DNA of 59,566 bases, counting the filler. It is 5 parts of 5 records of this genome, joined end to end, with 100 filler letters (N's around TTAATTAATTAA, not from the genome) between each part and the next. Parts side by side here need not be neighbours in the genome. Positions count along the whole stretch, not along the records: positions 12,588 to 25,171 come from SRR2962707_2619; 4 more parts are not named here. One strand, given 5' to 3'. A model generated the notes under the pieces. That model was not told the origin of the DNA. It saw only the letters and a program-made list of their open reading frames with translations, and searched no databases. Position 1 is the first letter of the stretch, and each line of letters begins with the position of its first letter. Of this stretch, positions 1-59,566 are shown in pieces. The position numbers and the translations under genes are program-made.

Positions 1-125
1 AAGGGGCGCTATTGTATCCTTTCTCTTGCCGGTTTGCCTCCACCCGAATGGCCAGTTGACCAAACATCCGGAAGGATCTGGTAGAATCGCGCTGCTTAAT
101 CACTCCGCCACGGGCCGACCACTGA

Positions 126-2003
126 ATGTACATGGACCAGGACTTCGACCAACTCGCCACTGAACCACCCACCGCTGCGGGCCGAAATCCGGAGCAGGTT
201 CTGCACGAGGTATTTGGTTACGAGAGTTTTCGGCCCCTGCAGGGGGATATTGTCCGGGAAGTGGTCAACGGCGGTGATGCCCTTGTGTTGATGCCCACCG
301 GGGGTGGTAAATCCCTGTGTTATCAGGTGCCCGCTCTGGTTCGGCCCGGCACCGCTATTGTTATCTCACCGCTGATCGCGCTTATGCAGGATCAGGTGGC
401 GGCGTTGCGGGAGCTTGGAGTGAAAGCGGCGTTCCTGAATTCCACCATGGATTTCGAACAGGCCCGTGCCACCGAATACGCCCTGGCGACCGGCGAGCTT
501 GACCTGCTCTATTGCGCGCCGGAACGGCTGATTCAGCCGCGAACCATTGAGCTGCTGCATAACGCGTCCCTGTCGTTGTTTGCCATAGACGAGGCTCACT
601 GCGTCTCCCAGTGGGGGCACGATTTCCGGTCCGACTACCTTCAACTGAGCATGCTGGCCCAGGAATTTCCCGGCATCCCCCGTATCGCACTGACAGCGAC
701 CGCTGATGAGCGCACGCGAAAAGAGATTGCGGAACGGCTGTCGCTGACCACCGCCCGGCATTTCATCAGTGGCTTTGATCGCCCCAACATTCAGTATCGG
801 ATTACGCCAAAGACCAACGCAAACAAGCAGTTGTTGGACTTTATTAAAGCAGAGCATGAAGGTGATTGCGGTATTGTCTATTGCTTGTCCCGAAACAAGG
901 TCGATGCCACAGCCCGATTACTGAGCAGCAAGGGCTATACCGCACTGCCCTACCATGCCGGGCTGAGCGCCGAAGACCGCGCCCGCAATCAGGATCGTTT
1001 TCTCAGGGAAGATGGCGTTATTGTGGTGGCAACCATTGCCTTTGGCATGGGCATCGATAAACCTGATGTGCGTTTTGTCGCCCACCTGGACCTCCCCAAA
1101 AGCCTGGAAGCCTATTACCAGGAAACGGGCCGGGCGGGCCGGGATGGCAAACCGTCCACCGCGTGGATGGTCTATGGCCTGCAGGATGTCATCAAACTCC
1201 GGCAGATGCTGGAGGCCTCTCAGGGTAACGATCAGTTCAAGCGGGTTGAGCGACAGAAGCTGGATGCCATGCTTGGGCTATGCGAAGTGACCCAGTGCCG
1301 GCGACAAGTGTTGTTGCACTATTTTGGAGACAACCTGGAGGCTCCCTGCGGAAACTGCGATACCTGCCTGAACCCTCCGGAAACCTGGGATGGCACGGTG
1401 GCGGTGCAGAAGGCCCTCTCCTGCGTCTACCGCACCGGCCAGCGCTTTGGCGTTAACTATGTCATTGATGTACTTCGCGGGTCAGAGAATGAACGAATCC
1501 TGCAATCCGGCCACCAGGCGATCACCACCTATGGTATCGGTCAGGAACTGTCCGCGAACGAATGGAAATCGGTATTCCGGCAACTGGTGGCGAACGGCTA
1601 CCTGCGGGCAGACCCTGAGGGCTATGGCGCGCTTCAGCTAACCGAGCGATGCCGCCCCCTGCTCAAGGGCGCACAGGCAATTGAACTGCGGAAAGACCCG
1701 GTGGTCCGCAAAACCGCTGTTGGTAAGTCATCAACCAGCCGCCGGAGCGGCCAGAACGTGCGGGACCAGATTACCGACCACGCCGGGTGGGATGCGTTGC
1801 GGGCCTGCCGCAAAGAGCTGGCGGACAAGCAGGGCGTGCCGCCCTACGTGATCTTCCATGACACAACCCTTTTCGACATGCTTGAACGCCGCCCTTCCAC
1901 CCTGGAAGAGCTGGCCGAGGTCAGCGGCGTGGGCGCCGCCAAGCTGGAAAAGTATGGCGACGCTTTCCTGCAGGCGCTACGCTCTATCAATCCTGAGGTT
2001 TGA
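126..2003 (+). CDS. recQ: ATP-dependent DNA helicase RecQ
   Basis: [12 protein letters not shown] Walker [25 protein letters not shown], Zn-binding CGNCDTC, C-terminal HRDC (VPPYVIFHD). Confidence 0.97.
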
Positions 2004-2541
2004 AACCCTTCTTGCGCACCCGGTAATGGGCGATGGAGGTGGCGACGTGGTTGCCTTCTTCATCTCTCAGAATACCTTCCAGAGTGAATTTGGCCCTGCC
2101 GGTGGCGTCTGCATCGGCAAGGATGGCAGCCACCGCCTCTGGTGGTAGTTCAAATTCCACGGTCACATCTGAATTGGCCGGCTGCAGAAACTCCAGTGTC
2201 ATTTCCTTCAGAATTGGCGTATAGGCAGGGCCAAGGTCGAAGAGGGTCAACACCCCACCGGGAATCTCCGCCACCAGGAAATAGGCGCCAGCATACAGGC
2301 TACCAAAGTGGTTTTTATTGCCCTTGAGGCGCACGCGGGCTTTGACGTAGCCCGGGCGAAGCTCCTCAACGCTGAAGTGATTACGTGGCGCGAACGGTAT
2401 CGCCATACCAATAATGCGGTTAACCGCGGCATAACTGCCGGTCTTCTTGAGCCATTCCAGCGGTTGCAGCAGCGTCGCCTTGGGGTCACTGGAGCTTACC
2501 CATTGGCCGGCGGTGCCAATCAGAGAATCAATAAGAGCCAT
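1987..2541 (-). CDS. Hotdog-fold PaaI/DUF4442-type thioesterase family protein
   Basis: [12 protein letters not shown] motif; 3' end overlaps recQ convergently. Confidence 0.75.
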
Positions 2542-2739
2542 AAAGCCATATCCTGAAGTACAGAAAAGGCGATCTTTACAGTCAGATACGGCTACTTCAA
2601 GAATCTTTTACAGTTTTTTTGAAACCTGTACGTTTCGAATAACGCTTTCTGATCTAAGCTGTAGCCAATGTCTGTAACGTTACCGTTGCTTGCAGCCGGA
2701 TAACAGGGAAAGGGCACGCAGTTGTACACATTCAATAAA

Positions 2740-3654
2740 ATGATAACGCGCCTCTGGCCAGTTCTGGCGCTTGCGGCGTGCATTCACGTTCAGCCAACGG
2801 CTGCGTCCGAATCCGAATCCAAATCGGCTCCCACACGAGACTACATACTCTGGTATCGCAACTACGATAACCCGGCGATTCGCAATCTGGTTGAACTCGC
2901 ATTGCGCAAAACCTCGGAGTACGGTGAGTTCCAGATTATCCGCAGTGAAGAAATAAGCCAGGGGCGCGCCCTTCGGGAACTGGCTAACCCTCAGAGCCGG
3001 ATTCTGGATATTGCGAACGTGGCGACATCAGAAGAGCGGGAAACATTTCTGAACGCCATTCCGGTACCTGTGGACGGCGGACTGCTCGGATTCAGGGTAT
3101 GCCTGGTGTTGCCGGAACAGCTCAGTCTGTTTGAGGGGGTATCCAGCCTGGACGACCTGCGCCAGCGAGATATCCGTATTGGCCAGGGCGCACACTGGCC
3201 AGACACCCCGATTCTCGAAGCTAACGGCATTACCGTGATCACCCACACCCGCTATGAAATACTCTTTGGTATGCTTCGCAATAAACGCTTCGACTGTTAC
3301 GCCCGCGGTGTGAGCGAAGTGCTGTTCGACCTCGAACATAACAAAGCCGACGACCTGGTAATCGAGCCAAACATCCTGCTGGCCTACGCCATGCCATCCT
3401 ACCTTTTTGTGGCCCCGGACGATCACGAAACCGCGCAACGCCTGCAACTGGGTCTGGAGCGAGCGATCCTGGACGGCAGCTTCGCGGTGTATCTGAAAAA
3501 CTGGTTTGGCAGAGCGGTATCATCACTGGGCCTTGATCGGCGCACAGTAATCACGTTGGAGAATCCGTATCTTAGTGAAGAATCCAGATATGTCGGGCGT
3601 CGAACCCTGGAAAACCTGGAGCGCCGCGTTGAGCTACTGAGTGTCGGAGACTAG
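2740..3654 (+). CDS. Orphan periplasmic solute-binding-type protein
   Basis: Signal peptide; GLLGFRV, GQGAHWPDTPIL and RFDCYARG motifs typical of marine gammaproteobacterial PBP2-like proteins; ATG 2740 preferred over TTG 2722. Confidence 0.65.
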   Translation: MITRLWPVLALAACIHVQPTAASESESKSAPTRDYILWYRNYDNPAIRNLVELALRKTSEYGEFQIIRSEEISQGRALRELANPQSRILDIANVATSEERETFLNAIPVPVDGGLLGFRVCLVLPEQLSLFEGVSSLDDLRQRDIRIGQGAHWPDTPILEANGITVITHTRYEILFGMLRNKRFDCYARGVSEVLFDLEHNKADDLVIEPNILLAYAMPSYLFVAPDDHETAQRLQLGLERAILDGSFAVYLKNWFGRAVSSLGLDRRTVITLENPYLSEESRYVGRRTLENLERRVELLSVGD

Positions 3655-3678
3655 CGGGCCATCCCTGGCCGCCACGAA

Positions 3679-5580
3679 TTACACCCGGAAACGGGTTACC
3701 TTGTCATTCAGCACACTGCCGATAGTCTCGATGTGGCCACTGTAAACATCGTTCTCGCTGGCCGCCTTGGCCGCTTCCTGGCCCTGGTCAGCAATGCGGG
3801 TGATGGACGCATTCAACTCTTCGGTCACCGATGTCTGCTCCTCGGAGGCCGTGGCGATCTGTGAGGTCATCTGACTGATGGCGGTAATCGCCTCCACAAT
3901 CCGGTTCAGAGACTCCATCGCATCCTGCGCTTTTTCCATACTCACGTTGGATACCGCCGTAGAGGCTTTCATAACGTCTACCGCATCGTTGGCGCCTTTC
4001 TGCAGCCGCTCGATCATGTTGTTGATTTCTTCGGTGGAAGACTGGGTACGCTGAGCGAGATTCCGAACCTCATCGGCCACTACCGCAAATCCGCGCCCAG
4101 CATCCCCTGCCCGCGCCGCTTCAATGGCCGCGTTCAGTGCCAGCAGATTGGTTTGTTCCGCAATGCCCTGAATGACTTCAAGTACAGTCGTAATCGACGA
4201 AACATCCTTACCAAGGGTGTCGATAACCTCGGCGGCGGCGTTTATCTCACCCACCAGCTTCTGCACCGCATCCCGCGAGGCGGTGACGGTCTCCAGGGAA
4301 CCCCGGCTTTCCTGGTCTGCATTCTCTGCGGCTTCCGCAGTTTGCTGGGCATTCTGGGCAATCTCACCCGCCGCCGCGGACATTTCGTTAATTGCCGTCG
4401 CGATCATGTCGATCTCATGCTGCTGGTTTTCAACACTGGAGCGACTGTCGCTGGACGTCTGTCGGAGCGACTTTACGTTCTCCTCCAGTTCGTCGCTGCC
4501 CTCTTTTACTTCTTTTACAACCTGCTGGATGTTCTCAACAAAGCTATTGAAGCTGCGCGCCAACTGCCCAAACTCATCAGACGCAGAGTCATCAAGACGC
4601 TTGGTAAGATCCGCATCTCCGGAAGCGATGCGAGACATGGCGCCATTAAGCCTGCGAACCGGCGCAAGAAGGAAGCTAATCGCAAAGTAGAGCAAGACAA
4701 GCGCAACAATCAGCCCTACCCCGGCGATGATCAGGCCCATAGTCCGAGCCTCGACGATGGGAGCACTGATCAGGTTTTCATTCACGAACGTAGCCAGGTA
4801 CCAGTCCACGGCCCGGGCTTCGCTGATGGGGTGAAAGCTGACACTCCACTCGGCACCCTCGCTCTCAAATCCCTGCAGAGAACCGTCCAGAACCGGCTGC
4901 TGACCGATCATGCCGCTGATGTTCTTGCCAACAATCTCGCTGTTGGGGTGAAACAGGACCGTGCCGGAATTGTTAATTAACGCCGCATAGCCCGTCTCTG
5001 CCAGGGTAATGGTCGATAGCATCTGATCGATTGTGTTGAGACTGATATCCATACCGGCCACGCCAACATAATTGCCCCGCTTGATTGGCGCCATGGCGGA
5101 AATAATGGTCTCGTCCGAGGTTGCATCCAGGTACGGATCGGTAAACGACGCCTGCCCCAAACGCTGGGCTTTCTGGTACCAGGGGCGTACCCGGGGGTCA
5201 TAATCGGGTGGAAGCGTGGCCTCTACTTCGGCACTTCGCATCAGCATGCGGCCATCTTCGGTGCCGGCGTACACGTCCTTGATGTTGCCACCTTCGGTCA
5301 TGGCTTCCATAAGAACGCGGGCGTTATCGTCGTTGCGAGTCCGTTCCAGCGCCTTCGCCGTCGCTTCCGCCATATCCAGGCGCGTATTGAGCCAATCGGC
5401 AATACTCGACGTACTCTGGGCCACCGCATCGCTCATCAGCGCGCTAACGTAGCGATCGGTCGTTGAGCGGAGCCGAATATCGTTGGAAATTGTCAGGGCG
5501 CCCATAATCAACACGATCAGGGAGCCAATTGCGATCAGCAATTTCTGGGCGAATGATAGGTTCAAGCTGACGGCCTCCAA
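3679..5580 (-). CDS. Methyl-accepting chemotaxis protein, dCache_1 amino-acid sensor (PctA-like)
   Basis: Two TM helices, [12 protein letters not shown] amino-acid-binding motif, HAMP, MCP signature [20 protein letters not shown]; exact start uncertain. Confidence 0.92.
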
Positions 5581-5721
5581 TCAGGGTCAAAAACAAATTG
5601 CATTTATCATTTAGTGTAGTCGAAACATACTTACTAACGGCAGATCCTGCGAAGTCTTGAACACTCTTTGCTAGAATGCTGAGATCACAGCACATTCGCC
5701 AGACACGACAGGGAGAACCCT

Positions 5722-7242
5722 ATGGCCCATGAAGAGCTCCACCTGAATCTGCGTAACCTGACCCTTGATGACTACGGCCAGTTGCAAGAGTTGATGGATC
5801 GGGTTTACGACGACATTGGTGGCGCATGGCCAAAAGAAACCATCAAGGCTCTGGTAGAACAGTTTCCGGATGGCCAGATCTGTATCGAAGACAACGGCCA
5901 GTTGGTGGCGGTGGCGCTCACGGTATGCGTGAAATACGAAAGATTCAGCAACCCTCACGCCTACGACGACCTGATTCTGCGTAACGAGAAAATCTGGCAC
6001 AACCCCAACGGCGATTCGCTTTACGGCCTGGATGTGTTTATAGACCCCGAATACCGGGGCTATCGACTGGGGCGTCGCCTGTATGAAGCACGAAAAGAGC
6101 TCTGTCGTTCCATGAACCTGCGGGCCATCCTCGCCGGAGGGCGGATTCCCAGCTACTTCAAGTACGCCGAGCAATACACTCCGGAAGAATACATTCAGCG
6201 CGTTGATCGCAAGGAAATCTACGACCCGATCCTGACGTTCCAGCTTTCCAACGATTTCCAGGTTACCCGGCTGATGCACAAATACCTGCCGGAAGACCAG
6301 AAATCCCTCGGATATGCAACGTTGCTGGAGTGGAGAAACATTCTCTATACGCCCCCCTCATCGGTACTCAACGTCAAAAAAACCCAGGTGCGCATGGGGG
6401 CGGTGCAGTGGCAGATGCGGGAGTTCACCTCGGTGGAGGAAGTGCTCAAGCAGGTTGAGTACTTCGTGGACGCACTGTCGGATTATAAAAGCGACTTTGC
6501 CCTGTTCCCGGAATTTTTCAACGCGCCGCTGATGGGGCTGACCGACCAGATGGATCAGACCCGTGCCATTCGGTTCCTCGCCGGCTTTACCGAACAGTTC
6601 CGCAACGAAATGTCGGAAATGGCCGTCAGTTATAATATCAACATTATCACCGGCTCCATGCCGCTGATTGAAGATGACCGGGTCTACAACGTCTCATACC
6701 TGTGCCACCGTGACGGTCGTGTAGACGAGCAGCGCAAGGTCCACATCACCCCTCACGAACGTCGCGACTGGGTTATTGAGGGTGGTGATAAATTCCAGGT
6801 ATTCGATACCGATGCCGGCCGTGTCGCCATCATGATCTGCTACGACATTGAGTTTCCGGAACTGGGCCGTATCGCCGCCAGTCAGGATGTGGACATTATC
6901 TGTGTCCCCTTCTGGACCGATACCAAGAACGGCTATTTGCGCGTGCGCCATTGTGCCCAGGCCCGGGCCATAGAAAACGAGTGCTACGTGGTGATTACCG
7001 GCAGCGTGGGCAACCTGCCGAAAGTGGAAAACCTGGATGTTCAGTACGCCCAGTCTTCGGTATTCTCGCCGTCGGATTTCGCATTTCCACATGATGCAGT
7101 GATGGCAGAAACTACACCGAACACCGAAATGATCATGTTTTCAGACATGGATCTGGAAAAGCTCAAACTGGTCAGAAACGAAGGTTCTGTCACCAATCTG
7201 AAAGATCGACGTGTTGACCTTTACGAGCTGAAAACCCGGTAA
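5722..7242 (+). CDS. GNAT acetyltransferase / carbon-nitrogen hydrolase fusion
   Basis: N-terminal YRGYRLGRRL acetyl-CoA motif; nitrilase triad FPEFF, RKVHITP, ICYDIEFPE. Confidence 0.9.
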   Translation: MAHEELHLNLRNLTLDDYGQLQELMDRVYDDIGGAWPKETIKALVEQFPDGQICIEDNGQLVAVALTVCVKYERFSNPHAYDDLILRNEKIWHNPNGDSLYGLDVFIDPEYRGYRLGRRLYEARKELCRSMNLRAILAGGRIPSYFKYAEQYTPEEYIQRVDRKEIYDPILTFQLSNDFQVTRLMHKYLPEDQKSLGYATLLEWRNILYTPPSSVLNVKKTQVRMGAVQWQMREFTSVEEVLKQVEYFVDALSDYKSDFALFPEFFNAPLMGLTDQMDQTRAIRFLAGFTEQFRNEMSEMAVSYNINIITGSMPLIEDDRVYNVSYLCHRDGRVDEQRKVHITPHERRDWVIEGGDKFQVFDTDAGRVAIMICYDIEFPELGRIAASQDVDIICVPFWTDTKNGYLRVRHCAQARAIENECYVVITGSVGNLPKVENLDVQYAQSSVFSPSDFAFPHDAVMAETTPNTEMIMFSDMDLEKLKLVRNEGSVTNLKDRRVDLYELKTR

Positions 7243-7248
7243 TGGGCA

Positions 7249-7276
7249 GATTTGGCCCCGCACAGGGGGCCAAATC
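7249..7276 (+). terminator. GC-rich hairpin, probable terminator
   Basis: GATTTGGCCCC-N6-GGGGCCAAATC just after the stop codon. Confidence 0.6.
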
Positions 7277-7402
7277 CTGATTATTTCCATGAACGGGCTG
7301 CGGTAGATAGCTGACGGCATTGCCAAAAGTTTCTGGCCCGTCTATTGTTTAATTAATGTTCAGTATATATCTGGCCGACCTCAATAGCAGAGCAAGCGTT
7401 CC

Positions 7403-7801
7403 ATGAACGAAGAACTACCGGACCTGGTCGCGCGTTTCCGAATCCGACACGGCATTTTTCGCAAGGAAACCGTTGAAGCGCGACTTTATGAACTCGACAG
7501 TTACGGCTGCGTGATGAAAACGGATAAGCTGTTTGAACCTGGGGATACCGTGGTTCTCGACCTTGTTATGGATATGCCGTTTGAAGAAATCCGTGCCGAA
7601 GGCCTGACCGGCCTGGTTACCGAAAAGAGAAAACACTGTAGCAACTTCTTCTACTCGCTTGATTTTGTTGAGCTAAATGCTCGAGACGAATCACCGCTCT
7701 CTGACAAGCTGCGGCGCATAAGAGAAGTTGTTCTCAAGAAACAGAGCCTGAAATCCCGGCGTGGGTCCAGTCCCGCTTCCGGTATGAGACAAATGGCCTG
7801 A
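7403..7801 (+). CDS. Hypothetical protein, PilZ-like beta-barrel suspected
   Basis: Pattern LYELDSYGCVM...FEPGDTVVL...YSLDF resembles degenerate PilZ. Confidence 0.55.
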   Translation: MNEELPDLVARFRIRHGIFRKETVEARLYELDSYGCVMKTDKLFEPGDTVVLDLVMDMPFEEIRAEGLTGLVTEKRKHCSNFFYSLDFVELNARDESPLSDKLRRIREVVLKKQSLKSRRGSSPASGMRQMA

Positions 7802-7847
7802 TGCCCGTTCACTTCACCCGCACTTCCCTTCCGTAAGGAGACACTCC

Positions 7848-8480
7848 ATGGCAAAGAAAGCCAAGCCAAGCGTTGATAAGATCGTCAAGAAAGTAAACAA
7901 AGAGTTCGAGAAAACATCCGCCCAGATCGAAGGGCTGATTAACGACGCACTGAAGCAGTTCGACAACCTGCAGAACCAGGTTCAGGAGCCAGTACGCAAG
8001 CTCCTGAAAGACATGGATGAGCTGCGTGATCGTGAAATGAAGCGCTTTAACGACGAATTTGAGCGCCGCATGAATGAATTCCACGAACTGCAGTCGGCAT
8101 TGCTGGAGCGCCTGGGTATCGCTTCAAAGGAAACTGGCAAGTCAGTGTCCAAGTCCGGCGAATCAACCTCGAAGGCCAGTGGTACCAAGAAAGCGGCTCC
8201 GGCCAAGAAAACCGCCGCTGCCAAGCCGGCCGCCAAGAAAACGAGCACTGCCAAGCCCAAGGCCGCAGCTCCGAAGAAATCGGCCAAGCCGGCAGACAAG
8301 TCTGACCTTACCCGCGTGAAGGGCATTGGCCCGGCAACCGCAAAGAAAATGAAAGAGGCTGGCATTACCTCCATCGAGCAGATTGCCAACCCCAGCGATG
8401 CGGACAAGCAGAAACTGGAAGCATTCAAGAGCCTGAAAGGGTTCAGCGAGTTGTCTGCCGAAGCGAAAAAGGTACTCTGA
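7848..8480 (+). CDS. Helix-hairpin-helix protein with amphipathic N-terminus and Ala/Lys/Pro-rich linker
   Basis: AAGGAG RBS; KKAAPAKKTAAAKPAAKK repeats; DLTRVKGIGPATAKKM HhH motif. Confidence 0.8.
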   Translation: MAKKAKPSVDKIVKKVNKEFEKTSAQIEGLINDALKQFDNLQNQVQEPVRKLLKDMDELRDREMKRFNDEFERRMNEFHELQSALLERLGIASKETGKSVSKSGESTSKASGTKKAAPAKKTAAAKPAAKKTSTAKPKAAAPKKSAKPADKSDLTRVKGIGPATAKKMKEAGITSIEQIANPSDADKQKLEAFKSLKGFSELSAEAKKVL

Positions 8481-8510
8481 AACCTATCTCGCAACCCAAT
8501 GCCTTGAAAT

Positions 8511-8541
8511 AAAGGGTAGGCCCGTCGGCCTACCCTTTTTT
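8511..8541. terminator. Bidirectional intrinsic terminator
   Basis: AAAGGGTAGGCC-cgtc-GGCCTACCCTTTTTT between convergent genes, overlapping the senB stop. Confidence 0.8.
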
Positions 8542-9495
8542 GCATCTGACCAGGGCGAGTTCTAGGCTTTCCAGTTCGCTCTCCGGGGTAAATCCAGACG
8601 CAAGGGCATTTACCTTCGCTCGCAGTTCCGCCAGGAATTCCGCGTCGGTTTCCGCACGTAACATCAGGCTCGCCAGAGCTTTATCGTCTTTAACCGGAAA
8701 ATAGCCGGGATAGTCATCGCCCAGCAAACCACGGTTGCCGGGAATGTCAGAGGCAAGAATCGGCAAGCCCGCCCGACAGGCTTCCGACACCACATTCGCC
8801 CCACCCTCCATGATGGAACTGATCACCATAAGATTACTCACGGCCATCAGGTGCTCCAGCTTTGGCTTGTCCAACTCACCCAGATAATGAAACCGGGGAT
8901 AGGACCGGCTTTCTTCCAGCGCCTTTTCCCGCCACGCCTCGTTGTGGGCCTTGCCGGCGCAGGAAACCACAATGCGGGATTGCTCAGGAAGGTGGTAGCA
9001 GGCCCAGGCAGCACGCAGAGAATCCTTTTCGTCACGCAGATGGCCAATAACGCAAACGTGGAACTGGTTCTTTTCTGCCCGGGCGCTGCCCGCCACTGAC
9101 GGCTTGGACGCGGATTGCCGCAGGCACAGCAATTTGTCGTGGTAGCGTTCGGGAATATCCTCGGCCACCAGATCATGCAGCCCGATCAACAGATCAGCGG
9201 CGTCCATGGAGGCCCATGTGATGTCCGGAAACTCGCGCTGAAAGCGGTATATGTCTGTGCCGGTAAGTACCACGATCAAAGGTTTATCGGGCCATGTTTC
9301 CCGGTACCGCTTAACCGCGTCAGCACTTCGCCAGGCGTGCAGGGCAATCAGGCAGTCCGTTTCCTGGCCCTGATATTCTGTCACCACTTCCACCTGATGA
9401 CTGGCTGCTTCCAGCAGACCCTGCCAGCGCAGTGCGGTGGCCCGATTACCTGCTTTTGAATCCGGGCCGGCTGGAGTTACTATGGTCAATCGCAT
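8530..9495 (-). CDS. senB: Selenosugar synthase SenB-like glycosyltransferase (TIGR04348-type)
   Basis: MRLTIVTPA..GNRATALRW, IALHAWRS, VLTGTDIY, GHLRDEKD and SIMEGGANVVSEA motifs; start reassigned to ATG 9495. Confidence 0.85.
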   Translation of the reverse strand: MRLTIVTPAGPDSKAGNRATALRWQGLLEAASHQVEVVTEYQGQETDCLIALHAWRSADAVKRYRETWPDKPLIVVLTGTDIYRFQREFPDITWASMDAADLLIGLHDLVAEDIPERYHDKLLCLRQSASKPSVAGSARAEKNQFHVCVIGHLRDEKDSLRAAWACYHLPEQSRIVVSCAGKAHNEAWREKALEESRSYPRFHYLGELDKPKLEHLMAVSNLMVISSIMEGGANVVSEACRAGLPILASDIPGNRGLLGDDYPGYFPVKDDKALASLMLRAETDAEFLAELRAKVNALASGFTPESELESLELALVRCKKG

Positions 9496-9662
9496 GGCGG
9501 TCACTTGTTCTGATTTTGAAAAATTCTGCCTGTGGCACTGCGCCAGGTAAAGCCTTCCCTCGTATACCGGTTCAGACTTGATGGAAATCACGTTATCCTG
9601 ACTGGGTTTTCAGGTACATGGCAACGTTTTTCACCAACCCCCACCTCGCAAAGGAATGATTC

Positions 9663-10544
9663 ATGATGGCAATCAGCAACCTCAGAAAATGGCTGGCGAC
9701 GGGCCTGCTTTCGCTGGCAGCGGCAACCACCGTTCAGGCAGACACTTTCGTATTCACCGCCATTCCGGATGAAGATGAAACCAAGCTGGTCGAGCGCTTT
9801 CGTGGCGTGGCTGACTATCTTCAGGAGCAACTGGATGTTGAGGTGCGTTACATCCCGGTGAAATCCTACGCCGCTGCGGTATCGGCCTTCCGCAACAACC
9901 AGGTACAACTGGCGTGGTTTGGGGGCTTGTCTGGTGTTCAGGCCCGTCGACTGGTTCCGGGTTCCGAAGCCATTGCTCAAGGCGTTGAAGACGAAGCCTT
10001 CGAGACCTACTTTATCGCCAACACGAGCACTGGAATTCAGCCGGCCGACAGCCTGGATGAGCTGGAAGACGAACTGCGCGGCAAAACCTTTACCTTCGGT
10101 TCAAAAGGTTCGACCTCGGGCCGCCTGATGCCGGAGTTCTACATTCGGGATGTCTTCAATGAAGCGCCGGATTCCCTGTTCTCCCGGGTTGGATTCAGTG
10201 GCAACCATACCCGTACCCTTCGCCTGGTCGAGGCCGGAACCTATGAAGTGGGTGCCCTGAACTTCCAGGTTTGGGAAAAAGAACTGGAAAACGGCAATAT
10301 CGATACTGATTCCGTTCAGGTAGTCTGGAAAACACCTTCCTACCCGGATTATCAGTGGACCATCCGTGGTGATGTCGACGAGCGTTTTGGTGATGGCTTC
10401 AAGGAGAGAGTCACCGAAGCCCTGCTGAAGCTGGATGATCCTGCCTTGCTGGAGAGCTTCCCCCGCTCAGGCTTCATCCCGGCATCCAATGACGACTACG
10501 AGCCCATTCGTGCAACAGCGGAAAACATCGGAATTCTCGATTGA
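9663..10544 (+). CDS. PhnD-like ABC substrate-binding protein, putative selenate/selenium-compound family
   Basis: Signal peptide, FTAIPDEDET, AWFGGLSGVQAR, GSTSGRLMP; divergent from senB. Confidence 0.85.
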   Translation: MMAISNLRKWLATGLLSLAAATTVQADTFVFTAIPDEDETKLVERFRGVADYLQEQLDVEVRYIPVKSYAAAVSAFRNNQVQLAWFGGLSGVQARRLVPGSEAIAQGVEDEAFETYFIANTSTGIQPADSLDELEDELRGKTFTFGSKGSTSGRLMPEFYIRDVFNEAPDSLFSRVGFSGNHTRTLRLVEAGTYEVGALNFQVWEKELENGNIDTDSVQVVWKTPSYPDYQWTIRGDVDERFGDGFKERVTEALLKLDDPALLESFPRSGFIPASNDDYEPIRATAENIGILD

Positions 10545-11194
10545 TGTCAGGCTTTGATTTCCATGGACTGACCGCCAGTTTCGATGGAGAGCGGGTTATT
10601 GGCCCGCTCTCCTTCCGAATCAATGAAGGGGAACACGTTGGTCTGGTTGGCAAAAGTGGTGCCGGCAAATCCACGCTTATCCGCTTGCTATATGACCGGC
10701 TCGAAGGCAAGGCTTCACTCGTTCCCCAGGGCCTGGGATTGGTCAACGCCCTTCCTGTCTTCCACAATGTGTTTATGGGGCAACTGGACCAGCATGCCAC
10801 CTGGTACAACACGCTTACGCTGATCCGTCCGTTCCGGCGGGACAAAGACGCCATCCGGGCGTTACTGACCGAACTGGGTATACCAGAAAAACTCTGGATT
10901 CCCGCGGCAGCACTGTCTGGCGGCCAACGGCAACGGGTGGCCATTGCGCGGGCACTCTATCGGCAGGCGCCAACTCTGTTGGCCGATGAGCCCATTTCCG
11001 CCCTGGACGGGCCAATGGCCCAGCAGGTGATGACCATGCTTACCAATCAATTCACCACCAGTATTGTTGCCCTGCACGATGTGGAGATGGCTCTGGCACA
11101 CTGTACCCGCATCATCGGTATTCAGGACGGCCAGATTGCCCTGGACCAGCCGGCCAGTGAGCTGACCGCCGCTGACATTTCCGTTCTCTACTGA
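10544..11194 (+). CDS. ABC transporter ATP-binding protein (PhnC-like)
   Basis: GKSGAGKST, LSGGQRQRVAIARA, LADEP; TGATG coupling to upstream gene. Confidence 0.92.
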   Translation: MSGFDFHGLTASFDGERVIGPLSFRINEGEHVGLVGKSGAGKSTLIRLLYDRLEGKASLVPQGLGLVNALPVFHNVFMGQLDQHATWYNTLTLIRPFRRDKDAIRALLTELGIPEKLWIPAAALSGGQRQRVAIARALYRQAPTLLADEPISALDGPMAQQVMTMLTNQFTTSIVALHDVEMALAHCTRIIGIQDGQIALDQPASELTAADISVLY

Positions 11195-11212
11195 CAGGCA
11201 CCGACTCTCAGC

Positions 11213-12487
11213 ATGTTCGCCTATCCGACCGTACGAGCCAGCCTTATCTTTCTTGCCGTTGCGTTGCTCGGGCTGTTGGTTGCGGACATTGCCATCACCA
11301 CTGCCAACCCCTGGCAGGACCTTGGCCGGTTCTTCCTGGGCGTAGCCACACCCAATTTTTTCAGTACCGAAGGCTTGCTCACTGCCCTGCTGCGGACCGT
11401 AGCTTTTGCCTTTGTGGGTGTAACCCTCGGGAGTATCTGCGGCTTCCTGCTGGCGCTGGTGTACCGCTTTCTGCCAGTACGAATCTTCTGCGCTTTTATC
11501 CGCGCCATCCATGAGCTGTTCTGGGCGCTGATCTTTCTCCAGTTTTTCGGTTTCCACCCGCTCACGGGTGTGCTGGCCATTGCCATTCCCTATTCCGGCA
11601 TCTTCGCCAAGGTCTATTCGGAAATCCTGGAAGAGGCAGACCAGGAACCGGGCCGTCTGCTGCCACCGGGAACCTCATCCATTGCCGCCTTTCTGTATGC
11701 CCGTATCCCTGATTGCTGGGTTCAGATGCGCACCTATACGGCCTACCGACTCGAGTGTGGCCTGCGTTCCTCTGCCATCCTGGGCTTTGTGGGGCTACCG
11801 ACTCTGGGTTTCTACCTGGAATCCTCGTTCTCCCAGGGTCTGTACTCAGATGCCGGCGCCATGCTGATTCTGTTCTATGTACTGATCGCCACCATGCCCT
11901 TATGGGTTCGCCCCAAACTACTGCCGATCTATATTCTTGCAGCGCCCTTTTTTCTTGGGGACGGTCTGCCCATTGTCTGGGGCAACGTGGAGCGCTTCTT
12001 TACGGAGGATATCATTCCTTCACCGATCCGGGATGGCGAAGGGCTTGCGGCTATCTGGGCGTGGTTATCCGATGTAATGATAACGGAAGCGCTGCCAGGC
12101 ATCTGGAACACCGTGGTCTTAACCCAGATAGCGCTGGTAGCCACCGGCATTCTGTCCCTGCTGGCCTTCCCCCTGATCTCGAATCATTTCGGTGGCCCGG
12201 TGCGGCGTACCTCCGGCCATGTGTTTCTGGTGATCGCCCGATCCACACCGGAATACATTCTTGCCTATATTCTGCTGCAGCTGTGGGGGCCTTCCATGCT
12301 GCCGGCCGTGGTGGCTCTGGCCCTGCACAACGGTGGCATTATCGGCCACCTGATAGGCCGGCAGACCAACACCATTCACCTGCGCCCGGACGCTCCGGTG
12401 GGTTTTTCCCGCTACAGCTGGGAACTGGTGCCCCGCATCTACCGCTCATTCCTGGCATTCCTGTTCTACCGCTGGGAAATCATCATG
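11213..12487 (+). CDS. ABC permease with two fused PhnE-like domains (truncated by contig end)
   Basis: Hydrophobic; RAIHELFWAL, YRLECGLRSSAILG and a second YRWEIIM repeat. Confidence 0.88.
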
Positions 12488-12587
12488 NNNNNNNNNNNNN
12501 NNNNNNNNNNNNNNNNNNNNNNNNNNNNNNNTTAATTAATTAANNNNNNNNNNNNNNNNNNNNNNNNNNNNNNNNNNNNNNNNNNNN
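12488..12587. other. Artificial contig linker
   Basis: N44-TTAATTAATTAA-N44, stops in all six frames. Confidence 0.99.
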
Positions 12588-12611
12588 TCGCTTGCAGGCA
12601 AGCTCCCACAG
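12588..12611 (-). repeat. GTGG-family REP element at contig end
   Basis: Minus strand GTGG-GA-GCTTGC-CT-GCAAGC-GA: tetranucleotide plus palindrome, as in Pseudomonas-type REPs; position at a contig break fits a multicopy repeat. Confidence 0.65.
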
Positions 12612-12876
12612 TGGCTTTGTAGTTCCCTGAGAGAAGGCGGGTCTGTGTATTGGGGAAAGCGGGGAAGGAAAAGTGCCGCCGCCGTACCCCCCAGCGACCG
12701 GACGGAGCGCGAACCAGGGGAAGGGGAGTGGCGACGGCAAAGTCAGGCTACCGGTTTGCTGTTATATCGTCTTGATCTACATCAAATATCCGTGATTCAT
12801 TCTTGCCAGAGATGCTTGTCTCATTCGTATGGCCGCCTCTCCTAGTAAGAGGTAGAGGTCAGCATGACAAGGCGCC

Positions 12877-13485
12877 TTAATGTAGGTCGGCAAGCTTGGT
12901 ACTTGTCATGCCCAAGGAATGGGCTACATCATACATGGCCTGGTTAAGTATTTTGTGAGTGATTTTATCGGCCTCGAACCCCGCTTCTGCGTTGATGTCC
13001 GCCATGACTTGGTTATGGAGTTCGTGCGAAATGGCTTTGTCGAATAAATAGCCACTCCAGAACGTGCCATCCGCGGTGGTGCCGGCTTCCACCAGGGTTC
13101 TGGCTAGTTCTGTCCCGGATAGTTCGGCGGGCTCAGGAAGAGTAATACCGGCTTCTTGTGCGCGTTTGAGTGCGTAGATGATGGCCATGTCCATACCCTT
13201 GATGAAAGTATCTACCTGATCTTTCCCATATTGCTTGTTTAGTTTGGCGATCTCACTTTTGACGGTGTGCTTTCCAAGCATTGCCGTCAGGGCCTGTGCG
13301 AAGCTGAATTCATCGCTACCTCCACCGGCCTGGATCAGGGCCGCAGTGACATCCAAAGCGGGCTCACCCTGATAGGATGCACCGCCAAACATGTTCATAG
13401 GCGTGGAATGGGGTTGCTCAGCCAGCGTCGTCCCAATGGCGGTTGCCAGGAAAAGGGCCGTTACGGCCAGGTTCTTTGTTTTCAT
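12877..13485 (-). CDS. Secreted hypothetical protein co-oriented with ECF sigma
   Basis: GAGGA RBS, signal peptide MKTKNLAVTALFLATAIGTTLA, helical His/Met-containing body. Confidence 0.8.
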   Translation of the reverse strand: MKTKNLAVTALFLATAIGTTLAEQPHSTPMNMFGGASYQGEPALDVTAALIQAGGGSDEFSFAQALTAMLGKHTVKSEIAKLNKQYGKDQVDTFIKGMDMAIIYALKRAQEAGITLPEPAELSGTELARTLVEAGTTADGTFWSGYLFDKAISHELHNQVMADINAEAGFEADKITHKILNQAMYDVAHSLGMTSTKLADLH

Positions 13486-13529
13486 GAGTATTATCCTCGC
13501 TATGCTTTCGGGGGTGATGGTGTGCGCTG

Positions 13530-14249
13530 TTACGACTTGCCAGTCCGCTGTCTTCTTGCCAGCTCCTCCATAACCGCCGCGGTCATGACGTCGCAGCGTT
13601 TTCCGGCAAACTCGAAGATGTCCGGTTCCAGGACTTCCATTGTTCGTAATAAGCGCTGGCGGAGCATCTCACGGGCCCGGGAGAGACGTTTTTTAACCAG
13701 CACTTCGCTTATGTCGAGACAGAGGGCACTGTCGGCCGAGGAGAGCCCTTCCACCTCTCTAAGGAGGAAGACACAACGGTATATTTCCGGAAGGGCGCGA
13801 ATCGCTTCTTCCAGAAGCTGCCTTAGCTGTTGTCGACTTACCTCGGTTTCCGGGTTTGATACGTTGACCATGTGGGAGCCCATTGGGTCTCTCTCGTTCG
13901 ACTCGCCATGCAGGTGAGTGATTTCATGATTCAGGGACATTTCTGGCCGTTGGCGGCGTTTCGAGCTGATGGCCTGATTGATGACGATGCGGGTTAACCA
14001 AGTCTTGAGTGATGCCCGGCCCTGAAAGGAATCAAGATTTGTGAAGGCGTTAAGATAGGCCTCCTGCATTGCTTCTCGGGCTAGGTCCTCATCATTGAGA
14101 ACACCGATAGCGGCCCGAAAAAGGGGCTGATTGTGGCGTCGGATAATGAGTTCGAACGCGGCACTGTCGCCATGTCGAGCACGCTCCACCAGTCCGATGT
14201 CGCTTAGCTCAAACAAGCATTCATAAGGATTTGCCTCTGAAGAGGGCAT
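13530..14249 (-). CDS. ECF RNA polymerase sigma factor with C-terminal RCD extension
   Basis: Region 2 (AMQEAYL, SLKTWLTRIVIN), region 4 (LPEIYRCVFLLREVEGLS), tail FEFAGKRCD; start reassigned to ATG 14249. Confidence 0.9.
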   Translation of the reverse strand: MPSSEANPYECLFELSDIGLVERARHGDSAAFELIIRRHNQPLFRAAIGVLNDEDLAREAMQEAYLNAFTNLDSFQGRASLKTWLTRIVINQAISSKRRQRPEMSLNHEITHLHGESNERDPMGSHMVNVSNPETEVSRQQLRQLLEEAIRALPEIYRCVFLLREVEGLSSADSALCLDISEVLVKKRLSRAREMLRQRLLRTMEVLEPDIFEFAGKRCDVMTAAVMEELARRQRTGKS

Positions 14250-14295
14250 GCTGGATTTTCCTATGGAAGTAGGTGGTTTTTGGCGCTTATGTAAA

Positions 14296-14323
14296 TAGAC
14301 GCATCGCATGGAAAAAGGTGACA
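14296..14323 (-). promoter_or_regulatory. Putative autoregulatory ECF promoter
   Basis: Minus strand TGTCAC-N16-CGTCTA about 45 nt upstream of the sigma ATG. Confidence 0.45.
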
Positions 14324-14530
14324 ACGTTCCATCAGGAATGTTGGGTCCAGTCTTCACCATTGCTTTTATAGGCGCATCTCCGATTCCGAGAATGGTCTCC
14401 GGTTGAGAGTGTGCCGAAGTTGAATATGTAGGTGTGCTGATTAATCAATTGTCGGATGAGAAAGTTCGAACCAGCGCGCTCTATGGGGAGGTCGAGCTCT
14501 GAGAATGGCTACTGAATGATATGCCCTGGA

Positions 14531-14908
14531 TCAGGTGCTACCTGCGTTGAACTGGTTTATCAGCCAGGCGCGCAACGCCACGGCATTGTTGTGTTTGGTG
14601 TCCCGTGCCGAGTACAGAAGCGTCAGCGGTTGACCTGCGGCGGCATCAAGCAGGGCGTCGATCGGATCGGGGTTGGCGTCCAGCTCCTCATGATAACGAC
14701 GCTGGAATTCTTCCCAGCGCTGTGGGTCGTGCCCGAACCATTTGCGTAACGCAGTGGAGGGGGCCAGCTGTCGAAACCAGTTATTGGCGGCCACCTGTTC
14801 TTTCTTCATGCCCCGCGGCCAGGCGCGATCCACCAGTGCACGGTAGCCGTCGCTGTCGTCCCGGGCATCGTAGACACGTTTGCATTGAATCCGGGTGGGG
14901 CGCTGCAT
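14531..14908 (-). CDS. DUF488 (YeaO-like) protein
   Basis: KRVYD..DGYRALVDRAWPRGMKKE, APSTALRKWFGH, HNNAVAL. Confidence 0.9.
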   Translation of the reverse strand: MQRPTRIQCKRVYDARDDSDGYRALVDRAWPRGMKKEQVAANNWFRQLAPSTALRKWFGHDPQRWEEFQRRYHEELDANPDPIDALLDAAAGQPLTLLYSARDTKHNNAVALRAWLINQFNAGST

Positions 14909-14917
14909 ATTGAAACC

Positions 14918-15931
14918 TCATGGGTTGCCGGTTAACCGGGTCAGGGTTTCGGCGGCCTCTTCGATAATGCGGTTCAGGCGTTGCTCCGCCGTTAGGATTT
15001 GATGGAGCTGTCCGCAGGACTGACCGGCGTACAACGCCATGTCGTCCAGCTCTCCACGGGCATCGGCCAGCGGCGAGTCGGTGGAGAACAGATAAACCGG
15101 CTGGCCGTCCTGTTCTCCGATGATCTCGGAAATATTGGCCTGCCGCAAATCGTCGTATTCCCCTCGGGTTACGCGATTGCGCAATACTCGCACTGGGGCC
15201 GGCTCATGCCAGTTGCGGGTGAAATCACGGCAATGAACGGTATCGCCGGCGCCGGCCTGAATCAGCCGTTGTTGGTGGTGAGGGTGGGCGTTGGCTTCCT
15301 CGGTGGCAAGGAAGGCGCTGCCGATGCTAGCGCCCTGAGCCCCCAAAGCCAGAGCCGCTACCAGTGAGCGGCCATTGGCGATGCCGCCGGACGCCACCAC
15401 GGGAACCGGGCAGACAGGAACGAGTTCGGCCAGCAGGCTCAGGGTGCCGATATGACCGCGAACATGACCACCGGCCTCCCAGCCCTGGGCGATGATGATC
15501 TCGGCGCCGGCGTCGATGGCCAGTTCCGCGTCCCAGGTGCTGCCGACCTGATGGATGACACGAATGCCTTCGCTGACCAGGTGCCGCACCAGGGCGGTGT
15601 CCACGTCCCAGAAAAGCACCACGAACGGCACCTGAAGAGTCAGGCAGGTTCGCACTTGTTGATGGAGCTGGGCGTTCTCGGTGGCGGCGGGAATCAGATT
15701 GATCGCGAACGGCTTGTCGGTGAGCCGGCGTAACGCGTCAACTTCGGCGCTGATTCGTTCCACCGGCTCGCGCACCATGCCGAGCACGCCAAAGCCGCCG
15801 GCCCTGCACACCGCCGCTGCCAGCCGGTGGCGGGCAACGCCCCCCATTCCGGCCAGCAGGATGGGGAAGGCGCAGCCCAGGTGATCACAAAGCGGGGTGC
15901 GTAATGCCGGTGGCGGTGTTACCACTGCCAT
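14918..15931 (-). CDS. Nitronate monooxygenase family FMN oxidoreductase
   Basis: PILLAGMGG, QGWEAGGH, PVVASGGI, GSAFLATEEA, YAGQS motifs. Confidence 0.88.
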   Translation of the reverse strand: MAVVTPPPALRTPLCDHLGCAFPILLAGMGGVARHRLAAAVCRAGGFGVLGMVREPVERISAEVDALRRLTDKPFAINLIPAATENAQLHQQVRTCLTLQVPFVVLFWDVDTALVRHLVSEGIRVIHQVGSTWDAELAIDAGAEIIIAQGWEAGGHVRGHIGTLSLLAELVPVCPVPVVASGGIANGRSLVAALALGAQGASIGSAFLATEEANAHPHHQQRLIQAGAGDTVHCRDFTRNWHEPAPVRVLRNRVTRGEYDDLRQANISEIIGEQDGQPVYLFSTDSPLADARGELDDMALYAGQSCGQLHQILTAEQRLNRIIEEAAETLTRLTGNP

Positions 15932-16299
15932 ATCTGATCGACCCGTTCGTACAGATCCGCCAGTCCGGCCCGGCTTACCAGTTCAACTCCGGCTTGCAGA
16001 GGAAGGCCGGCGAGCCCGCGTTCTTCCAGATCCTCGCGCACCGCGTACACGGGCACGCCGCTTTCGGTGAGATTGGTGAGGTCGCGAACCAGTTCCGCCG
16101 GTTGGCTTTGTTTCCAGGTGCCCAGGACCAGGGGTGGTTGGCGCTGATTCAGCACCGCGTAATGCACGCCATGGCCACTGAGCAGCACCTGCAGATCGCC
16201 ACCCGCGCCGCGCATGGATTGGGTCAGCCAGAGAATGGTGTCGTCTTGTTCCTCCACCGTGGTGCGGAAGGCTTGATCGATAACCTGCAGTACTTTCAT
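15919..16299 (-). CDS. DsrF/DsrH (TusC/TusB)-like protein, no Cys
   Basis: VLLSGHGVHYA and VYAVREDLEERGL motifs; ends in W. Confidence 0.7.
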   Translation of the reverse strand: MKVLQVIDQAFRTTVEEQDDTILWLTQSMRGAGGDLQVLLSGHGVHYAVLNQRQPPLVLGTWKQSQPAELVRDLTNLTESGVPVYAVREDLEERGLAGLPLQAGVELVSRAGLADLYERVDQIWQW

Positions 16300-16304
16300 G
16301 GCGC

Positions 16305-16718
16305 TTACCTCGTGCCGATGGTCAGGGTGTTGAAGGCGTCACTGGCGTAGCGCCACAGGTCCGGCGGGCCGCCCCGGCCGCAACCGTCGATGACGTCATT
16401 GACGCCGCGCTCGTCCACGCACAGGCCGCAGTTGATCCATTCGAAGCTCAGGTCCTTGGCGGCGGCTTTTTCCTGCAGGGCGCGGATCCATTCCCGGGTC
16501 AGCGGATGATCTTCTTCCGCCGCGTCACGGCCGTGTACCGCGTTGCCATGAGGGGCTTGCCGGGCGAAGGCCAGGGCCACGGCACCCTCGTAAGCGAAGA
16601 CGCGCACCGAAGCGCCACGTTCCAGAGCCGCGTCGAGTAAGCGAAAGAAGGTGACGGTCCGCTCGCTTTCAAAAGGCGGATCCATGAAGGCGAAGGTCAG
16701 GGTTTTCAGGTCGCTCAT
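16305..16718 (-). CDS. DsrE/TusD-like sulfur-relay protein with CxxC
   Basis: DPPFESE, VRVFAYEGAV, NCGLCVDERG (Cys at the DsrE active-site position). Confidence 0.8.
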   Translation of the reverse strand: MSDLKTLTFAFMDPPFESERTVTFFRLLDAALERGASVRVFAYEGAVALAFARQAPHGNAVHGRDAAEEDHPLTREWIRALQEKAAAKDLSFEWINCGLCVDERGVNDVIDGCGRGGPPDLWRYASDAFNTLTIGTR

Positions 16719-16726
16719 GGGGACTC

Positions 16727-17053
16727 CTAGTTCCAGATCACTTTGCTGCCGGCCAGCAGGGCATCGACGGCGTCGCCGACGTCGCCCACGGTGACTTCGG
16801 CTTTCAAATCGGACGCTTCGATTTCCCGCTGCTTCAGTGAGAAGCCGTCGGCGCTGACAGTGACACCGCCGCCGAGCAGTGCGTCGAAGACCTCGCTGCG
16901 GGCGCCTAACCGGGCCGGCGCCACACCGTTTTGCACCAGCAGGACATGCACCCGGTGGCCAGCATCGCGGAGTTGCCTGGCCAATTGGTATTGCGCCGCG
17001 CAGCGGACCTCGGTAAACGGGTCCTGGCTTTGGATGAACAGATAGTCGGACAT
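16727..17053 (-). CDS. DsrE/DsrH-family small protein
   Basis: VHVLLVQNGV, ADGFSLKQREI, KVIWN. Confidence 0.7.
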   Translation of the reverse strand: MSDYLFIQSQDPFTEVRCAAQYQLARQLRDAGHRVHVLLVQNGVAPARLGARSEVFDALLGGGVTVSADGFSLKQREIEASDLKAEVTVGDVGDAVDALLAGSKVIWN

Positions 17054-17067
17054 GGACGTCTCCAGGA

Positions 17068-18768
17068 TCAGGAAGAAAGGGAAGTCAGCGGACGTTCTTC
17101 CAGCAGCTGCTTGCGCAGCAGGAAGTCACCGAAATGTTCGCCGTCACGGCGTTGGCCGGCATAGCGTTCGAGCATGGGCGCGAGCAACGCGAGGAAGCGT
17201 TCTTCGTCCACGTTGCCGGCGTACAGTTGCGCTAGCCGGTCGCCATGAAAGCTGCCGCCCAGATACAGGTTGTACAGTCCTGGCGCGCGGCCGGTGAGCG
17301 CGATCTCGGCCAGATAAGGCCGGGCGCAGCCGTTGGGGCAGCCGGTCAGACGCAGGGTGATGGGTTCCTCGCGCAGTCCGTATTGAGCCTTGAGCCGCTG
17401 GAAGCGCTCCAGAAACGTGGGTAAGTAACGTTCCGCCTCGGCCATGGCCAGGCCGCAGGTCGGCAGTGCCACGCAACTGAGGGTATGGGCGGCCTGCGCT
17501 TCAGGATCGAGGCGCCAATCCAGTCCCAGGTCTTCAAGGCGCCATTGCACCTGTTCCAGTTCGTGCGTCTCGATATGGGTCAACTGCAAGTTCTGGTTGG
17601 TGGTCAGCCGCAGGCGGCCGCCATACTGTTCCAGAAAGCCGCCCAGTTGGGTGCGCAGGGCATCGTCCACGCGGCCGCTTTCCACATAGAGCGTGGCGTG
17701 CCAGAGGCCATCGTCGCCCTGTTGCCAGCCAAGTCGGTCGCCGTTGTGGTCGAAGCGGACGCCGCGGGCCGGCTCCAGCGGGCGGCCACGATGGCATTCC
17801 AGCTCTTCCAGGAACCAGGGCAGGCCGAGACGATCCAGAGTGTATTTGAAACGGGCCCGGTGGCGATCCTGACGATCACCGAAGTCGCGCTGGATGCTCA
17901 TCACCAGTTCGGCGAAGGCGGGGGCCTCGTCCGCCTCGATAAAACCGATTTCCTCCGCCAGACGGGGATAGCTGTCCTCGCGGTTGTCCAATTGGCCCAT
18001 GCCGCCACCGACACAGACGTTGAAGCCGATCAGATCGCCGTTGTCCACCACCGCGATATAGCCCAGATCCTGGCCGTAGATGTCGACGTCGTTGACTGGC
18101 GGCAGCACGAAGCCGACCTTGAATTTGCGTGGCAGGTACAGCTCGCCATAGACCGGCTCCTCGCCGTCGCTCACCGGCGTCGGCTGTTGATGCCAGATGT
18201 CCGCATAGGCGCCGGTTTTCGGAATCAGACGGTCACTGGTGATCCGCGCCAGCTGCTGCACCCGCTCGTGAGCTTTGGACAAGTACGGATTGGCGCCGCA
18301 CACCACGCCGCGGCTGTCGTCGCCGCAGGCGGCGATGGTGTCCAGCCCTAACGGCTGCAGTCCTTGAATCAGCGAGCGTAGCTGCGATTTGCGCACACCA
18401 TGCAACTGAACGGTGCCCCGGGTAGTGATGCGCAGGCCCCGTTCGGCGTAGAGACGGGAAAGACGGTCCAGCCCCTGCCATTGGCGCTTGTCCAGCACAC
18501 CGCCGGGAATACGCAGGCGCACCATGAACTGGTAAGCCGGTTCCAGGCGGCGCTGGCGGCGATCGGCGCGGCGGTCACGGTCGTCCTGCTGATAGATGCC
18601 ATGGAACTTCATCAGCAGTGGGTCTTCCCCGGGCACCGCGCCGGTGAGCAGGTCGTCGAGCCCCTCGGCGATGGTGCCGCGCAGATGGCGGCTGCGGGCT
18701 TTCAGTTGTTCGTTCTCGTGCAGTCGTTCCACCGGCTGACTGAGATCGGGACGGGAATCGCTCATCAC
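17068..18768 (-). CDS. cysI: NADPH-dependent sulfite reductase hemoprotein subunit
   Basis: KFHGIYQQDDRD, YLPRKFK, siroheme/4Fe-4S ligands CVALPTC and GCPNGC. Confidence 0.92.
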   Translation of the reverse strand: MMSDSRPDLSQPVERLHENEQLKARSRHLRGTIAEGLDDLLTGAVPGEDPLLMKFHGIYQQDDRDRRADRRQRRLEPAYQFMVRLRIPGGVLDKRQWQGLDRLSRLYAERGLRITTRGTVQLHGVRKSQLRSLIQGLQPLGLDTIAACGDDSRGVVCGANPYLSKAHERVQQLARITSDRLIPKTGAYADIWHQQPTPVSDGEEPVYGELYLPRKFKVGFVLPPVNDVDIYGQDLGYIAVVDNGDLIGFNVCVGGGMGQLDNREDSYPRLAEEIGFIEADEAPAFAELVMSIQRDFGDRQDRHRARFKYTLDRLGLPWFLEELECHRGRPLEPARGVRFDHNGDRLGWQQGDDGLWHATLYVESGRVDDALRTQLGGFLEQYGGRLRLTTNQNLQLTHIETHELEQVQWRLEDLGLDWRLDPEAQAAHTLSCVALPTCGLAMAEAERYLPTFLERFQRLKAQYGLREEPITLRLTGCPNGCARPYLAEIALTGRAPGLYNLYLGGSFHGDRLAQLYAGNVDEERFLALLAPMLERYAGQRRDGEHFGDFLLRKQLLEERPLTSLSS

Positions 18769-18775
18769 GCTCTCC

Positions 18776-20526
18776 TCAATACAGGTTGCGGTGCAGGCGC
18801 TTTTCCCGGCCCAGTTGTTTCCAGGCGCCGTCTCCCTGGCGCTGGTCCAGGGCGGTTTTCAGTCCGCTCTCAAGGTCGCTCAATCGACCCTTGTCGCCGC
18901 ACAGGTAGAGGTGTGCGCCCCGGTCGATCCAGGTGCCCAGGCGATCGATCTGGTCGAGCAATGGGGTGATCAGGCCGGCGCCGGGCTGGTCTTGATAAAA
19001 CACGGTATCCACCCGTTCCAGCACACCGTCGGCGCGGGCCTGCTGAATATCCAGTTGATAAAGAAAGTCGTCCTCGAAGCGCTGTTCGGCGAACACCAGC
19101 CAGCAGGGCGGACGTTGGGATTGTTGCGACAAGGCTTGCAGGAAGGCGCGATAGGGGGCGATGCCGGTACCCTCGGCGATCAGGATCAGCGGCGCGTCGT
19201 CGTCCGGCAGCCGAAAGCGCGCATTGCGGTGCGGATACAGACGGACCGGGTCGCCGGGCTGTAGGTCCAACAGGTATCGGGAGGCGATGCCCTGCTCATG
19301 CCGCTCCCGGAAAGGATAGTGGAAGGCCTTGACGGTAAGATGCAGCTCGTCGTCCAGCACCGCCAGACTGTTGGCCACGTCGTACAGACGCGGCTGCAGT
19401 GGCCGCAGGGCTTCCACCAGGGCTTGTGCCGGCGGGCGCGCCGGATACTGGTGGAGCAGGTCGAGCAGTTGATGGTCTCGCAGAAACGCCCGCTGCCGAC
19501 GGCTCTCCGCCTGACACAGTTCGAGCAGGGCCGGAGCCTGGCTTTGCTCCGCCCAGAAAGCAAGAAAGCCGGTGCCGGCGATGGTCAGATCCCGCGTCTG
19601 ACGCAGCGCTTGCACCAGGGGCTGAGCGTCATCGTTCACGGTCACCGGTTGCTCGCCGGACAGCTCGCAGGCGTCCAGCACCGCCGCCACCAGCTCCGGC
19701 GGGTTGTCGGCCAGAATGCCGACGGCATCGCCGGGGAACAGGTCCGGAATCGCCTGATCCAGGGCCAGTTCCAGATGGTGTATTGGCTGGGCGCGATCCG
19801 CGGCGCTCAGATTCTGGTTGACCAGTACCTCCACCGTTAGTGGATGGTGTTTGTCGTAGCTGGGAGGGCTGGAGGTGGGTGCCCGGGCCGGACCCTGTGC
19901 AGTGCCCGTGGTGTTGGCTTTGGGCAGTTTTTCCAACAGGCGGGCGATCCAGTCCCGGGCCGGCTGTTCAAAATCCACGTCACAGTCCTGTGACCCTGCC
20001 GGGCGATCAGCCGTTCACCACCGAGGGCCTCCAGACGCTGGTCGAACTCCTGGCCGGTGACACAGAAGCGTTCGTAGCTGCTGTCGCCCAGGGCCAGTAC
20101 GGCGAATTTCAGGTTCGCCAGTTGCGGTGCACCGTCACCCATCAGGCCCTGATAAAAGTCCTGGATGGGTTCCGGCGGATCGCCGTCGCCATGGGTGGCG
20201 GTGATGATCACCAGATGATCGCGCCGCGCCAGTTGTCGGGGACGCAACCGGGCCAGGTCGATCACCTCCGTGGCGATGCCGGATTCACCGCAATGTTCGC
20301 TCAGAGCCTGCGCCAGGCGGCGGCAGTTGTCGGTTTCCGTGCCGTAACCGATCAGTACCGGATTGGGGGAGGCTTTGGTCGAGGCGGTGGTGGACGGCTC
20401 GGTGTCGCTGGCGGCGAGATAGCCGCTCAACCACCAGCGTTGCCGGGCATCCAGCGTCGCCAGCAACTGCCGGACCTGGTGCCATTGAGGGTCGGAAAAA
20501 GGGGGCGGTGTGGCTTGCGCCGTCAT
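18776..20526 (-). pseudogene. cysJ: Sulfite reductase flavoprotein subunit, frameshifted by an 8-nt insertion
   Basis: Flavodoxin half (YGTETDN, ATHGDGDPP, ALGDSSY) and FAD/NADPH half (PRLY, GTGIAPYRAF, DFLYQ, LYLCG) lie in different frames; deleting 19988-19995 restores RQDCDVDFE and a 580-aa ORF. Confidence 0.85.
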
Positions 20527-20647
20527 TTCCGGCTCCGTGTTTCAACGTGGGGCCGACAGTATGGGCGCGTGTTTTGAATACGAATAATGAAATAGAATAC
20601 GGTTTAACTTTAAAGAAATTGATATAAATCATGGGCAGGCTTTAATT

Positions 20648-21493
20648 ATGGACATCGATCTGGCCCGCACCTTTCTGGAGATCGTTCGCACTGGCAGTTT
20701 CATGGCCGCCGCCGAACGGTTGCACATCACCCAGACCACGGTGACCGCCCGCATTCATAACCTGGAAGGTCAACTGGGCTGCCGCCTGTTCGTGCGCAAC
20801 CGGGCCGGTGCGCGGTTGACCTCCCATGGTGAGCGGTTCACCACCCATGCTAGCCAACTGGTGCGTACCTGGGAGGCGGCGCGGCGCGAGTTGCCGTTGC
20901 CGGAAGGGGCCGAGGACATGTTGGTACTCGGTGGCGAGACCAGCCTGTGGAATCCGCTGTTGCTGAACTGGGTCACGCGGTTACGGGAACAGCATCCGAC
21001 CGTCGCCACCCGCGCCGAAGTGCATGACAGTGAAGCATTGCAGGAACGTTTGGAGAGAGGGGTGCTGGACGCCGCGCTGGTGCACCGGCCGGCGTACTGG
21101 CCGGGATTGCAGGTGGAACAACTGCTGGAAGAAAAATTGATCCTGGTGCGGGCGGTCCGCACCGGGGAGCCCTATGTCTATGTGGACTGGGGCGCGGATT
21201 TTCGCAAGCAACACGACGTCGCTTTGCCGGAGCGGGCGCGCTCGCCGGTGTCCGCCAATTTCGGACCGCTGGCGATTCAGTTTCTGTTGCAGCAGGGCGG
21301 CAGCGGTTATTTCCGTACCCGCGTGGCCGAGCCGCATCTGCGCGAAGGCACCTTGGAACGGGTTGCCGATGCACCGGAATTCACCTATCCGGTGTACCTG
21401 GCCTACGCCCGGGGGAAACACAGCCCGCTGCTGGACCAAGCCTTTCGGGTGTTGCGGACGGTGGCGGGGGAAAGCGCCGAGTGGTCAGCGTAA
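20648..21493 (+). CDS. LysR-family transcriptional regulator divergent from cysJ
   Basis: N-terminal HTH FLEIVRTGSFMAAAERLHITQTTVTARIHNLE. Confidence 0.95.
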   Translation: MDIDLARTFLEIVRTGSFMAAAERLHITQTTVTARIHNLEGQLGCRLFVRNRAGARLTSHGERFTTHASQLVRTWEAARRELPLPEGAEDMLVLGGETSLWNPLLLNWVTRLREQHPTVATRAEVHDSEALQERLERGVLDAALVHRPAYWPGLQVEQLLEEKLILVRAVRTGEPYVYVDWGADFRKQHDVALPERARSPVSANFGPLAIQFLLQQGGSGYFRTRVAEPHLREGTLERVADAPEFTYPVYLAYARGKHSPLLDQAFRVLRTVAGESAEWSA

Positions 21494-22117
21494 CCGCAAC
21501 GGATCCACCAGCCCCGCCGCCACCGCCATGCCGACCAGATCGGGCAGGCGTTCGGCGCCCATGCGCTTCATTACCCGTGAGCGATACAGATCCACGGTTT
21601 TGACGCTGACATTTAACTGCGCGGCGATCTCCCGATTGGTATAGCCCTTGACCAGTGGCAGCAGCACATCCCGTTCCCGCGGGGTGAGCGTGTCCAGCTT
21701 ATCATCCACCTGCTGACGGCCGGTTTCTTGCTGATATTCTTTTCGCTCACTGTTGAGTGCCTGTTGCACGCTGTCGAGCAGTAACTGCTCGTTATAAGGC
21801 TTTTCGATGAAATCCACCGCACCGGCCTTGAACGCCCGCACCACGATGGGAACGTCGGCGTGGCCGCTGACGAAGATGATCGGATAATCCAGGCCGCGTT
21901 CCTTCATCGCTTGCTGGACGTGCAGGCCACCCAGAGTCGGCATGCGCACATCCAGTAGCACACAGGCGTTTTCCCCTGTCGCGCAAGCGTCGAGAAAGTC
22001 ACCGCCGTTGGTGAACGGGCGGGCATCAAGGCCAACCGATTCCAGCAGCCAGGCGGTGGATTCCAGCATGCCGGGGTCGTCGTCCACCACATAGACGATT
22101 TGTGCGCCGGTGGTCAT
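21485..22117 (-). CDS. FixJ/LuxR-type response regulator (BfiR-like)
   Basis: VVDDD, LLDVRMP, FIEKP, LTPRERDVL HTH. Confidence 0.93.
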   Translation of the reverse strand: MTTGAQIVYVVDDDPGMLESTAWLLESVGLDARPFTNGGDFLDACATGENACVLLDVRMPTLGGLHVQQAMKERGLDYPIIFVSGHADVPIVVRAFKAGAVDFIEKPYNEQLLLDSVQQALNSERKEYQQETGRQQVDDKLDTLTPRERDVLLPLVKGYTNREIAAQLNVSVKTVDLYRSRVMKRMGAERLPDLVGMAVAAGLVDPLRLR

Positions 22118-24444
22118 GGGGTCTCCTCGTTATGGGCCAGCGGCAGCCGGCAGTACATTTCCAGTCCTTGCTCGCACGAGCGGGCATTCAGCTCACCGCC
22201 GAGCCCCTCGATGACCGAGCGGCTCATCGACAATCCCAGGCCAAGGCCGTCGGGTTTACTGGTATAGAACGGTGTGAACATATGCTTGAGCGTCTCCGGG
22301 TCGGCACCGGGGCCTTGATCGAGGACTCGGATCACCAGGAAATTGTCCGGCGCGCGCTGGGTGGCGACGGTGATTTCGGAGGGGTGCTCCCGCCAGCGTT
22401 CGCGGTTGGCGTCGAGCGCGTTACGCAGCAAATTCACCAGCACCTGTTCCAGCAGGATACGGTCGGCGTACAGTGGTGGCAGGTCCTTGGCAAACTGCCT
22501 GGCGATGGTAATACGATGACTCTCCGCTTCCCAGGCGCAAAGGTGAATGGCCTGACTCGCCACCGTGTTGATATCGAGCGCCTCCAGGCGGCGCTGGCCT
22601 TTGCGCAGAAAGGCGCGCAGCCGCCGGATCACCTCCGAGGCATGGTGGGCGTGTTCGCTGATCCGGCCCAGCCCCTGGGCGACCTTGTCAATTTTGGGCG
22701 CCAGATCGGAAGCCGTATCCAGTTTCGCCGGATCACCGTGGTGGGGCGGTTCAAGTGCGCGCAGATGGCGCAGGCTGGCGGCGGCGTAATTGCTGATTGC
22801 CGCCAGCGGCTGGTTGATTTCATGGGCGATGCCGGAGGCCAGTTCGCCCATGGCGATCAGCCGGCTGCTTTGCGCCAGTTCATTCTGGTGGCGGCGCTGT
22901 TGCGCTTCGCGCAAAGCCCTTTCGGTCATGTCCCGGGCGACCAGGGAATAGTACTGGTCGTTGCCGGCGCCGCGGTGGGCCAGCAGTACCAGGGACACCG
23001 GAAAGAATTCGCCGGAGTCGCCGGCGCGCAGTTGCGCCTCGCTGGTCCACACCCCTTGTTCCCGAGCGCTGTTCCAGCCATGTTCGCGTAGCCGCCGGAT
23101 ATCCTCGGCGGCGAACAATTCGGCCAGATCCGGCAACGGATCCGGGCCGATGGCGAGAGCCTCGCGGGCGGCGCGGTTGGCGTAGGTGAGGCGCTCGTCG
23201 AGCCCGACGAACAGCACCAGGTCGGTATTCGCTTCCACGACTTCGGCCAGACGGCGGCGATTCTCTTCCGCCCGGACCCGGGCGGTGATGTCGCGTGTGA
23301 CACTGACCACTTCCACCACCGCGCCGGTATAGGTTTCACGGATGGCGTGGCTGGCGGTCTCGAACCACAGATAGTGGCCGCGCCGATGACGGATCTGATA
23401 GGTCATGGTGTGATAACCCAGTTCCTCCAGCGCCGCCTTGGCCTGTTGTTGTAACCGTTCGCGGTCCTGCTCATGAAACAGCGCCTGCACCGCCGTGCCG
23501 CGCAATTGTTCCGGCCAATAGCCCAACAAACCCCAGGAGGCTGGTGAGGCGTCAAGGAACACGCCGTCGGGCGTGTGCCGCGAGATCAAATCGGTGGTGT
23601 TCTCGGTGATCAGACGGTACAAGCGCCGGGCACGGTTGCCGGCCTTTTCGTTTCGCAACTGATCGGTAGCGTCACGGCCACGGGCCAGGATCCGCTGGCC
23701 GGGCGGGTCGGGGATAAAGTTCCACAACAGGATGCGATCGCCGAGCCGCGCCTCCACGTCGACGATGGCGCGGCCCTGGGACAGACAAGCGGCGGCCAGG
23801 GCCTGGTGGTTGATTGGCAAGCAGCTGTCGGCGTCGATGCGGTGCTCGCCGAGCAATTGTTGCAGTGCGTGGTTGGTATCGACGGGACGGCCCCGGGTAT
23901 CGAGCACCGCCGCCGGTTGAGGGTCGTTGCTGAGCAGTGCAAAAGCCCCTTCCCGGTGAGTCAATGGACAGGCCAGTTGATTGAGCATGGCGGCCAGCCA
24001 GGGCAGCCACTGGCTGCCGCACTGCGGTGACAACTCCAGCAACAACAGGCCTTGGCTGTGGTCGTCCAGCGCCAGTGGCAGGATCGCGCCATGGTGCAGG
24101 GCGGCGCGACGGACCCGGCCGGCGAGCCAGCAGGGCAGAGCGCGTAATTCACTCAGCGATAGCACCGTCTCACCTGCCAGACGCTGGTGCAAGGTGTGAT
24201 CCGAAGCCTGAAACGGGTCGCCGGGGCCCGGCGGCAGGCCGGCCTGGCCGTCGGCGTGATCGTAGACGCCGGCGTCCTCCTGCCAGAACAGGTAGAAGGC
24301 GCGCCGCACTTCCGGGGTGCTGGCCATCATCCGGCATAAACCGGCGGCCCGTTGAGAACGGGGCATACGGTCCTGCTGCAATCGCAGCCAATCGCGCATC
24401 AACAGGGGAAAGGCGTCGTCCTGGTCCATTATGGGCTCATTCAA
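22114..24444 (-). CDS. Cytoplasmic multi-PAS histidine kinase (BfiS-like)
   Basis: PAS repeats, H-box GIAHEINQPL, N-box NLLRNALDA, G-boxes DQGPG and GLGLGL; no obvious TM helix. Confidence 0.92.
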   Translation of the reverse strand: MNEPIMDQDDAFPLLMRDWLRLQQDRMPRSQRAAGLCRMMASTPEVRRAFYLFWQEDAGVYDHADGQAGLPPGPGDPFQASDHTLHQRLAGETVLSLSELRALPCWLAGRVRRAALHHGAILPLALDDHSQGLLLLELSPQCGSQWLPWLAAMLNQLACPLTHREGAFALLSNDPQPAAVLDTRGRPVDTNHALQQLLGEHRIDADSCLPINHQALAAACLSQGRAIVDVEARLGDRILLWNFIPDPPGQRILARGRDATDQLRNEKAGNRARRLYRLITENTTDLISRHTPDGVFLDASPASWGLLGYWPEQLRGTAVQALFHEQDRERLQQQAKAALEELGYHTMTYQIRHRRGHYLWFETASHAIRETYTGAVVEVVSVTRDITARVRAEENRRRLAEVVEANTDLVLFVGLDERLTYANRAAREALAIGPDPLPDLAELFAAEDIRRLREHGWNSAREQGVWTSEAQLRAGDSGEFFPVSLVLLAHRGAGNDQYYSLVARDMTERALREAQQRRHQNELAQSSRLIAMGELASGIAHEINQPLAAISNYAAASLRHLRALEPPHHGDPAKLDTASDLAPKIDKVAQGLGRISEHAHHASEVIRRLRAFLRKGQRRLEALDINTVASQAIHLCAWEAESHRITIARQFAKDLPPLYADRILLEQVLVNLLRNALDANRERWREHPSEITVATQRAPDNFLVIRVLDQGPGADPETLKHMFTPFYTSKPDGLGLGLSMSRSVIEGLGGELNARSCEQGLEMYCRLPLAHNEETP

Positions 24445-24583
24445 GAGATATGGTAAATATACTATAAGACTCTAGTTTTATTTCCATATTTGTTCTTTAT
24501 GGTCTATAAATGCGCCCTGGGTTGCGGGCTAATGCTGGTAACTCTACCCGAAGAATACCGCGAACAACTACGGGACGGTCATT

Positions 24584-25171
24584 ATGTCCATTTATGAGCA
24601 GGGCCTTTCGCCCACCGAAGTCAATCATGTTCCCCTGACCCCGCTGAGCTTTATTGAGCGTACCGCGGCGGTTTACCCCGACTATCCGTCAGTGATTCAC
24701 GGTGATATCCGGCGCACCTGGCGGGAAACCTACCGGCGCTGCCGGCGGCTTGCTTCAGCCCTGGCGGGTCGTGGTATCGGCAAGGGCGATACCGTGGCCG
24801 CGATGTTGCCGAACATCCCGGCAATGCTGGAAGCCCATTTCGGCGTGCCGATGATCGGCGCCGTTCTCAATACGCTCAATGTCCGTCTGGACGCCGACGC
24901 CATCGCCTACATGCTGCGTCATGGTGAGGCCAAGGTTCTGATCGTGGATCGCGAATTCCACCAGGTGATCGGTGACGCCGTGGCCAAACTGGAGACGCCG
25001 CCACTGCTGATTGATGTGGATGATCCCGAATACGGTGAAGGTGAACCGGTCAGCGAGCTGGATTACGAGGCTTTCCTTGCCGAGGGTGATCCGGAGTTCC
25101 AGTGGCAATGGCCGGACAACGAGTGGAATGCGATTTCTCTCAACTACACCTCCGGCACCACCGGCGATCCC
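24584..25171 (+). CDS. Acyl-CoA synthetase, DmdB/PA4198-like (5' part, truncated)
   Basis: NHVPLTPLSFIERTAAVYP N-terminus, LNYTSGTTG AMP-binding motif. Confidence 0.85.
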
Positions 25172-25271
25172 NNNNNNNNNNNNNNNNNNNNNNNNNNNNN
25201 NNNNNNNNNNNNNNNTTAATTAATTAANNNNNNNNNNNNNNNNNNNNNNNNNNNNNNNNNNNNNNNNNNNN
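25172..25271. other. Artificial contig linker
   Basis: N44-TTAATTAATTAA-N44. Confidence 0.99.
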
Positions 25272-25345
25272 GGCGCGGTGGCGGAGTGGCTACGCAGCGG
25301 CCTGCAAAGCCGTGAACACCGGTTCGATTCCGGTCCGCGCCTCCA
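25272..25345 (+). tRNA. tRNA-Cys(GCA)
   Basis: GGCGCGG/CCGCGCC acceptor stem, GCGGC-CTGCAAA-GCCGT anticodon arm, GGTTCGATTCC T-arm, U discriminator and CCA. Confidence 0.96.
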
Positions 25346-25352
25346 GCTCTGA

Positions 25353-25428
25353 TCCGGCTTAGCTCAGTTGGTAGAGCACCTGACTGTTAATCAGGTTGTC
25401 GCAGGTTCGAGCCCTGCAGCCGGAGCCA
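25353..25428 (+). tRNA. tRNA-Asn(GTT)
   Basis: TCCGGCT/AGCCGGA stem, CCTGA-CTGTTAA-TCAGG anticodon arm, GGTTCGAGCC, GCCA end. Confidence 0.96.
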
Positions 25429-25436
25429 ATTTGAAC

Positions 25437-25475
25437 AAGGGGTTAGCTGTAAAGCAGCTAACCCCTTTTTCTTTT
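25437..25475 (+). terminator. Intrinsic terminator of the tRNA operon
   Basis: AAGGGGTTAGCTG-loop-CAGCTAACCCCTT followed by a T-run. Confidence 0.85.
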
Positions 25476-25601
25476 GGCGACAAAGCATCTCCCTTGATGT
25501 CATTCGTAGGCGAGCAAACGCAGCTTTAAAATCATCAATAAAGGCGCAATATTATATAAATATTGGGCTATACTTTAGCATGCAAAGGCTCGGAGAGTAT
25601 T

Positions 25602-26090
25602 TTGGCCGGCAGCAACCAAACAAAACATGTATACGAGTTTTATGAAGTTGATCAGGATCATCCTCCTGACCAGCCAAACGCATGTATACTTTATGAATAC
25701 TGGCTCCAGAAACGAGGAGATCGCGCATTTCCTTCGTGGCAGGATATTGACCTTCTGGATATCTGGATGATCGCCTCATGTCTAATTGTCAAAGACGTTA
25801 TCAATGACGGTGCTGATTTTCGAAATCGTTATTGGGGAACGATGATCGCGAATAAAACAGGCATTGAAGGGACAGGTAAAAGCAACCTGGAACTCTATAT
25901 GGACACGCCGGGGGCTTCGACACAGGAAGCCTATCAAAAGGTCGTCCAAACAGGATTGCCTAATAGAATTTTTCGTTCTGTGTCCTTTATTTCCAAACGA
26001 GATTTCGTGTTATATCACTCCCTTAAACTGCCACTCGGCAGCACTGACGATAAAGTAGAGAAAGTGATTGTTGCTGTTGATTACGTTTAG
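25602..26090 (+). CDS. Stand-alone PAS-like protein (PAS_5/DUF1457 type)
   Basis: LYEYWLQKRGDRAFPSWQDID, FRNRYWGT and LKLPL pattern; GGAG RBS before TTG 25602. Confidence 0.7.
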   Translation: MAGSNQTKHVYEFYEVDQDHPPDQPNACILYEYWLQKRGDRAFPSWQDIDLLDIWMIASCLIVKDVINDGADFRNRYWGTMIANKTGIEGTGKSNLELYMDTPGASTQEAYQKVVQTGLPNRIFRSVSFISKRDFVLYHSLKLPLGSTDDKVEKVIVAVDYV

Positions 26091-26138
26091 TGTCGCCCCC
26101 TTATTCATGCTGGAAATCATAAGAGATATCGTTCGAGC

Positions 26139-26828
26139 ATGATGCGTAAACGCGTTCTTCAAACCTGCACGACCCTAGCCATCACAATGGCCGTGATTTC
26201 ACCATGGACGGCGTCGAGCGCAAGCTGTGCGTTTCCAGATCGGCGAAACGTCAATGTCACGATTAACAGGAATGACGGCAAAGTCGTTCTGAACAATGAA
26301 CGAAGCCGGGATAATCTTCGTCGGATGCAGCGACAGAGCGGACGCTCGAACGCTTTTGGTTCGGCGTGGACACCCGTCGGGCTGACGTTGACTGAGCTGA
26401 AATACCAGATGCGGCTAAGTATCGAAGCGGTGCCCATTTCCAACAGTTCATACTGTGCACGCCTTACCGACGTCGACGCCGACCTCGGGTATGACGAATT
26501 ACGGGTCTATATCGCTCGAAAGTTTCGTCCCGGCAGTTGTGCACATCGATCTATCAATGACCACGAAATGACCCATGTTGCCGTCTTCCGCGAAGCACTC
26601 AACCGCTTTTACCCCCGCCTACAGCACAGGTTGCAACGTGCCGCCACGGAAATGGGGCCGGTCCGCGCATCGAGCCCGGAAAGCGCTGCGAACTACCTGC
26701 GGAAACGCCTCAGTGCTGTCATAAAGCCCCTGTTTCTGGAAATGAACCGGGAACTGGACAGAAATAATGCGCAATTGGATACCCCTGAGCGCTACCGCCA
26801 GGAACAGGCGTTATGCAACGACTGGTAA
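26139..26828 (+). CDS. Secreted protein with HExxH motif (DUF922-like putative Zn peptidase)
   Basis: Signal peptide, DHEMTH, several Cys. Confidence 0.6.
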   Translation: MMRKRVLQTCTTLAITMAVISPWTASSASCAFPDRRNVNVTINRNDGKVVLNNERSRDNLRRMQRQSGRSNAFGSAWTPVGLTLTELKYQMRLSIEAVPISNSSYCARLTDVDADLGYDELRVYIARKFRPGSCAHRSINDHEMTHVAVFREALNRFYPRLQHRLQRAATEMGPVRASSPESAANYLRKRLSAVIKPLFLEMNRELDRNNAQLDTPERYRQEQALCNDW

Positions 26829-26848
26829 GTTCAATATAAAGATTTTAT

Positions 26849-26879
26849 TGCAATGCAGCATTTATTTTGCAATGCAGCA
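26849..26879 (+). promoter_or_regulatory. Tandem PhaR-like operator boxes
   Basis: TGCAATGCAGCA at 26849-26860 and 26868-26879. Confidence 0.6.
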
Positions 26880-26942
26880 TGATATATAGGACAATCCTCG
26901 TAAGAATTATCCTGCCTGCAAAGGCAGCACATGGATTGAACT

Positions 26943-29639
26943 ATGACAACCCGCAACCTTGAAAAACTTTTTCGCCCCACGTCGATTGCCGTGATTGGGG
27001 CATCGAACCGTCCCGGCTCTGTCGGTTCCGTGCTCATGCAAAATCTGTTGGAAGGCGGTTTCGAAGGACCGATCCTGCCCGTAAACCCCAAGCACAGCGC
27101 CGTTGCAGGCGTCCTTGCCTATTCTGAAATTGAACTACTGCCGATGGCACCGGACCTTGCCATTATATGCACCCCTGCCGAACCTATCCCGGCGTTAATC
27201 GAACAACTGGTTCGCATAGGAACCCGTGCCGCCATTGTACTGACGGCTGGATTGGAAAAAGCCAAAACACCGGACGGTCGCACCGTCAAACAGGCGATGC
27301 TGGAAGCGACAAACAAGCATCTTTTTCGGATTCTCGGGCCGAACTGCCTTGGATTGCTGGTCCCCGGTATAAAGCTGAATGCCAGCTTCGCCCACTTGGC
27401 TGCATCTGACGGCAAAATTGCCATGGTCTCCCAGTCAGGGGCCCTTTGTACGGTTATCCTGGATTGGGCTGCAGAAAACGGCGCCGGGTTCTCGCATTTC
27501 ATATCGATGGGGGAATGCACCGACGTCGATTTTGGCGATGTGATTGATTACCTCGCCAACGATGCTTCAACCCGGGCCATCCTTCTGTATATCGAAGCTA
27601 TTACCAACGGCCGGAAATTCATGTCCGCATGCAGGTCCGCTGCCCGAAACAAGCCTGTGATCGTCATCAAATCCGGCCGCGATGGTGCCGGGGCAAAGGC
27701 AGCCGCCTCGCACACCGGCGCACTTGCCGGTGCAGATCAGGTCTATGATGCTGCCTTCCGCCGCGCAGGCATGCTTCGTGTCGATGACATCGGCGAATTG
27801 TTTTCTGCTGTTGAAACGCTGACCCGTGCCAAACGCCAGACCGGCGAGCGGCTCATGATGATGACGAACGGCGGCGGGCTGGGTGTCATGGCTGCCGATA
27901 TGCTGGGCCAGCACAATATCGAGATCCCTGAACTGTCGGCGGACACGATCGCCAAACTGGACGCCGCTTTGCCCGATACCTGGTCAAGAGGAAATCCGGT
28001 CGACATCATTGGTGACGCGCCCGGAGAACGCTATACAGCCGCCGCCCAGGCCCTCCTTGACGATCCGTCTGCAGACGCCCTGCTTGTCATGCACGCACCG
28101 ACTGCGATCGCTTCAAGTGTAGACGCCGCGGATGCGATCATTTCCGTAGCCAGAAACAGCAAAAAGAATGTCCTCGCCAGTTGGGCCGGCGGCAAGGCTG
28201 TCGGACCTGCCCGCAAGAGACTGCGGGAAGCCGGCATCCCCTCATATGACACACCGAATGATGCCATACGCGGCTTCCTCGATGTCGTCGAATACCGGCG
28301 CAATCAGCAATTGCTGATGGAAACCCCGCTTTCAGTGACGAATGCGGTTTCCTATGAGCATGATGAAGCGCGGGCCGTGATCGATGCACGACTGCAGAAC
28401 GGACGAGATTTGTTAAGTGAGCCGGAATCAAAAGCCGTCCTGTCGGCGTACGGAATCGCAACTGTTGAAACCCACGTGGTAGACACCCCCGAAGCTGCCG
28501 CGGATAAAGCCGGTGAAATGGGGTTTCCTGTTGCTCTAAAAATTCTGTCAGACGACATCAGCCACAAATCCGATGCCGGTGGCGTAAAGCTTTTTCTCAA
28601 TACCCCGGGCGAGGTCAGGTCCGCGGCAGAAGAAATGCTCAACAGGATCGGAAAAGCACGGCCCGATGCGACTTTGCAAGGCTTCACCGTCCAGCAGATG
28701 GCTGCCCGTCCCGGTGCCCATGAAGTTATCATAGGGGTGTCTCCGGACCCGGTATTCGGACCGGTCATCATGTTCGGACATGGCGGCACAGCCGTTGAAG
28801 TGATTGGTGATCGTAGCATCGCCCTGCCCCCCCTCAACATGGTGCTGGCCAGAGACCTGATATCACGAACCCGGATATCGAAACTTCTTGCCGGGTATCG
28901 TGACAAACCGGCCGTGGATATGGATGCCCTGTGTGAAACACTGATCCACATCTCGCAGTTGATTATCGATATCCCTGAAATCCAGGAACTTGATATCAAC
29001 CCGCTGCTTGTTGATGAGCATGGTGTTTTGGCTCTCGACGCCAGGATCAAGGTCGCCCGTGACGCCAAGGGGCCCGGGCTGGCCATAAGGCCCTATCCGA
29101 AAAACCTCGAGTCCGATGCCATCCTGGGGGACGGCCAGAAGATACTCATTCGCCCGATCCGCCCCGAGGATGAACCGGCACATGTCGAATTCCTTTCTAA
29201 AATAAACCCGCAGGATATCCGCTTCCGGTTCTTCGGTCAGATTCGCGATCTCCCGCACAGTGAAATGGCACGTCTGACCCAGATCGATTATGACCGTGAA
29301 ATGGCTTTGATTGCGAAATTGCCCGATGGCGACAACGAGGGTGAAACCGTCGGTGTTGTCCGTACAATCACGGACCCCAATAACGAGCGGACAGAATTTG
29401 CCATTATCGTTCGTTCGGACATAAAGGGCCGTGGCCTGGGCCGGATACTGCTGCAGATGATGATCGAATATTGCAGCAGACGCGGCACCAAGGAGATGGT
29501 TGGGCAGGTCCTGCGAGATAACGATGTCATGCTGGCACTGACCAGCCAGATCGGCTTTACACGCTCACTGGTTCCCGGCGAAGACGCTTATGAACTCAAA
29601 CTTGATCTGACCAAGGTAAAAGCCAAGCTGCTCGCCTGA
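26943..29639 (+). CDS. pat: Protein lysine acetyltransferase Pat/Pka (acyl-CoA synthetase-like plus GNAT)
   Basis: CoA-binding IAVIGAS, GPNCLG, SQSGA, ASHTGALAG, ATP-grasp HKSDAGGV, C-terminal GNAT (KGRGLGR). Confidence 0.88.
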   Translation: MTTRNLEKLFRPTSIAVIGASNRPGSVGSVLMQNLLEGGFEGPILPVNPKHSAVAGVLAYSEIELLPMAPDLAIICTPAEPIPALIEQLVRIGTRAAIVLTAGLEKAKTPDGRTVKQAMLEATNKHLFRILGPNCLGLLVPGIKLNASFAHLAASDGKIAMVSQSGALCTVILDWAAENGAGFSHFISMGECTDVDFGDVIDYLANDASTRAILLYIEAITNGRKFMSACRSAARNKPVIVIKSGRDGAGAKAAASHTGALAGADQVYDAAFRRAGMLRVDDIGELFSAVETLTRAKRQTGERLMMMTNGGGLGVMAADMLGQHNIEIPELSADTIAKLDAALPDTWSRGNPVDIIGDAPGERYTAAAQALLDDPSADALLVMHAPTAIASSVDAADAIISVARNSKKNVLASWAGGKAVGPARKRLREAGIPSYDTPNDAIRGFLDVVEYRRNQQLLMETPLSVTNAVSYEHDEARAVIDARLQNGRDLLSEPESKAVLSAYGIATVETHVVDTPEAAADKAGEMGFPVALKILSDDISHKSDAGGVKLFLNTPGEVRSAAEEMLNRIGKARPDATLQGFTVQQMAARPGAHEVIIGVSPDPVFGPVIMFGHGGTAVEVIGDRSIALPPLNMVLARDLISRTRISKLLAGYRDKPAVDMDALCETLIHISQLIIDIPEIQELDINPLLVDEHGVLALDARIKVARDAKGPGLAIRPYPKNLESDAILGDGQKILIRPIRPEDEPAHVEFLSKINPQDIRFRFFGQIRDLPHSEMARLTQIDYDREMALIAKLPDGDNEGETVGVVRTITDPNNERTEFAIIVRSDIKGRGLGRILLQMMIEYCSRRGTKEMVGQVLRDNDVMLALTSQIGFTRSLVPGEDAYELKLDLTKVKAKLLA

Positions 29640-29651
29640 CCGGCAATCGAA

Positions 29652-31928
29652 TTACTTCGACGTTGCGATGAAGACACCGTCCCAGTCGGGCGCCGGCGGA
29701 TTGACGCGGTATTCGGCAATTCGTTCATCATAAAGATCACACAGCACGTGCAGGTTGGCTTCGAGCTTCCATGGCTTCTTCGCATCGCTGCCGAGATCGC
29801 GGATTTCGTCGAACATTTCCTGCGCATCATCCCATTGCTGCGCGCGATACATTTCCTGCGCATCGAAGATCAGGTTCTGAAGTTTCTTGAACGCGGGATC
29901 GGCAAGAACTTCCTCGTCGCCCATCAGTCCGTAAATGTAGGTCCCTTCGGTCTTGCCCTTCACCTGAATGAAATCAAGATCGATAGTCGCCAACCGGTCC
30001 TTGACCGCATTTCGCGTCGTCGGGCCAAGAACCACATTCATGCCATAGCTTTTCGACTGGCCTTCAAGGCGCGCGGCTAGGTTCACCGCATCACCCAGCA
30101 CGGAATAGTCAAAGCGCATGTCGGATCCCATGTTGCCGACAACGCAAGGACCGGTGTTGAGACCGAGCCCGACCTTCAGCGGGATATGCTTGCGGCCCTC
30201 TTCCTCAGCTTCTTTTTCAAGACGTGCGTTGAGCGGTTCCATTTCAGCAAGCATGGCCAGGGCCGAGGTACAGCCGTTGTATTCCTGGTCGTCATCATCC
30301 AGCGGCGCATTCCAGAACGCCATGATGCAATCACCCATGTACTTGTCGATGGTACCTTTACGCTCAAGGATCACGTTGGTCAGCGGAGTCAGAAGCTTGT
30401 TGATCAGCGCAGTCAGACCAACAGCGTCAAACTGCTCGGAGATCGTCGTAAAGCCGCGCACGTCGCAGAACAGCAACGTCATTTTACGCTGGTCGCCACC
30501 AAGCTTCAGTGCGCCCGGATCACCGGCAACGCGCTTCACCATATCCGGCGACAGGTATTTAGAGAACGCATCCCGGGTCTGTCGGCGTTCGGCTTCCTCG
30601 CGTGCATAGCCTGCATACGTCATCGACGTATACATCACGGCGATGCCGATCACGGCATACGTGGCATCAAGCAAAAACAGTTTTTCCGAGAACAGATACC
30701 ATGACGTGCCAAGCGACCCGCCGGCCACGAGCAGAAATAGCACGGCGGTCCATTTTGCGCCGACCCAAGGCACAAGAATGATCATGATGATGCCGCCCAC
30801 TAGCAAGATCGAGAGCTCGGCAACGTCCGCATAGTTCGGCCGAACCAGATACTTGCCGTGAATGATGGCTTCGATCAGCTGGGCATGCACCTCCACCCCC
30901 GGAATATCCCGTTCCGTGGGGATCGAGCGAATATCTCGAAGACCCACAGCAGAGGTCCCCAGGATGGTCAATTTGCCTTTGATCTTTGCTGGATCAGCCG
31001 TGCCGTTCAGCACCTGATACGCGGGCACGTATTTATCCCAGTCACGCTTGGAAAAGTATGGCCATATCTGACCGATCCGGTCGGTCGTGACAGTCAAGCC
31101 TTTGGCAACCGCGGCACCAACCATACCGGCATCGTTCACACTTGCCAGAACCGTCTGGCGTGCGGTGGCGATCCGTAACATCTCGATGGCGAGCGACGGG
31201 AAATATTCCCCGTCATGACCAAAGAAAGCCGGCACGTTCCGCACGATCCCGTCCTTGCCGGGAACGACCGAGAATATGCCGTGTCCGCCGAAGCGGCCAA
31301 TCGCCGCCTGCTCGATGACCGGCACGTTGCGCACGAGTGACGGGAACTTCGGAATATAGGTGTATGGGTCCTGTGCATTCTTGGACAGTTTTCGCACGGC
31401 GACCGATTTCTTCACCGGGGGCCCTTTGACGCCTTCGGTCTCGCTTGGCCGCCCGGCTTGTCCCAGCACTACTCGTGAAGTACGAATCACATCGGCAAAA
31501 ATCTGGTCATTGCTTTTGAGTGAGACCAGTTTGGCCTTCGTTTCATCATCAAGCCCCTGCAATGTCGACGCAACACTGGCCGGATTCATCCTGTCAGGCT
31601 CGGCAAACACGATGTCGAATGCGACCAGTACGGCCCCCATCTGCATCAGGTTCTGAACCATCTGCGCCAATATGTTGCGTGGCCAAGGCCACTGGCCGAT
31701 CGTCTCCAGACTTTGTTCGTCCAGATCGATGATGGTGACCGGTTTGTCTTTGGGTGCCGGGATTTCGCGGGGCTTAAGCTCTTGATAAACATCAAAAACC
31801 TTGTTCCGCCAAAAATCAAGAAAGCCGGCGTTGGTTTTGACGTCTACGTAATACAAACCGAGGAATGAGACCAAAAGGATCATCCCCAGCGAACGCTCGA
31901 AACTGAAAATGGATTTAAGAATCCGCAA
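29652..31928 (-). CDS. CHASE2-domain class III adenylate cyclase
   Basis: GQWPWPR, FDIVFAEPD, PGVEVHAQ, three TMs, FCDVRGFT, DKYMGD (Lys, ATP-specific), DYSVLGDAVNLAARLE. Confidence 0.93.
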   Translation of the reverse strand: MRILKSIFSFERSLGMILLVSFLGLYYVDVKTNAGFLDFWRNKVFDVYQELKPREIPAPKDKPVTIIDLDEQSLETIGQWPWPRNILAQMVQNLMQMGAVLVAFDIVFAEPDRMNPASVASTLQGLDDETKAKLVSLKSNDQIFADVIRTSRVVLGQAGRPSETEGVKGPPVKKSVAVRKLSKNAQDPYTYIPKFPSLVRNVPVIEQAAIGRFGGHGIFSVVPGKDGIVRNVPAFFGHDGEYFPSLAIEMLRIATARQTVLASVNDAGMVGAAVAKGLTVTTDRIGQIWPYFSKRDWDKYVPAYQVLNGTADPAKIKGKLTILGTSAVGLRDIRSIPTERDIPGVEVHAQLIEAIIHGKYLVRPNYADVAELSILLVGGIIMIILVPWVGAKWTAVLFLLVAGGSLGTSWYLFSEKLFLLDATYAVIGIAVMYTSMTYAGYAREEAERRQTRDAFSKYLSPDMVKRVAGDPGALKLGGDQRKMTLLFCDVRGFTTISEQFDAVGLTALINKLLTPLTNVILERKGTIDKYMGDCIMAFWNAPLDDDDQEYNGCTSALAMLAEMEPLNARLEKEAEEEGRKHIPLKVGLGLNTGPCVVGNMGSDMRFDYSVLGDAVNLAARLEGQSKSYGMNVVLGPTTRNAVKDRLATIDLDFIQVKGKTEGTYIYGLMGDEEVLADPAFKKLQNLIFDAQEMYRAQQWDDAQEMFDEIRDLGSDAKKPWKLEANLHVLCDLYDERIAEYRVNPPAPDWDGVFIATSK

Positions 31929-32093
31929 AGGAACCGCTCTCCCACCCCAAGCCGTCCTGTGTCCGGCGGGTTCAGTCTACACATTTTACGTCATGGGGGG
32001 TCAAGCGTCTTTCGACAATCTCACTGTTTGTATGCTAAAAGTTTGAAAAAACATATGGTATCGTGCACGACGACACATGATCAGGGACCGTGA

Positions 32094-34316
32094 ATGAGTG
32101 AAAATGCCAAGCGTGCGTGGCTGAAGCCCATACTGAAGCAACTGATGCCGATCTTTCGCGAAGTATTCGTGATGTCGGCATTCGTGAATCTGATGGCGCT
32201 TGCAACCCCGGTATTCACCATGCAGGTCTACGACCGCGTGGTCGGAACCGGTGGTCTCAGCACGCTCTGGGGTCTGATCATCGGTATGGCACTCGTGGTC
32301 TTGTTCGACCTCTCTCTGAAACAGGCCCGCTCCAGAATCATGCAAACCGTGGCACTGCGCGTTGACGTCATTGTCGGCCGGTACCTGTTCGACAAACTGA
32401 TGAGCTTGCCGCTGCATCTGCTCGAAGCCAAACCCGCAAGTTATTGGCAAGCCCTGTTCCGTGATGTCGATACCATCCGAAACACACTGTCCGGTGCGTC
32501 TGCGATCCTGCTCTGCGACCTGCCATTTGTGGTGATGTTCATTGTCCTGATATCCGTTATTGCGACGCCGATCGCCTGGGTCCTGCTGATTATCCTGCCG
32601 TTATTCATGTTCGTTGCCTGGCGGTCCAGCGGTGTGATGGCACAGGCAAATGCCGCCGAACGCGAAAGCACGCAGGGCCGGGATGCTTTGATTGCTGAGC
32701 TGATTCAAGGGCGGACCACGATCAAGGCGCTCGCTCTGGACCGTTCGATGCGCCCGCTGTGGGAAGAAACACACGCCAACAACATCGCCCAGTCGATGTA
32801 CCGCGGCAGCAAGACCGACTTCTACACCAACTGTTCCCAGTCCCTGACCATGGCGACGACCATCTTCATGACCTCGGTCGGGGCTTATCAGATCGTCAAT
32901 CAGAACATGACCATGGGCTCGCTGATCGCCGCCAACATGTTGTCGGGCCGCATTCTTGGACCACTCAACCAATTGGTTGGCCAGTGGCGCGCCTACAACA
33001 GCTTCAAGCAGTCCGTGGACCGCCTCGGTGAAGTGTTCTCATCCGTTTCAGATCGCTCTGAAAGCGAAGTTCAGCTTGAAAAACCCCGTGGCGAAATTCA
33101 GGTTGAAAACCTGACGTTCGCTTATGCAGAGGGCAACAAGCCGGTCGTCGATTCCGTCACCGTTAACATTCATGCAGGTGGCGTGCATGCGCTGGTTGGC
33201 CGAAACGGGTCCGGCAAGACGACTTTGCTGAAAATGATTCAGGGGCTGTACACGCCGACCAACGGCCGGGTCCTGCTCGACGGCGCGGACATCGCCCAGT
33301 TCACGAGATCCGAGCTTGCGACATGGATGGGTTACGTTCCGCAGGAAACCGTCCTGTTTGCAGGGACTGTTCGCGATAACATCGTCCATCGCTTCCCGGA
33401 TGCCGACGATGACAAAATCATCGAGGCCGCGACACAGGCCGGTGTGCACCATTTTATTATCGATTTGCCGGATGGATACGCATCGGATATCGGTGAAGCC
33501 GGCCAGCGCCTTTCCGGCGGGCAAAGGCAACGCATCGCTATCGCCCGTGCCCTGCTTGGCGATCCGGCCGTTCTGCTTCTTGATGAACCTTCAGCCAGTC
33601 TCGATCGGCAGGCGGAACAGGAATTGCGCAAAACACTGGTTGAAATTGGCAAGACCCGAACCGTTGTGATCGTCACGCACAGCCCGATCCTGCTGGCGGC
33701 ATGTGACGATCTCGTTGCGCTCGACAAGGGCAAGGTTGCCCTTGCCGGACCTTCCAGGGAAATCCTGCCGAAACTGTTTGGCCAGCAACCGATGCCGAAG
33801 GGGGCCGGTCCTGCTCCGGCCGCTGCCCCCGACAGCGGGCAGCCGAAAGCGGCTCCGCCCCGCCTCAAGGGAACCGGTGACGGGGCAGCAAAGGCACCGG
33901 CACAGCGCGCGCCCTCTGCGCCGCAACAGCCGCCCCGCGTTCCTCCGGCCGCGGGCAAGCCCGCCATGCCGCCCAAGCCGGGCCCGGCCGCGCCTGCCCC
34001 AGCGCCTGCTCCTGCACAAGCCGGCGCCGCGCCAAAACCGGCACCGCCACCTGCCGCTGCCAATGCGGGGCCGCCAAAGCCGGGCGGCGCTGCCGAAGCT
34101 ATCGCCGAGCGGGCGGAAGCCAAGAGTGGCAGCCGTTCGACAGCCGATCCAAGCGTCCCCGCCAGCAACATGTTCAAGCTCGACGGCGATGCGAAACGGT
34201 TGCTAGATGACCCGTATGCGGATTTAATCAAGGGGTTCGATGCTAACAACAGTTCGAACCGCCCGACCTCAGCGGATAACGCCGGTCCCAAGGGGCAAAA
34301 GGCACAAGCAGATTGA
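32094..34316 (+). CDS. Type I secretion ABC permease/ATPase with Pro/Ala-rich C-terminal tail
   Basis: FTMQVYDRVV, GRNGSGKTT, LSGGQRQRIAIARA, LLDEP. Confidence 0.92.
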   Translation: MSENAKRAWLKPILKQLMPIFREVFVMSAFVNLMALATPVFTMQVYDRVVGTGGLSTLWGLIIGMALVVLFDLSLKQARSRIMQTVALRVDVIVGRYLFDKLMSLPLHLLEAKPASYWQALFRDVDTIRNTLSGASAILLCDLPFVVMFIVLISVIATPIAWVLLIILPLFMFVAWRSSGVMAQANAAERESTQGRDALIAELIQGRTTIKALALDRSMRPLWEETHANNIAQSMYRGSKTDFYTNCSQSLTMATTIFMTSVGAYQIVNQNMTMGSLIAANMLSGRILGPLNQLVGQWRAYNSFKQSVDRLGEVFSSVSDRSESEVQLEKPRGEIQVENLTFAYAEGNKPVVDSVTVNIHAGGVHALVGRNGSGKTTLLKMIQGLYTPTNGRVLLDGADIAQFTRSELATWMGYVPQETVLFAGTVRDNIVHRFPDADDDKIIEAATQAGVHHFIIDLPDGYASDIGEAGQRLSGGQRQRIAIARALLGDPAVLLLDEPSASLDRQAEQELRKTLVEIGKTRTVVIVTHSPILLAACDDLVALDKGKVALAGPSREILPKLFGQQPMPKGAGPAPAAAPDSGQPKAAPPRLKGTGDGAAKAPAQRAPSAPQQPPRVPPAAGKPAMPPKPGPAAPAPAPAPAQAGAAPKPAPPPAAANAGPPKPGGAAEAIAERAEAKSGSRSTADPSVPASNMFKLDGDAKRLLDDPYADLIKGFDANNSSNRPTSADNAGPKGQKAQAD

Positions 34317-34348
34317 GGGCCGTTTCAGGGCCCATGAGGAGTTGAGCG

Positions 34349-35725
34349 ATGAGTCCCGACGCATCAGGACCCGAACAACAGATACAGGATAAGCAGAAGG
34401 CGACACAGCCCGGGCCACCCAGTGGCCCGACAGCGTCCGACAAGCTGGACATGCTGCTGAATCAAAACCCTCTGCCGGGCTGGCGGCTTGTTGCCTGGCC
34501 CGTCATGATCCTTTTGACCGCTGGCCTGCTCTGGGCAAATTTCGCCACGCTTGACGAAGTTTCAATTGCCACCGGCGAAGTCGTTCCCGCCGGCCGGATC
34601 AAGGTCGTTCAGCACCTTGAAGGCGGTATCATTCAAGAAATCTATGTCACGGAAGGCGATACGGTTCGCGAAGGCCAGACCCTTGTGCAACTCGACCTTG
34701 CCTCCGCCGGCACCAACCGGGAAGAACTGCAGGTTCGCATCGACAGCGAACGCCTGGTCAAGGCCCGTCTGGAAGCAGAAGCGACTGGTGCGGAACTCGT
34801 ATTTCCCGAAGATGTTGCCAAGCGCAGGCCCGCCATTGTCGCAGCGCAGCGGCAAGCCTATGAAGCCCGCCGCCGCGAACTGTCATCGACCATTCAGGTC
34901 ATGCGCGAACAGGTTAAACAGCGCGAACTGGAAGTCGAGGAACTGACAGCCCGTTCCCGCGCGGTCGAGAGCAATTACAAGCTCGCCTCTGAACGGCTGA
35001 AAATGTCTAAGTCCCTGCTTGCGGAAGGCCTGACCGCAAAGATGGAACACCTTGAGCTCGAAGCCGAAGTCGAGAATCTTGATGGTGAAATGAAATCCCT
35101 GCGCCCCTCTCTGCCGAAGGTTCAAGCCGCAGTCGAAGAAGCCCGCCAGCGTCTGCAGGAAACGGAAAGCCGCTTCCGCCGTGAAGCACAGGATCAGCTC
35201 GGCAAGATCGAGGAAAACATCGCTCGTGTTACTGAATTGCTGAGCGATGCTACCGAACAGGGTATCCGCGCCGAAATCAAAAGCACCATCGACGGTGTCG
35301 TCAAGAACATGCGCTATAACGCCGTCGGCAACGTCGTCAAACCGGGCGAGCCGATCATGGAAATCGTTCCGACCGGTGATCAGCTGGTTGTCGAAGCAAA
35401 ACTGAACCCGATCGACCGCGGCTATGTGACCGAAGGCCAGGCGGCCACCGTGAAGATCTCGACATACGATTTTGCCCGATATGGGGGGCTTAAAGGTCAG
35501 GTCATCCGCGTTGCACCGGACAGCAGCACAGATGAGGACGGTGCGCCCTACTTCCGGGTTGTCGTACAGACAGACAAGAACTATCTGGGCCGGGCCGAGG
35601 GTGACTTGCCGATTACGCCGGGTATGCAGGCAACCGTCGATATTCACACCGGGGAAAAGTCGGTCATGGACTATCTGATCAAGCCCGTCCTGAAACTGCG
35701 CCACGAAGCCTTCCGCGAGCGTTGA
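34349..35725 (+). CDS. HlyD-family type I secretion adaptor
   Basis: Single TM, VQHLEGGII, coiled coil, YDFARYGGLKG, PGMQATVDIHTG, YLIKP..AFRER. Confidence 0.95.
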   Translation: MSPDASGPEQQIQDKQKATQPGPPSGPTASDKLDMLLNQNPLPGWRLVAWPVMILLTAGLLWANFATLDEVSIATGEVVPAGRIKVVQHLEGGIIQEIYVTEGDTVREGQTLVQLDLASAGTNREELQVRIDSERLVKARLEAEATGAELVFPEDVAKRRPAIVAAQRQAYEARRRELSSTIQVMREQVKQRELEVEELTARSRAVESNYKLASERLKMSKSLLAEGLTAKMEHLELEAEVENLDGEMKSLRPSLPKVQAAVEEARQRLQETESRFRREAQDQLGKIEENIARVTELLSDATEQGIRAEIKSTIDGVVKNMRYNAVGNVVKPGEPIMEIVPTGDQLVVEAKLNPIDRGYVTEGQAATVKISTYDFARYGGLKGQVIRVAPDSSTDEDGAPYFRVVVQTDKNYLGRAEGDLPITPGMQATVDIHTGEKSVMDYLIKPVLKLRHEAFRER

Positions 35726-35857
35726 TGCATTCAAATATGCGAACCTGAAGTTGCTGCTAATTATTTCTTAAACATAAGAGATTCTTTATAGTAGCTGGAT
35801 TCGCCGATTTCGGGTGTCGTCCGGTGATCGCGGGGAAACTGACTGAGAAGCGACTAG

Positions 35858-36606
35858 ATGTCTTTAACAACTATATTCGGTGTCATGGGTGCGCTTGGCC
35901 TGTTTCTGGGCGCCATTATCATCAGCACCGACAATTATATAATCTTCCTCAGTGGATCGAGCTTCATCATGGTCATGGGGGGGACACTCGCATCCACCTT
36001 CATTTCCTATGAACCTCGCTACGTTATCCTGTCGCTGAAACTGATCTGGCGTATCATCTTTTCGCCAAAGGTCGGTCGCAACGTCCTGAAAAGCGAAGTC
36101 GGACGTATCATCAAGTGGGCCTATACGGTTCAGAAAAGCGGCGTTCCGGCACTTGAAGCTGAAGCCATGAAGGCAACCAAAGGCGACAAGTTCCTGCGCT
36201 TTGGTGTCGAAATGGTAGTTTCCGGATATACCGGCGAAGAAGTCCGGGAAATCATGACCAACACCATCGAAACGACATATGGCCGGAACACGGTCCAGGT
36301 TTACATTCTCAAGGATATGGCATCCGCGGCACCGGCGTTCGGCATGATCGGCACCCTTGTCGGTCTGATCATCATGCTCGACAACATGGGCGGAGATCCC
36401 TCGTCACTCGGTAAGGGCCTTGCGGTTGCATTGCTGACAACGCTCTATGGCGTGCTGTTTGCCCGAATCTTCTTCCTGCCGACGGCAACGAAGGTCCTGC
36501 AACGCGAGCAGATTGTTAAATTCCGCAATTACCTTGTCGCCGAGGGTCTTGCCCTTCTGGCCGACAAGAAGTCGCCACGCTACATCCAGGACAAGATGAA
36601 CAGCTA
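35858..36606 (+). CDS. MotA/PomA-like ion-channel subunit (truncated)
   Basis: APAFGMIGTLVGLIIML, LAVALLTTLYG. Confidence 0.88.
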
Positions 36607-36706
36607 NNNNNNNNNNNNNNNNNNNNNNNNNNNNNNNNNNNNNNNNNNNNTTAATTAATTAANNNNNNNNNNNNNNNNNNNNNNNNNNNNNNNNNNNNNN
36701 NNNNNN
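36607..36706. other. Artificial contig linker
   Basis: N44-TTAATTAATTAA-N44. Confidence 0.99.
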
Positions 36707-36730
36707 GTTCGAGTCCGCCTACTGGTACCA
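36707..36730 (+). tRNA. 3' end of a tRNA (probably Leu), cut by contig start
   Basis: GTTCGAGTCC T-loop and GGTACCA end; anticodon not visible. Confidence 0.7.
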
Positions 36731-36737
36731 ACATAAG

Positions 36738-36771
36738 AAAGCTCCGTAGCAAATGCTTCGGGGCTTTTTTT
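36738..36771 (+). terminator. Intrinsic terminator after tRNA
   Basis: AAAGCTCCG..CGGGGCTTTTTTT. Confidence 0.8.
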
Positions 36772-36778
36772 ATGCCTG

Positions 36779-37216
36779 TTATTTATTCTCTTCAGACAAA
36801 TGCTCTAGCACGTAATCAGGCAAGTCCGCTTCATCAGGAATCGGTGTAGACAGGCCTTCTTCGTCGATCGCGACAAATTTAAAATTACCTTCTGTTACTT
36901 TTTCTCGCTGCCCAATACGACCTCGTCTCACCCATGCTTCAACACGAATATTCATAGAAGTACGGCCAACGGAATCCACATGCGTATAAATGCCTAGGAT
37001 ATCGCCCACTTTCACAGGGCGAATAAAGCTCATACCATCAAGCGCCACGGTCACCACTCTTGATTGCGCTCTTTGCCCCGCACAAATACCAGCGGCTATG
37101 TCCATTTGAGAGACGACCCAGCCACCAAAAATATCACCCGCTGGGTTCGTGTCACTCGGCATAGCGACTGTACGAGTTGTTAAGCGTCCCTTTACTTTTT
37201 CTTCAGTTGCCGACAT
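36779..37216 (-). CDS. yciA: Acyl-CoA thioesterase (YciA family)
   Basis: MPSDTNPAGDIFGGWVVSQMD. Confidence 0.88.
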   Translation of the reverse strand: MSATEEKVKGRLTTRTVAMPSDTNPAGDIFGGWVVSQMDIAAGICAGQRAQSRVVTVALDGMSFIRPVKVGDILGIYTHVDSVGRTSMNIRVEAWVRRGRIGQREKVTEGNFKFVAIDEEGLSTPIPDEADLPDYVLEHLSEENK

Positions 37217-37394
37217 ACAGCACCCCTTTAAAATAGATATAACAGATAAAAAAATGCCGTGCTTTCTTGCCCGCTTCTATTGGCTTGCTGATTAACCGCC
37301 ATTTTTAGCCTTGACTTGAAATACACAGCATATATAAAAATTATGAACACAAGGAGTCATGGAACCATGATCCAGTCCTCCGCGCGCCACACCG

Positions 37395-37652
37395 CTAAGA
37401 AAATTCGACTCGTAAATAATTGATTAACTTCTGAGGTGAACGAACATCTTGCAGAAACGATAACTTAAGATACGCTTCAATAGCATGAATATTCGAGTCC
37501 GTTAGCCACTCTCTTTCGTCGTAGAACGCTTGGATTAACGCCAATATTTCAAAGCCATTCTCTTTATCAATGTCTTCGTTCGCATTTTTTGGCTCAACAG
37601 GGTCCCACTGGTAGGTCCCTTTTAAATCACTGCGCTTAACTTGATAAACCAT
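37395..37652 (-). CDS. Small hypothetical protein (85 aa)
   Basis: GGGAG RBS, ATG start, plausible composition. Confidence 0.6.
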   Translation of the reverse strand: MVYQVKRSDLKGTYQWDPVEPKNANEDIDKENGFEILALIQAFYDEREWLTDSNIHAIEAYLKLSFLQDVRSPQKLINYLRVEFS

Positions 37653-38076
37653 TTATACCACTCCCTTTCCCAGGATCTTCCCCTAAGACTAGCCGTTATT
37701 TAAACGCTTACTCAGGGGATTCATTTATACAGGGAAAGACTATTAGAATTGGACAAAAAACTGTCATCTATAGGTGAAAATCAACCTAATGAACTCGTTA
37801 GTAAACTGAACACTACAGAATAGTAGAAAACACAAAGAAAGGAATAAGCCACACTCATCGTCACAAAACAGCAAGATCAATAAAAACTAATTCATTAATA
37901 TCAGTGAGTTACTGAAGGCTCCCCTTCTCGTTAAGCAGTTTGAAAACATGATATAGAGTTACACCAAAACAGCCAAGATAAAGCCGCAAATCATTACATA
38001 AAAAGCGCGACGACAGCACTTGGCGACGTCGCGTTGGGGATCATATCGGCATCAACGCCATGGGGGTCCGTAACAC

Positions 38077-38550
38077 TTACAACCCCATCTCACTTAATTC
38101 AGGGTGATCGAGCGGACGAGCGCCTAATGGCCAATGAAATTTTCGCTCACTTTCAGAAATAGGCAGGTCATTAATGCTGGCATGGCGCTCCTGCATGAGT
38201 CCCTGCTCATTAAACTGCCAATTTTCATTACCATAAGAGCGGAACCAATTGCCTTCATCGTCATGCCATTCATAGGCAAAGCGCACACTAATACGGTTGT
38301 TATCATAGGCCCACAACTCTTTTACCAAGCGGTAATCATGCTCTTTCTGCCACTTGCTTGTAAGCAGTTCTTGGATCTGCGCGCGACCTACAGGAAATAC
38401 ATCACGATTGCGCCAACGGCTATCTAGGGTATACGCCATAGACACCTTGACTGGGTCTTTTGTATTCCAAGCGTCTTCTGCCATACGTACTTTTTGCTTT
38501 GCTGTTTCTTCTGTAAAAGGCGGAAACGGAGCCTTAGCTTCTTCACTCAT
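38077..38550 (-). CDS. DUF1348 / SnoaL-like (NTF2) protein
   Basis: [38 protein letters not shown]; start reassigned to ATG 38550. Confidence 0.92.
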
Positions 38551-38566
38551 TGGTTCACTCCTAGAT

Positions 38567-38611
38567 AGTAGAACGACTTGTCTACATAGAGAATAGACAA
38601 GTCGTTCTACT
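38567..38611. promoter_or_regulatory. Double TetR-type operator (perfect 18-bp inverted repeat)
   Basis: AGTAGAACGACTTGTCTA-N9-TAGACAAGTCGTTCTACT; each arm is TAGA-N8-TCTA. Confidence 0.7.
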
Positions 38612-38691
38612 TTTGCAATGCGCAATTCCCCCCTTAAGCCCAAGCTCTCGCCTTATAGAGGCACAAAGAGAGAAACCATCAGCGCTACAGC

Positions 38692-39624
38692 CTAATACCC
38701 TCTCACTAGATCAATTTGGTTGTTCAATTCACCCTTGCTGACAAAGCTCAATACGTTGTCGGCGACTTGTTCGATGATGGTGGGTAGTGAAGCATCAGAA
38801 GCTAAATGCGGGGTGATTGTGACGCCTTTAGTGGTCCATAATGGGTCTGTGGCGGGTAAGGGTTCTTGGTTGAATACGTCCAATAAGGCGCCTCGTAGAT
38901 GACCGGCATCGATTGACTCGATTAAGTCTTCTTGGATCAAATGACCACCACGCCCTACGTTGATGATGTAACCACCCTCTGGCATTTTATTAAATAAGTC
39001 TTTGTTCAATATGCCTTTTGTCGCTGGGCTTAGTGGCAATAAGTTTACCAGTAGCTCAGTTTCTTTTAGCATTTCACCTAACCCTTCTGGACCATGGTAG
39101 CAGTGGATGCCGTTCAGAGTTTTAGGGCTACGTGACCAACCAGAAACACGATAGCCAAATTGCGCTAATCCGCGTGCGACAAACTGCCCTAGCTCTCCTA
39201 ATCCTAAGACACTGACGCGAATGTCGGACGCGGGACGCTGACGAAAGCCCTGCCATTTTGACTCGCTTTGGTTCGCGCTTATCTTGTCAAAGTTCCGCTG
39301 TACCGTGAGTGCGCCCCACAATACGTATTCCAGCATGCCTTGCTTTTGATGGTCATCCACCACTCGACAAACAGGCAAACCTGAGGTTAATAACCTTGCA
39401 CCCAAGTGGTCGACACCTGCCGCGACAGAATGCAGGCATTTTAAATTTGGGTAGCGGTTTAATAAGTCTGCTTCTGGGTGCCAGCAAAGGGCCATTTGCG
39501 CCTGCTCTGCACCGGCATCGCCAGCTACTAACACATTGATTTCTGGACGACGTTCTAAAAAAGCCGCTTTCAACCTAGCGGTGTATTTCTCATTGTTGGT
39601 TATTAATAAAAGGTCATTGCTCAT
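38692..39624 (-). CDS. ghrA: Glyoxylate/hydroxypyruvate reductase A-like 2-hydroxyacid dehydrogenase
   Basis: AGVDH, GLGELG, GWSRS, INVGRG, LDVF..EP, TPHLAS. Confidence 0.85.
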   Translation of the reverse strand: MSNDLLLITNNEKYTARLKAAFLERRPEINVLVAGDAGAEQAQMALCWHPEADLLNRYPNLKCLHSVAAGVDHLGARLLTSGLPVCRVVDDHQKQGMLEYVLWGALTVQRNFDKISANQSESKWQGFRQRPASDIRVSVLGLGELGQFVARGLAQFGYRVSGWSRSPKTLNGIHCYHGPEGLGEMLKETELLVNLLPLSPATKGILNKDLFNKMPEGGYIINVGRGGHLIQEDLIESIDAGHLRGALLDVFNQEPLPATDPLWTTKGVTITPHLASDASLPTIIEQVADNVLSFVSKGELNNQIDLVRGY

Positions 39625-39918
39625 AACGAATCTCGTACTGTGGATAGGCTGACTGTAATTTTCAGCCATCAGCCTGCCATATGAGCGAATACTTTTACAA
39701 ACCCTCTCCTATCGAAAGTGAAAAATACCTTATTCATCGACACTTTTTGAGCATTTAACAATGTTCCCAACTATTCACCCGCAGCGGGATGCATTACACT
39801 CTTCGCTAAGTATTAACAACGCCTTAAAGAGCTGTAAAATCCTGTTATAAACCTCAGGAAAGGCGAAAAAGCCCTCTAATCTCGACGATTCAAGACATAC
39901 CGTAAAGGACCCCATGCT

Positions 39919-40854
39919 GTGAAAAAAGTATTTATTGATGGTGAAACTGGCACCACTGGCTTACAAGTAAGAGACCGTTTGGTGAACCACCCAAACATTA
40001 GCATCATTAGTATTGATCCAGCGAAAAAGCGCGATGTAGAAGAAAAGCGCCGTCTGATGAAAGAAGCAGATGTGACCGTACTTTGCTTGCCTGATGACGC
40101 GGCAAAAGACAGTGTTGTTTTGGCCAAGGAAGAAGGCTGCCGTATTCTGGACGCAAGCTCGGTTCACCGTGTGGCAGATGGTTGGGTGTATGGCCTACCA
40201 GAGTTGGATGTCACTCAACGCGCTAAAATCAAAGACGCGCAGTTTGTTTCCAACCCCGGCTGTTACCCTACTGGGGCGATTCTATTGCTAAAACCTTTGG
40301 TCGAAGCGGGATTGTTGCCTGCATCTGGCGATTACTCCATTAACGCTATTTCTGGTTACAGCGGCGGTGGTAATGCACTGATTGACCGCTATGAAAATAC
40401 AGACAATGCGCCTATTTTTGGGGCTTACGGCCTAACGTTTAATCATAAACATCTACCAGAGATCAAAACTTGGTCCGGCATAAACAAAGCGCCTATCTTT
40501 GTGCCTAGCGTTGGTAGTTTTAGCCAAGGCATGCTGACTTTCTTACCGATTCAGCTAAAAGGCGAAGTCACCATGGCGCAGCTGCAAGCTAAATTGGCGG
40601 ATGTATACGCGGCTGACAGTTTTGTTAAGGTGAATGATTTTAACGCGGTTGAAGACGCTGCGGCGCCTTTCTTAACACCTCATGGTCTTGAGAACACCAA
40701 CCTAGTTGAGTTGTCAGTCTTGAGTGGCCCTGATAATCAATCCGGTGTCTTGGTTGCCAAACTAGATAACCTTGGTAAAGGCGCTTCGGGGGCGGCCGTA
40801 CAGAACCTAAACATCATGTTAGGTTTTGCTGAAGAAACCGCCGTTGACCTTTAA
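39919..40854 (+). CDS. argC: N-acetyl-gamma-glutamyl-phosphate reductase, type 2
   Basis: KVFIDGETGTTGLQ, SNPGCYPTG, SGYSGGG, DNLGKGASGAAVQN. Confidence 0.95.
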   Translation: MKKVFIDGETGTTGLQVRDRLVNHPNISIISIDPAKKRDVEEKRRLMKEADVTVLCLPDDAAKDSVVLAKEEGCRILDASSVHRVADGWVYGLPELDVTQRAKIKDAQFVSNPGCYPTGAILLLKPLVEAGLLPASGDYSINAISGYSGGGNALIDRYENTDNAPIFGAYGLTFNHKHLPEIKTWSGINKAPIFVPSVGSFSQGMLTFLPIQLKGEVTMAQLQAKLADVYAADSFVKVNDFNAVEDAAAPFLTPHGLENTNLVELSVLSGPDNQSGVLVAKLDNLGKGASGAAVQNLNIMLGFAEETAVDL

Positions 40855-40938
40855 TCAAGATGCCATGTTTAGTAGCGCTGCTTATCAGCGCTGCTTACTC
40901 GCGCTATTTATCAATGCTAACAAGCAACACAACGTCCT

Positions 40939-41370
40939 TTACATGGTCGATAGCAACAAGCTGGTTTCACTGTTTAGAATACCATCCACCTCTCGCACAC
41001 GACGCAGCACACGATCGAACTCCCCCAAACTGGTGGTTTGCAATTCAGCGACCAAATCCCACGCGCCATTGGTCGTATGCAGCTTGACCAATTCAGGAAT
41101 ACCGCGCAGCTTTTTAATCACTTGCGACGTTGATTGACCAGCCACTTCGATCATCATAATGGCACGCACTGTTTCTTTTTCTACTTCTTGGTGAACCCGT
41201 ACCGTAAACCCTAAAATTACGCCACTCGACACCAATCGATCCAGTCGGTTTTGCACCGTCGCACGAGACACTTTAAGTGTGTCGGCCAAATAGGAAATAG
41301 ACGCTCGGCCATCTTTGCGCAATTCAGAAATCAAATCCGAGTCTAGGGAATCATAAATATAGGGTTTCAT
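40939..41370 (-). CDS. Lrp/AsnC-family regulator
   Basis: LRKDGRASISYLA..VSRATVQNRL HTH, HTTNGAWDL. Confidence 0.93.
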   Translation of the reverse strand: MKPYIYDSLDSDLISELRKDGRASISYLADTLKVSRATVQNRLDRLVSSGVILGFTVRVHQEVEKETVRAIMMIEVAGQSTSQVIKKLRGIPELVKLHTTNGAWDLVAELQTTSLGEFDRVLRRVREVDGILNSETSLLLSTM

Positions 41371-41397
41371 CTTGTTTCTCTCAGTTTAAAAAGAAAA

Positions 41398-41468
41398 CTG
41401 ACAATATGTCAGATTTGTCTGTCTATTTGCTAAAAATATCTTCAAATAGTATTAACTTCTGACATATT
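41398..41468. promoter_or_regulatory. Palindromic operator candidates between lrp-like gene and ctlX
   Basis: CTGACA-ata-TGTCAG at 41398-41412; inverted copy TCTGACATATT at 41458-41468. Confidence 0.5.
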
Positions 41469-41530
41469 AAACAACATCAAGTCATCCTATTATGGCCTCT
41501 CTTCTTTTCTCTGTGCCAGAGGGCCTGTAC

Positions 41531-42469
41531 ATGACGAATACAATGAGCAACACAATCACCAAAACACAATCCCCTGAAGCCATTGTCATGGTACGCCCTC
41601 ATCGTTTCGTTTCGAACCCTGAAACCATGGCCGACAATGCTTTTCAATATGCCTGTAAAAGTAAAAACGCCGCTCTAAGCGCCTACCATGAAGTAACAGA
41701 AGCCGTTGCTAGCTTGCAAGAAAAGGGGGTGACCGTGCATGTCTTTGAGGATAAATCGACTACTACGCCAGACTCTGTGTTTCCGAACAACTGGTTCAGT
41801 ACACACCATAACGGCACCTTGGTCCAATACCCTATGTACGCCCCAAACCGCCGCAATGAATACCGCCAAGACATCATGGACTTTTTGATTGCACACTACG
41901 GTTATCAAACCACGATTAATTTAAGACACCACGCTGACGAACAAGCGTTTCTAGAAGGGACTGGCTCCATCGTGTTCGACCACCAGCACAACATTGCCTA
42001 CGCCGCTCGCTCCAAGCGAACCAATGAATCCCTATTCCGACGCATTTGCCGAGACATGGGCTATCAAGCCGTACTATTTGATGCGATGGATGAAAATGGC
42101 GTGCCGATTTATCACACCAATGTGATGATGTGTGTCAGCACTCGATTCGTTATGATTGGCATGGACATGGTCGCAGAAAAAGACCGACCTGCCTTATTCA
42201 GTCTATTTCAGCAAAGTGGCTTAAGCGTTATTCATTTGAGCAATCAGCAAATCCGACACTTTTGTGGCAATGCCATCGAGTTGCGCGGTACAGACGACAA
42301 CATACTCGCGCTTTCTCATACCGCTTTCAGCGCCCTTACCACGCCTCAGAAATTGCTTATCGAAGCGTCCGTAACATTATTACCGCTTGCCATCCCGACC
42401 ATAGAAAGTGCCGGCGGCTCGGTGCGTTGCATGATCGCAGGAGTGCATCGTTCTAATCTTGCGCAATAG
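41531..42469 (+). CDS. ctlX: Amidinotransferase-superfamily citrulline hydrolase (CtlX-like)
   Basis: MVRP..F..NPET, TPDSVFPNNWFS, FLEGTGS, IYHTNVMM, GGSVRCM. Confidence 0.82.
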   Translation: MTNTMSNTITKTQSPEAIVMVRPHRFVSNPETMADNAFQYACKSKNAALSAYHEVTEAVASLQEKGVTVHVFEDKSTTTPDSVFPNNWFSTHHNGTLVQYPMYAPNRRNEYRQDIMDFLIAHYGYQTTINLRHHADEQAFLEGTGSIVFDHQHNIAYAARSKRTNESLFRRICRDMGYQAVLFDAMDENGVPIYHTNVMMCVSTRFVMIGMDMVAEKDRPALFSLFQQSGLSVIHLSNQQIRHFCGNAIELRGTDDNILALSHTAFSALTTPQKLLIEASVTLLPLAIPTIESAGGSVRCMIAGVHRSNLAQ

Positions 42470-43385
42470 CGCTTGTGTCGACAAACGCGTCCCAATACGG
42501 AGGCGCGCCAAAATACCCATCTAAGAAATCCACAAAGCAGCGCACCTTACTTGCCAACAGCTTGCGGTGCGCATAAAGCGCGTATAGCCCCATCACCTTA
42601 GGCTCAAAATCCAACAACACTGGCACCAACTGCCCCTTTCGGATCGCCTCTCCCGCAATAAAAGTGGGCTGCAAAGCAATGCCTGCCCCAGCAATGGCCG
42701 CTTCGACCAGAACATCACCATTATTACTTTGAAAGGCACCGCTTTTTTCAATGTTCTTGCTGCGCAACCAAGGGAAAATACTCTCACGATCATCCATCTC
42801 CATGTAGCTGTAATGCAGATACCTATGGTGTTTCAGATCTTCTGGGCAAGTGGGTGTCCCATGCTGTTTAAGGTAATCAGGCGAGGCACAAAGAATCACT
42901 CTCACTGGCGCGACGTGTTTAGCCACCAGCGATGAGCTTTTCAACTCACCGATTCTCAACACCACGTCAAATCCCTCATCAACCACATCGACCTTACGGT
43001 CATTAAGCTGTAAATCCAGATCAATTAGCGGGTATTGCTTTTGAAATTCAGCCAACAAAGGCGCCAAATGCTTAATCGAAAACGACACAGGCGCGCTAAT
43101 CCGTAACGTGCCTTTCGGGTTTTGATGTAAGCCACCAAGCTGTTGATCCATCTCATCGATACTGGCGAGGATTTGCTGAGCATGCTGCAAATACTGCATC
43201 CCCGCTTCTGTTAGATTAACCCTACGCGTTGTTCGGTTAAGCAAACGCACGTTTAGCTTGTCTTCTAACTGTGAAACATACTTGCTCACCAACTGTGGCG
43301 ACAGCTGTAACAGCTCAGCAGCGCGGCTAAAGCTACCCTCTGTGACCACAGACACAAAAGCACGCATCGCATCAATCCTATCCAT
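42453..43385 (-). CDS. LysR regulator (CrgA/DmlR-like)
   Basis: GSFSRAAE HTH, LLNRTTRRV. Confidence 0.95.
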   Translation of the reverse strand: MDRIDAMRAFVSVVTEGSFSRAAELLQLSPQLVSKYVSQLEDKLNVRLLNRTTRRVNLTEAGMQYLQHAQQILASIDEMDQQLGGLHQNPKGTLRISAPVSFSIKHLAPLLAEFQKQYPLIDLDLQLNDRKVDVVDEGFDVVLRIGELKSSSLVAKHVAPVRVILCASPDYLKQHGTPTCPEDLKHHRYLHYSYMEMDDRESIFPWLRSKNIEKSGAFQSNNGDVLVEAAIAGAGIALQPTFIAGEAIRKGQLVPVLLDFEPKVMGLYALYAHRKLLASKVRCFVDFLDGYFGAPPYWDAFVDTSAIAQD

Positions 43386-43539
43386 ACCAACACCCTTTTA
43401 TACAACAAACTCTATTATCTTCGTTTTGTTGTTAATAATTCAACAATAGCCCTCTTAATTATAAAAAATATTGATAGTAAGATGGCTATATTCTCTAGCA
43501 ATAGACACTTATTTGACTCTTTGAAAAACGGAACCCTAT

Positions 43540-43986
43540 ATGAGCTTACAACTTTTAAAAAAATTGGTAACAACGAACAATAGCCTAAGCGCCTTTATCT
43601 TACGTGCCCCTATCGGCATTATTTTGATGGCACACGGCTCGCAGAAACTGTTCGGCTGGTTTGGCGGCTACGGCTTAGAAGGCACAGGTCAATGGATGTC
43701 GAGCATTGGCCTTGATCCAGGCTATTTGATGGCCTTGCTATCTGGCAGTGCAGAATTTTTTGGTGGATTGGCTTTGTTGATTGGTTTATTAACTCGCCCA
43801 GCGGCGTTTGTTGTGGCGTTTACTATGCTAATCGCGATCTTCAGCGTACACATCAGCCATGGATTATTCGCCTCAAATGGCGGTTACGAATACGCATTAA
43901 GCCTATTTGTGGTGGCCATTGCCATCCTTATCCAAGGTGCTGGACGCTTCTCAATCGACAAAATGATTCAGAGTAAATTGTCTTAA
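43540..43986 (+). CDS. DoxX family membrane protein
   Basis: HGSQKLFGWFGG, AEFFGG, GGYEY, GAGRFSID. Confidence 0.92.
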   Translation: MSLQLLKKLVTTNNSLSAFILRAPIGIILMAHGSQKLFGWFGGYGLEGTGQWMSSIGLDPGYLMALLSGSAEFFGGLALLIGLLTRPAAFVVAFTMLIAIFSVHISHGLFASNGGYEYALSLFVVAIAILIQGAGRFSIDKMIQSKLS

Positions 43987-43995
43987 TGACAAGGC

Positions 43996-44030
43996 GCACT
44001 CAGGGTTCTATTACTCAGAACCCTGAGTGC
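43996..44030. terminator. 14-bp hairpin after doxX
   Basis: GCACTCAGGGTTCT-N7-AGAACCCTGAGTGC. Confidence 0.6.
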
Positions 44031-44089
44031 ATGAATAAGCATGAGTAAATCCCATAAAGAGAATCATCTGGCACTGCACTCTTGTTGAG

Positions 44090-44150
44090 ACACACTTCCC
44101 TTTTTTTTATTAATACACACTCCCCTTTTTTATTGATACACCCTATCCCC
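44090..44150. repeat. Short imperfect tandem repeat (about 2.5 copies of 23-25 nt)
   Basis: ACACACTTCCC-T8-ATTAAT / ACACACTCCCC-T6-ATTGAT / ACACCCTATCCCC. Confidence 0.6.
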
Positions 44151-44704
44151 GTTATCGGCCTCACAAGAAACGACGCTGAAGGAAGCTAGATAACGCCGCT
44201 CACTTTATCAGACCTCATGGCATTTTTACCCTGCAGCTGCACCATCTTCCATCATTGATCATAACAGAATAATTAGAGCTCTATTTATTCGACCTTCGTT
44301 ATAAAATCCACGCTAACAACACTCAAACTCACCTAGAAATAAGATTCTCAAAGCCATGTTTTTCATAGTTTTTTTGACTGATTTTAGGAAGCCAAATAAA
44401 ATTTATTTATTGACAAATAGTTACATAAAATAATAAGTTACAGCTCTAATCTTCATACCAAAGAAAAAATTCATATAAATCAATCATCAATAAACATTGT
44501 CCATCCCATTTCTTGTGCCTTGATGAAAAACGTTAAAGACCCTTAAGCACGCTAATTTGAGAATTAGCCGTATCAGAAAAAGCGCTTTTTCAGCGCTCAT
44601 TACAGCAATATTGACTGAGCCGTTTTCTATTTTTCAATAAAAAACGAGTAACCGAAGAAAATCAATATAGAGCTCTAAATAAAATACAATTTTGGTAAAC
44701 AATA

Positions 44705-46339
44705 ATGAGTACACGGAAAAACAAAAAAGTAGCAATAGACCTTGCCTTACTTCTACCCTCTGTTTTGGTCATCTTAGCGATAAGCATCCCGCTTCTTATC
44801 AACCCAGAAGCCAGTAAAATAGTCGTCAATCAACTGCTTACTTGGTGCACAGGAACCTTTGGCTGGCTGTATCTTCTCGCTGGTATCAGCAGTTTCATGT
44901 TTGTCGGCTGGTTAGCATTCGGTCCTGTAGGTCGCATCAAATTAGGTGGCCCTGACGAAAAGCCAGAATTCAGTAAACTGCCATGGGTTTCCATGTTATT
45001 TTGTGCGGGTATTGGCATTTCTATCTGTAATTGGGCCTTTGTCGAACCTCTCTACTTTCTTTCTTCTCCACCAATGGGAATCGAAGCAAACACAACAAAA
45101 GCTGTCGAGTGGGCAGCTATGTACCCGATGTTTCACTGGGGGGTAATACCTTGGGCAATATATCTAATGCCAGCGTTACCGATTGGCTATGCCTTGTATG
45201 TCCGAAAAGTGAATGTACTTAGGCTAAGTGAAGCCTGTCGTGGTGTTTTAGGTAATTTAGTTGACGGTATCGTTGGCAAAATCATCGACATTATTGTGAT
45301 ATTTTCCATTGTCGGCGGTGTTGGTACATCATTAGGTTTGTCTGTTCCCCTTGTCTCCAAGCTTTTTCAGTCTATGTTTGGTCTACAAGATTCCTTTGGG
45401 CTGCAAATGGTCATACTTGCCGCATGGATCGCGATGATTAGCTGGAGTGTTTACAACGGATTAAACAAAGGCATCCAAACTCTTTCTAATATTAATGCGG
45501 CACTTGCCTTAGCACTGTTGGTATTTGTTTTATTTGCCAGCTCTACCATATTCATCTTAAACCTATGGGTTAACAGCTTCGGGCTCTTAGTGGATAACTT
45601 CTTCCGCATTGCATTCTGGACAGACCCTATCGCCAAAAGCGGCTTCCCGCAAAACTGGACTATTTTCTATTGGGCATGGTGGATAGCTTACGCCCCTATG
45701 ATGGGGTTATTTGTTGCTAGGATTTCCCGTGGACGTACCGTGAAAGATATTATTATCAACGGCATGCTTTGGGGGTCATTTGGTTGTTGGGCATTCTTCG
45801 CCATCTGGGGTGGTTATGCACTAAATCTAGACATAAGTGGCACCTTAGACCTTCAAACCATTTTGAGCCAACAGGGCATACCTGCGACCGTTGTTGCTGT
45901 GCTTCAGCAGCTACCGGCGTCGGAAGTCATTATTCCATTGTTCACACTGCTTTGTTTCATCTTCCTAGCGACGACCGTTGATTCCTCAGCGTACATGCTA
46001 GCCGCTGTCTGCACTAAAGAGATCAATGGTTACCAAGAGCCAGCACGCTGGAATAGGATTCTCTGGACTCTATTGCTTGGATTAGTTGGTATTGGCTTAC
46101 TGTCTATGGGCGGGTTAAAAGTAGTGCAGACATCGACTGTATTGGTTGCATTACCAATGATTCCAGTTTTAGGCATTATGAGCTTGTCATTGCTTCGTTG
46201 GGTAAAAGAGGACTTTTCTTCTGAATTAGCGCCCAATGTCATTGCCAATGACGCATCAGACAACACCCCAAATAGCACGCAACCTAGTAAAACAACCAGA
46301 GTTCAAGGCGTGATGGATTCACCTGCGATCAATAAATAA
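44705..46339 (+). CDS. BCCT family transporter
   Basis: WVSMLFCAGIG, FHWG..PW, WTIFYWAWW, ARISRGRT. Confidence 0.94.
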   Translation: MSTRKNKKVAIDLALLLPSVLVILAISIPLLINPEASKIVVNQLLTWCTGTFGWLYLLAGISSFMFVGWLAFGPVGRIKLGGPDEKPEFSKLPWVSMLFCAGIGISICNWAFVEPLYFLSSPPMGIEANTTKAVEWAAMYPMFHWGVIPWAIYLMPALPIGYALYVRKVNVLRLSEACRGVLGNLVDGIVGKIIDIIVIFSIVGGVGTSLGLSVPLVSKLFQSMFGLQDSFGLQMVILAAWIAMISWSVYNGLNKGIQTLSNINAALALALLVFVLFASSTIFILNLWVNSFGLLVDNFFRIAFWTDPIAKSGFPQNWTIFYWAWWIAYAPMMGLFVARISRGRTVKDIIINGMLWGSFGCWAFFAIWGGYALNLDISGTLDLQTILSQQGIPATVVAVLQQLPASEVIIPLFTLLCFIFLATTVDSSAYMLAAVCTKEINGYQEPARWNRILWTLLLGLVGIGLLSMGGLKVVQTSTVLVALPMIPVLGIMSLSLLRWVKEDFSSELAPNVIANDASDNTPNSTQPSKTTRVQGVMDSPAINK

Positions 46340-46370
46340 TGACGCTCTAGTATGGCGTTTAGAGACTGAT

Positions 46371-46410
46371 AAAAAAGGGACAATCTACACGCTAGATTGC
46401 CCTTTTTTTT
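46371..46410. terminator. Bidirectional intrinsic terminator
   Basis: A6-GGGACAATCTA..TAGATTGCCC-T8 between convergent genes. Confidence 0.85.
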
Positions 46411-46442
46411 GCTCTAACAGCCCCCCTTTGCGAGGTCAGCAA

Positions 46443-47153
46443 CTAGCCAGTAACATCAAAACGAATCATCGTTTGGCCATGACTCACTATGGTGTTTTTA
46501 CCCAATCGCGTCTTGGCTTCTAACATGCCATTGAGACTACCCGTCATAAAAAAGAACTCGCCTTGGTAACCTCGACGAACACATTCAACAAGGCCTTTCT
46601 TTAAGAAAAGTTGCTTTTCAGCCAGTAATTCTGAGTCTGTTGAACGGTATTCAAACACCTCGTCTGAGGTGTTGCTGTTGAACTGAAAATCCCCAACGAC
46701 CGCGTCATCCGCCACAATAATGCCGTAGTTAAAAAAGAAATCGCAGCCAATATGGCTCAATGGGTTAATCTTCTCACGCATCACTTCGATGGCCACTTTA
46801 GGCTGGCTCGCACTCACTAAAGCGTCGACCTCTTGTTCCGTATCAGGCACGCTCGCTTGGTAGCACAGCTCAACTTCAAAACCTGTTACATCACTAAGAT
46901 TAAACTGCTCACTGTGGTTATTGGCCAACTGAAAATCAAAAATAGGCGAAATAATAAAGGTGTTTTTATCTTCGACAATTTTCCACCCTTTAATCGTGGC
47001 GCCCTTTGCCTGCAAGCTCGCGATCATCTCATCTTGAGCACGGCACATGCCATGGTAATCCTTACTGATGGACTCAAATTGGCCACCTTTAAAATCCCTA
47101 AGCACGCCATAATAGGTTTCTCTATTCATCTCACTCATCTTCACATTGCCCAT
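46443..47153 (-). CDS. Divergent FAH-superfamily / 2-keto-4-pentenoate hydratase-like protein
   Basis: GWK, FEVEL, AIEV, D...N.G and TGS motifs in hydratase order. Confidence 0.55.
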   Translation of the reverse strand: MGNVKMSEMNRETYYGVLRDFKGGQFESISKDYHGMCRAQDEMIASLQAKGATIKGWKIVEDKNTFIISPIFDFQLANNHSEQFNLSDVTGFEVELCYQASVPDTEQEVDALVSASQPKVAIEVMREKINPLSHIGCDFFFNYGIIVADDAVVGDFQFNSNTSDEVFEYRSTDSELLAEKQLFLKKGLVECVRRGYQGEFFFMTGSLNGMLEAKTRLGKNTIVSHGQTMIRFDVTG

Positions 47154-47324
47154 TTAGTATAATGATTACCCTGAACACCTTGCGTATTCATAGCTTAATA
47201 CCCCAGTGAATCACGTCCGTTTAAACGCTAAGGAATGCGTTTTTTGTTTTTATTTTTCTGCTATTGCGTAACACGTCTTATTCACGCCTACCATGCCCAA
47301 AAACACAGCAGAAGATGCCTTTCG

Positions 47325-48197
47325 CTAGTTCAGCTCAAGGCCAGACTCTCTTGCGATGGTTTCTAAGCGCGCTTTTGCTTTCGCAATGTCTTCAAACCAA
47401 TGGTCGTTTTGCGCCCACATTTCAATCACCAATGGGCCGGCATAATCGATTTCTGCCAGCGTTTTGAAAATCCCATGGAAATCGACCTGCCCTTCTCCAA
47501 TCACCAAGTCACGAAATTGCCCTTTGCACTCAGGAGACACCCGTAAAGTGTCTTTCAAATGCACCTGAACAATGTGCTGATGAGACAGTTTTAATTCCGT
47601 TGGCACATGGTGATTCCAACCGGATATGTTGCCCACATCTGGGTACGCCATAAAATAAGGCGATGGAATTTTCTGCTTAAGCACTTCAAATTTGCTCAGC
47701 GAATTTAAATAGGGTGTGTCCATGATTTCGACACCCAATAACACGCCAGCGCGCTCGGCCATTTTGGTGGCTTTTTGCATGCCTTCAATAAAGCGTTCAT
47801 GGGTTGCTTCGGACTGAGGCTCGTAATAGACGTCGTAGCCTGCCATTTGAATACAGCGAATGCCCATTTTATAAGCAAAGGCGATGGCTTTTTCCATGAT
47901 CTCAAAAGCACGCTCGCGAACCGCGTCATCCATGGAGCCAAATGGGTATTTACGGTGGGCACTCAAGCACATGGACTGCAGCGGCATATCCAGCTCTATG
48001 CATAAGTTTCTTAGCGCATAAATCTCTTCATCAGACCACTCTAAACGCGCCTGTCGGTCATCGGTCTCATCCACTGAAATCTCAACAAAATCAAAGCCTA
48101 GCTCTTTGGCTTTTGTCAGCCTTTCTCGCCAAGACAACTCAATAGGCAAGGCTTTTTCATAAATGCCCAAACGAAATTTTTTATCAAAATTGATCAT
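47325..48197 (-). CDS. sgbU: L-xylulose-5-phosphate / L-ribulose-5-phosphate 3-epimerase
   Basis: LGIYEKALP, SMCLSAHRKYPFGS, AGYDVYYE, YPDVGN, HLKDT, IEMW. Confidence 0.92.
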   Translation of the reverse strand: MINFDKKFRLGIYEKALPIELSWRERLTKAKELGFDFVEISVDETDDRQARLEWSDEEIYALRNLCIELDMPLQSMCLSAHRKYPFGSMDDAVRERAFEIMEKAIAFAYKMGIRCIQMAGYDVYYEPQSEATHERFIEGMQKATKMAERAGVLLGVEIMDTPYLNSLSKFEVLKQKIPSPYFMAYPDVGNISGWNHHVPTELKLSHQHIVQVHLKDTLRVSPECKGQFRDLVIGEGQVDFHGIFKTLAEIDYAGPLVIEMWAQNDHWFEDIAKAKARLETIARESGLELN

Positions 48198-48206
48198 CAC
48201 ATGGCC

Positions 48207-48965
48207 TCAAGATAGGGTGTCTTCGATCGCCAGCGCTGTACTCGCCAAACGCTTCGCTAGGCTTTCAAAACCCATTCGGTTCATTTTTGGTGTTAATGAC
48301 GAAATACTTATGGCGTAAATCGGCATTTTCTCTTTATTAAATACGGGCGTCGCCACACATGAAATGCCCGCTTCATTCTCTTCATCATCGATCGCATAAC
48401 CACGTTCTTTAATGCGATCAAGCGATTGAAAAAACTCGTCTTTATCTAGAATGGTTCGCTCAGTTAAACGCTTCATAGTATTGGCATTACGCTGCCAATA
48501 CGCCTCACGGACTTGGTCGTCTGCAAAGGCTAAAAAACATTTCCCCGCCGCCGAGCAGTACGCAGGAGAATGCAAACCAACGTAGGTTCGAGTGCGAAAA
48601 GACGCGTCTCTTGGCTCCAGCTTGTCTTTAAAAATAATATTGTCGCCATCAAAAGAGATGAAGTTCACCGTTTCATTCACCGCTTCTAACAAGCTAGTCA
48701 GATGGGGCTTAATGTAACCCGTCACGTCGGAATTCAGTGCGCTTTGGCCCACATGCAATAATTTCATGGTGAGCCGATAATCTCCGCCACTCGACAGCTG
48801 TACAACATAGCCTTCGCTTTCATAGGTGGATAACACCCGATGAACAGAAGACTTTGTCATGCCCAGTTCTTGGGAAATATGATTCAAAGAGGTTCCATTC
48901 GGAAACTTCCCTAAAAATTCCAAGACACTCAATGCTTTGATTAATGATTTAATGTGCTCACTCAT
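48207..48965 (-). CDS. IclR-family regulator (YiaJ-like)
   Basis: KSSVHRVL HTH, CSAAGK, GYAIDDEENEAGISCVA. Confidence 0.92.
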   Translation of the reverse strand: MSEHIKSLIKALSVLEFLGKFPNGTSLNHISQELGMTKSSVHRVLSTYESEGYVVQLSSGGDYRLTMKLLHVGQSALNSDVTGYIKPHLTSLLEAVNETVNFISFDGDNIIFKDKLEPRDASFRTRTYVGLHSPAYCSAAGKCFLAFADDQVREAYWQRNANTMKRLTERTILDKDEFFQSLDRIKERGYAIDDEENEAGISCVATPVFNKEKMPIYAISISSLTPKMNRMGFESLAKRLASTALAIEDTLS

Positions 48966-48974
48966 AAAAAGGAC

Positions 48975-49619
48975 CTACCAGAATTTTGCTATTTCGCTAT
49001 GAAATGCTTCTGCAATAGACACACCTTCATCACTTGCCAGCGCGCGGCCAGCAATAAAAGACTTCACTTTTATTTGTTTAAATAGGTATAAATCTGCAGG
49101 CACAATTCCACCTGTTATGGACAGCTCAATACCGATATCAGAAAGCCGCTGCATTTTGTTAAGGTCGTCGTCTGTCCAACTAACGCCGGCAAGTTCAGCG
49201 TCTCGAGAACGATGATAAATGGCTTGAGTAATGCCCATATCGTACCACGCTCTGGCGTCATCGAAGGTCCAATGCCCATAAAGTTCTATTTGTATTTCAC
49301 CTTGATACTGATCCGCGACTTTTTTGGCGGCTCGAATGGTTTCAATGTGCGCCGCGGCGCTCACCGTGACCCAATTTGCCCCCGCCTCTAACGCCAGTCT
49401 TGTTAAAATAGCGCTGGCATCGGTGATTTTCATGTCACACACAACAATATGGTTAGGGTATTTCTCACGGACTTTCGCGACACTGTTTACGCCGTCAGCG
49501 AACGCCAAAATCGTGCCCACTTCAATCACATCCAATTGTTCTGCAACGCGGGCAACAGACGCAAAAGCGGTGTCTAGATCGGTCGCGTCTAATGCCATTT
49601 GCAATAAAGGTTTAGTCAT
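48975..49619 (-). CDS. sgbH: 3-keto-L-gulonate-6-phosphate decarboxylase
   Basis: PLLQMALD, IEVGTIL, DMKITDA, YHRSRDA, ITGG; start at ATG 49619. Confidence 0.92.
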   Translation of the reverse strand: MTKPLLQMALDATDLDTAFASVARVAEQLDVIEVGTILAFADGVNSVAKVREKYPNHIVVCDMKITDASAILTRLALEAGANWVTVSAAAHIETIRAAKKVADQYQGEIQIELYGHWTFDDARAWYDMGITQAIYHRSRDAELAGVSWTDDDLNKMQRLSDIGIELSITGGIVPADLYLFKQIKVKSFIAGRALASDEGVSIAEAFHSEIAKFW

Positions 49620-51105
49620 CTTTGTGCTCCTCGAATTCTTTGAAAAAAGCAACCAATTGTAGATAGCGACGATACTTGCGCTGATATTGGTCATAGTGAG
49701 CCGAGTTAGGTTCGAAACGCTGGCTGTCGACTTTCATCGCCGCCAAACCAGCTTCGATGGACGGATACTCTTTGGCGCCCACCATGGCGACCAAGGCCGC
49801 GCCCAAAGAACCGGTTTCTTCGATGCTAGGAATGTCGATCGACATGCCGGTTAAATCGGCCAGCATTTGCATCCACACCTTTGACCCCGTTGAGCCACCG
49901 GTAACGCGTAATGACGCGGCATCAGGGAAACGCGCACGCATACGATCCAAATGCACGTTATGGCAAAACAACACCCCTTCCCAAATAGCCTGAATCAAAT
50001 GAGCCTTTGTATGATGCGCTTGCATACCATAAAAACCGGCTTTCAGCCCTAGCCCCATGTTGGAACCATATAAGAAAGGAACAAAGAACAATTCGCTGCT
50101 CGCCGGTTCTAATGCGGCCACCAATTCTTCATTTTCTTGATGGTTAAACTCACCGTTTTCACCAAGATAATCCACGAACCATTCGTAGTTTCCGGCGGAG
50201 GTTGGGCTCGCCTCATGGATAATGTATTGCCCGTCTACCACGTAATGACCATAAACATAACGGTAATCAAGCGCGGTAATGGCGTCTGCAATACCAGACG
50301 TCACCGCCCAGGTTCCCATCACATAATTCAATGAGTTGGCATTCGCATCGACGCCAGAGCAAATCGCAGTGGAGACCACATCAAACAGCCCACCAAACAC
50401 AGGCGTGCCTGCTTTTAAGCCTATTTCATTGGCCACATCAGACGTTACATACCCTGCAAGCTGATCAGGCTTGATAATAGGTGGCAAGGCTGAAAAAACC
50501 TCTTCAATACCAAACAAAGCCAATAATTCGCGATCGTACTCGCCGGTGTTGGCGTTAAAAAAGTTGCTTTCTGAAATGTTGGTTAACTCAGCATTCACCT
50601 CACCGGTTAAGCGAAAACGAAGGTAGTCATGGGCCATTAAAATTGAGCCTATTTGGCTGTAATTTTCAGGTTCATGCTCTTTTAACCAACGAATAATCGA
50701 CACCGGATGACCTGTCCATAACGTCTGTAAGGTCATCGGGTAAATGGTTTCTGGCAATGCATCCGCCTGCCATTTTTTAACGATGTCCAACGAACGAGAG
50801 TCCGAAGAAATAATGCCATTACGCAGGTTTTTCTGATCTTTATCCAGCAGGTAAACCCCTTTTCCCTGGGCTGAAATGCTTAGTCCTTTGATGTCATCGA
50901 CTGAGATGTCCGTGCTGTTTAACAGCTTAGTAATCACCACTTTGGCGTCATTCCATAAGGCGTCTAAGTCGCGTTCAACCCAGCCTTGCTGTTTATTAAC
51001 CACTTGTGCCGACACTTTCGAGATCGCTATTTGCTGACCTGCGCTATCAAACAATGCGGCTTTCATGAAGGTGCCGCCAGAATCTAAACCAATAAAATAG
51101 TTCAT
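49612..51105 (-). CDS. lyxK: L-xylulose/3-keto-L-gulonate kinase (FGGY)
   Basis: GLDSGGTFMKA, SAQGKGVYLLD, GGLFDV, HEASPTSA. Confidence 0.9.
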   Translation of the reverse strand: MNYFIGLDSGGTFMKAALFDSAGQQIAISKVSAQVVNKQQGWVERDLDALWNDAKVVITKLLNSTDISVDDIKGLSISAQGKGVYLLDKDQKNLRNGIISSDSRSLDIVKKWQADALPETIYPMTLQTLWTGHPVSIIRWLKEHEPENYSQIGSILMAHDYLRFRLTGEVNAELTNISESNFFNANTGEYDRELLALFGIEEVFSALPPIIKPDQLAGYVTSDVANEIGLKAGTPVFGGLFDVVSTAICSGVDANANSLNYVMGTWAVTSGIADAITALDYRYVYGHYVVDGQYIIHEASPTSAGNYEWFVDYLGENGEFNHQENEELVAALEPASSELFFVPFLYGSNMGLGLKAGFYGMQAHHTKAHLIQAIWEGVLFCHNVHLDRMRARFPDAASLRVTGGSTGSKVWMQMLADLTGMSIDIPSIEETGSLGAALVAMVGAKEYPSIEAGLAAMKVDSQRFEPNSAHYDQYQRKYRRYLQLVAFFKEFEEHKDD

Positions 51106-51956
51106 CGTTGGTCACCTAATGGATGCGTCGATTTCAGGTGTTCTGGAAAAAGGGTTTGCAGCAACTCAGCCAGAGTATGATCGTTGTCATTCGTGGTTCG
51201 TGTGATCATGTTGGCGTGACGTTTCAAATTCTCATCGGCGTTTGCCATCGCAACGCCCATGCCCACCATTTCAAGCATGGAAATATCATTATGATGGTCA
51301 CCAACCGCAACAACCTGTTCAGGAGAGATGCCTTTATGCTTAATTAATTGGGCAAGCGCTGCGCCTTTGGTGTTGCCGATACTGGCGAAATCGATGCGAT
51401 TCGACCACGACTTTTCACCGGTGAAATGCTGTTGAATAAAAGGCAAGGCGGCAAACTCATCCACATCGTCACCTTCTACAACAAACTTCCAAATACACTC
51501 AGCGCCTTCTACTTCTGGAGAGAAATCATCCACTTGGCGGATAATCGGTTTTACCTCGCCAGAAAAGCCTTCCGCCCACTCTGCCAACCTTGCCACATGC
51601 ATGACAGGACGCTGGGAGGAGTACAACATGGCGTCTTTTAGGTACACAACCACGTTAAGATTGCGCGCTTGCGCCAATTGTAAAAACGCCACGGCTTGGC
51701 TTTTTTCTATCGCGTTATGCTGCAATACGGCGCGGTTTTGGTAGTCATACACATAGGTACCATTACAGCAGATTGCCGGTGTCGTTAGCCCCAGTGCTTG
51801 ATAATAAGGACCGGCGGCCGTGTGGTGACGACCGGTAACAATCAGTACTGGAATGCTTCTGCTTAAGACTCGCACAGTATCCACCAACACAGGACTGATG
51901 GTGAAATCAGACTTTAACGAAGTGCCATCTAAGTCCAAAGCCAATAATTGGTACAT
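51102..51956 (-). CDS. Cof-type HAD phosphatase (YbhA-like)
   Basis: DLDGT, VTGRHH, CCNG, GDHHNDISM. Confidence 0.9.
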   Translation of the reverse strand: MYQLLALDLDGTSLKSDFTISPVLVDTVRVLSRSIPVLIVTGRHHTAAGPYYQALGLTTPAICCNGTYVYDYQNRAVLQHNAIEKSQAVAFLQLAQARNLNVVVYLKDAMLYSSQRPVMHVARLAEWAEGFSGEVKPIIRQVDDFSPEVEGAECIWKFVVEGDDVDEFAALPFIQQHFTGEKSWSNRIDFASIGNTKGAALAQLIKHKGISPEQVVAVGDHHNDISMLEMVGMGVAMANADENLKRHANMITRTTNDNDHTLAELLQTLFPEHLKSTHPLGDQR

Positions 51957-51965
51957 AAGTCACTC

Positions 51966-52658
51966 CTACTTTTGACCGTAATAAGCATTTTTTCCATGCT
52001 TACGCATATAATGCTTATCCAATAATTCTTCTTGTACCTTGATCTCAAGATTGAGCGATCGTGTGGCGATGGCCATCGCAGACACTTCTTCTAATACCAC
52101 CGCATTGTGCACCGCATCAAAGGCGTCTTTACCCCAGGAAAACGGCGCATGACCAGAAATAACAGCACCGGGAATGGCCATTGCGTCTAAGCCTCGCTGG
52201 TTGAACTCTTCGATAATCACAAGACCGGTGTTTTTTTCATAGTCGGTGGCAATCTCAGCAGCAGACAAAGGTCGCGTACAAGGAATATCACCGTAGAAAT
52301 AATCCGCATGGGTCGTCCCTAGTGCCGGAATATCCAACCCTGCTTGTGCCCATACCGTCGCGTGTCGTGAATGAGTATGAACAATGCCGCCAATGTTTGG
52401 GAAAGCCTTGTACAATTCGATGTGGGTTTGAGTGTCGCTGGAGGGGTTTAATGTGCCTTCTAGTCGATTGCCTTCTAGGTCAATCACCACAATGTCATCC
52501 GCGTTCATGTTTTTGTATTCGACGCCGGATGGCTTAATGGCAATCACGCCTTTCTCTCTGTCTATCTCAGAGACGTTGCCCCAAGTAAAGGTTACCAAAC
52601 CGTATTCAGGCAGCTGTAAATTCGCCTTTAGAACCCGTTCTTTTAATGCTTGATACAT
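51966..52658 (-). CDS. araD: L-ribulose-5-phosphate 4-epimerase
   Basis: [39 protein letters not shown]. Confidence 0.95.
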
Positions 52659-52767
52659 GATCACTTCCTCACTACCAACGTAACAAAGCGCTTAAGGCAT
52701 TCATCACGAGAGTAAAAAGAGGGACTCAGTCAGCAGCGCTGTGCTGAGCCCCTGATTGGTTATTTTT

Positions 52768-53737
52768 CTATTTTGACGCGGCTAAGATTTCATTGACCAT
52801 TTTGTCGCCGTACTGTTTGATAAAGGCATCCCAAACAGGTTTCACAGCAGAACGGAATGCTGCGCTGTCTACATCACGGTTGACCTTCATGCCATGAGAC
52901 TCTAGTTCAGCGATCATCTTGTCTTCTTTCTCGATGCTTAATTTACGCTGCATCGCAACGGCGTCGGCCGCGGCATCGGTAATGATTTTCTTCTCTGCAT
53001 CGCTCAGTTTATTAAACTTCTTCGCGTTCATCGTAAACACCAATGGTGAGTACGCATGCTGAGTCAGACTCAAGTACTTTTGCACCTCGTAGAATTTAAA
53101 CGAAAGAGTGACTGGGATCGGGTGATCTTGAGCATCTACCACGCCAGTTTCCAATGCGGTGTAAAGCTCAGCCACAGGAATTTGCGTTGGGTTTGCGCCC
53201 AAAATAGAGAACATATCGTTCAAAGCTTTGGAGCCGTTTACGCGCATTTGCAGGCCTTTAACATCACCAGGCTCGCGGATAGGACCACGATTATTGGTGA
53301 TATTTCGGTAGCCATTTTCTGGGTAACCTAGGCCTTTAAGACCAAATTTCTGCATGTCATTCAACACGCCCTGACCGACTTTGCCATCAAGCACTTTGTA
53401 GGCGGTTTTTCGGTCTGGGAACATAAATGGCAAAGTAAAAGCAGCCGACTCAGGCAATAGGCCGGAGTAGTTATTCAAGCCAACAATAGAGAAATCGATG
53501 ATTCCCACACGGTTACCTTCGATCATCTGCGCATCAGTACCTAACTGACCGTGAGGAAAGATATTAATTTTTAGGTCGCCATTACTGCGAGCTTCCACTT
53601 CTTTCTTGAAGAACACAGACATCGTCTGTTGTAGATCAGACTCAGGGGCCGCGTGTGCCAACTTAAAGGTTGTCGCAGCCATCGCATGGTTAGCACTAAT
53701 CGCTAATGTCATCGCCGAAGCAAGACCCATACCCTTC
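52768..53737 (-). CDS. TRAP transporter substrate-binding protein DctP (YiaO-like; 5' end cut)
   Basis: Signal peptide, ENGYRN, GLQMRV, ELYTALETGVVDAQD, FYEVQKYLSLTQH. Confidence 0.92.
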
Positions 53738-53837
53738 NNNNNNNNNNNNNNNNNNNNNNNNNNNNNNNNNNNNNNNNNNNNTTAATTAATTAANNNNNNN
53801 NNNNNNNNNNNNNNNNNNNNNNNNNNNNNNNNNNNNN
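53738..53837. other. Artificial contig linker
   Basis: N44-TTAATTAATTAA-N44. Confidence 0.99.
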
Positions 53838-53901
53838 CCACTTCCACAATTTCCAGCGGTTTGTTGGCCTCAAACGCCACAGCTGCGCGGGATTTGATCA
53901 C
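53838..53901 (-). CDS. frmA: 5' fragment of S-(hydroxymethyl)glutathione dehydrogenase
   Basis: AGGAG RBS, GTG start, MIKSRAAVAFEANKPLEIVEV. Confidence 0.8.
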
Positions 53902-54053
53902 GTTCACTCTCCTGTTGTCCGATTGTTCCGGCGGGCCGAAATGCATTAACGTTGAACTGTAGCACGCTTGTCGCGGACAGGCCTGCCTCTGAGTCAATCT
54001 CATACGCAGCCCCTGTCGTATGGTTTTGTGTCGTCGATGATGAGGAATACATC

Positions 54054-55376
54054 TTGCGAACGCTCTACTGGTTTACCCGCGACCTTCGATTGCATGACAA
54101 CCCGGCCTTGCTGGCCGCAGCCCGTTCAGACATGTTGTTGTGTGTCTTTGTCGTAGACCCGCGCTGGTTTACAGGTGACCGGTTTCAGTGCCGTGCACTG
54201 GGTGATCATCGTTGGCGCTTCCTGTGGCAAAGCTTGATGGCACTGGAAGGTAGCCTGCGGCCTCTGGGGCAACGAATGCATATCGCCTGGGGCGAACCGG
54301 GAATCGTTCTGCCAGAGCTGGCCCGTGAGCACGGCGTGCAGCGTTTGATTCGCTCACGCCTACCCGGCACCGAAGAAGCCGCACAGTGGCAGGCCCTCAA
54401 AGCCCGCCTGCCGGAGGTGACGTTTCAGCAGTTTGAAACCCTGGGCATGTTCACGGAAGGCCAGCTTCCCATGGAACTGGCAGAGCTGCCCGATACCTTC
54501 TCGCAATTCCGCAAGCAGGTGGAGAAAGCTGAGCAACCGGACTATACCCTCAGGATCCGCACCGTCAGCGCCCTGCCACCACCCCCGGGATTCCCCGAAG
54601 ATAACCGGGACCAGTGCCCGCCGATACCGGAACCGATACATCGGTCACCATTCACCGGCGGTGAGGAAGCCGGCCTGGCACAGCTGCAAGCCTTCGTATT
54701 CAGACAACATCGCATTGCCAACTACAAGGAAACCCGCAATGCGCTGGACGACTGGGGCTCATCCTCCAAGTTCTCCTCGTGGCTGGCGAACGGCTGCCTG
54801 TCAGTGCGGGAGGTGGTTGCCGCCATCGAACAATACGAACGTCAGCACACCCGTAACGATTCGACCTACTGGCTCTGGTTTGAGCTGCTCTGGCGCGAGT
54901 ATTTCTACTGGTATGCCCTTAAACACGGGGGGCGGTTGTTTAGCCGCGATGGCGTGCAACGTAAACGCCGCCCGGTGACCTTCTATGGCCATCGATTCAA
55001 GGCCTGGTGCGAGGGCAATACCCAGTATTCGATAGTCAACGCGGCCATGAATCAGTTACGGGAAACCGGCTACATCAGTAATCGCGCACGCCAACTGGTG
55101 GCCAGCTGCCTGATCAATGAATTGGAACTGGACTGGCGTTACGGTGCTGCCTGGTTCGAACAGCAACTGGTGGATTACGACGTGGCCAGTAACTACGGAA
55201 ACTGGCAGTATCTGGCCGGCGTCGGCGCCGATCCCCGCGGGCTTCGGCAGTTCAATCTGGACAAGCAGGCGCAACAGTACGATCCTGAGGGAGCCTTCGT
55301 ACATCGTTGGCAGGGAGAGGCTCAACAACCAGTGGGCCTGCATACCGTAGACGCAGCAGACTGGCCAATATCATGA
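54054..55376 (+). CDS. Cryptochrome DASH / photolyase family
   Basis: WFTRDLRLHDN, YKETRN, SSKFSSWLANGCLS, WFELLWREYF, SNRARQ, DYDVASNYGNW; GAGGA RBS before TTG 54054. Confidence 0.92.
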   Translation: MRTLYWFTRDLRLHDNPALLAAARSDMLLCVFVVDPRWFTGDRFQCRALGDHRWRFLWQSLMALEGSLRPLGQRMHIAWGEPGIVLPELAREHGVQRLIRSRLPGTEEAAQWQALKARLPEVTFQQFETLGMFTEGQLPMELAELPDTFSQFRKQVEKAEQPDYTLRIRTVSALPPPPGFPEDNRDQCPPIPEPIHRSPFTGGEEAGLAQLQAFVFRQHRIANYKETRNALDDWGSSSKFSSWLANGCLSVREVVAAIEQYERQHTRNDSTYWLWFELLWREYFYWYALKHGGRLFSRDGVQRKRRPVTFYGHRFKAWCEGNTQYSIVNAAMNQLRETGYISNRARQLVASCLINELELDWRYGAAWFEQQLVDYDVASNYGNWQYLAGVGADPRGLRQFNLDKQAQQYDPEGAFVHRWQGEAQQPVGLHTVDAADWPIS

Positions 55377-55864
55377 CAATACCTGTTAGCCAACCAGAGA
55401 GAGTACTGGCCCGGATTCTGGATACCAGCCAGCCAGACACCCTTCTGTATTGCGGCGACACCGCCAGCCGGGTCAGCGAGGTGTGGCACGGGCAACGGAA
55501 AGCCGTTCGCTTGCTGGCGCTGGACACCGCGGACCCGAACGCCCGACTGCCACTGGATTCCGTGCCCGACCTGGCCATCATCACAGACACTCTGGAACAC
55601 CTCCCCTACGAAGAAGGGGCGCTTTTACTGGGCCAGTTACGCAACTATGGCACCCACCAGATTGCGGTACTGGTGCCCCAAACCACAGACTGGGGTTTTA
55701 CCGACTTCATCGCCCTGGGCTTTCAGCGTCACGCCGATATCGAAAGCGAGAACGGCGCACTCACGCTCTATACCTACAATCTGGATACTTACAATCATAA
55801 ACGGGCCTGGAACAATCCCGATAACTGGGCCAATCCGGAAATGTGGGGAAAAGCGTGGTGGTAG
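55373..55864 (+). CDS. DUF6231-like protein
   Basis: ATGA coupling to cry; LLGQLRN and C-terminal WANPEMWGKAWW. Confidence 0.75.
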   Translation: MTIPVSQPERVLARILDTSQPDTLLYCGDTASRVSEVWHGQRKAVRLLALDTADPNARLPLDSVPDLAIITDTLEHLPYEEGALLLGQLRNYGTHQIAVLVPQTTDWGFTDFIALGFQRHADIESENGALTLYTYNLDTYNHKRAWNNPDNWANPEMWGKAWW

Positions 55865-57498
55865 ATACAAATTCGAAATCCTTGAAGCCCAGTACAATCC
55901 GAATCGGAACCCGTTACCGCGCGAGCCGGCTCGATGGGCCCTATGATGCGGTAGTGATCGGCTCCGGTATCGGCGGTCTGACCACTGCCGCCTGCCTGTC
56001 CAAAGCCGGCTACAAAGTACTGGTGTTGGAACAGCATTACACCGCCGGTGGCTACACCCACAGCTACGCCCGTAATGGCTACGAGTGGGATGTGGGCGTG
56101 CACTACATCGGCGACATGGGCGCGCGCCACACCCTCGGCCGCCGGCTGTTCGATTACATTACCGACGGCAAGCTCGAGTGGGCGCCGATGGACGAGAACT
56201 ACGACCGGTTCTTTCTGGGCGACAAAGTGGTCAACCTTCGGGCCGGCAAGGAAGGCCTGAGGCACTCGCTACTGGCGTCCTTCCCGGACGAAGAAGAGGC
56301 CATCGACCGTTACCTGGCTCTGCTCGGCAAAGTGGCCGATGGCATGCAGTGGTATACCCTGTCCAAACTCTCGCCCGCGCTGGCTGCGCCACTGGTTTCC
56401 AGAGGGTTGAAAACGGTACTGCCGGACTGTTTCAACCGCACCACCTATGACGTATTGCGGGAACTCACCGCCAACGAAGAGCTGATTGGCGCCATTACCG
56501 GTCAGTGGGGCGATTGCGGGGTGACCCCGAAACAGTCGAGCTTCATGGTGCACGCGCTCATTGCCAAACATTACCTGTACGGTGGTTTCTACCCGGTGGG
56601 CGGTGCCTCGGAAATTGCCAAAACCATCATCCCGGTGATTCAGTCCGGCGGTGGTGACGTACTCACCTACGCCGACGTGAGAGAGATCCTGGTCGAAAAG
56701 GGCAAAGCCGTGGGTGTGCGCATGGCCGATGGCCATGATATCCGGTCGCCGCTGGTGATCAGCAACGCCGGTGTGATCAATACTTTCGAACGGCTTTTAC
56801 CCGAGTCTGTCGCAGACAGCATTGGCTATCCTGGCAGCCGGGAACACATCAAACCCTCAATGCCCCATATCGGCCTGTATATAGGCCTGAAAGGCACGCC
56901 CGACCAGCTCGGCTTGCCGCGCACCAACTTCTGGATTTATCCGAGCGCCGACCACGATGGCAACGTGGAGCAATTCCTGAAAGATCCCCGGAACACCTCT
57001 TTCCCGGTAGTCTACATCTCGTTCCCGGCAGCCAAAGACCCGGACTACCAGAACCGCTGGCCCGGAACCTCCACCATCGAGATTGTGGCGCCCACCACCT
57101 GGGAAATGTTCGAGCCGTGGCAGGGCTCCACCTGGGGCAAACGGGGCGAGGATTATGAGGCTCTGAAGGCTCGGATCACCGAGCAGCTTCTGGAAGTCAT
57201 GTACGAAAAACTGCCCCAGCTTCGAGGTAAAGTCGACTATGTGGAAACCTCCACACCACTGTCGACCGCCTGGTTCTGCCGCTATGAGCAGGGTGAGCTG
57301 TACGGGCTGGACCACACGCCAGAACGTTTCGAGCAACGCTGGCTGAGGCCGAAAACCGACATCCCCGGACTGTACCTGACCGGGCAGGATATTCTTACCT
57401 GTGGCGTGGTCGGGGCAATGATCGGCGGGCTGGTTACAACCCTGGCCGTTCGCGGCCTGAAAGGCGCGGGGTTGGCCAAGCGCATTTTCGTGGGTTAA
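55843..57498 (+). CDS. Phytoene desaturase / retinol saturase-like FAD oxidoreductase
   Basis: IGSGIGGL, LEQHYTAGG, WDVGVHY, STPLS, LYLTGQD; start uncertain. Confidence 0.88.
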   Translation: MGKSVVVDTNSKSLKPSTIRIGTRYRASRLDGPYDAVVIGSGIGGLTTAACLSKAGYKVLVLEQHYTAGGYTHSYARNGYEWDVGVHYIGDMGARHTLGRRLFDYITDGKLEWAPMDENYDRFFLGDKVVNLRAGKEGLRHSLLASFPDEEEAIDRYLALLGKVADGMQWYTLSKLSPALAAPLVSRGLKTVLPDCFNRTTYDVLRELTANEELIGAITGQWGDCGVTPKQSSFMVHALIAKHYLYGGFYPVGGASEIAKTIIPVIQSGGGDVLTYADVREILVEKGKAVGVRMADGHDIRSPLVISNAGVINTFERLLPESVADSIGYPGSREHIKPSMPHIGLYIGLKGTPDQLGLPRTNFWIYPSADHDGNVEQFLKDPRNTSFPVVYISFPAAKDPDYQNRWPGTSTIEIVAPTTWEMFEPWQGSTWGKRGEDYEALKARITEQLLEVMYEKLPQLRGKVDYVETSTPLSTAWFCRYEQGELYGLDHTPERFEQRWLRPKTDIPGLYLTGQDILTCGVVGAMIGGLVTTLAVRGLKGAGLAKRIFVG

Positions 57499-57500
57499 GC

Positions 57501-58136
57501 GTGGCCAGAGCACTGTGTACCCGCTGCGGCCTGCACCCGAACACCTGCGTATGCGAGGTTTGCGAGCAGGTCGACAACCGCCATCGCGTCATCATTTTGC
57601 AGCACCCGTCAGAAGTCGGTCACAGCAAGGGTACTGTGCGAGTACTTCAGCAGTGCCTGACCCGGCTGGAGGTACTGGTCGGCGAGAGCCCTGAGTCGTT
57701 TTCCGGTCAAGGCTTGGAGCGTCTGTTAACCGAAACCCGTTCCGGACTGCTGTTTCCATGTGCTGACAGTCAGCCCGTGGAGAGCAACGCGGCAGCCCAG
57801 ATCGACCAGTGGCTGGTTCTGGACGGCACCTGGCGTAAAGCCGCTAGAATCCTGCACCTGAACCCGCAGCTCCGGCAGTTGCCCTGCTTTCATTTCGCTG
57901 ATCCACCGGCTTCGCGTTACCGTATCCGAAAGGCCCCAAAGGCCGGGCAACTCTCAACCGCAGAAGCCGTCGCCTACCTTTTTACATTGACCGAGCCGGC
58001 CACAGATACCGAGCCATTACTCAGAGCTCAGGACGTACTGATTCGAAAACGGCTGGCCTTCGTTCCGGACCACCACAAAACCAAAGACCATGAAGCGCCC
58101 GATCCTGAACTCCCAGGAAGTCTCACGAATTATTGA
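57501..58136 (+). CDS. DTW-domain tRNA-uridine aminocarboxypropyltransferase
   Basis: CxxC..CxC, LQHPSE, LDGTWRKA, YRIRK, LSTAEA. Confidence 0.9.
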   Translation: MARALCTRCGLHPNTCVCEVCEQVDNRHRVIILQHPSEVGHSKGTVRVLQQCLTRLEVLVGESPESFSGQGLERLLTETRSGLLFPCADSQPVESNAAAQIDQWLVLDGTWRKAARILHLNPQLRQLPCFHFADPPASRYRIRKAPKAGQLSTAEAVAYLFTLTEPATDTEPLLRAQDVLIRKRLAFVPDHHKTKDHEAPDPELPGSLTNY

Positions 58137-58251
58137 AATGGCCTGGGAAGGTGACGAACCAGCACGATTTCGTTATGTTGAGGCAATCGCTGAGCAAAGT
58201 GGTGACAATGTATGGCATGGATCTCAGATAAAACGGCTGCAAACGAGTTGA
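58090..58251 (+). pseudogene. Eroded TIGR03643/DUF2805 gene (53 codons, absent from ORF track)
   Basis: MKRPILNSQEVSRIIEMAWE matches the family N-terminus, then similarity is lost. Confidence 0.65.
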
Positions 58252-58607
58252 AAGAGCAAAGTGCCAAGGTTCACAGAGGCGACCTTGAGGCCCTGCTTGA
58301 ACGACAAAAAGCCGTTGAAGAGAAAGTCAAAAACAGCGGCAGGCTGAATCGTTTCTCTACCGATATCAAGCTGATGTTCTCGCTGATTCGCGATTACTGG
58401 TACGGCCACTACCGGGCCATACCCTGGAAGTCCATCGCTGCGGTAGCCGGAGCGTTGCTGTACGTGCTGAATCCGCTGGACCTGATTCCGGATCTGATCT
58501 TCGGCTTCGGCCTGGTTGATGATGCCGGTGTGGTTGCCTTGTGCCTTAAACTGGTCGAATCCGATCTGCACCGCTACGCTGCATGGAAGGAGCTTCACTC
58601 ATCATAG
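58212..58607 (+). CDS. YkvA/DUF1232 family protein
   Basis: ALLYVLNPLDLIPD..FGLVDDA. Confidence 0.9.
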   Translation: MAWISDKTAANELKEQSAKVHRGDLEALLERQKAVEEKVKNSGRLNRFSTDIKLMFSLIRDYWYGHYRAIPWKSIAAVAGALLYVLNPLDLIPDLIFGFGLVDDAGVVALCLKLVESDLHRYAAWKELHSS

Positions 58608-58697
58608 GATGAGGGACCAACCGGGCATTGATTAATAATCAACCAGGGAGTATTCTCCCGCCCCCTTAATCGTCACCTGCACAGTTTTGGAGTTACT

Positions 58698-59474
58698 GTG
58701 GATTTCGCCACCCTTATCGGCCTCGTCGGCGCCATTCTTCTGATTTCTTCGGCCATTATCCTGGGCGCATCGCCAGGCATGTTCATCAATCCGCCATCCC
58801 TGCTGATTGTGATTGGCGGTACCTTGCTGGTAGTACTGGCCAAGTTCAGTCTTGCCCAGTTTTTTGACGCCTTCAAGGTGGCAGCCCGAGCGTTCAAATT
58901 CAAACTGCCCGAAACTCAGGCCAGCATCGAAGAACTGGTGGAGATTGCCAGCATCGCCCGAAAAGAGGGCGTTCTTGGTATCGAAGGGAGGGAGGTCAGT
59001 AGTCCATTCCTGGGCCAGGGTATTCAGATGCTGGTGGACGGACAGGACGGCAACACCATCAAGCAGCTCCTCAACAAGGAACGCCTGATGACACTGGAAC
59101 ACAACCGGTCGGGCGCAAAAGTGTTCACCGCCATGGCAGATGTGGCTCCGGCCATGGGTATGATTGGCACGCTGATTGGCCTGGTGCAGATGCTGTCCAA
59201 CATGGAAGATCCCAAGTCTATCGGGCCGGCCATGGCCGTAGCCCTGCTGACCACGCTCTACGGCGCCATGATCGCCACAATGATCGCTACCCCCATTGCC
59301 GACAAGCTGTCCCTGCGCATGACGGAGGAGGCCCGCATGCAATCGCTCTATATTGATGCCCTCGTCGCCATCCAGGAAGGCACCAACCCGCGCATTATCG
59401 AGCAGATGCTGTCCAGCTATCTTTCGCCCAAAGAGCGGGCCAGAAACGGCGATGCGGAAACGGCAGGCGGTTAA
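58698..59474 (+). CDS. pomA: Flagellar stator subunit PomA/MotA
   Basis: MDFATLIG, ARKEGVL, APAMGMIGTLIGLVQML, AVALLTTLYG. Confidence 0.93.
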   Translation: MDFATLIGLVGAILLISSAIILGASPGMFINPPSLLIVIGGTLLVVLAKFSLAQFFDAFKVAARAFKFKLPETQASIEELVEIASIARKEGVLGIEGREVSSPFLGQGIQMLVDGQDGNTIKQLLNKERLMTLEHNRSGAKVFTAMADVAPAMGMIGTLIGLVQMLSNMEDPKSIGPAMAVALLTTLYGAMIATMIATPIADKLSLRMTEEARMQSLYIDALVAIQEGTNPRIIEQMLSSYLSPKERARNGDAETAGG

Positions 59475-59476
59475 AC

Positions 59477-59566
59477 ATGGATGATTTGCCAGAAGAGGAA
59501 AAGCCCGGGATTCCTGCGTGGGTTGTCACATTTGCCGACCTGATGTCGCTGCTGATGTGCTTTTTC
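59477..59566 (+). CDS. pomB: Flagellar stator subunit PomB/MotB (5' part)
   Basis: PAWVVTFADLMSLLMCFF with the conserved ion-binding Asp. Confidence 0.9.
   Translation, partial: MDDLPEEEKPGIPAWVVTFADLMSLLMCFF

Follow-up and report, generated by a model that had tools for sequence, protein, structure and literature searches.

Within a 59,566-nt window, which is the whole stretch of DNA that was analysed, a compact group of minus-strand genes headed by cysJ and cysI faces a divergent LysR-family regulator gene (Table 1). Five contigs make up the window; 100-nt N...TTAATTAATTAA...N linkers connect them at 12488-12587, 25172-25271, 36607-36706 and 53738-53837, and the contig bearing the operon is 97.5% identical to Alloalcanivorax xenomutans JC109 across 12.6 kb. 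Pfam and NCBIfam models identified, in gene order, DUF488, a nitronate monooxygenase (NMO) domain, a weak DsrH, two DsrE, CysI, the CysJ domains and LysR; the three small DsrH/DsrE-like proteins are called H, E2 and E1 below. From DUF488 to cysJ, successive ORFs are spaced by 9 nt, a 13-nt overlap, and 5, 8, 14 and 7 nt. In a simple scan, no promoter-like site was found within the gene cluster, and terminator-like sites occurred at chance level (5 observed, 5.2 expected).

The initial annotation described seven tightly packed minus-strand genes with a divergent LysR gene. The ORFs, spacings and regulator were as described, but cysJ turned out to be split into two ORFs. Its statement that no cysH, cysDN or cysG lies close by holds only for the 12,584-bp contig (12588-25171), because the window is five joined contigs. 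Both the contig linkers and the broken cysJ had been overlooked in that annotation.

Table 1 Features of the operon contig (positions are those of the window)
Feature	Position	Strand	Description
Operon contig	12588..25171		12,584 bp, 61.6% GC; N/TTAATTAATTAA linkers at ends; Alloalcanivorax-like
DUF488 protein, 'inactive N3' subclade	14531..14908	-	PF22752 6e-42; accessory gene
FMN-dependent oxidoreductase, NMO/FabK/PA1024 superfamily	14918..15931	-	PF03060 169 bits; accessory gene
H, DsrH/TusB-like, 126 aa	15919..16299	-	Pfam DsrH 21.7 bits, below cut-off 24.4
E2, DsrE-like, 137 aa	16305..16718	-	C97-G-L-C100 motif; model matches YchN, DsrE
E1, DsrE/DsrF-like, 108 aa	16727..17053	-	Pfam DsrE 31.1 bits, cut-off 22.7
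cysI, NADPH sulfite reductase hemoprotein	17068..18768	-	NF010029 673.9 bits, cut-off 457
cysJ 3' piece	18776..19978	-	FAD_binding_1 + NAD_binding_1; TIGR01931 positions 185-566; opens at GTG
8-bp insertion	~19987..19994		Frameshift in cysJ at FMN/FAD hinge
cysJ 5' piece	19837..20526	-	Flavodoxin (FMN) domain, out-of-frame tail; Flavodoxin_1 5e-25; TIGR01931 positions 4-180
lysR-cysJ intergenic control region	20527..20647	-	121 nt; motif TTCATTAT-N20-CATACT, minus-strand reading
LysR-family regulator	20648..21493	+	HTH_1 + LysR_substrate domains; divergent from cysJ

Conservation of the gene set among proteobacteria

Linkage was counted at the 54 loci carrying the E2 gene in genome_contigs, with the loci having sufficient flank as denominators. 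E1 was linked to E2 at 53/54 loci and H at 54/54; cysI accompanied them at 45/49, and cysJ and a divergent lysR at 41/44 each. The hosts are gamma-, beta- and alphaproteobacteria and include Alcanivoracaceae, Spongiibacteraceae, Porticoccaceae, Cellvibrionaceae, Halieaceae, Methylophaga, Methylophilaceae and Tepidicaulis. These linkage counts indicate that conservation of the gene set is far above chance, and the conserved unit is lysR<>cysJ-cysI-E1-E2-H, six genes that travel together across classes. No transporter, rhodanese or TusA gene was found within this unit, and no sulfonate- or thiol-handling gene or transporter was conserved near the loci. The trio occurred without cysJI at four of 49 close loci (L049, L050, L051, L053) and at L076, the sole distant locus recovered, whose E2 is 27% identical; the trio is therefore an autonomous unit. 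At methylotroph loci the trio was followed by cbb3-type oxidase-like genes and a distant NMO.

The synteny first proposed was thus conserved for lysR, cysJI and the three small proteins, but not for the NMO-like and DUF488 genes, which had been counted as part of the operon: NMO was counted at 18-23 of 46 loci, with an adjacent ortholog at 18, and DUF488 at 15 of 42. Both are lineage-specific additions; within the Alcanivorax/Spongiibacteraceae/Halieaceae branch, the gene for the NMO-like protein lies directly against H or overlaps it. This flavoprotein scored 181 bits against the FabK model TIGR03151, below its cut-off of 453, and its closest solved relatives are FabK enoyl reductases, TM0800-type FMN proteins and PA1024, not proven nitronate monooxygenases. 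The DUF488 protein had no solved-structure relative by sequence. A literature search found no paper describing such an operon, in agreement with the earlier remark that none of this makeup has been characterized.

A second sulfite reductase and its broken cysJ

CysI covers residues 13-558 of E. coli SiRHP full-length (E 1.7e-152, about 50% identity), and the cluster cysteines C432, C438, C477 and C481 as well as the anion-binding R153, K215 and K217 were invariant in 45 sequences. It bears all the hallmarks of a true siroheme/[4Fe-4S] sulfite reductase, with nitrite reductase models scoring <=153 bits versus 674 as sulfite reductase; CysJ comprises flavodoxin, FAD and NADPH domains. Another two-domain NIR_SIR frame of 551-591 aa was present elsewhere in 10/10 operon-bearing genomes tested and adjoined DUF934 in 6/6 genomes checked, while PAPS_reduct genes (cysH/cysD type) occurred elsewhere in the genome in 5/5. 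These hosts have the operon CysJI in addition to a housekeeping CysI-DUF934, and it is the second sulfite reductase that the initial annotation had proposed.

Trio-linked and trio-less CysI were separated by one branch in a quick tree (SH-aLRT 99). The loop beside the anion-binding Arg read CGDD[SN]RG in 45/45 trio-linked sequences versus CGD[VI]NRN in 20/20 trio-less ones, and the trio was found at 0/20 trio-less-type cysJI loci. The operon enzyme resembles E. coli/Salmonella CysJI (cysJIH) in its two subunits, its conserved CysI cluster and anion-binding residues and its three CysJ domains, but the housekeeping role in its hosts belongs to another enzyme, its operon lacks cysH and adds a divergent LysR of its own along with three further small genes, and its active-site loop is of the CGDD[SN]RG rather than the CGD[VI]NRN form.

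In the strain analysed here, the 8-bp insertion in cysJ makes a perfect palindrome (GTCACAG-GA-CTGTGAC, minus strand), detected as a hairpin. It is missing from three Alloalcanivorax relatives (L001, L002 and L003), whose CysJ is intact at about 580 aa. Contigs of three DNA runs (X1, X5 and X8), which belong to three studies, carry the insertion allele; it is therefore no one-off assembly error, although X1 and X5 may themselves be the source of the DNA analysed here. The module here is probably impaired, or reliant on two CysJ halves made separately. We see about an even chance that the operon is a decaying remnant in this strain, with CysJ inactivated and CysI left without electrons: the relatives have a whole CysJ, the frame is shifted right at the hinge, and the allele recurs across runs. 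On the other side, all remaining operon genes are intact and 98-100% identical to those of relatives, and both CysJ halves are open, the second with its GTG start 7 nt past AGGA, which makes a split enzyme conceivable.

The DsrE-like trio and the LysR regulator

No other operon protein is as conserved as E2, whose mean column identity is 81% versus 71% for CysI. E2 is also the only trio member with invariant cysteines, C97 and C100 being kept in 54/54 sequences along with invariant H57, H62, H71 and E69. Its CGLC motif sits where DsrE/TusD bear the sulfur-binding cysteine, and its structural model hits YchN (6e-6) and DsrE (4e-4); the E2 profile found no solved relative. The family is compact, with 20 cluster representatives at E<=1e-30 among 1.84 billion. 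H contains no cysteine at all; its model (pLDDT 90) matched YchN, DsrEFH and TusBCD in Foldseek with TM 0.6-0.83. E1 has no conserved cysteine (Cys18 is retained in 6% of sequences) and is homologous to H (hhalign probability 93%). E2 and H are placed in the DsrE/DsrF/DsrH (YchN) superfamily by predicted fold, and E1 is assigned to it by its Pfam DsrE match and profile kinship to H. For both E2 and H the best structural match is YchN, a homo-oligomer with no known function.

The trio recalls the DsrEFH-DsrC-DsrAB system of sulfur oxidisers (PDB 2HY5), in which three tandem DsrE-fold paralogs also lie beside a siroheme sulfite reductase and the DsrE-like subunit also bears a cysteine. It differs in that the reductase is assimilatory CysJI rather than DsrAB, H is cysteine-free, the cysteine subunit comes second in gene order, and the resemblance in sequence is marginal, with the A4 profile reaching DsrH at 0.0016. 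With TusBCD-TusE, the tRNA 2-thiouridine relay (PDB 2D1P), it shares a heterotrimer-type trio of the same fold, H matching TusB, TusC and TusD structurally, but the TIGR03011 (TusB) score of 26.3 bits falls short of the 49.2 cut-off. Of five genomes searched, four yielded neither TusE/DsrC nor TusB/DsrH, consistent with the absence of canonical partners noted earlier for the contig; one genome carries a canonical tusB/tusE pair alongside the trio, which shows the trio to be distinct from the Tus system. Because H lacks cysteine and those four genomes gave no acceptor of the TusE/DsrC type, a classical DsrEFH-DsrC or TusBCD-TusE relay is excluded. The 'persulfide relay' of the initial annotation was not sustained, as it draws only on the fold and a single conserved CxxC. 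The CGLC of E2 also fits the CGXC 'redox motif' of the YedF DsrE-like domain, although YedF carries a fused TusA-like domain and is linked to selenium, and the portions of the literature consulted describe no cysJI linkage for either YchN or YedF (PMC5322559).

The best NCBIfam match of the LysR protein was HdfR (126.5 bits, under the cut-off of 240), and its nearest solved relatives are NtcB and HdfR. Membership in YeiE was rejected (NF040889, 50 bits, cut-off 480). The motif TTCATTAT-N20-CATA[AC]T recurs in 36/41 intergenic regions of related loci, and this conserved predicted promoter/operator motif fits dedicated LysR control, in keeping with the inducible regulation originally suggested. 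In the parts of the sources consulted, YeiE and CysL are sulfite-sensing LysR proteins that activate cysJI (PMC8931317), and the B. subtilis cysL-cysJI and enterobacterial YeiE-cysJI systems likewise have a LysR devoted to cysJI; the Bacillus subtilis arrangement there consists of the regulator and cysJI only, and DsrE-like genes, unlike here, are not described (PMC5322559, PMC8931317).

Candidate roles of the module

Our leading reading, held tentatively and a little short of an even chance, is that CysJI serves as an accessory NADPH sulfite reductase switched by the LysR protein, and that a DsrEFH-like carrier complex handles its sulfur. E1, E2 and H would assemble into this TusBCD/DsrEFH-like complex and take charge of the sulfur that moves through CysI; reduced sulfur would most likely leave CysI as persulfide (S0) on the E2 cysteines and then be passed on to thiol acceptors or into cysteine synthesis. 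External sulfite, or sulfite set free by organosulfur breakdown, would thereby be removed with no free sulfide released. The LysR protein would induce the operon when sulfite or some related signal is present, the role that CysL and YeiE have for cysJI elsewhere. According to the available part of one 2026 study, the single recent paper behind the S0-product claim, assimilatory sulfite reductases release S0 and not H2S (PMC13188885). Counting against this reading are the loci that have the trio but no cysJI, the lack of a classical relay, the His/Cys/Glu set of E2 that would suit a metal site just as well, the distance of the regulator from YeiE and the broken cysJ of this DNA.

The same linkage and cysteine data would also accommodate a carrier on the substrate side, which we regard as unlikely: the E2 CxxC disulfide would capture sulfite (as protein S-sulfonate) or thiosulfate/tetrathionate (as thiosulfonate) and offer the bound, still oxidised sulfur to CysI. 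DsrE3A/TusA proteins bind thiosulfonate, and the altered CysI loop by the anion-binding Arg could mean a changed, bulkier substrate; however, the four anion-binding residues and the entire SiRHP architecture are as in the free-sulfite enzyme, and the conserved unit is devoid of a transporter, rhodanese or TusA gene. If true, the module would serve thiosulfate/sulfite salvage rather than product handling.

It is likewise improbable that the trio carries no sulfur and is instead a metal- or cofactor-binding helper of the CysI paralog acting through the E2 His/Cys/Glu cluster, with siroheme/Fe-S delivery, repair or electron transfer as conceivable tasks. The invariant H57, H62, H71 and E69 with the two cysteines would be equally suited to a metal site, H has no cysteines and E1 no conserved one, and some database records name E2 'iron-sulfur binding' or 'FeS-binding', but these names are unverified annotations, the fold and cysteine position match the sulfur-carrier DsrE/TusD/YchN proteins, and the trio occurs apart from any cysI.

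We consider it very unlikely that the target of the module is another oxyanion, for instance selenite, tellurite, nitrite or hydroxylamine, which it would reduce or detoxify, with the trio binding the reduced chalcogen. The nearest solved relative of the LysR protein is the nitrite-related NtcB, the protein weakly matches a 'selenium-associated LysR' model (94.7 bits, cut-off 250), the selenium-linked YedF has a CGXC DsrE-like domain (PMC5322559, in the part consulted), and in methylotrophs the genes after the trio are cbb3-type oxidase-like ones and a distant NMO; yet the matches of the regulator are weak and fall mostly within its DNA-binding domain, and CysI scores far higher as a sulfite reductase than with nitrite reductase models. 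The original proposal, that the NMO-like enzyme frees or detoxifies the sulfur of an unusual organic substrate and CysJI and the relay process the sulfite/persulfide, draws on the abutting of that gene with H in one branch and is the most doubtful of all, given the patchy presence of both accessory genes, the FabK/TM0800/PA1024 kinship, which leaves no basis for a sulfur-freeing flavin oxygenase, the lack of conserved sulfonate- or thiol-handling neighbours, and nothing that points to methanethiol, thiocyanate or polysulfide.

The lysR<>cysJ-cysI-E1-E2-H unit is a conserved yet unstudied gene set, and it hints at a new bacterial way of handling sulfite.

Operon layout and contig of origin

The initial annotation described seven close-packed minus-strand genes divergent from a LysR gene. 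The gene set and spacings stood (from DUF488 to cysJ: 9 nt, a 13-nt overlap, 5, 8, 14 and 7 nt), but cysJ is read in two frames and not as a single gene. A simple scan found no promoter-like sites inside the cluster, and its five terminator-like sites against 5.2 expected were at chance level. Some contigs from RNA runs cover parts of the operon and, being contigs alone, are silent on transcription or its level.

Coordinates of the operon genes in the window
Feature	Position	Strand	Basis or remark
DUF488	14531-14908	minus	ORF and domain match
NMO-family flavoprotein	14918-15931	minus	ORF and domain match
H, DsrH-like	15919-16299	minus	ORF and domain match
E2, DsrE-like	16305-16718	minus	ORF and domain match
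E1, DsrE-like	16727-17053	minus	ORF and domain match
cysI	17068-18768	minus	ORF and domain match
cysJ FAD/NADPH ORF	18776-19978	minus	domain match
cysJ flavodoxin ORF	19837-20526	minus	domain match
lysR	20648-21493	divergent from cysJ	121 nt between the two genes

The flavodoxin, FAD-binding and NADPH-binding domains of CysJ are all present, yet no single chain carries them, because an 8-bp insertion at about 19987-19994 splits the gene over two frames. Three Alloalcanivorax relatives are without the insertion, and their CysJ is a single chain of about 580 aa. The added 8 bp complete a perfect inverted repeat of 7 bp around a loop of 2 nt (19979-19994), which fits the pattern expected of a template-switch (quasi-palindrome) mutation. 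The break is probably real, because the same allele stands ungapped in contigs from three DNA runs, each of a different study; two of these runs are possible sources of this DNA, and the third, a marine metagenome, gave a contig of 645 nt.

The window had been taken for one continuous neighbourhood, a view that had missed its 100-nt N...TTAATTAATTAA...N linkers at 12488-12587, 25172-25271, 36607-36706 and 53738-53837. It consists of five contigs with GC contents of 55.8, 61.6, 55.6, 45.5 and 57.8% in order. The operon contig (12588-25171) was 97.5% identical to Alloalcanivorax xenomutans JC109 over 12.6 kb. Its operon region (14600-20600) is a mosaic of recombined blocks: identity to JC109 is 97-100% over most of it and drops to 79-88% at 18776-20200, where A. 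balearicus matches at about 100%, and further short blocks switch in the opposite direction. Across the 6.3 kb used for comparison (36707-43000), the fourth contig (36707-53737, 45% GC) showed 97% identity to G001, the nominally nearest genome to the window, from another genus. The operon is absent from G001, which has only this 45%-GC contig in common with the window and is therefore uninformative on the operon's host. The assembly probably mixes organisms, with contig 4 close to G001 and contig 2 from Alloalcanivorax. A plasmid search with the window DNA gave no meaningful match. Genes for tRNA-Cys (GCA) and tRNA-Asn (GTT) lie at 25272-25428, the start of the third contig; a genomic island read from these genes and the GC step was rejected, the GC steps being contig joins.

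Outside the operon, the contig codes for a secreted protein of 202 aa, an ECF sigma factor, a response regulator of the FixJ/LuxR type and a PAS histidine kinase, and it includes the start of an AMP-binding enzyme. An ECF sigma factor gene was seen near the operon in five loci from different families of hosts (window 12877-14360, L023, L035, L036 and L038; L-numbers denote loci matched with E2), and the 202-aa secreted protein accompanies it in L001 and L023. The contig opens with a 35-nt element (12588-12622) that two Alloalcanivorax genomes have in dozens of copies, frequently arranged in facing pairs some 60 nt apart; it looks like a REP-type repeat.

Conservation and spread of the module

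Scanning for E2 with one genome per species yielded 54 loci, and denominators are the loci with sufficient flank. H lay beside E2 in 54/54 loci and E1 in 53/54, while cysI was present in 45 of 49, and cysJ and the divergent lysR each in 41 of 44. The predicted co-occurrence of the trio (E1, E2 and H) with CysJI was thus upheld, but that with the NMO gene was not: an ortholog followed H directly in 18/46 loci, and any NMO gene lay within 3.5 kb of E2 in 23/46, five of them being a 34-37% identical paralog in Methylophaga. DUF488, listed in the operon by the initial annotation, was near E2 in only 15 of 42 loci, and flanks outside these genes varied between loci.

The name nitronate monooxygenase held as far as Pfam membership (PF03060, 169 bits, cut-off 28) and failed as to closest relatives. 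The best solved relatives of the protein were TM0800 and FabK enoyl-ACP reductases (2e-41), followed by PA1024, and proven nitronate monooxygenases matched far more weakly (1e-22 to 1e-24). FabK itself was rejected (TIGR03151, 181 bits vs cut-off 453). The DUF488 protein belongs to the Pfam 'inactive N3' subclade.

The hosts were gammaproteobacteria (Alcanivoracaceae, Spongiibacteraceae, Porticoccaceae, Cellvibrionaceae, Halieaceae, Methylophaga, Solimonas and one Moraxellaceae MAG), betaproteobacteria (Methylophilaceae) and the alphaproteobacterium Tepidicaulis. The distribution of the module is patchy. In an order-level sample of 401 genomes, 7 had E2, and its profile matched 0 of 401 genomes in a phylum-wide sample, which speaks for rarity in that sample only. 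Among 1.84 billion cluster representatives, the E2 family numbered 259 at E≤0.001 and 20 at 1e-30, many of them fragments. Mean column identity was highest in E2 (81%), ahead of CysI (71%), H (66%) and E1 (62%). Methylophilaceae CysI sequences nest within gammaproteobacterial tree branches, which points to lateral transfer of the module.

At four close loci the trio had no cysJI beside it: L053 from Steroidobacteraceae, and L049, L050 and L051, of which two are Myxococcales MAGs. The trio can thus stand alone, but in the compact E2 family it is linked to cysJI in most cases. Picked neighbour ORFs at the cysJI-less Myxococcales and Steroidobacteraceae loci gave no Pfam match except an aspartate kinase and a TPR regulator. 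Metagenomes yielded a single distant relative (L076, 2257-2670, E2 27% identical), which likewise had the trio and no cysJI in 0.5 kb of upstream flank or 5.5 kb downstream; a fourth DsrE/DrsE_2-like gene stands there downstream of the trio. In nine Methylobacillus and Methylophaga loci (L021, L026, L028, L029, L041, L042, L043, L045 and L048), a COX1-family gene comes after the trio. In L041 (10807-15085) it is flanked by a semialdehyde dehydrogenase gene and then FixO-like and cytochrome c genes, a set whose sequences suggest a cbb3-type oxidase-like enzyme.

A second sulfite reductase and its probable regulator

By its sequence, the CysI of the operon is a true sulfite reductase: it passed NF010029 (673.9 bits, cut-off 457), scored below the cut-off of the stricter TIGR02041 (653.5 vs 756.55 bits), and aligned with residues 13-558 of E. 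coli SiRHP. Residues C432, C438, C477, C481, R153, K215 and K217 were invariant in 45 sequences and the same in the SiRHP alignment; by the SiRHP residue numbers, they are the four cluster cysteines and the anion-binding Arg and Lys.

The proposal of a second sulfite reductase beside a housekeeping one was borne out. Each of the 10 tested genomes with the operon had a further NIR_SIR frame elsewhere, two-domain and 551-591 aa long, together with NirB-size frames and none of DsrAB size. DUF934 followed the other CysI-like gene in all six genomes checked, and one study reports co-fitness of DUF934 with sulfate assimilation genes (10.1101/072470). PAPS_reduct genes (cysH/cysD type) were present in 5/5 genomes, in one of them directly beside the housekeeping cysI-DUF934 pair.

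In a class-level sample of 300 genomes, 31 had NADPH-type CysI without the trio (35-52% identity), a tally that takes in one genome flagged unpublished, which no other result draws on. Twenty of these loci were fetched; cysJ-cysI was present in 19, and the trio was not found at any of the 20. A quick IQ-TREE analysis (63 of 65 rows left after duplicate removal) parted trio-linked from trio-less CysI by one branch with SH-aLRT 99. Beside the anion-binding Arg, trio-linked CysI reads CGDD[SN]RG in 45/45 sequences (residues 148-154, window 18307-18327), whereas trio-less CysI reads CGD[VI]NRN in 20/20, and further clade-specific positions are 261, 263, 266, 303, 494 and 498. The loop difference may be simple inheritance, since one CysI group is a single clade. 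C148 as a peculiarity of the trio-linked enzymes was rejected, being carried by 18 of 20 trio-less CysI.

The lysR-cysJ spacer contained TTCATTAT-N20-CATA[AC]T in 36/41 loci, with a gap of almost always exactly 20 nt, and an AT-rich segment upstream of the motif often held ATATCAA...TTGATAT-like half-sites. This arrangement fits one conserved, predicted LysR-dependent promoter. Sulfite-sensing LysR activators of cysJI are described in two papers, for enterobacteria (YeiE) and for Bacillus (CysL) (PMC8931317, PMC5322559). The operon LysR scored 50 bits against YeiE (NF040889, cut-off 480), and neither CysB nor CysL models were among the best 25 model matches listed for it. Its nearest solved relatives were NtcB and HdfR; curated scores led us to reject membership in the YeiE or HdfR family.

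The trio and its proposed role

Sequence comparisons and structure models make the trio three tandem paralogs of the DsrE/F/H fold. E1 and E2 scored above the Pfam DsrE cut-off. H came just below that of DsrH (PF04077, 21.7 vs 24.4 bits) and below that of TusB/DsrH (TIGR03011, 26.3 vs 49.2 bits); its AlphaFold model (pLDDT 90) matched YchN, DsrE/F/H and TusB/C/D with TM 0.6-0.83. The E2 model (pLDDT 75, weak at residues 45-70) matched YchN (6e-6) and DsrE (4e-4). Sequence-profile searches of solved structures gave only marginal DsrE/YchN/DsrH/TusB matches for E1 and H and nothing relevant for E2, the outlier of the trio; E1 and H are homologous with an hhalign probability of 93%. A search for fused forms of E2 gave only four longer proteins, none informative.

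Conserved cysteines of the trio occur in E2 only, where C97 and C100 were present in 54/54 sequences and C113 in 89%. In the model, C97 and C100 sit where a strand ends and a helix begins; judged by the position of the motif, they probably correspond to Cys78 of DsrE/TusD. H57, N59, H62, E69 and H71 of E2 are invariant and sit in an inserted, poorly modelled loop. The H protein of the window has zero cysteines, and a 45-sequence alignment of H has no conserved Cys column, whereas DsrH carries a conserved cysteine, Cys20. DsrC/TusE (PF04358) and canonical DsrH/TusB were found in one and the same genome of five that bear the operon, and not in the other four. A Tus system or a classical DsrEFH-DsrC relay was therefore rejected, because cysteines are confined to E2 and the partner was mostly not found.

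The linkage, fold, cysteines and paralogy are the established part. The best-supported reading of sequences and models is an accessory NADPH sulfite reductase with its own LysR switch and a putative DsrEFH-like carrier, in which the CGLC motif of E2 would be the only reactive site. The DsrE fold is known for persulfide carriage. By analogy, we favour product handling, in which the trio would take S0 or persulfide from CysI, because of this property of the fold and because CysI keeps its site for free sulfite. The preference also draws on a 2026 paper in which assimilatory sulfite reductases are reported to yield S0 as their primary product (PMC13188885). Alternatively, the trio may deliver substrate or act with a metal or cofactor, or the module may serve a different oxyanion. 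A complex prediction of E1, E2 and H with CysI as partner scored 0.00; run without controls, this speaks neither for nor against binding.

We consider it improbable that CysJI-E1E2H forms a new class of assimilatory sulfite reductase with a protein co-substrate. There, the CGLC motif of E2 would attack a siroheme-bound sulfur intermediate, giving a protein-bound persulfide or trisulfide and not free sulfide, with the CGDD[SN]RG loop as an adaptation to the partner; E2 would be used as DsrAB uses its protein co-substrate DsrC. Full-text literature searches yielded no account of this kind of operon, with subscription journals and supplementary files outside their reach.

Sulfite reduction by CysJI has long been regarded as solved and self-contained. 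If the trio is a mere co-regulated neighbour, the finding shrinks to a second, ordinary LysR-controlled cysJI operon. Otherwise, trio-bearing CysJI would offer a natural test of whether assimilatory sulfite reductases pass sulfur to carriers or release S0, as the recent report has it (PMC13188885). A second question opened is how aerobic marine and methylotrophic bacteria deal with sulfite, and the role proposed here would supply a first function for a branch of the DsrE/YchN superfamily that is compact and very strongly conserved.
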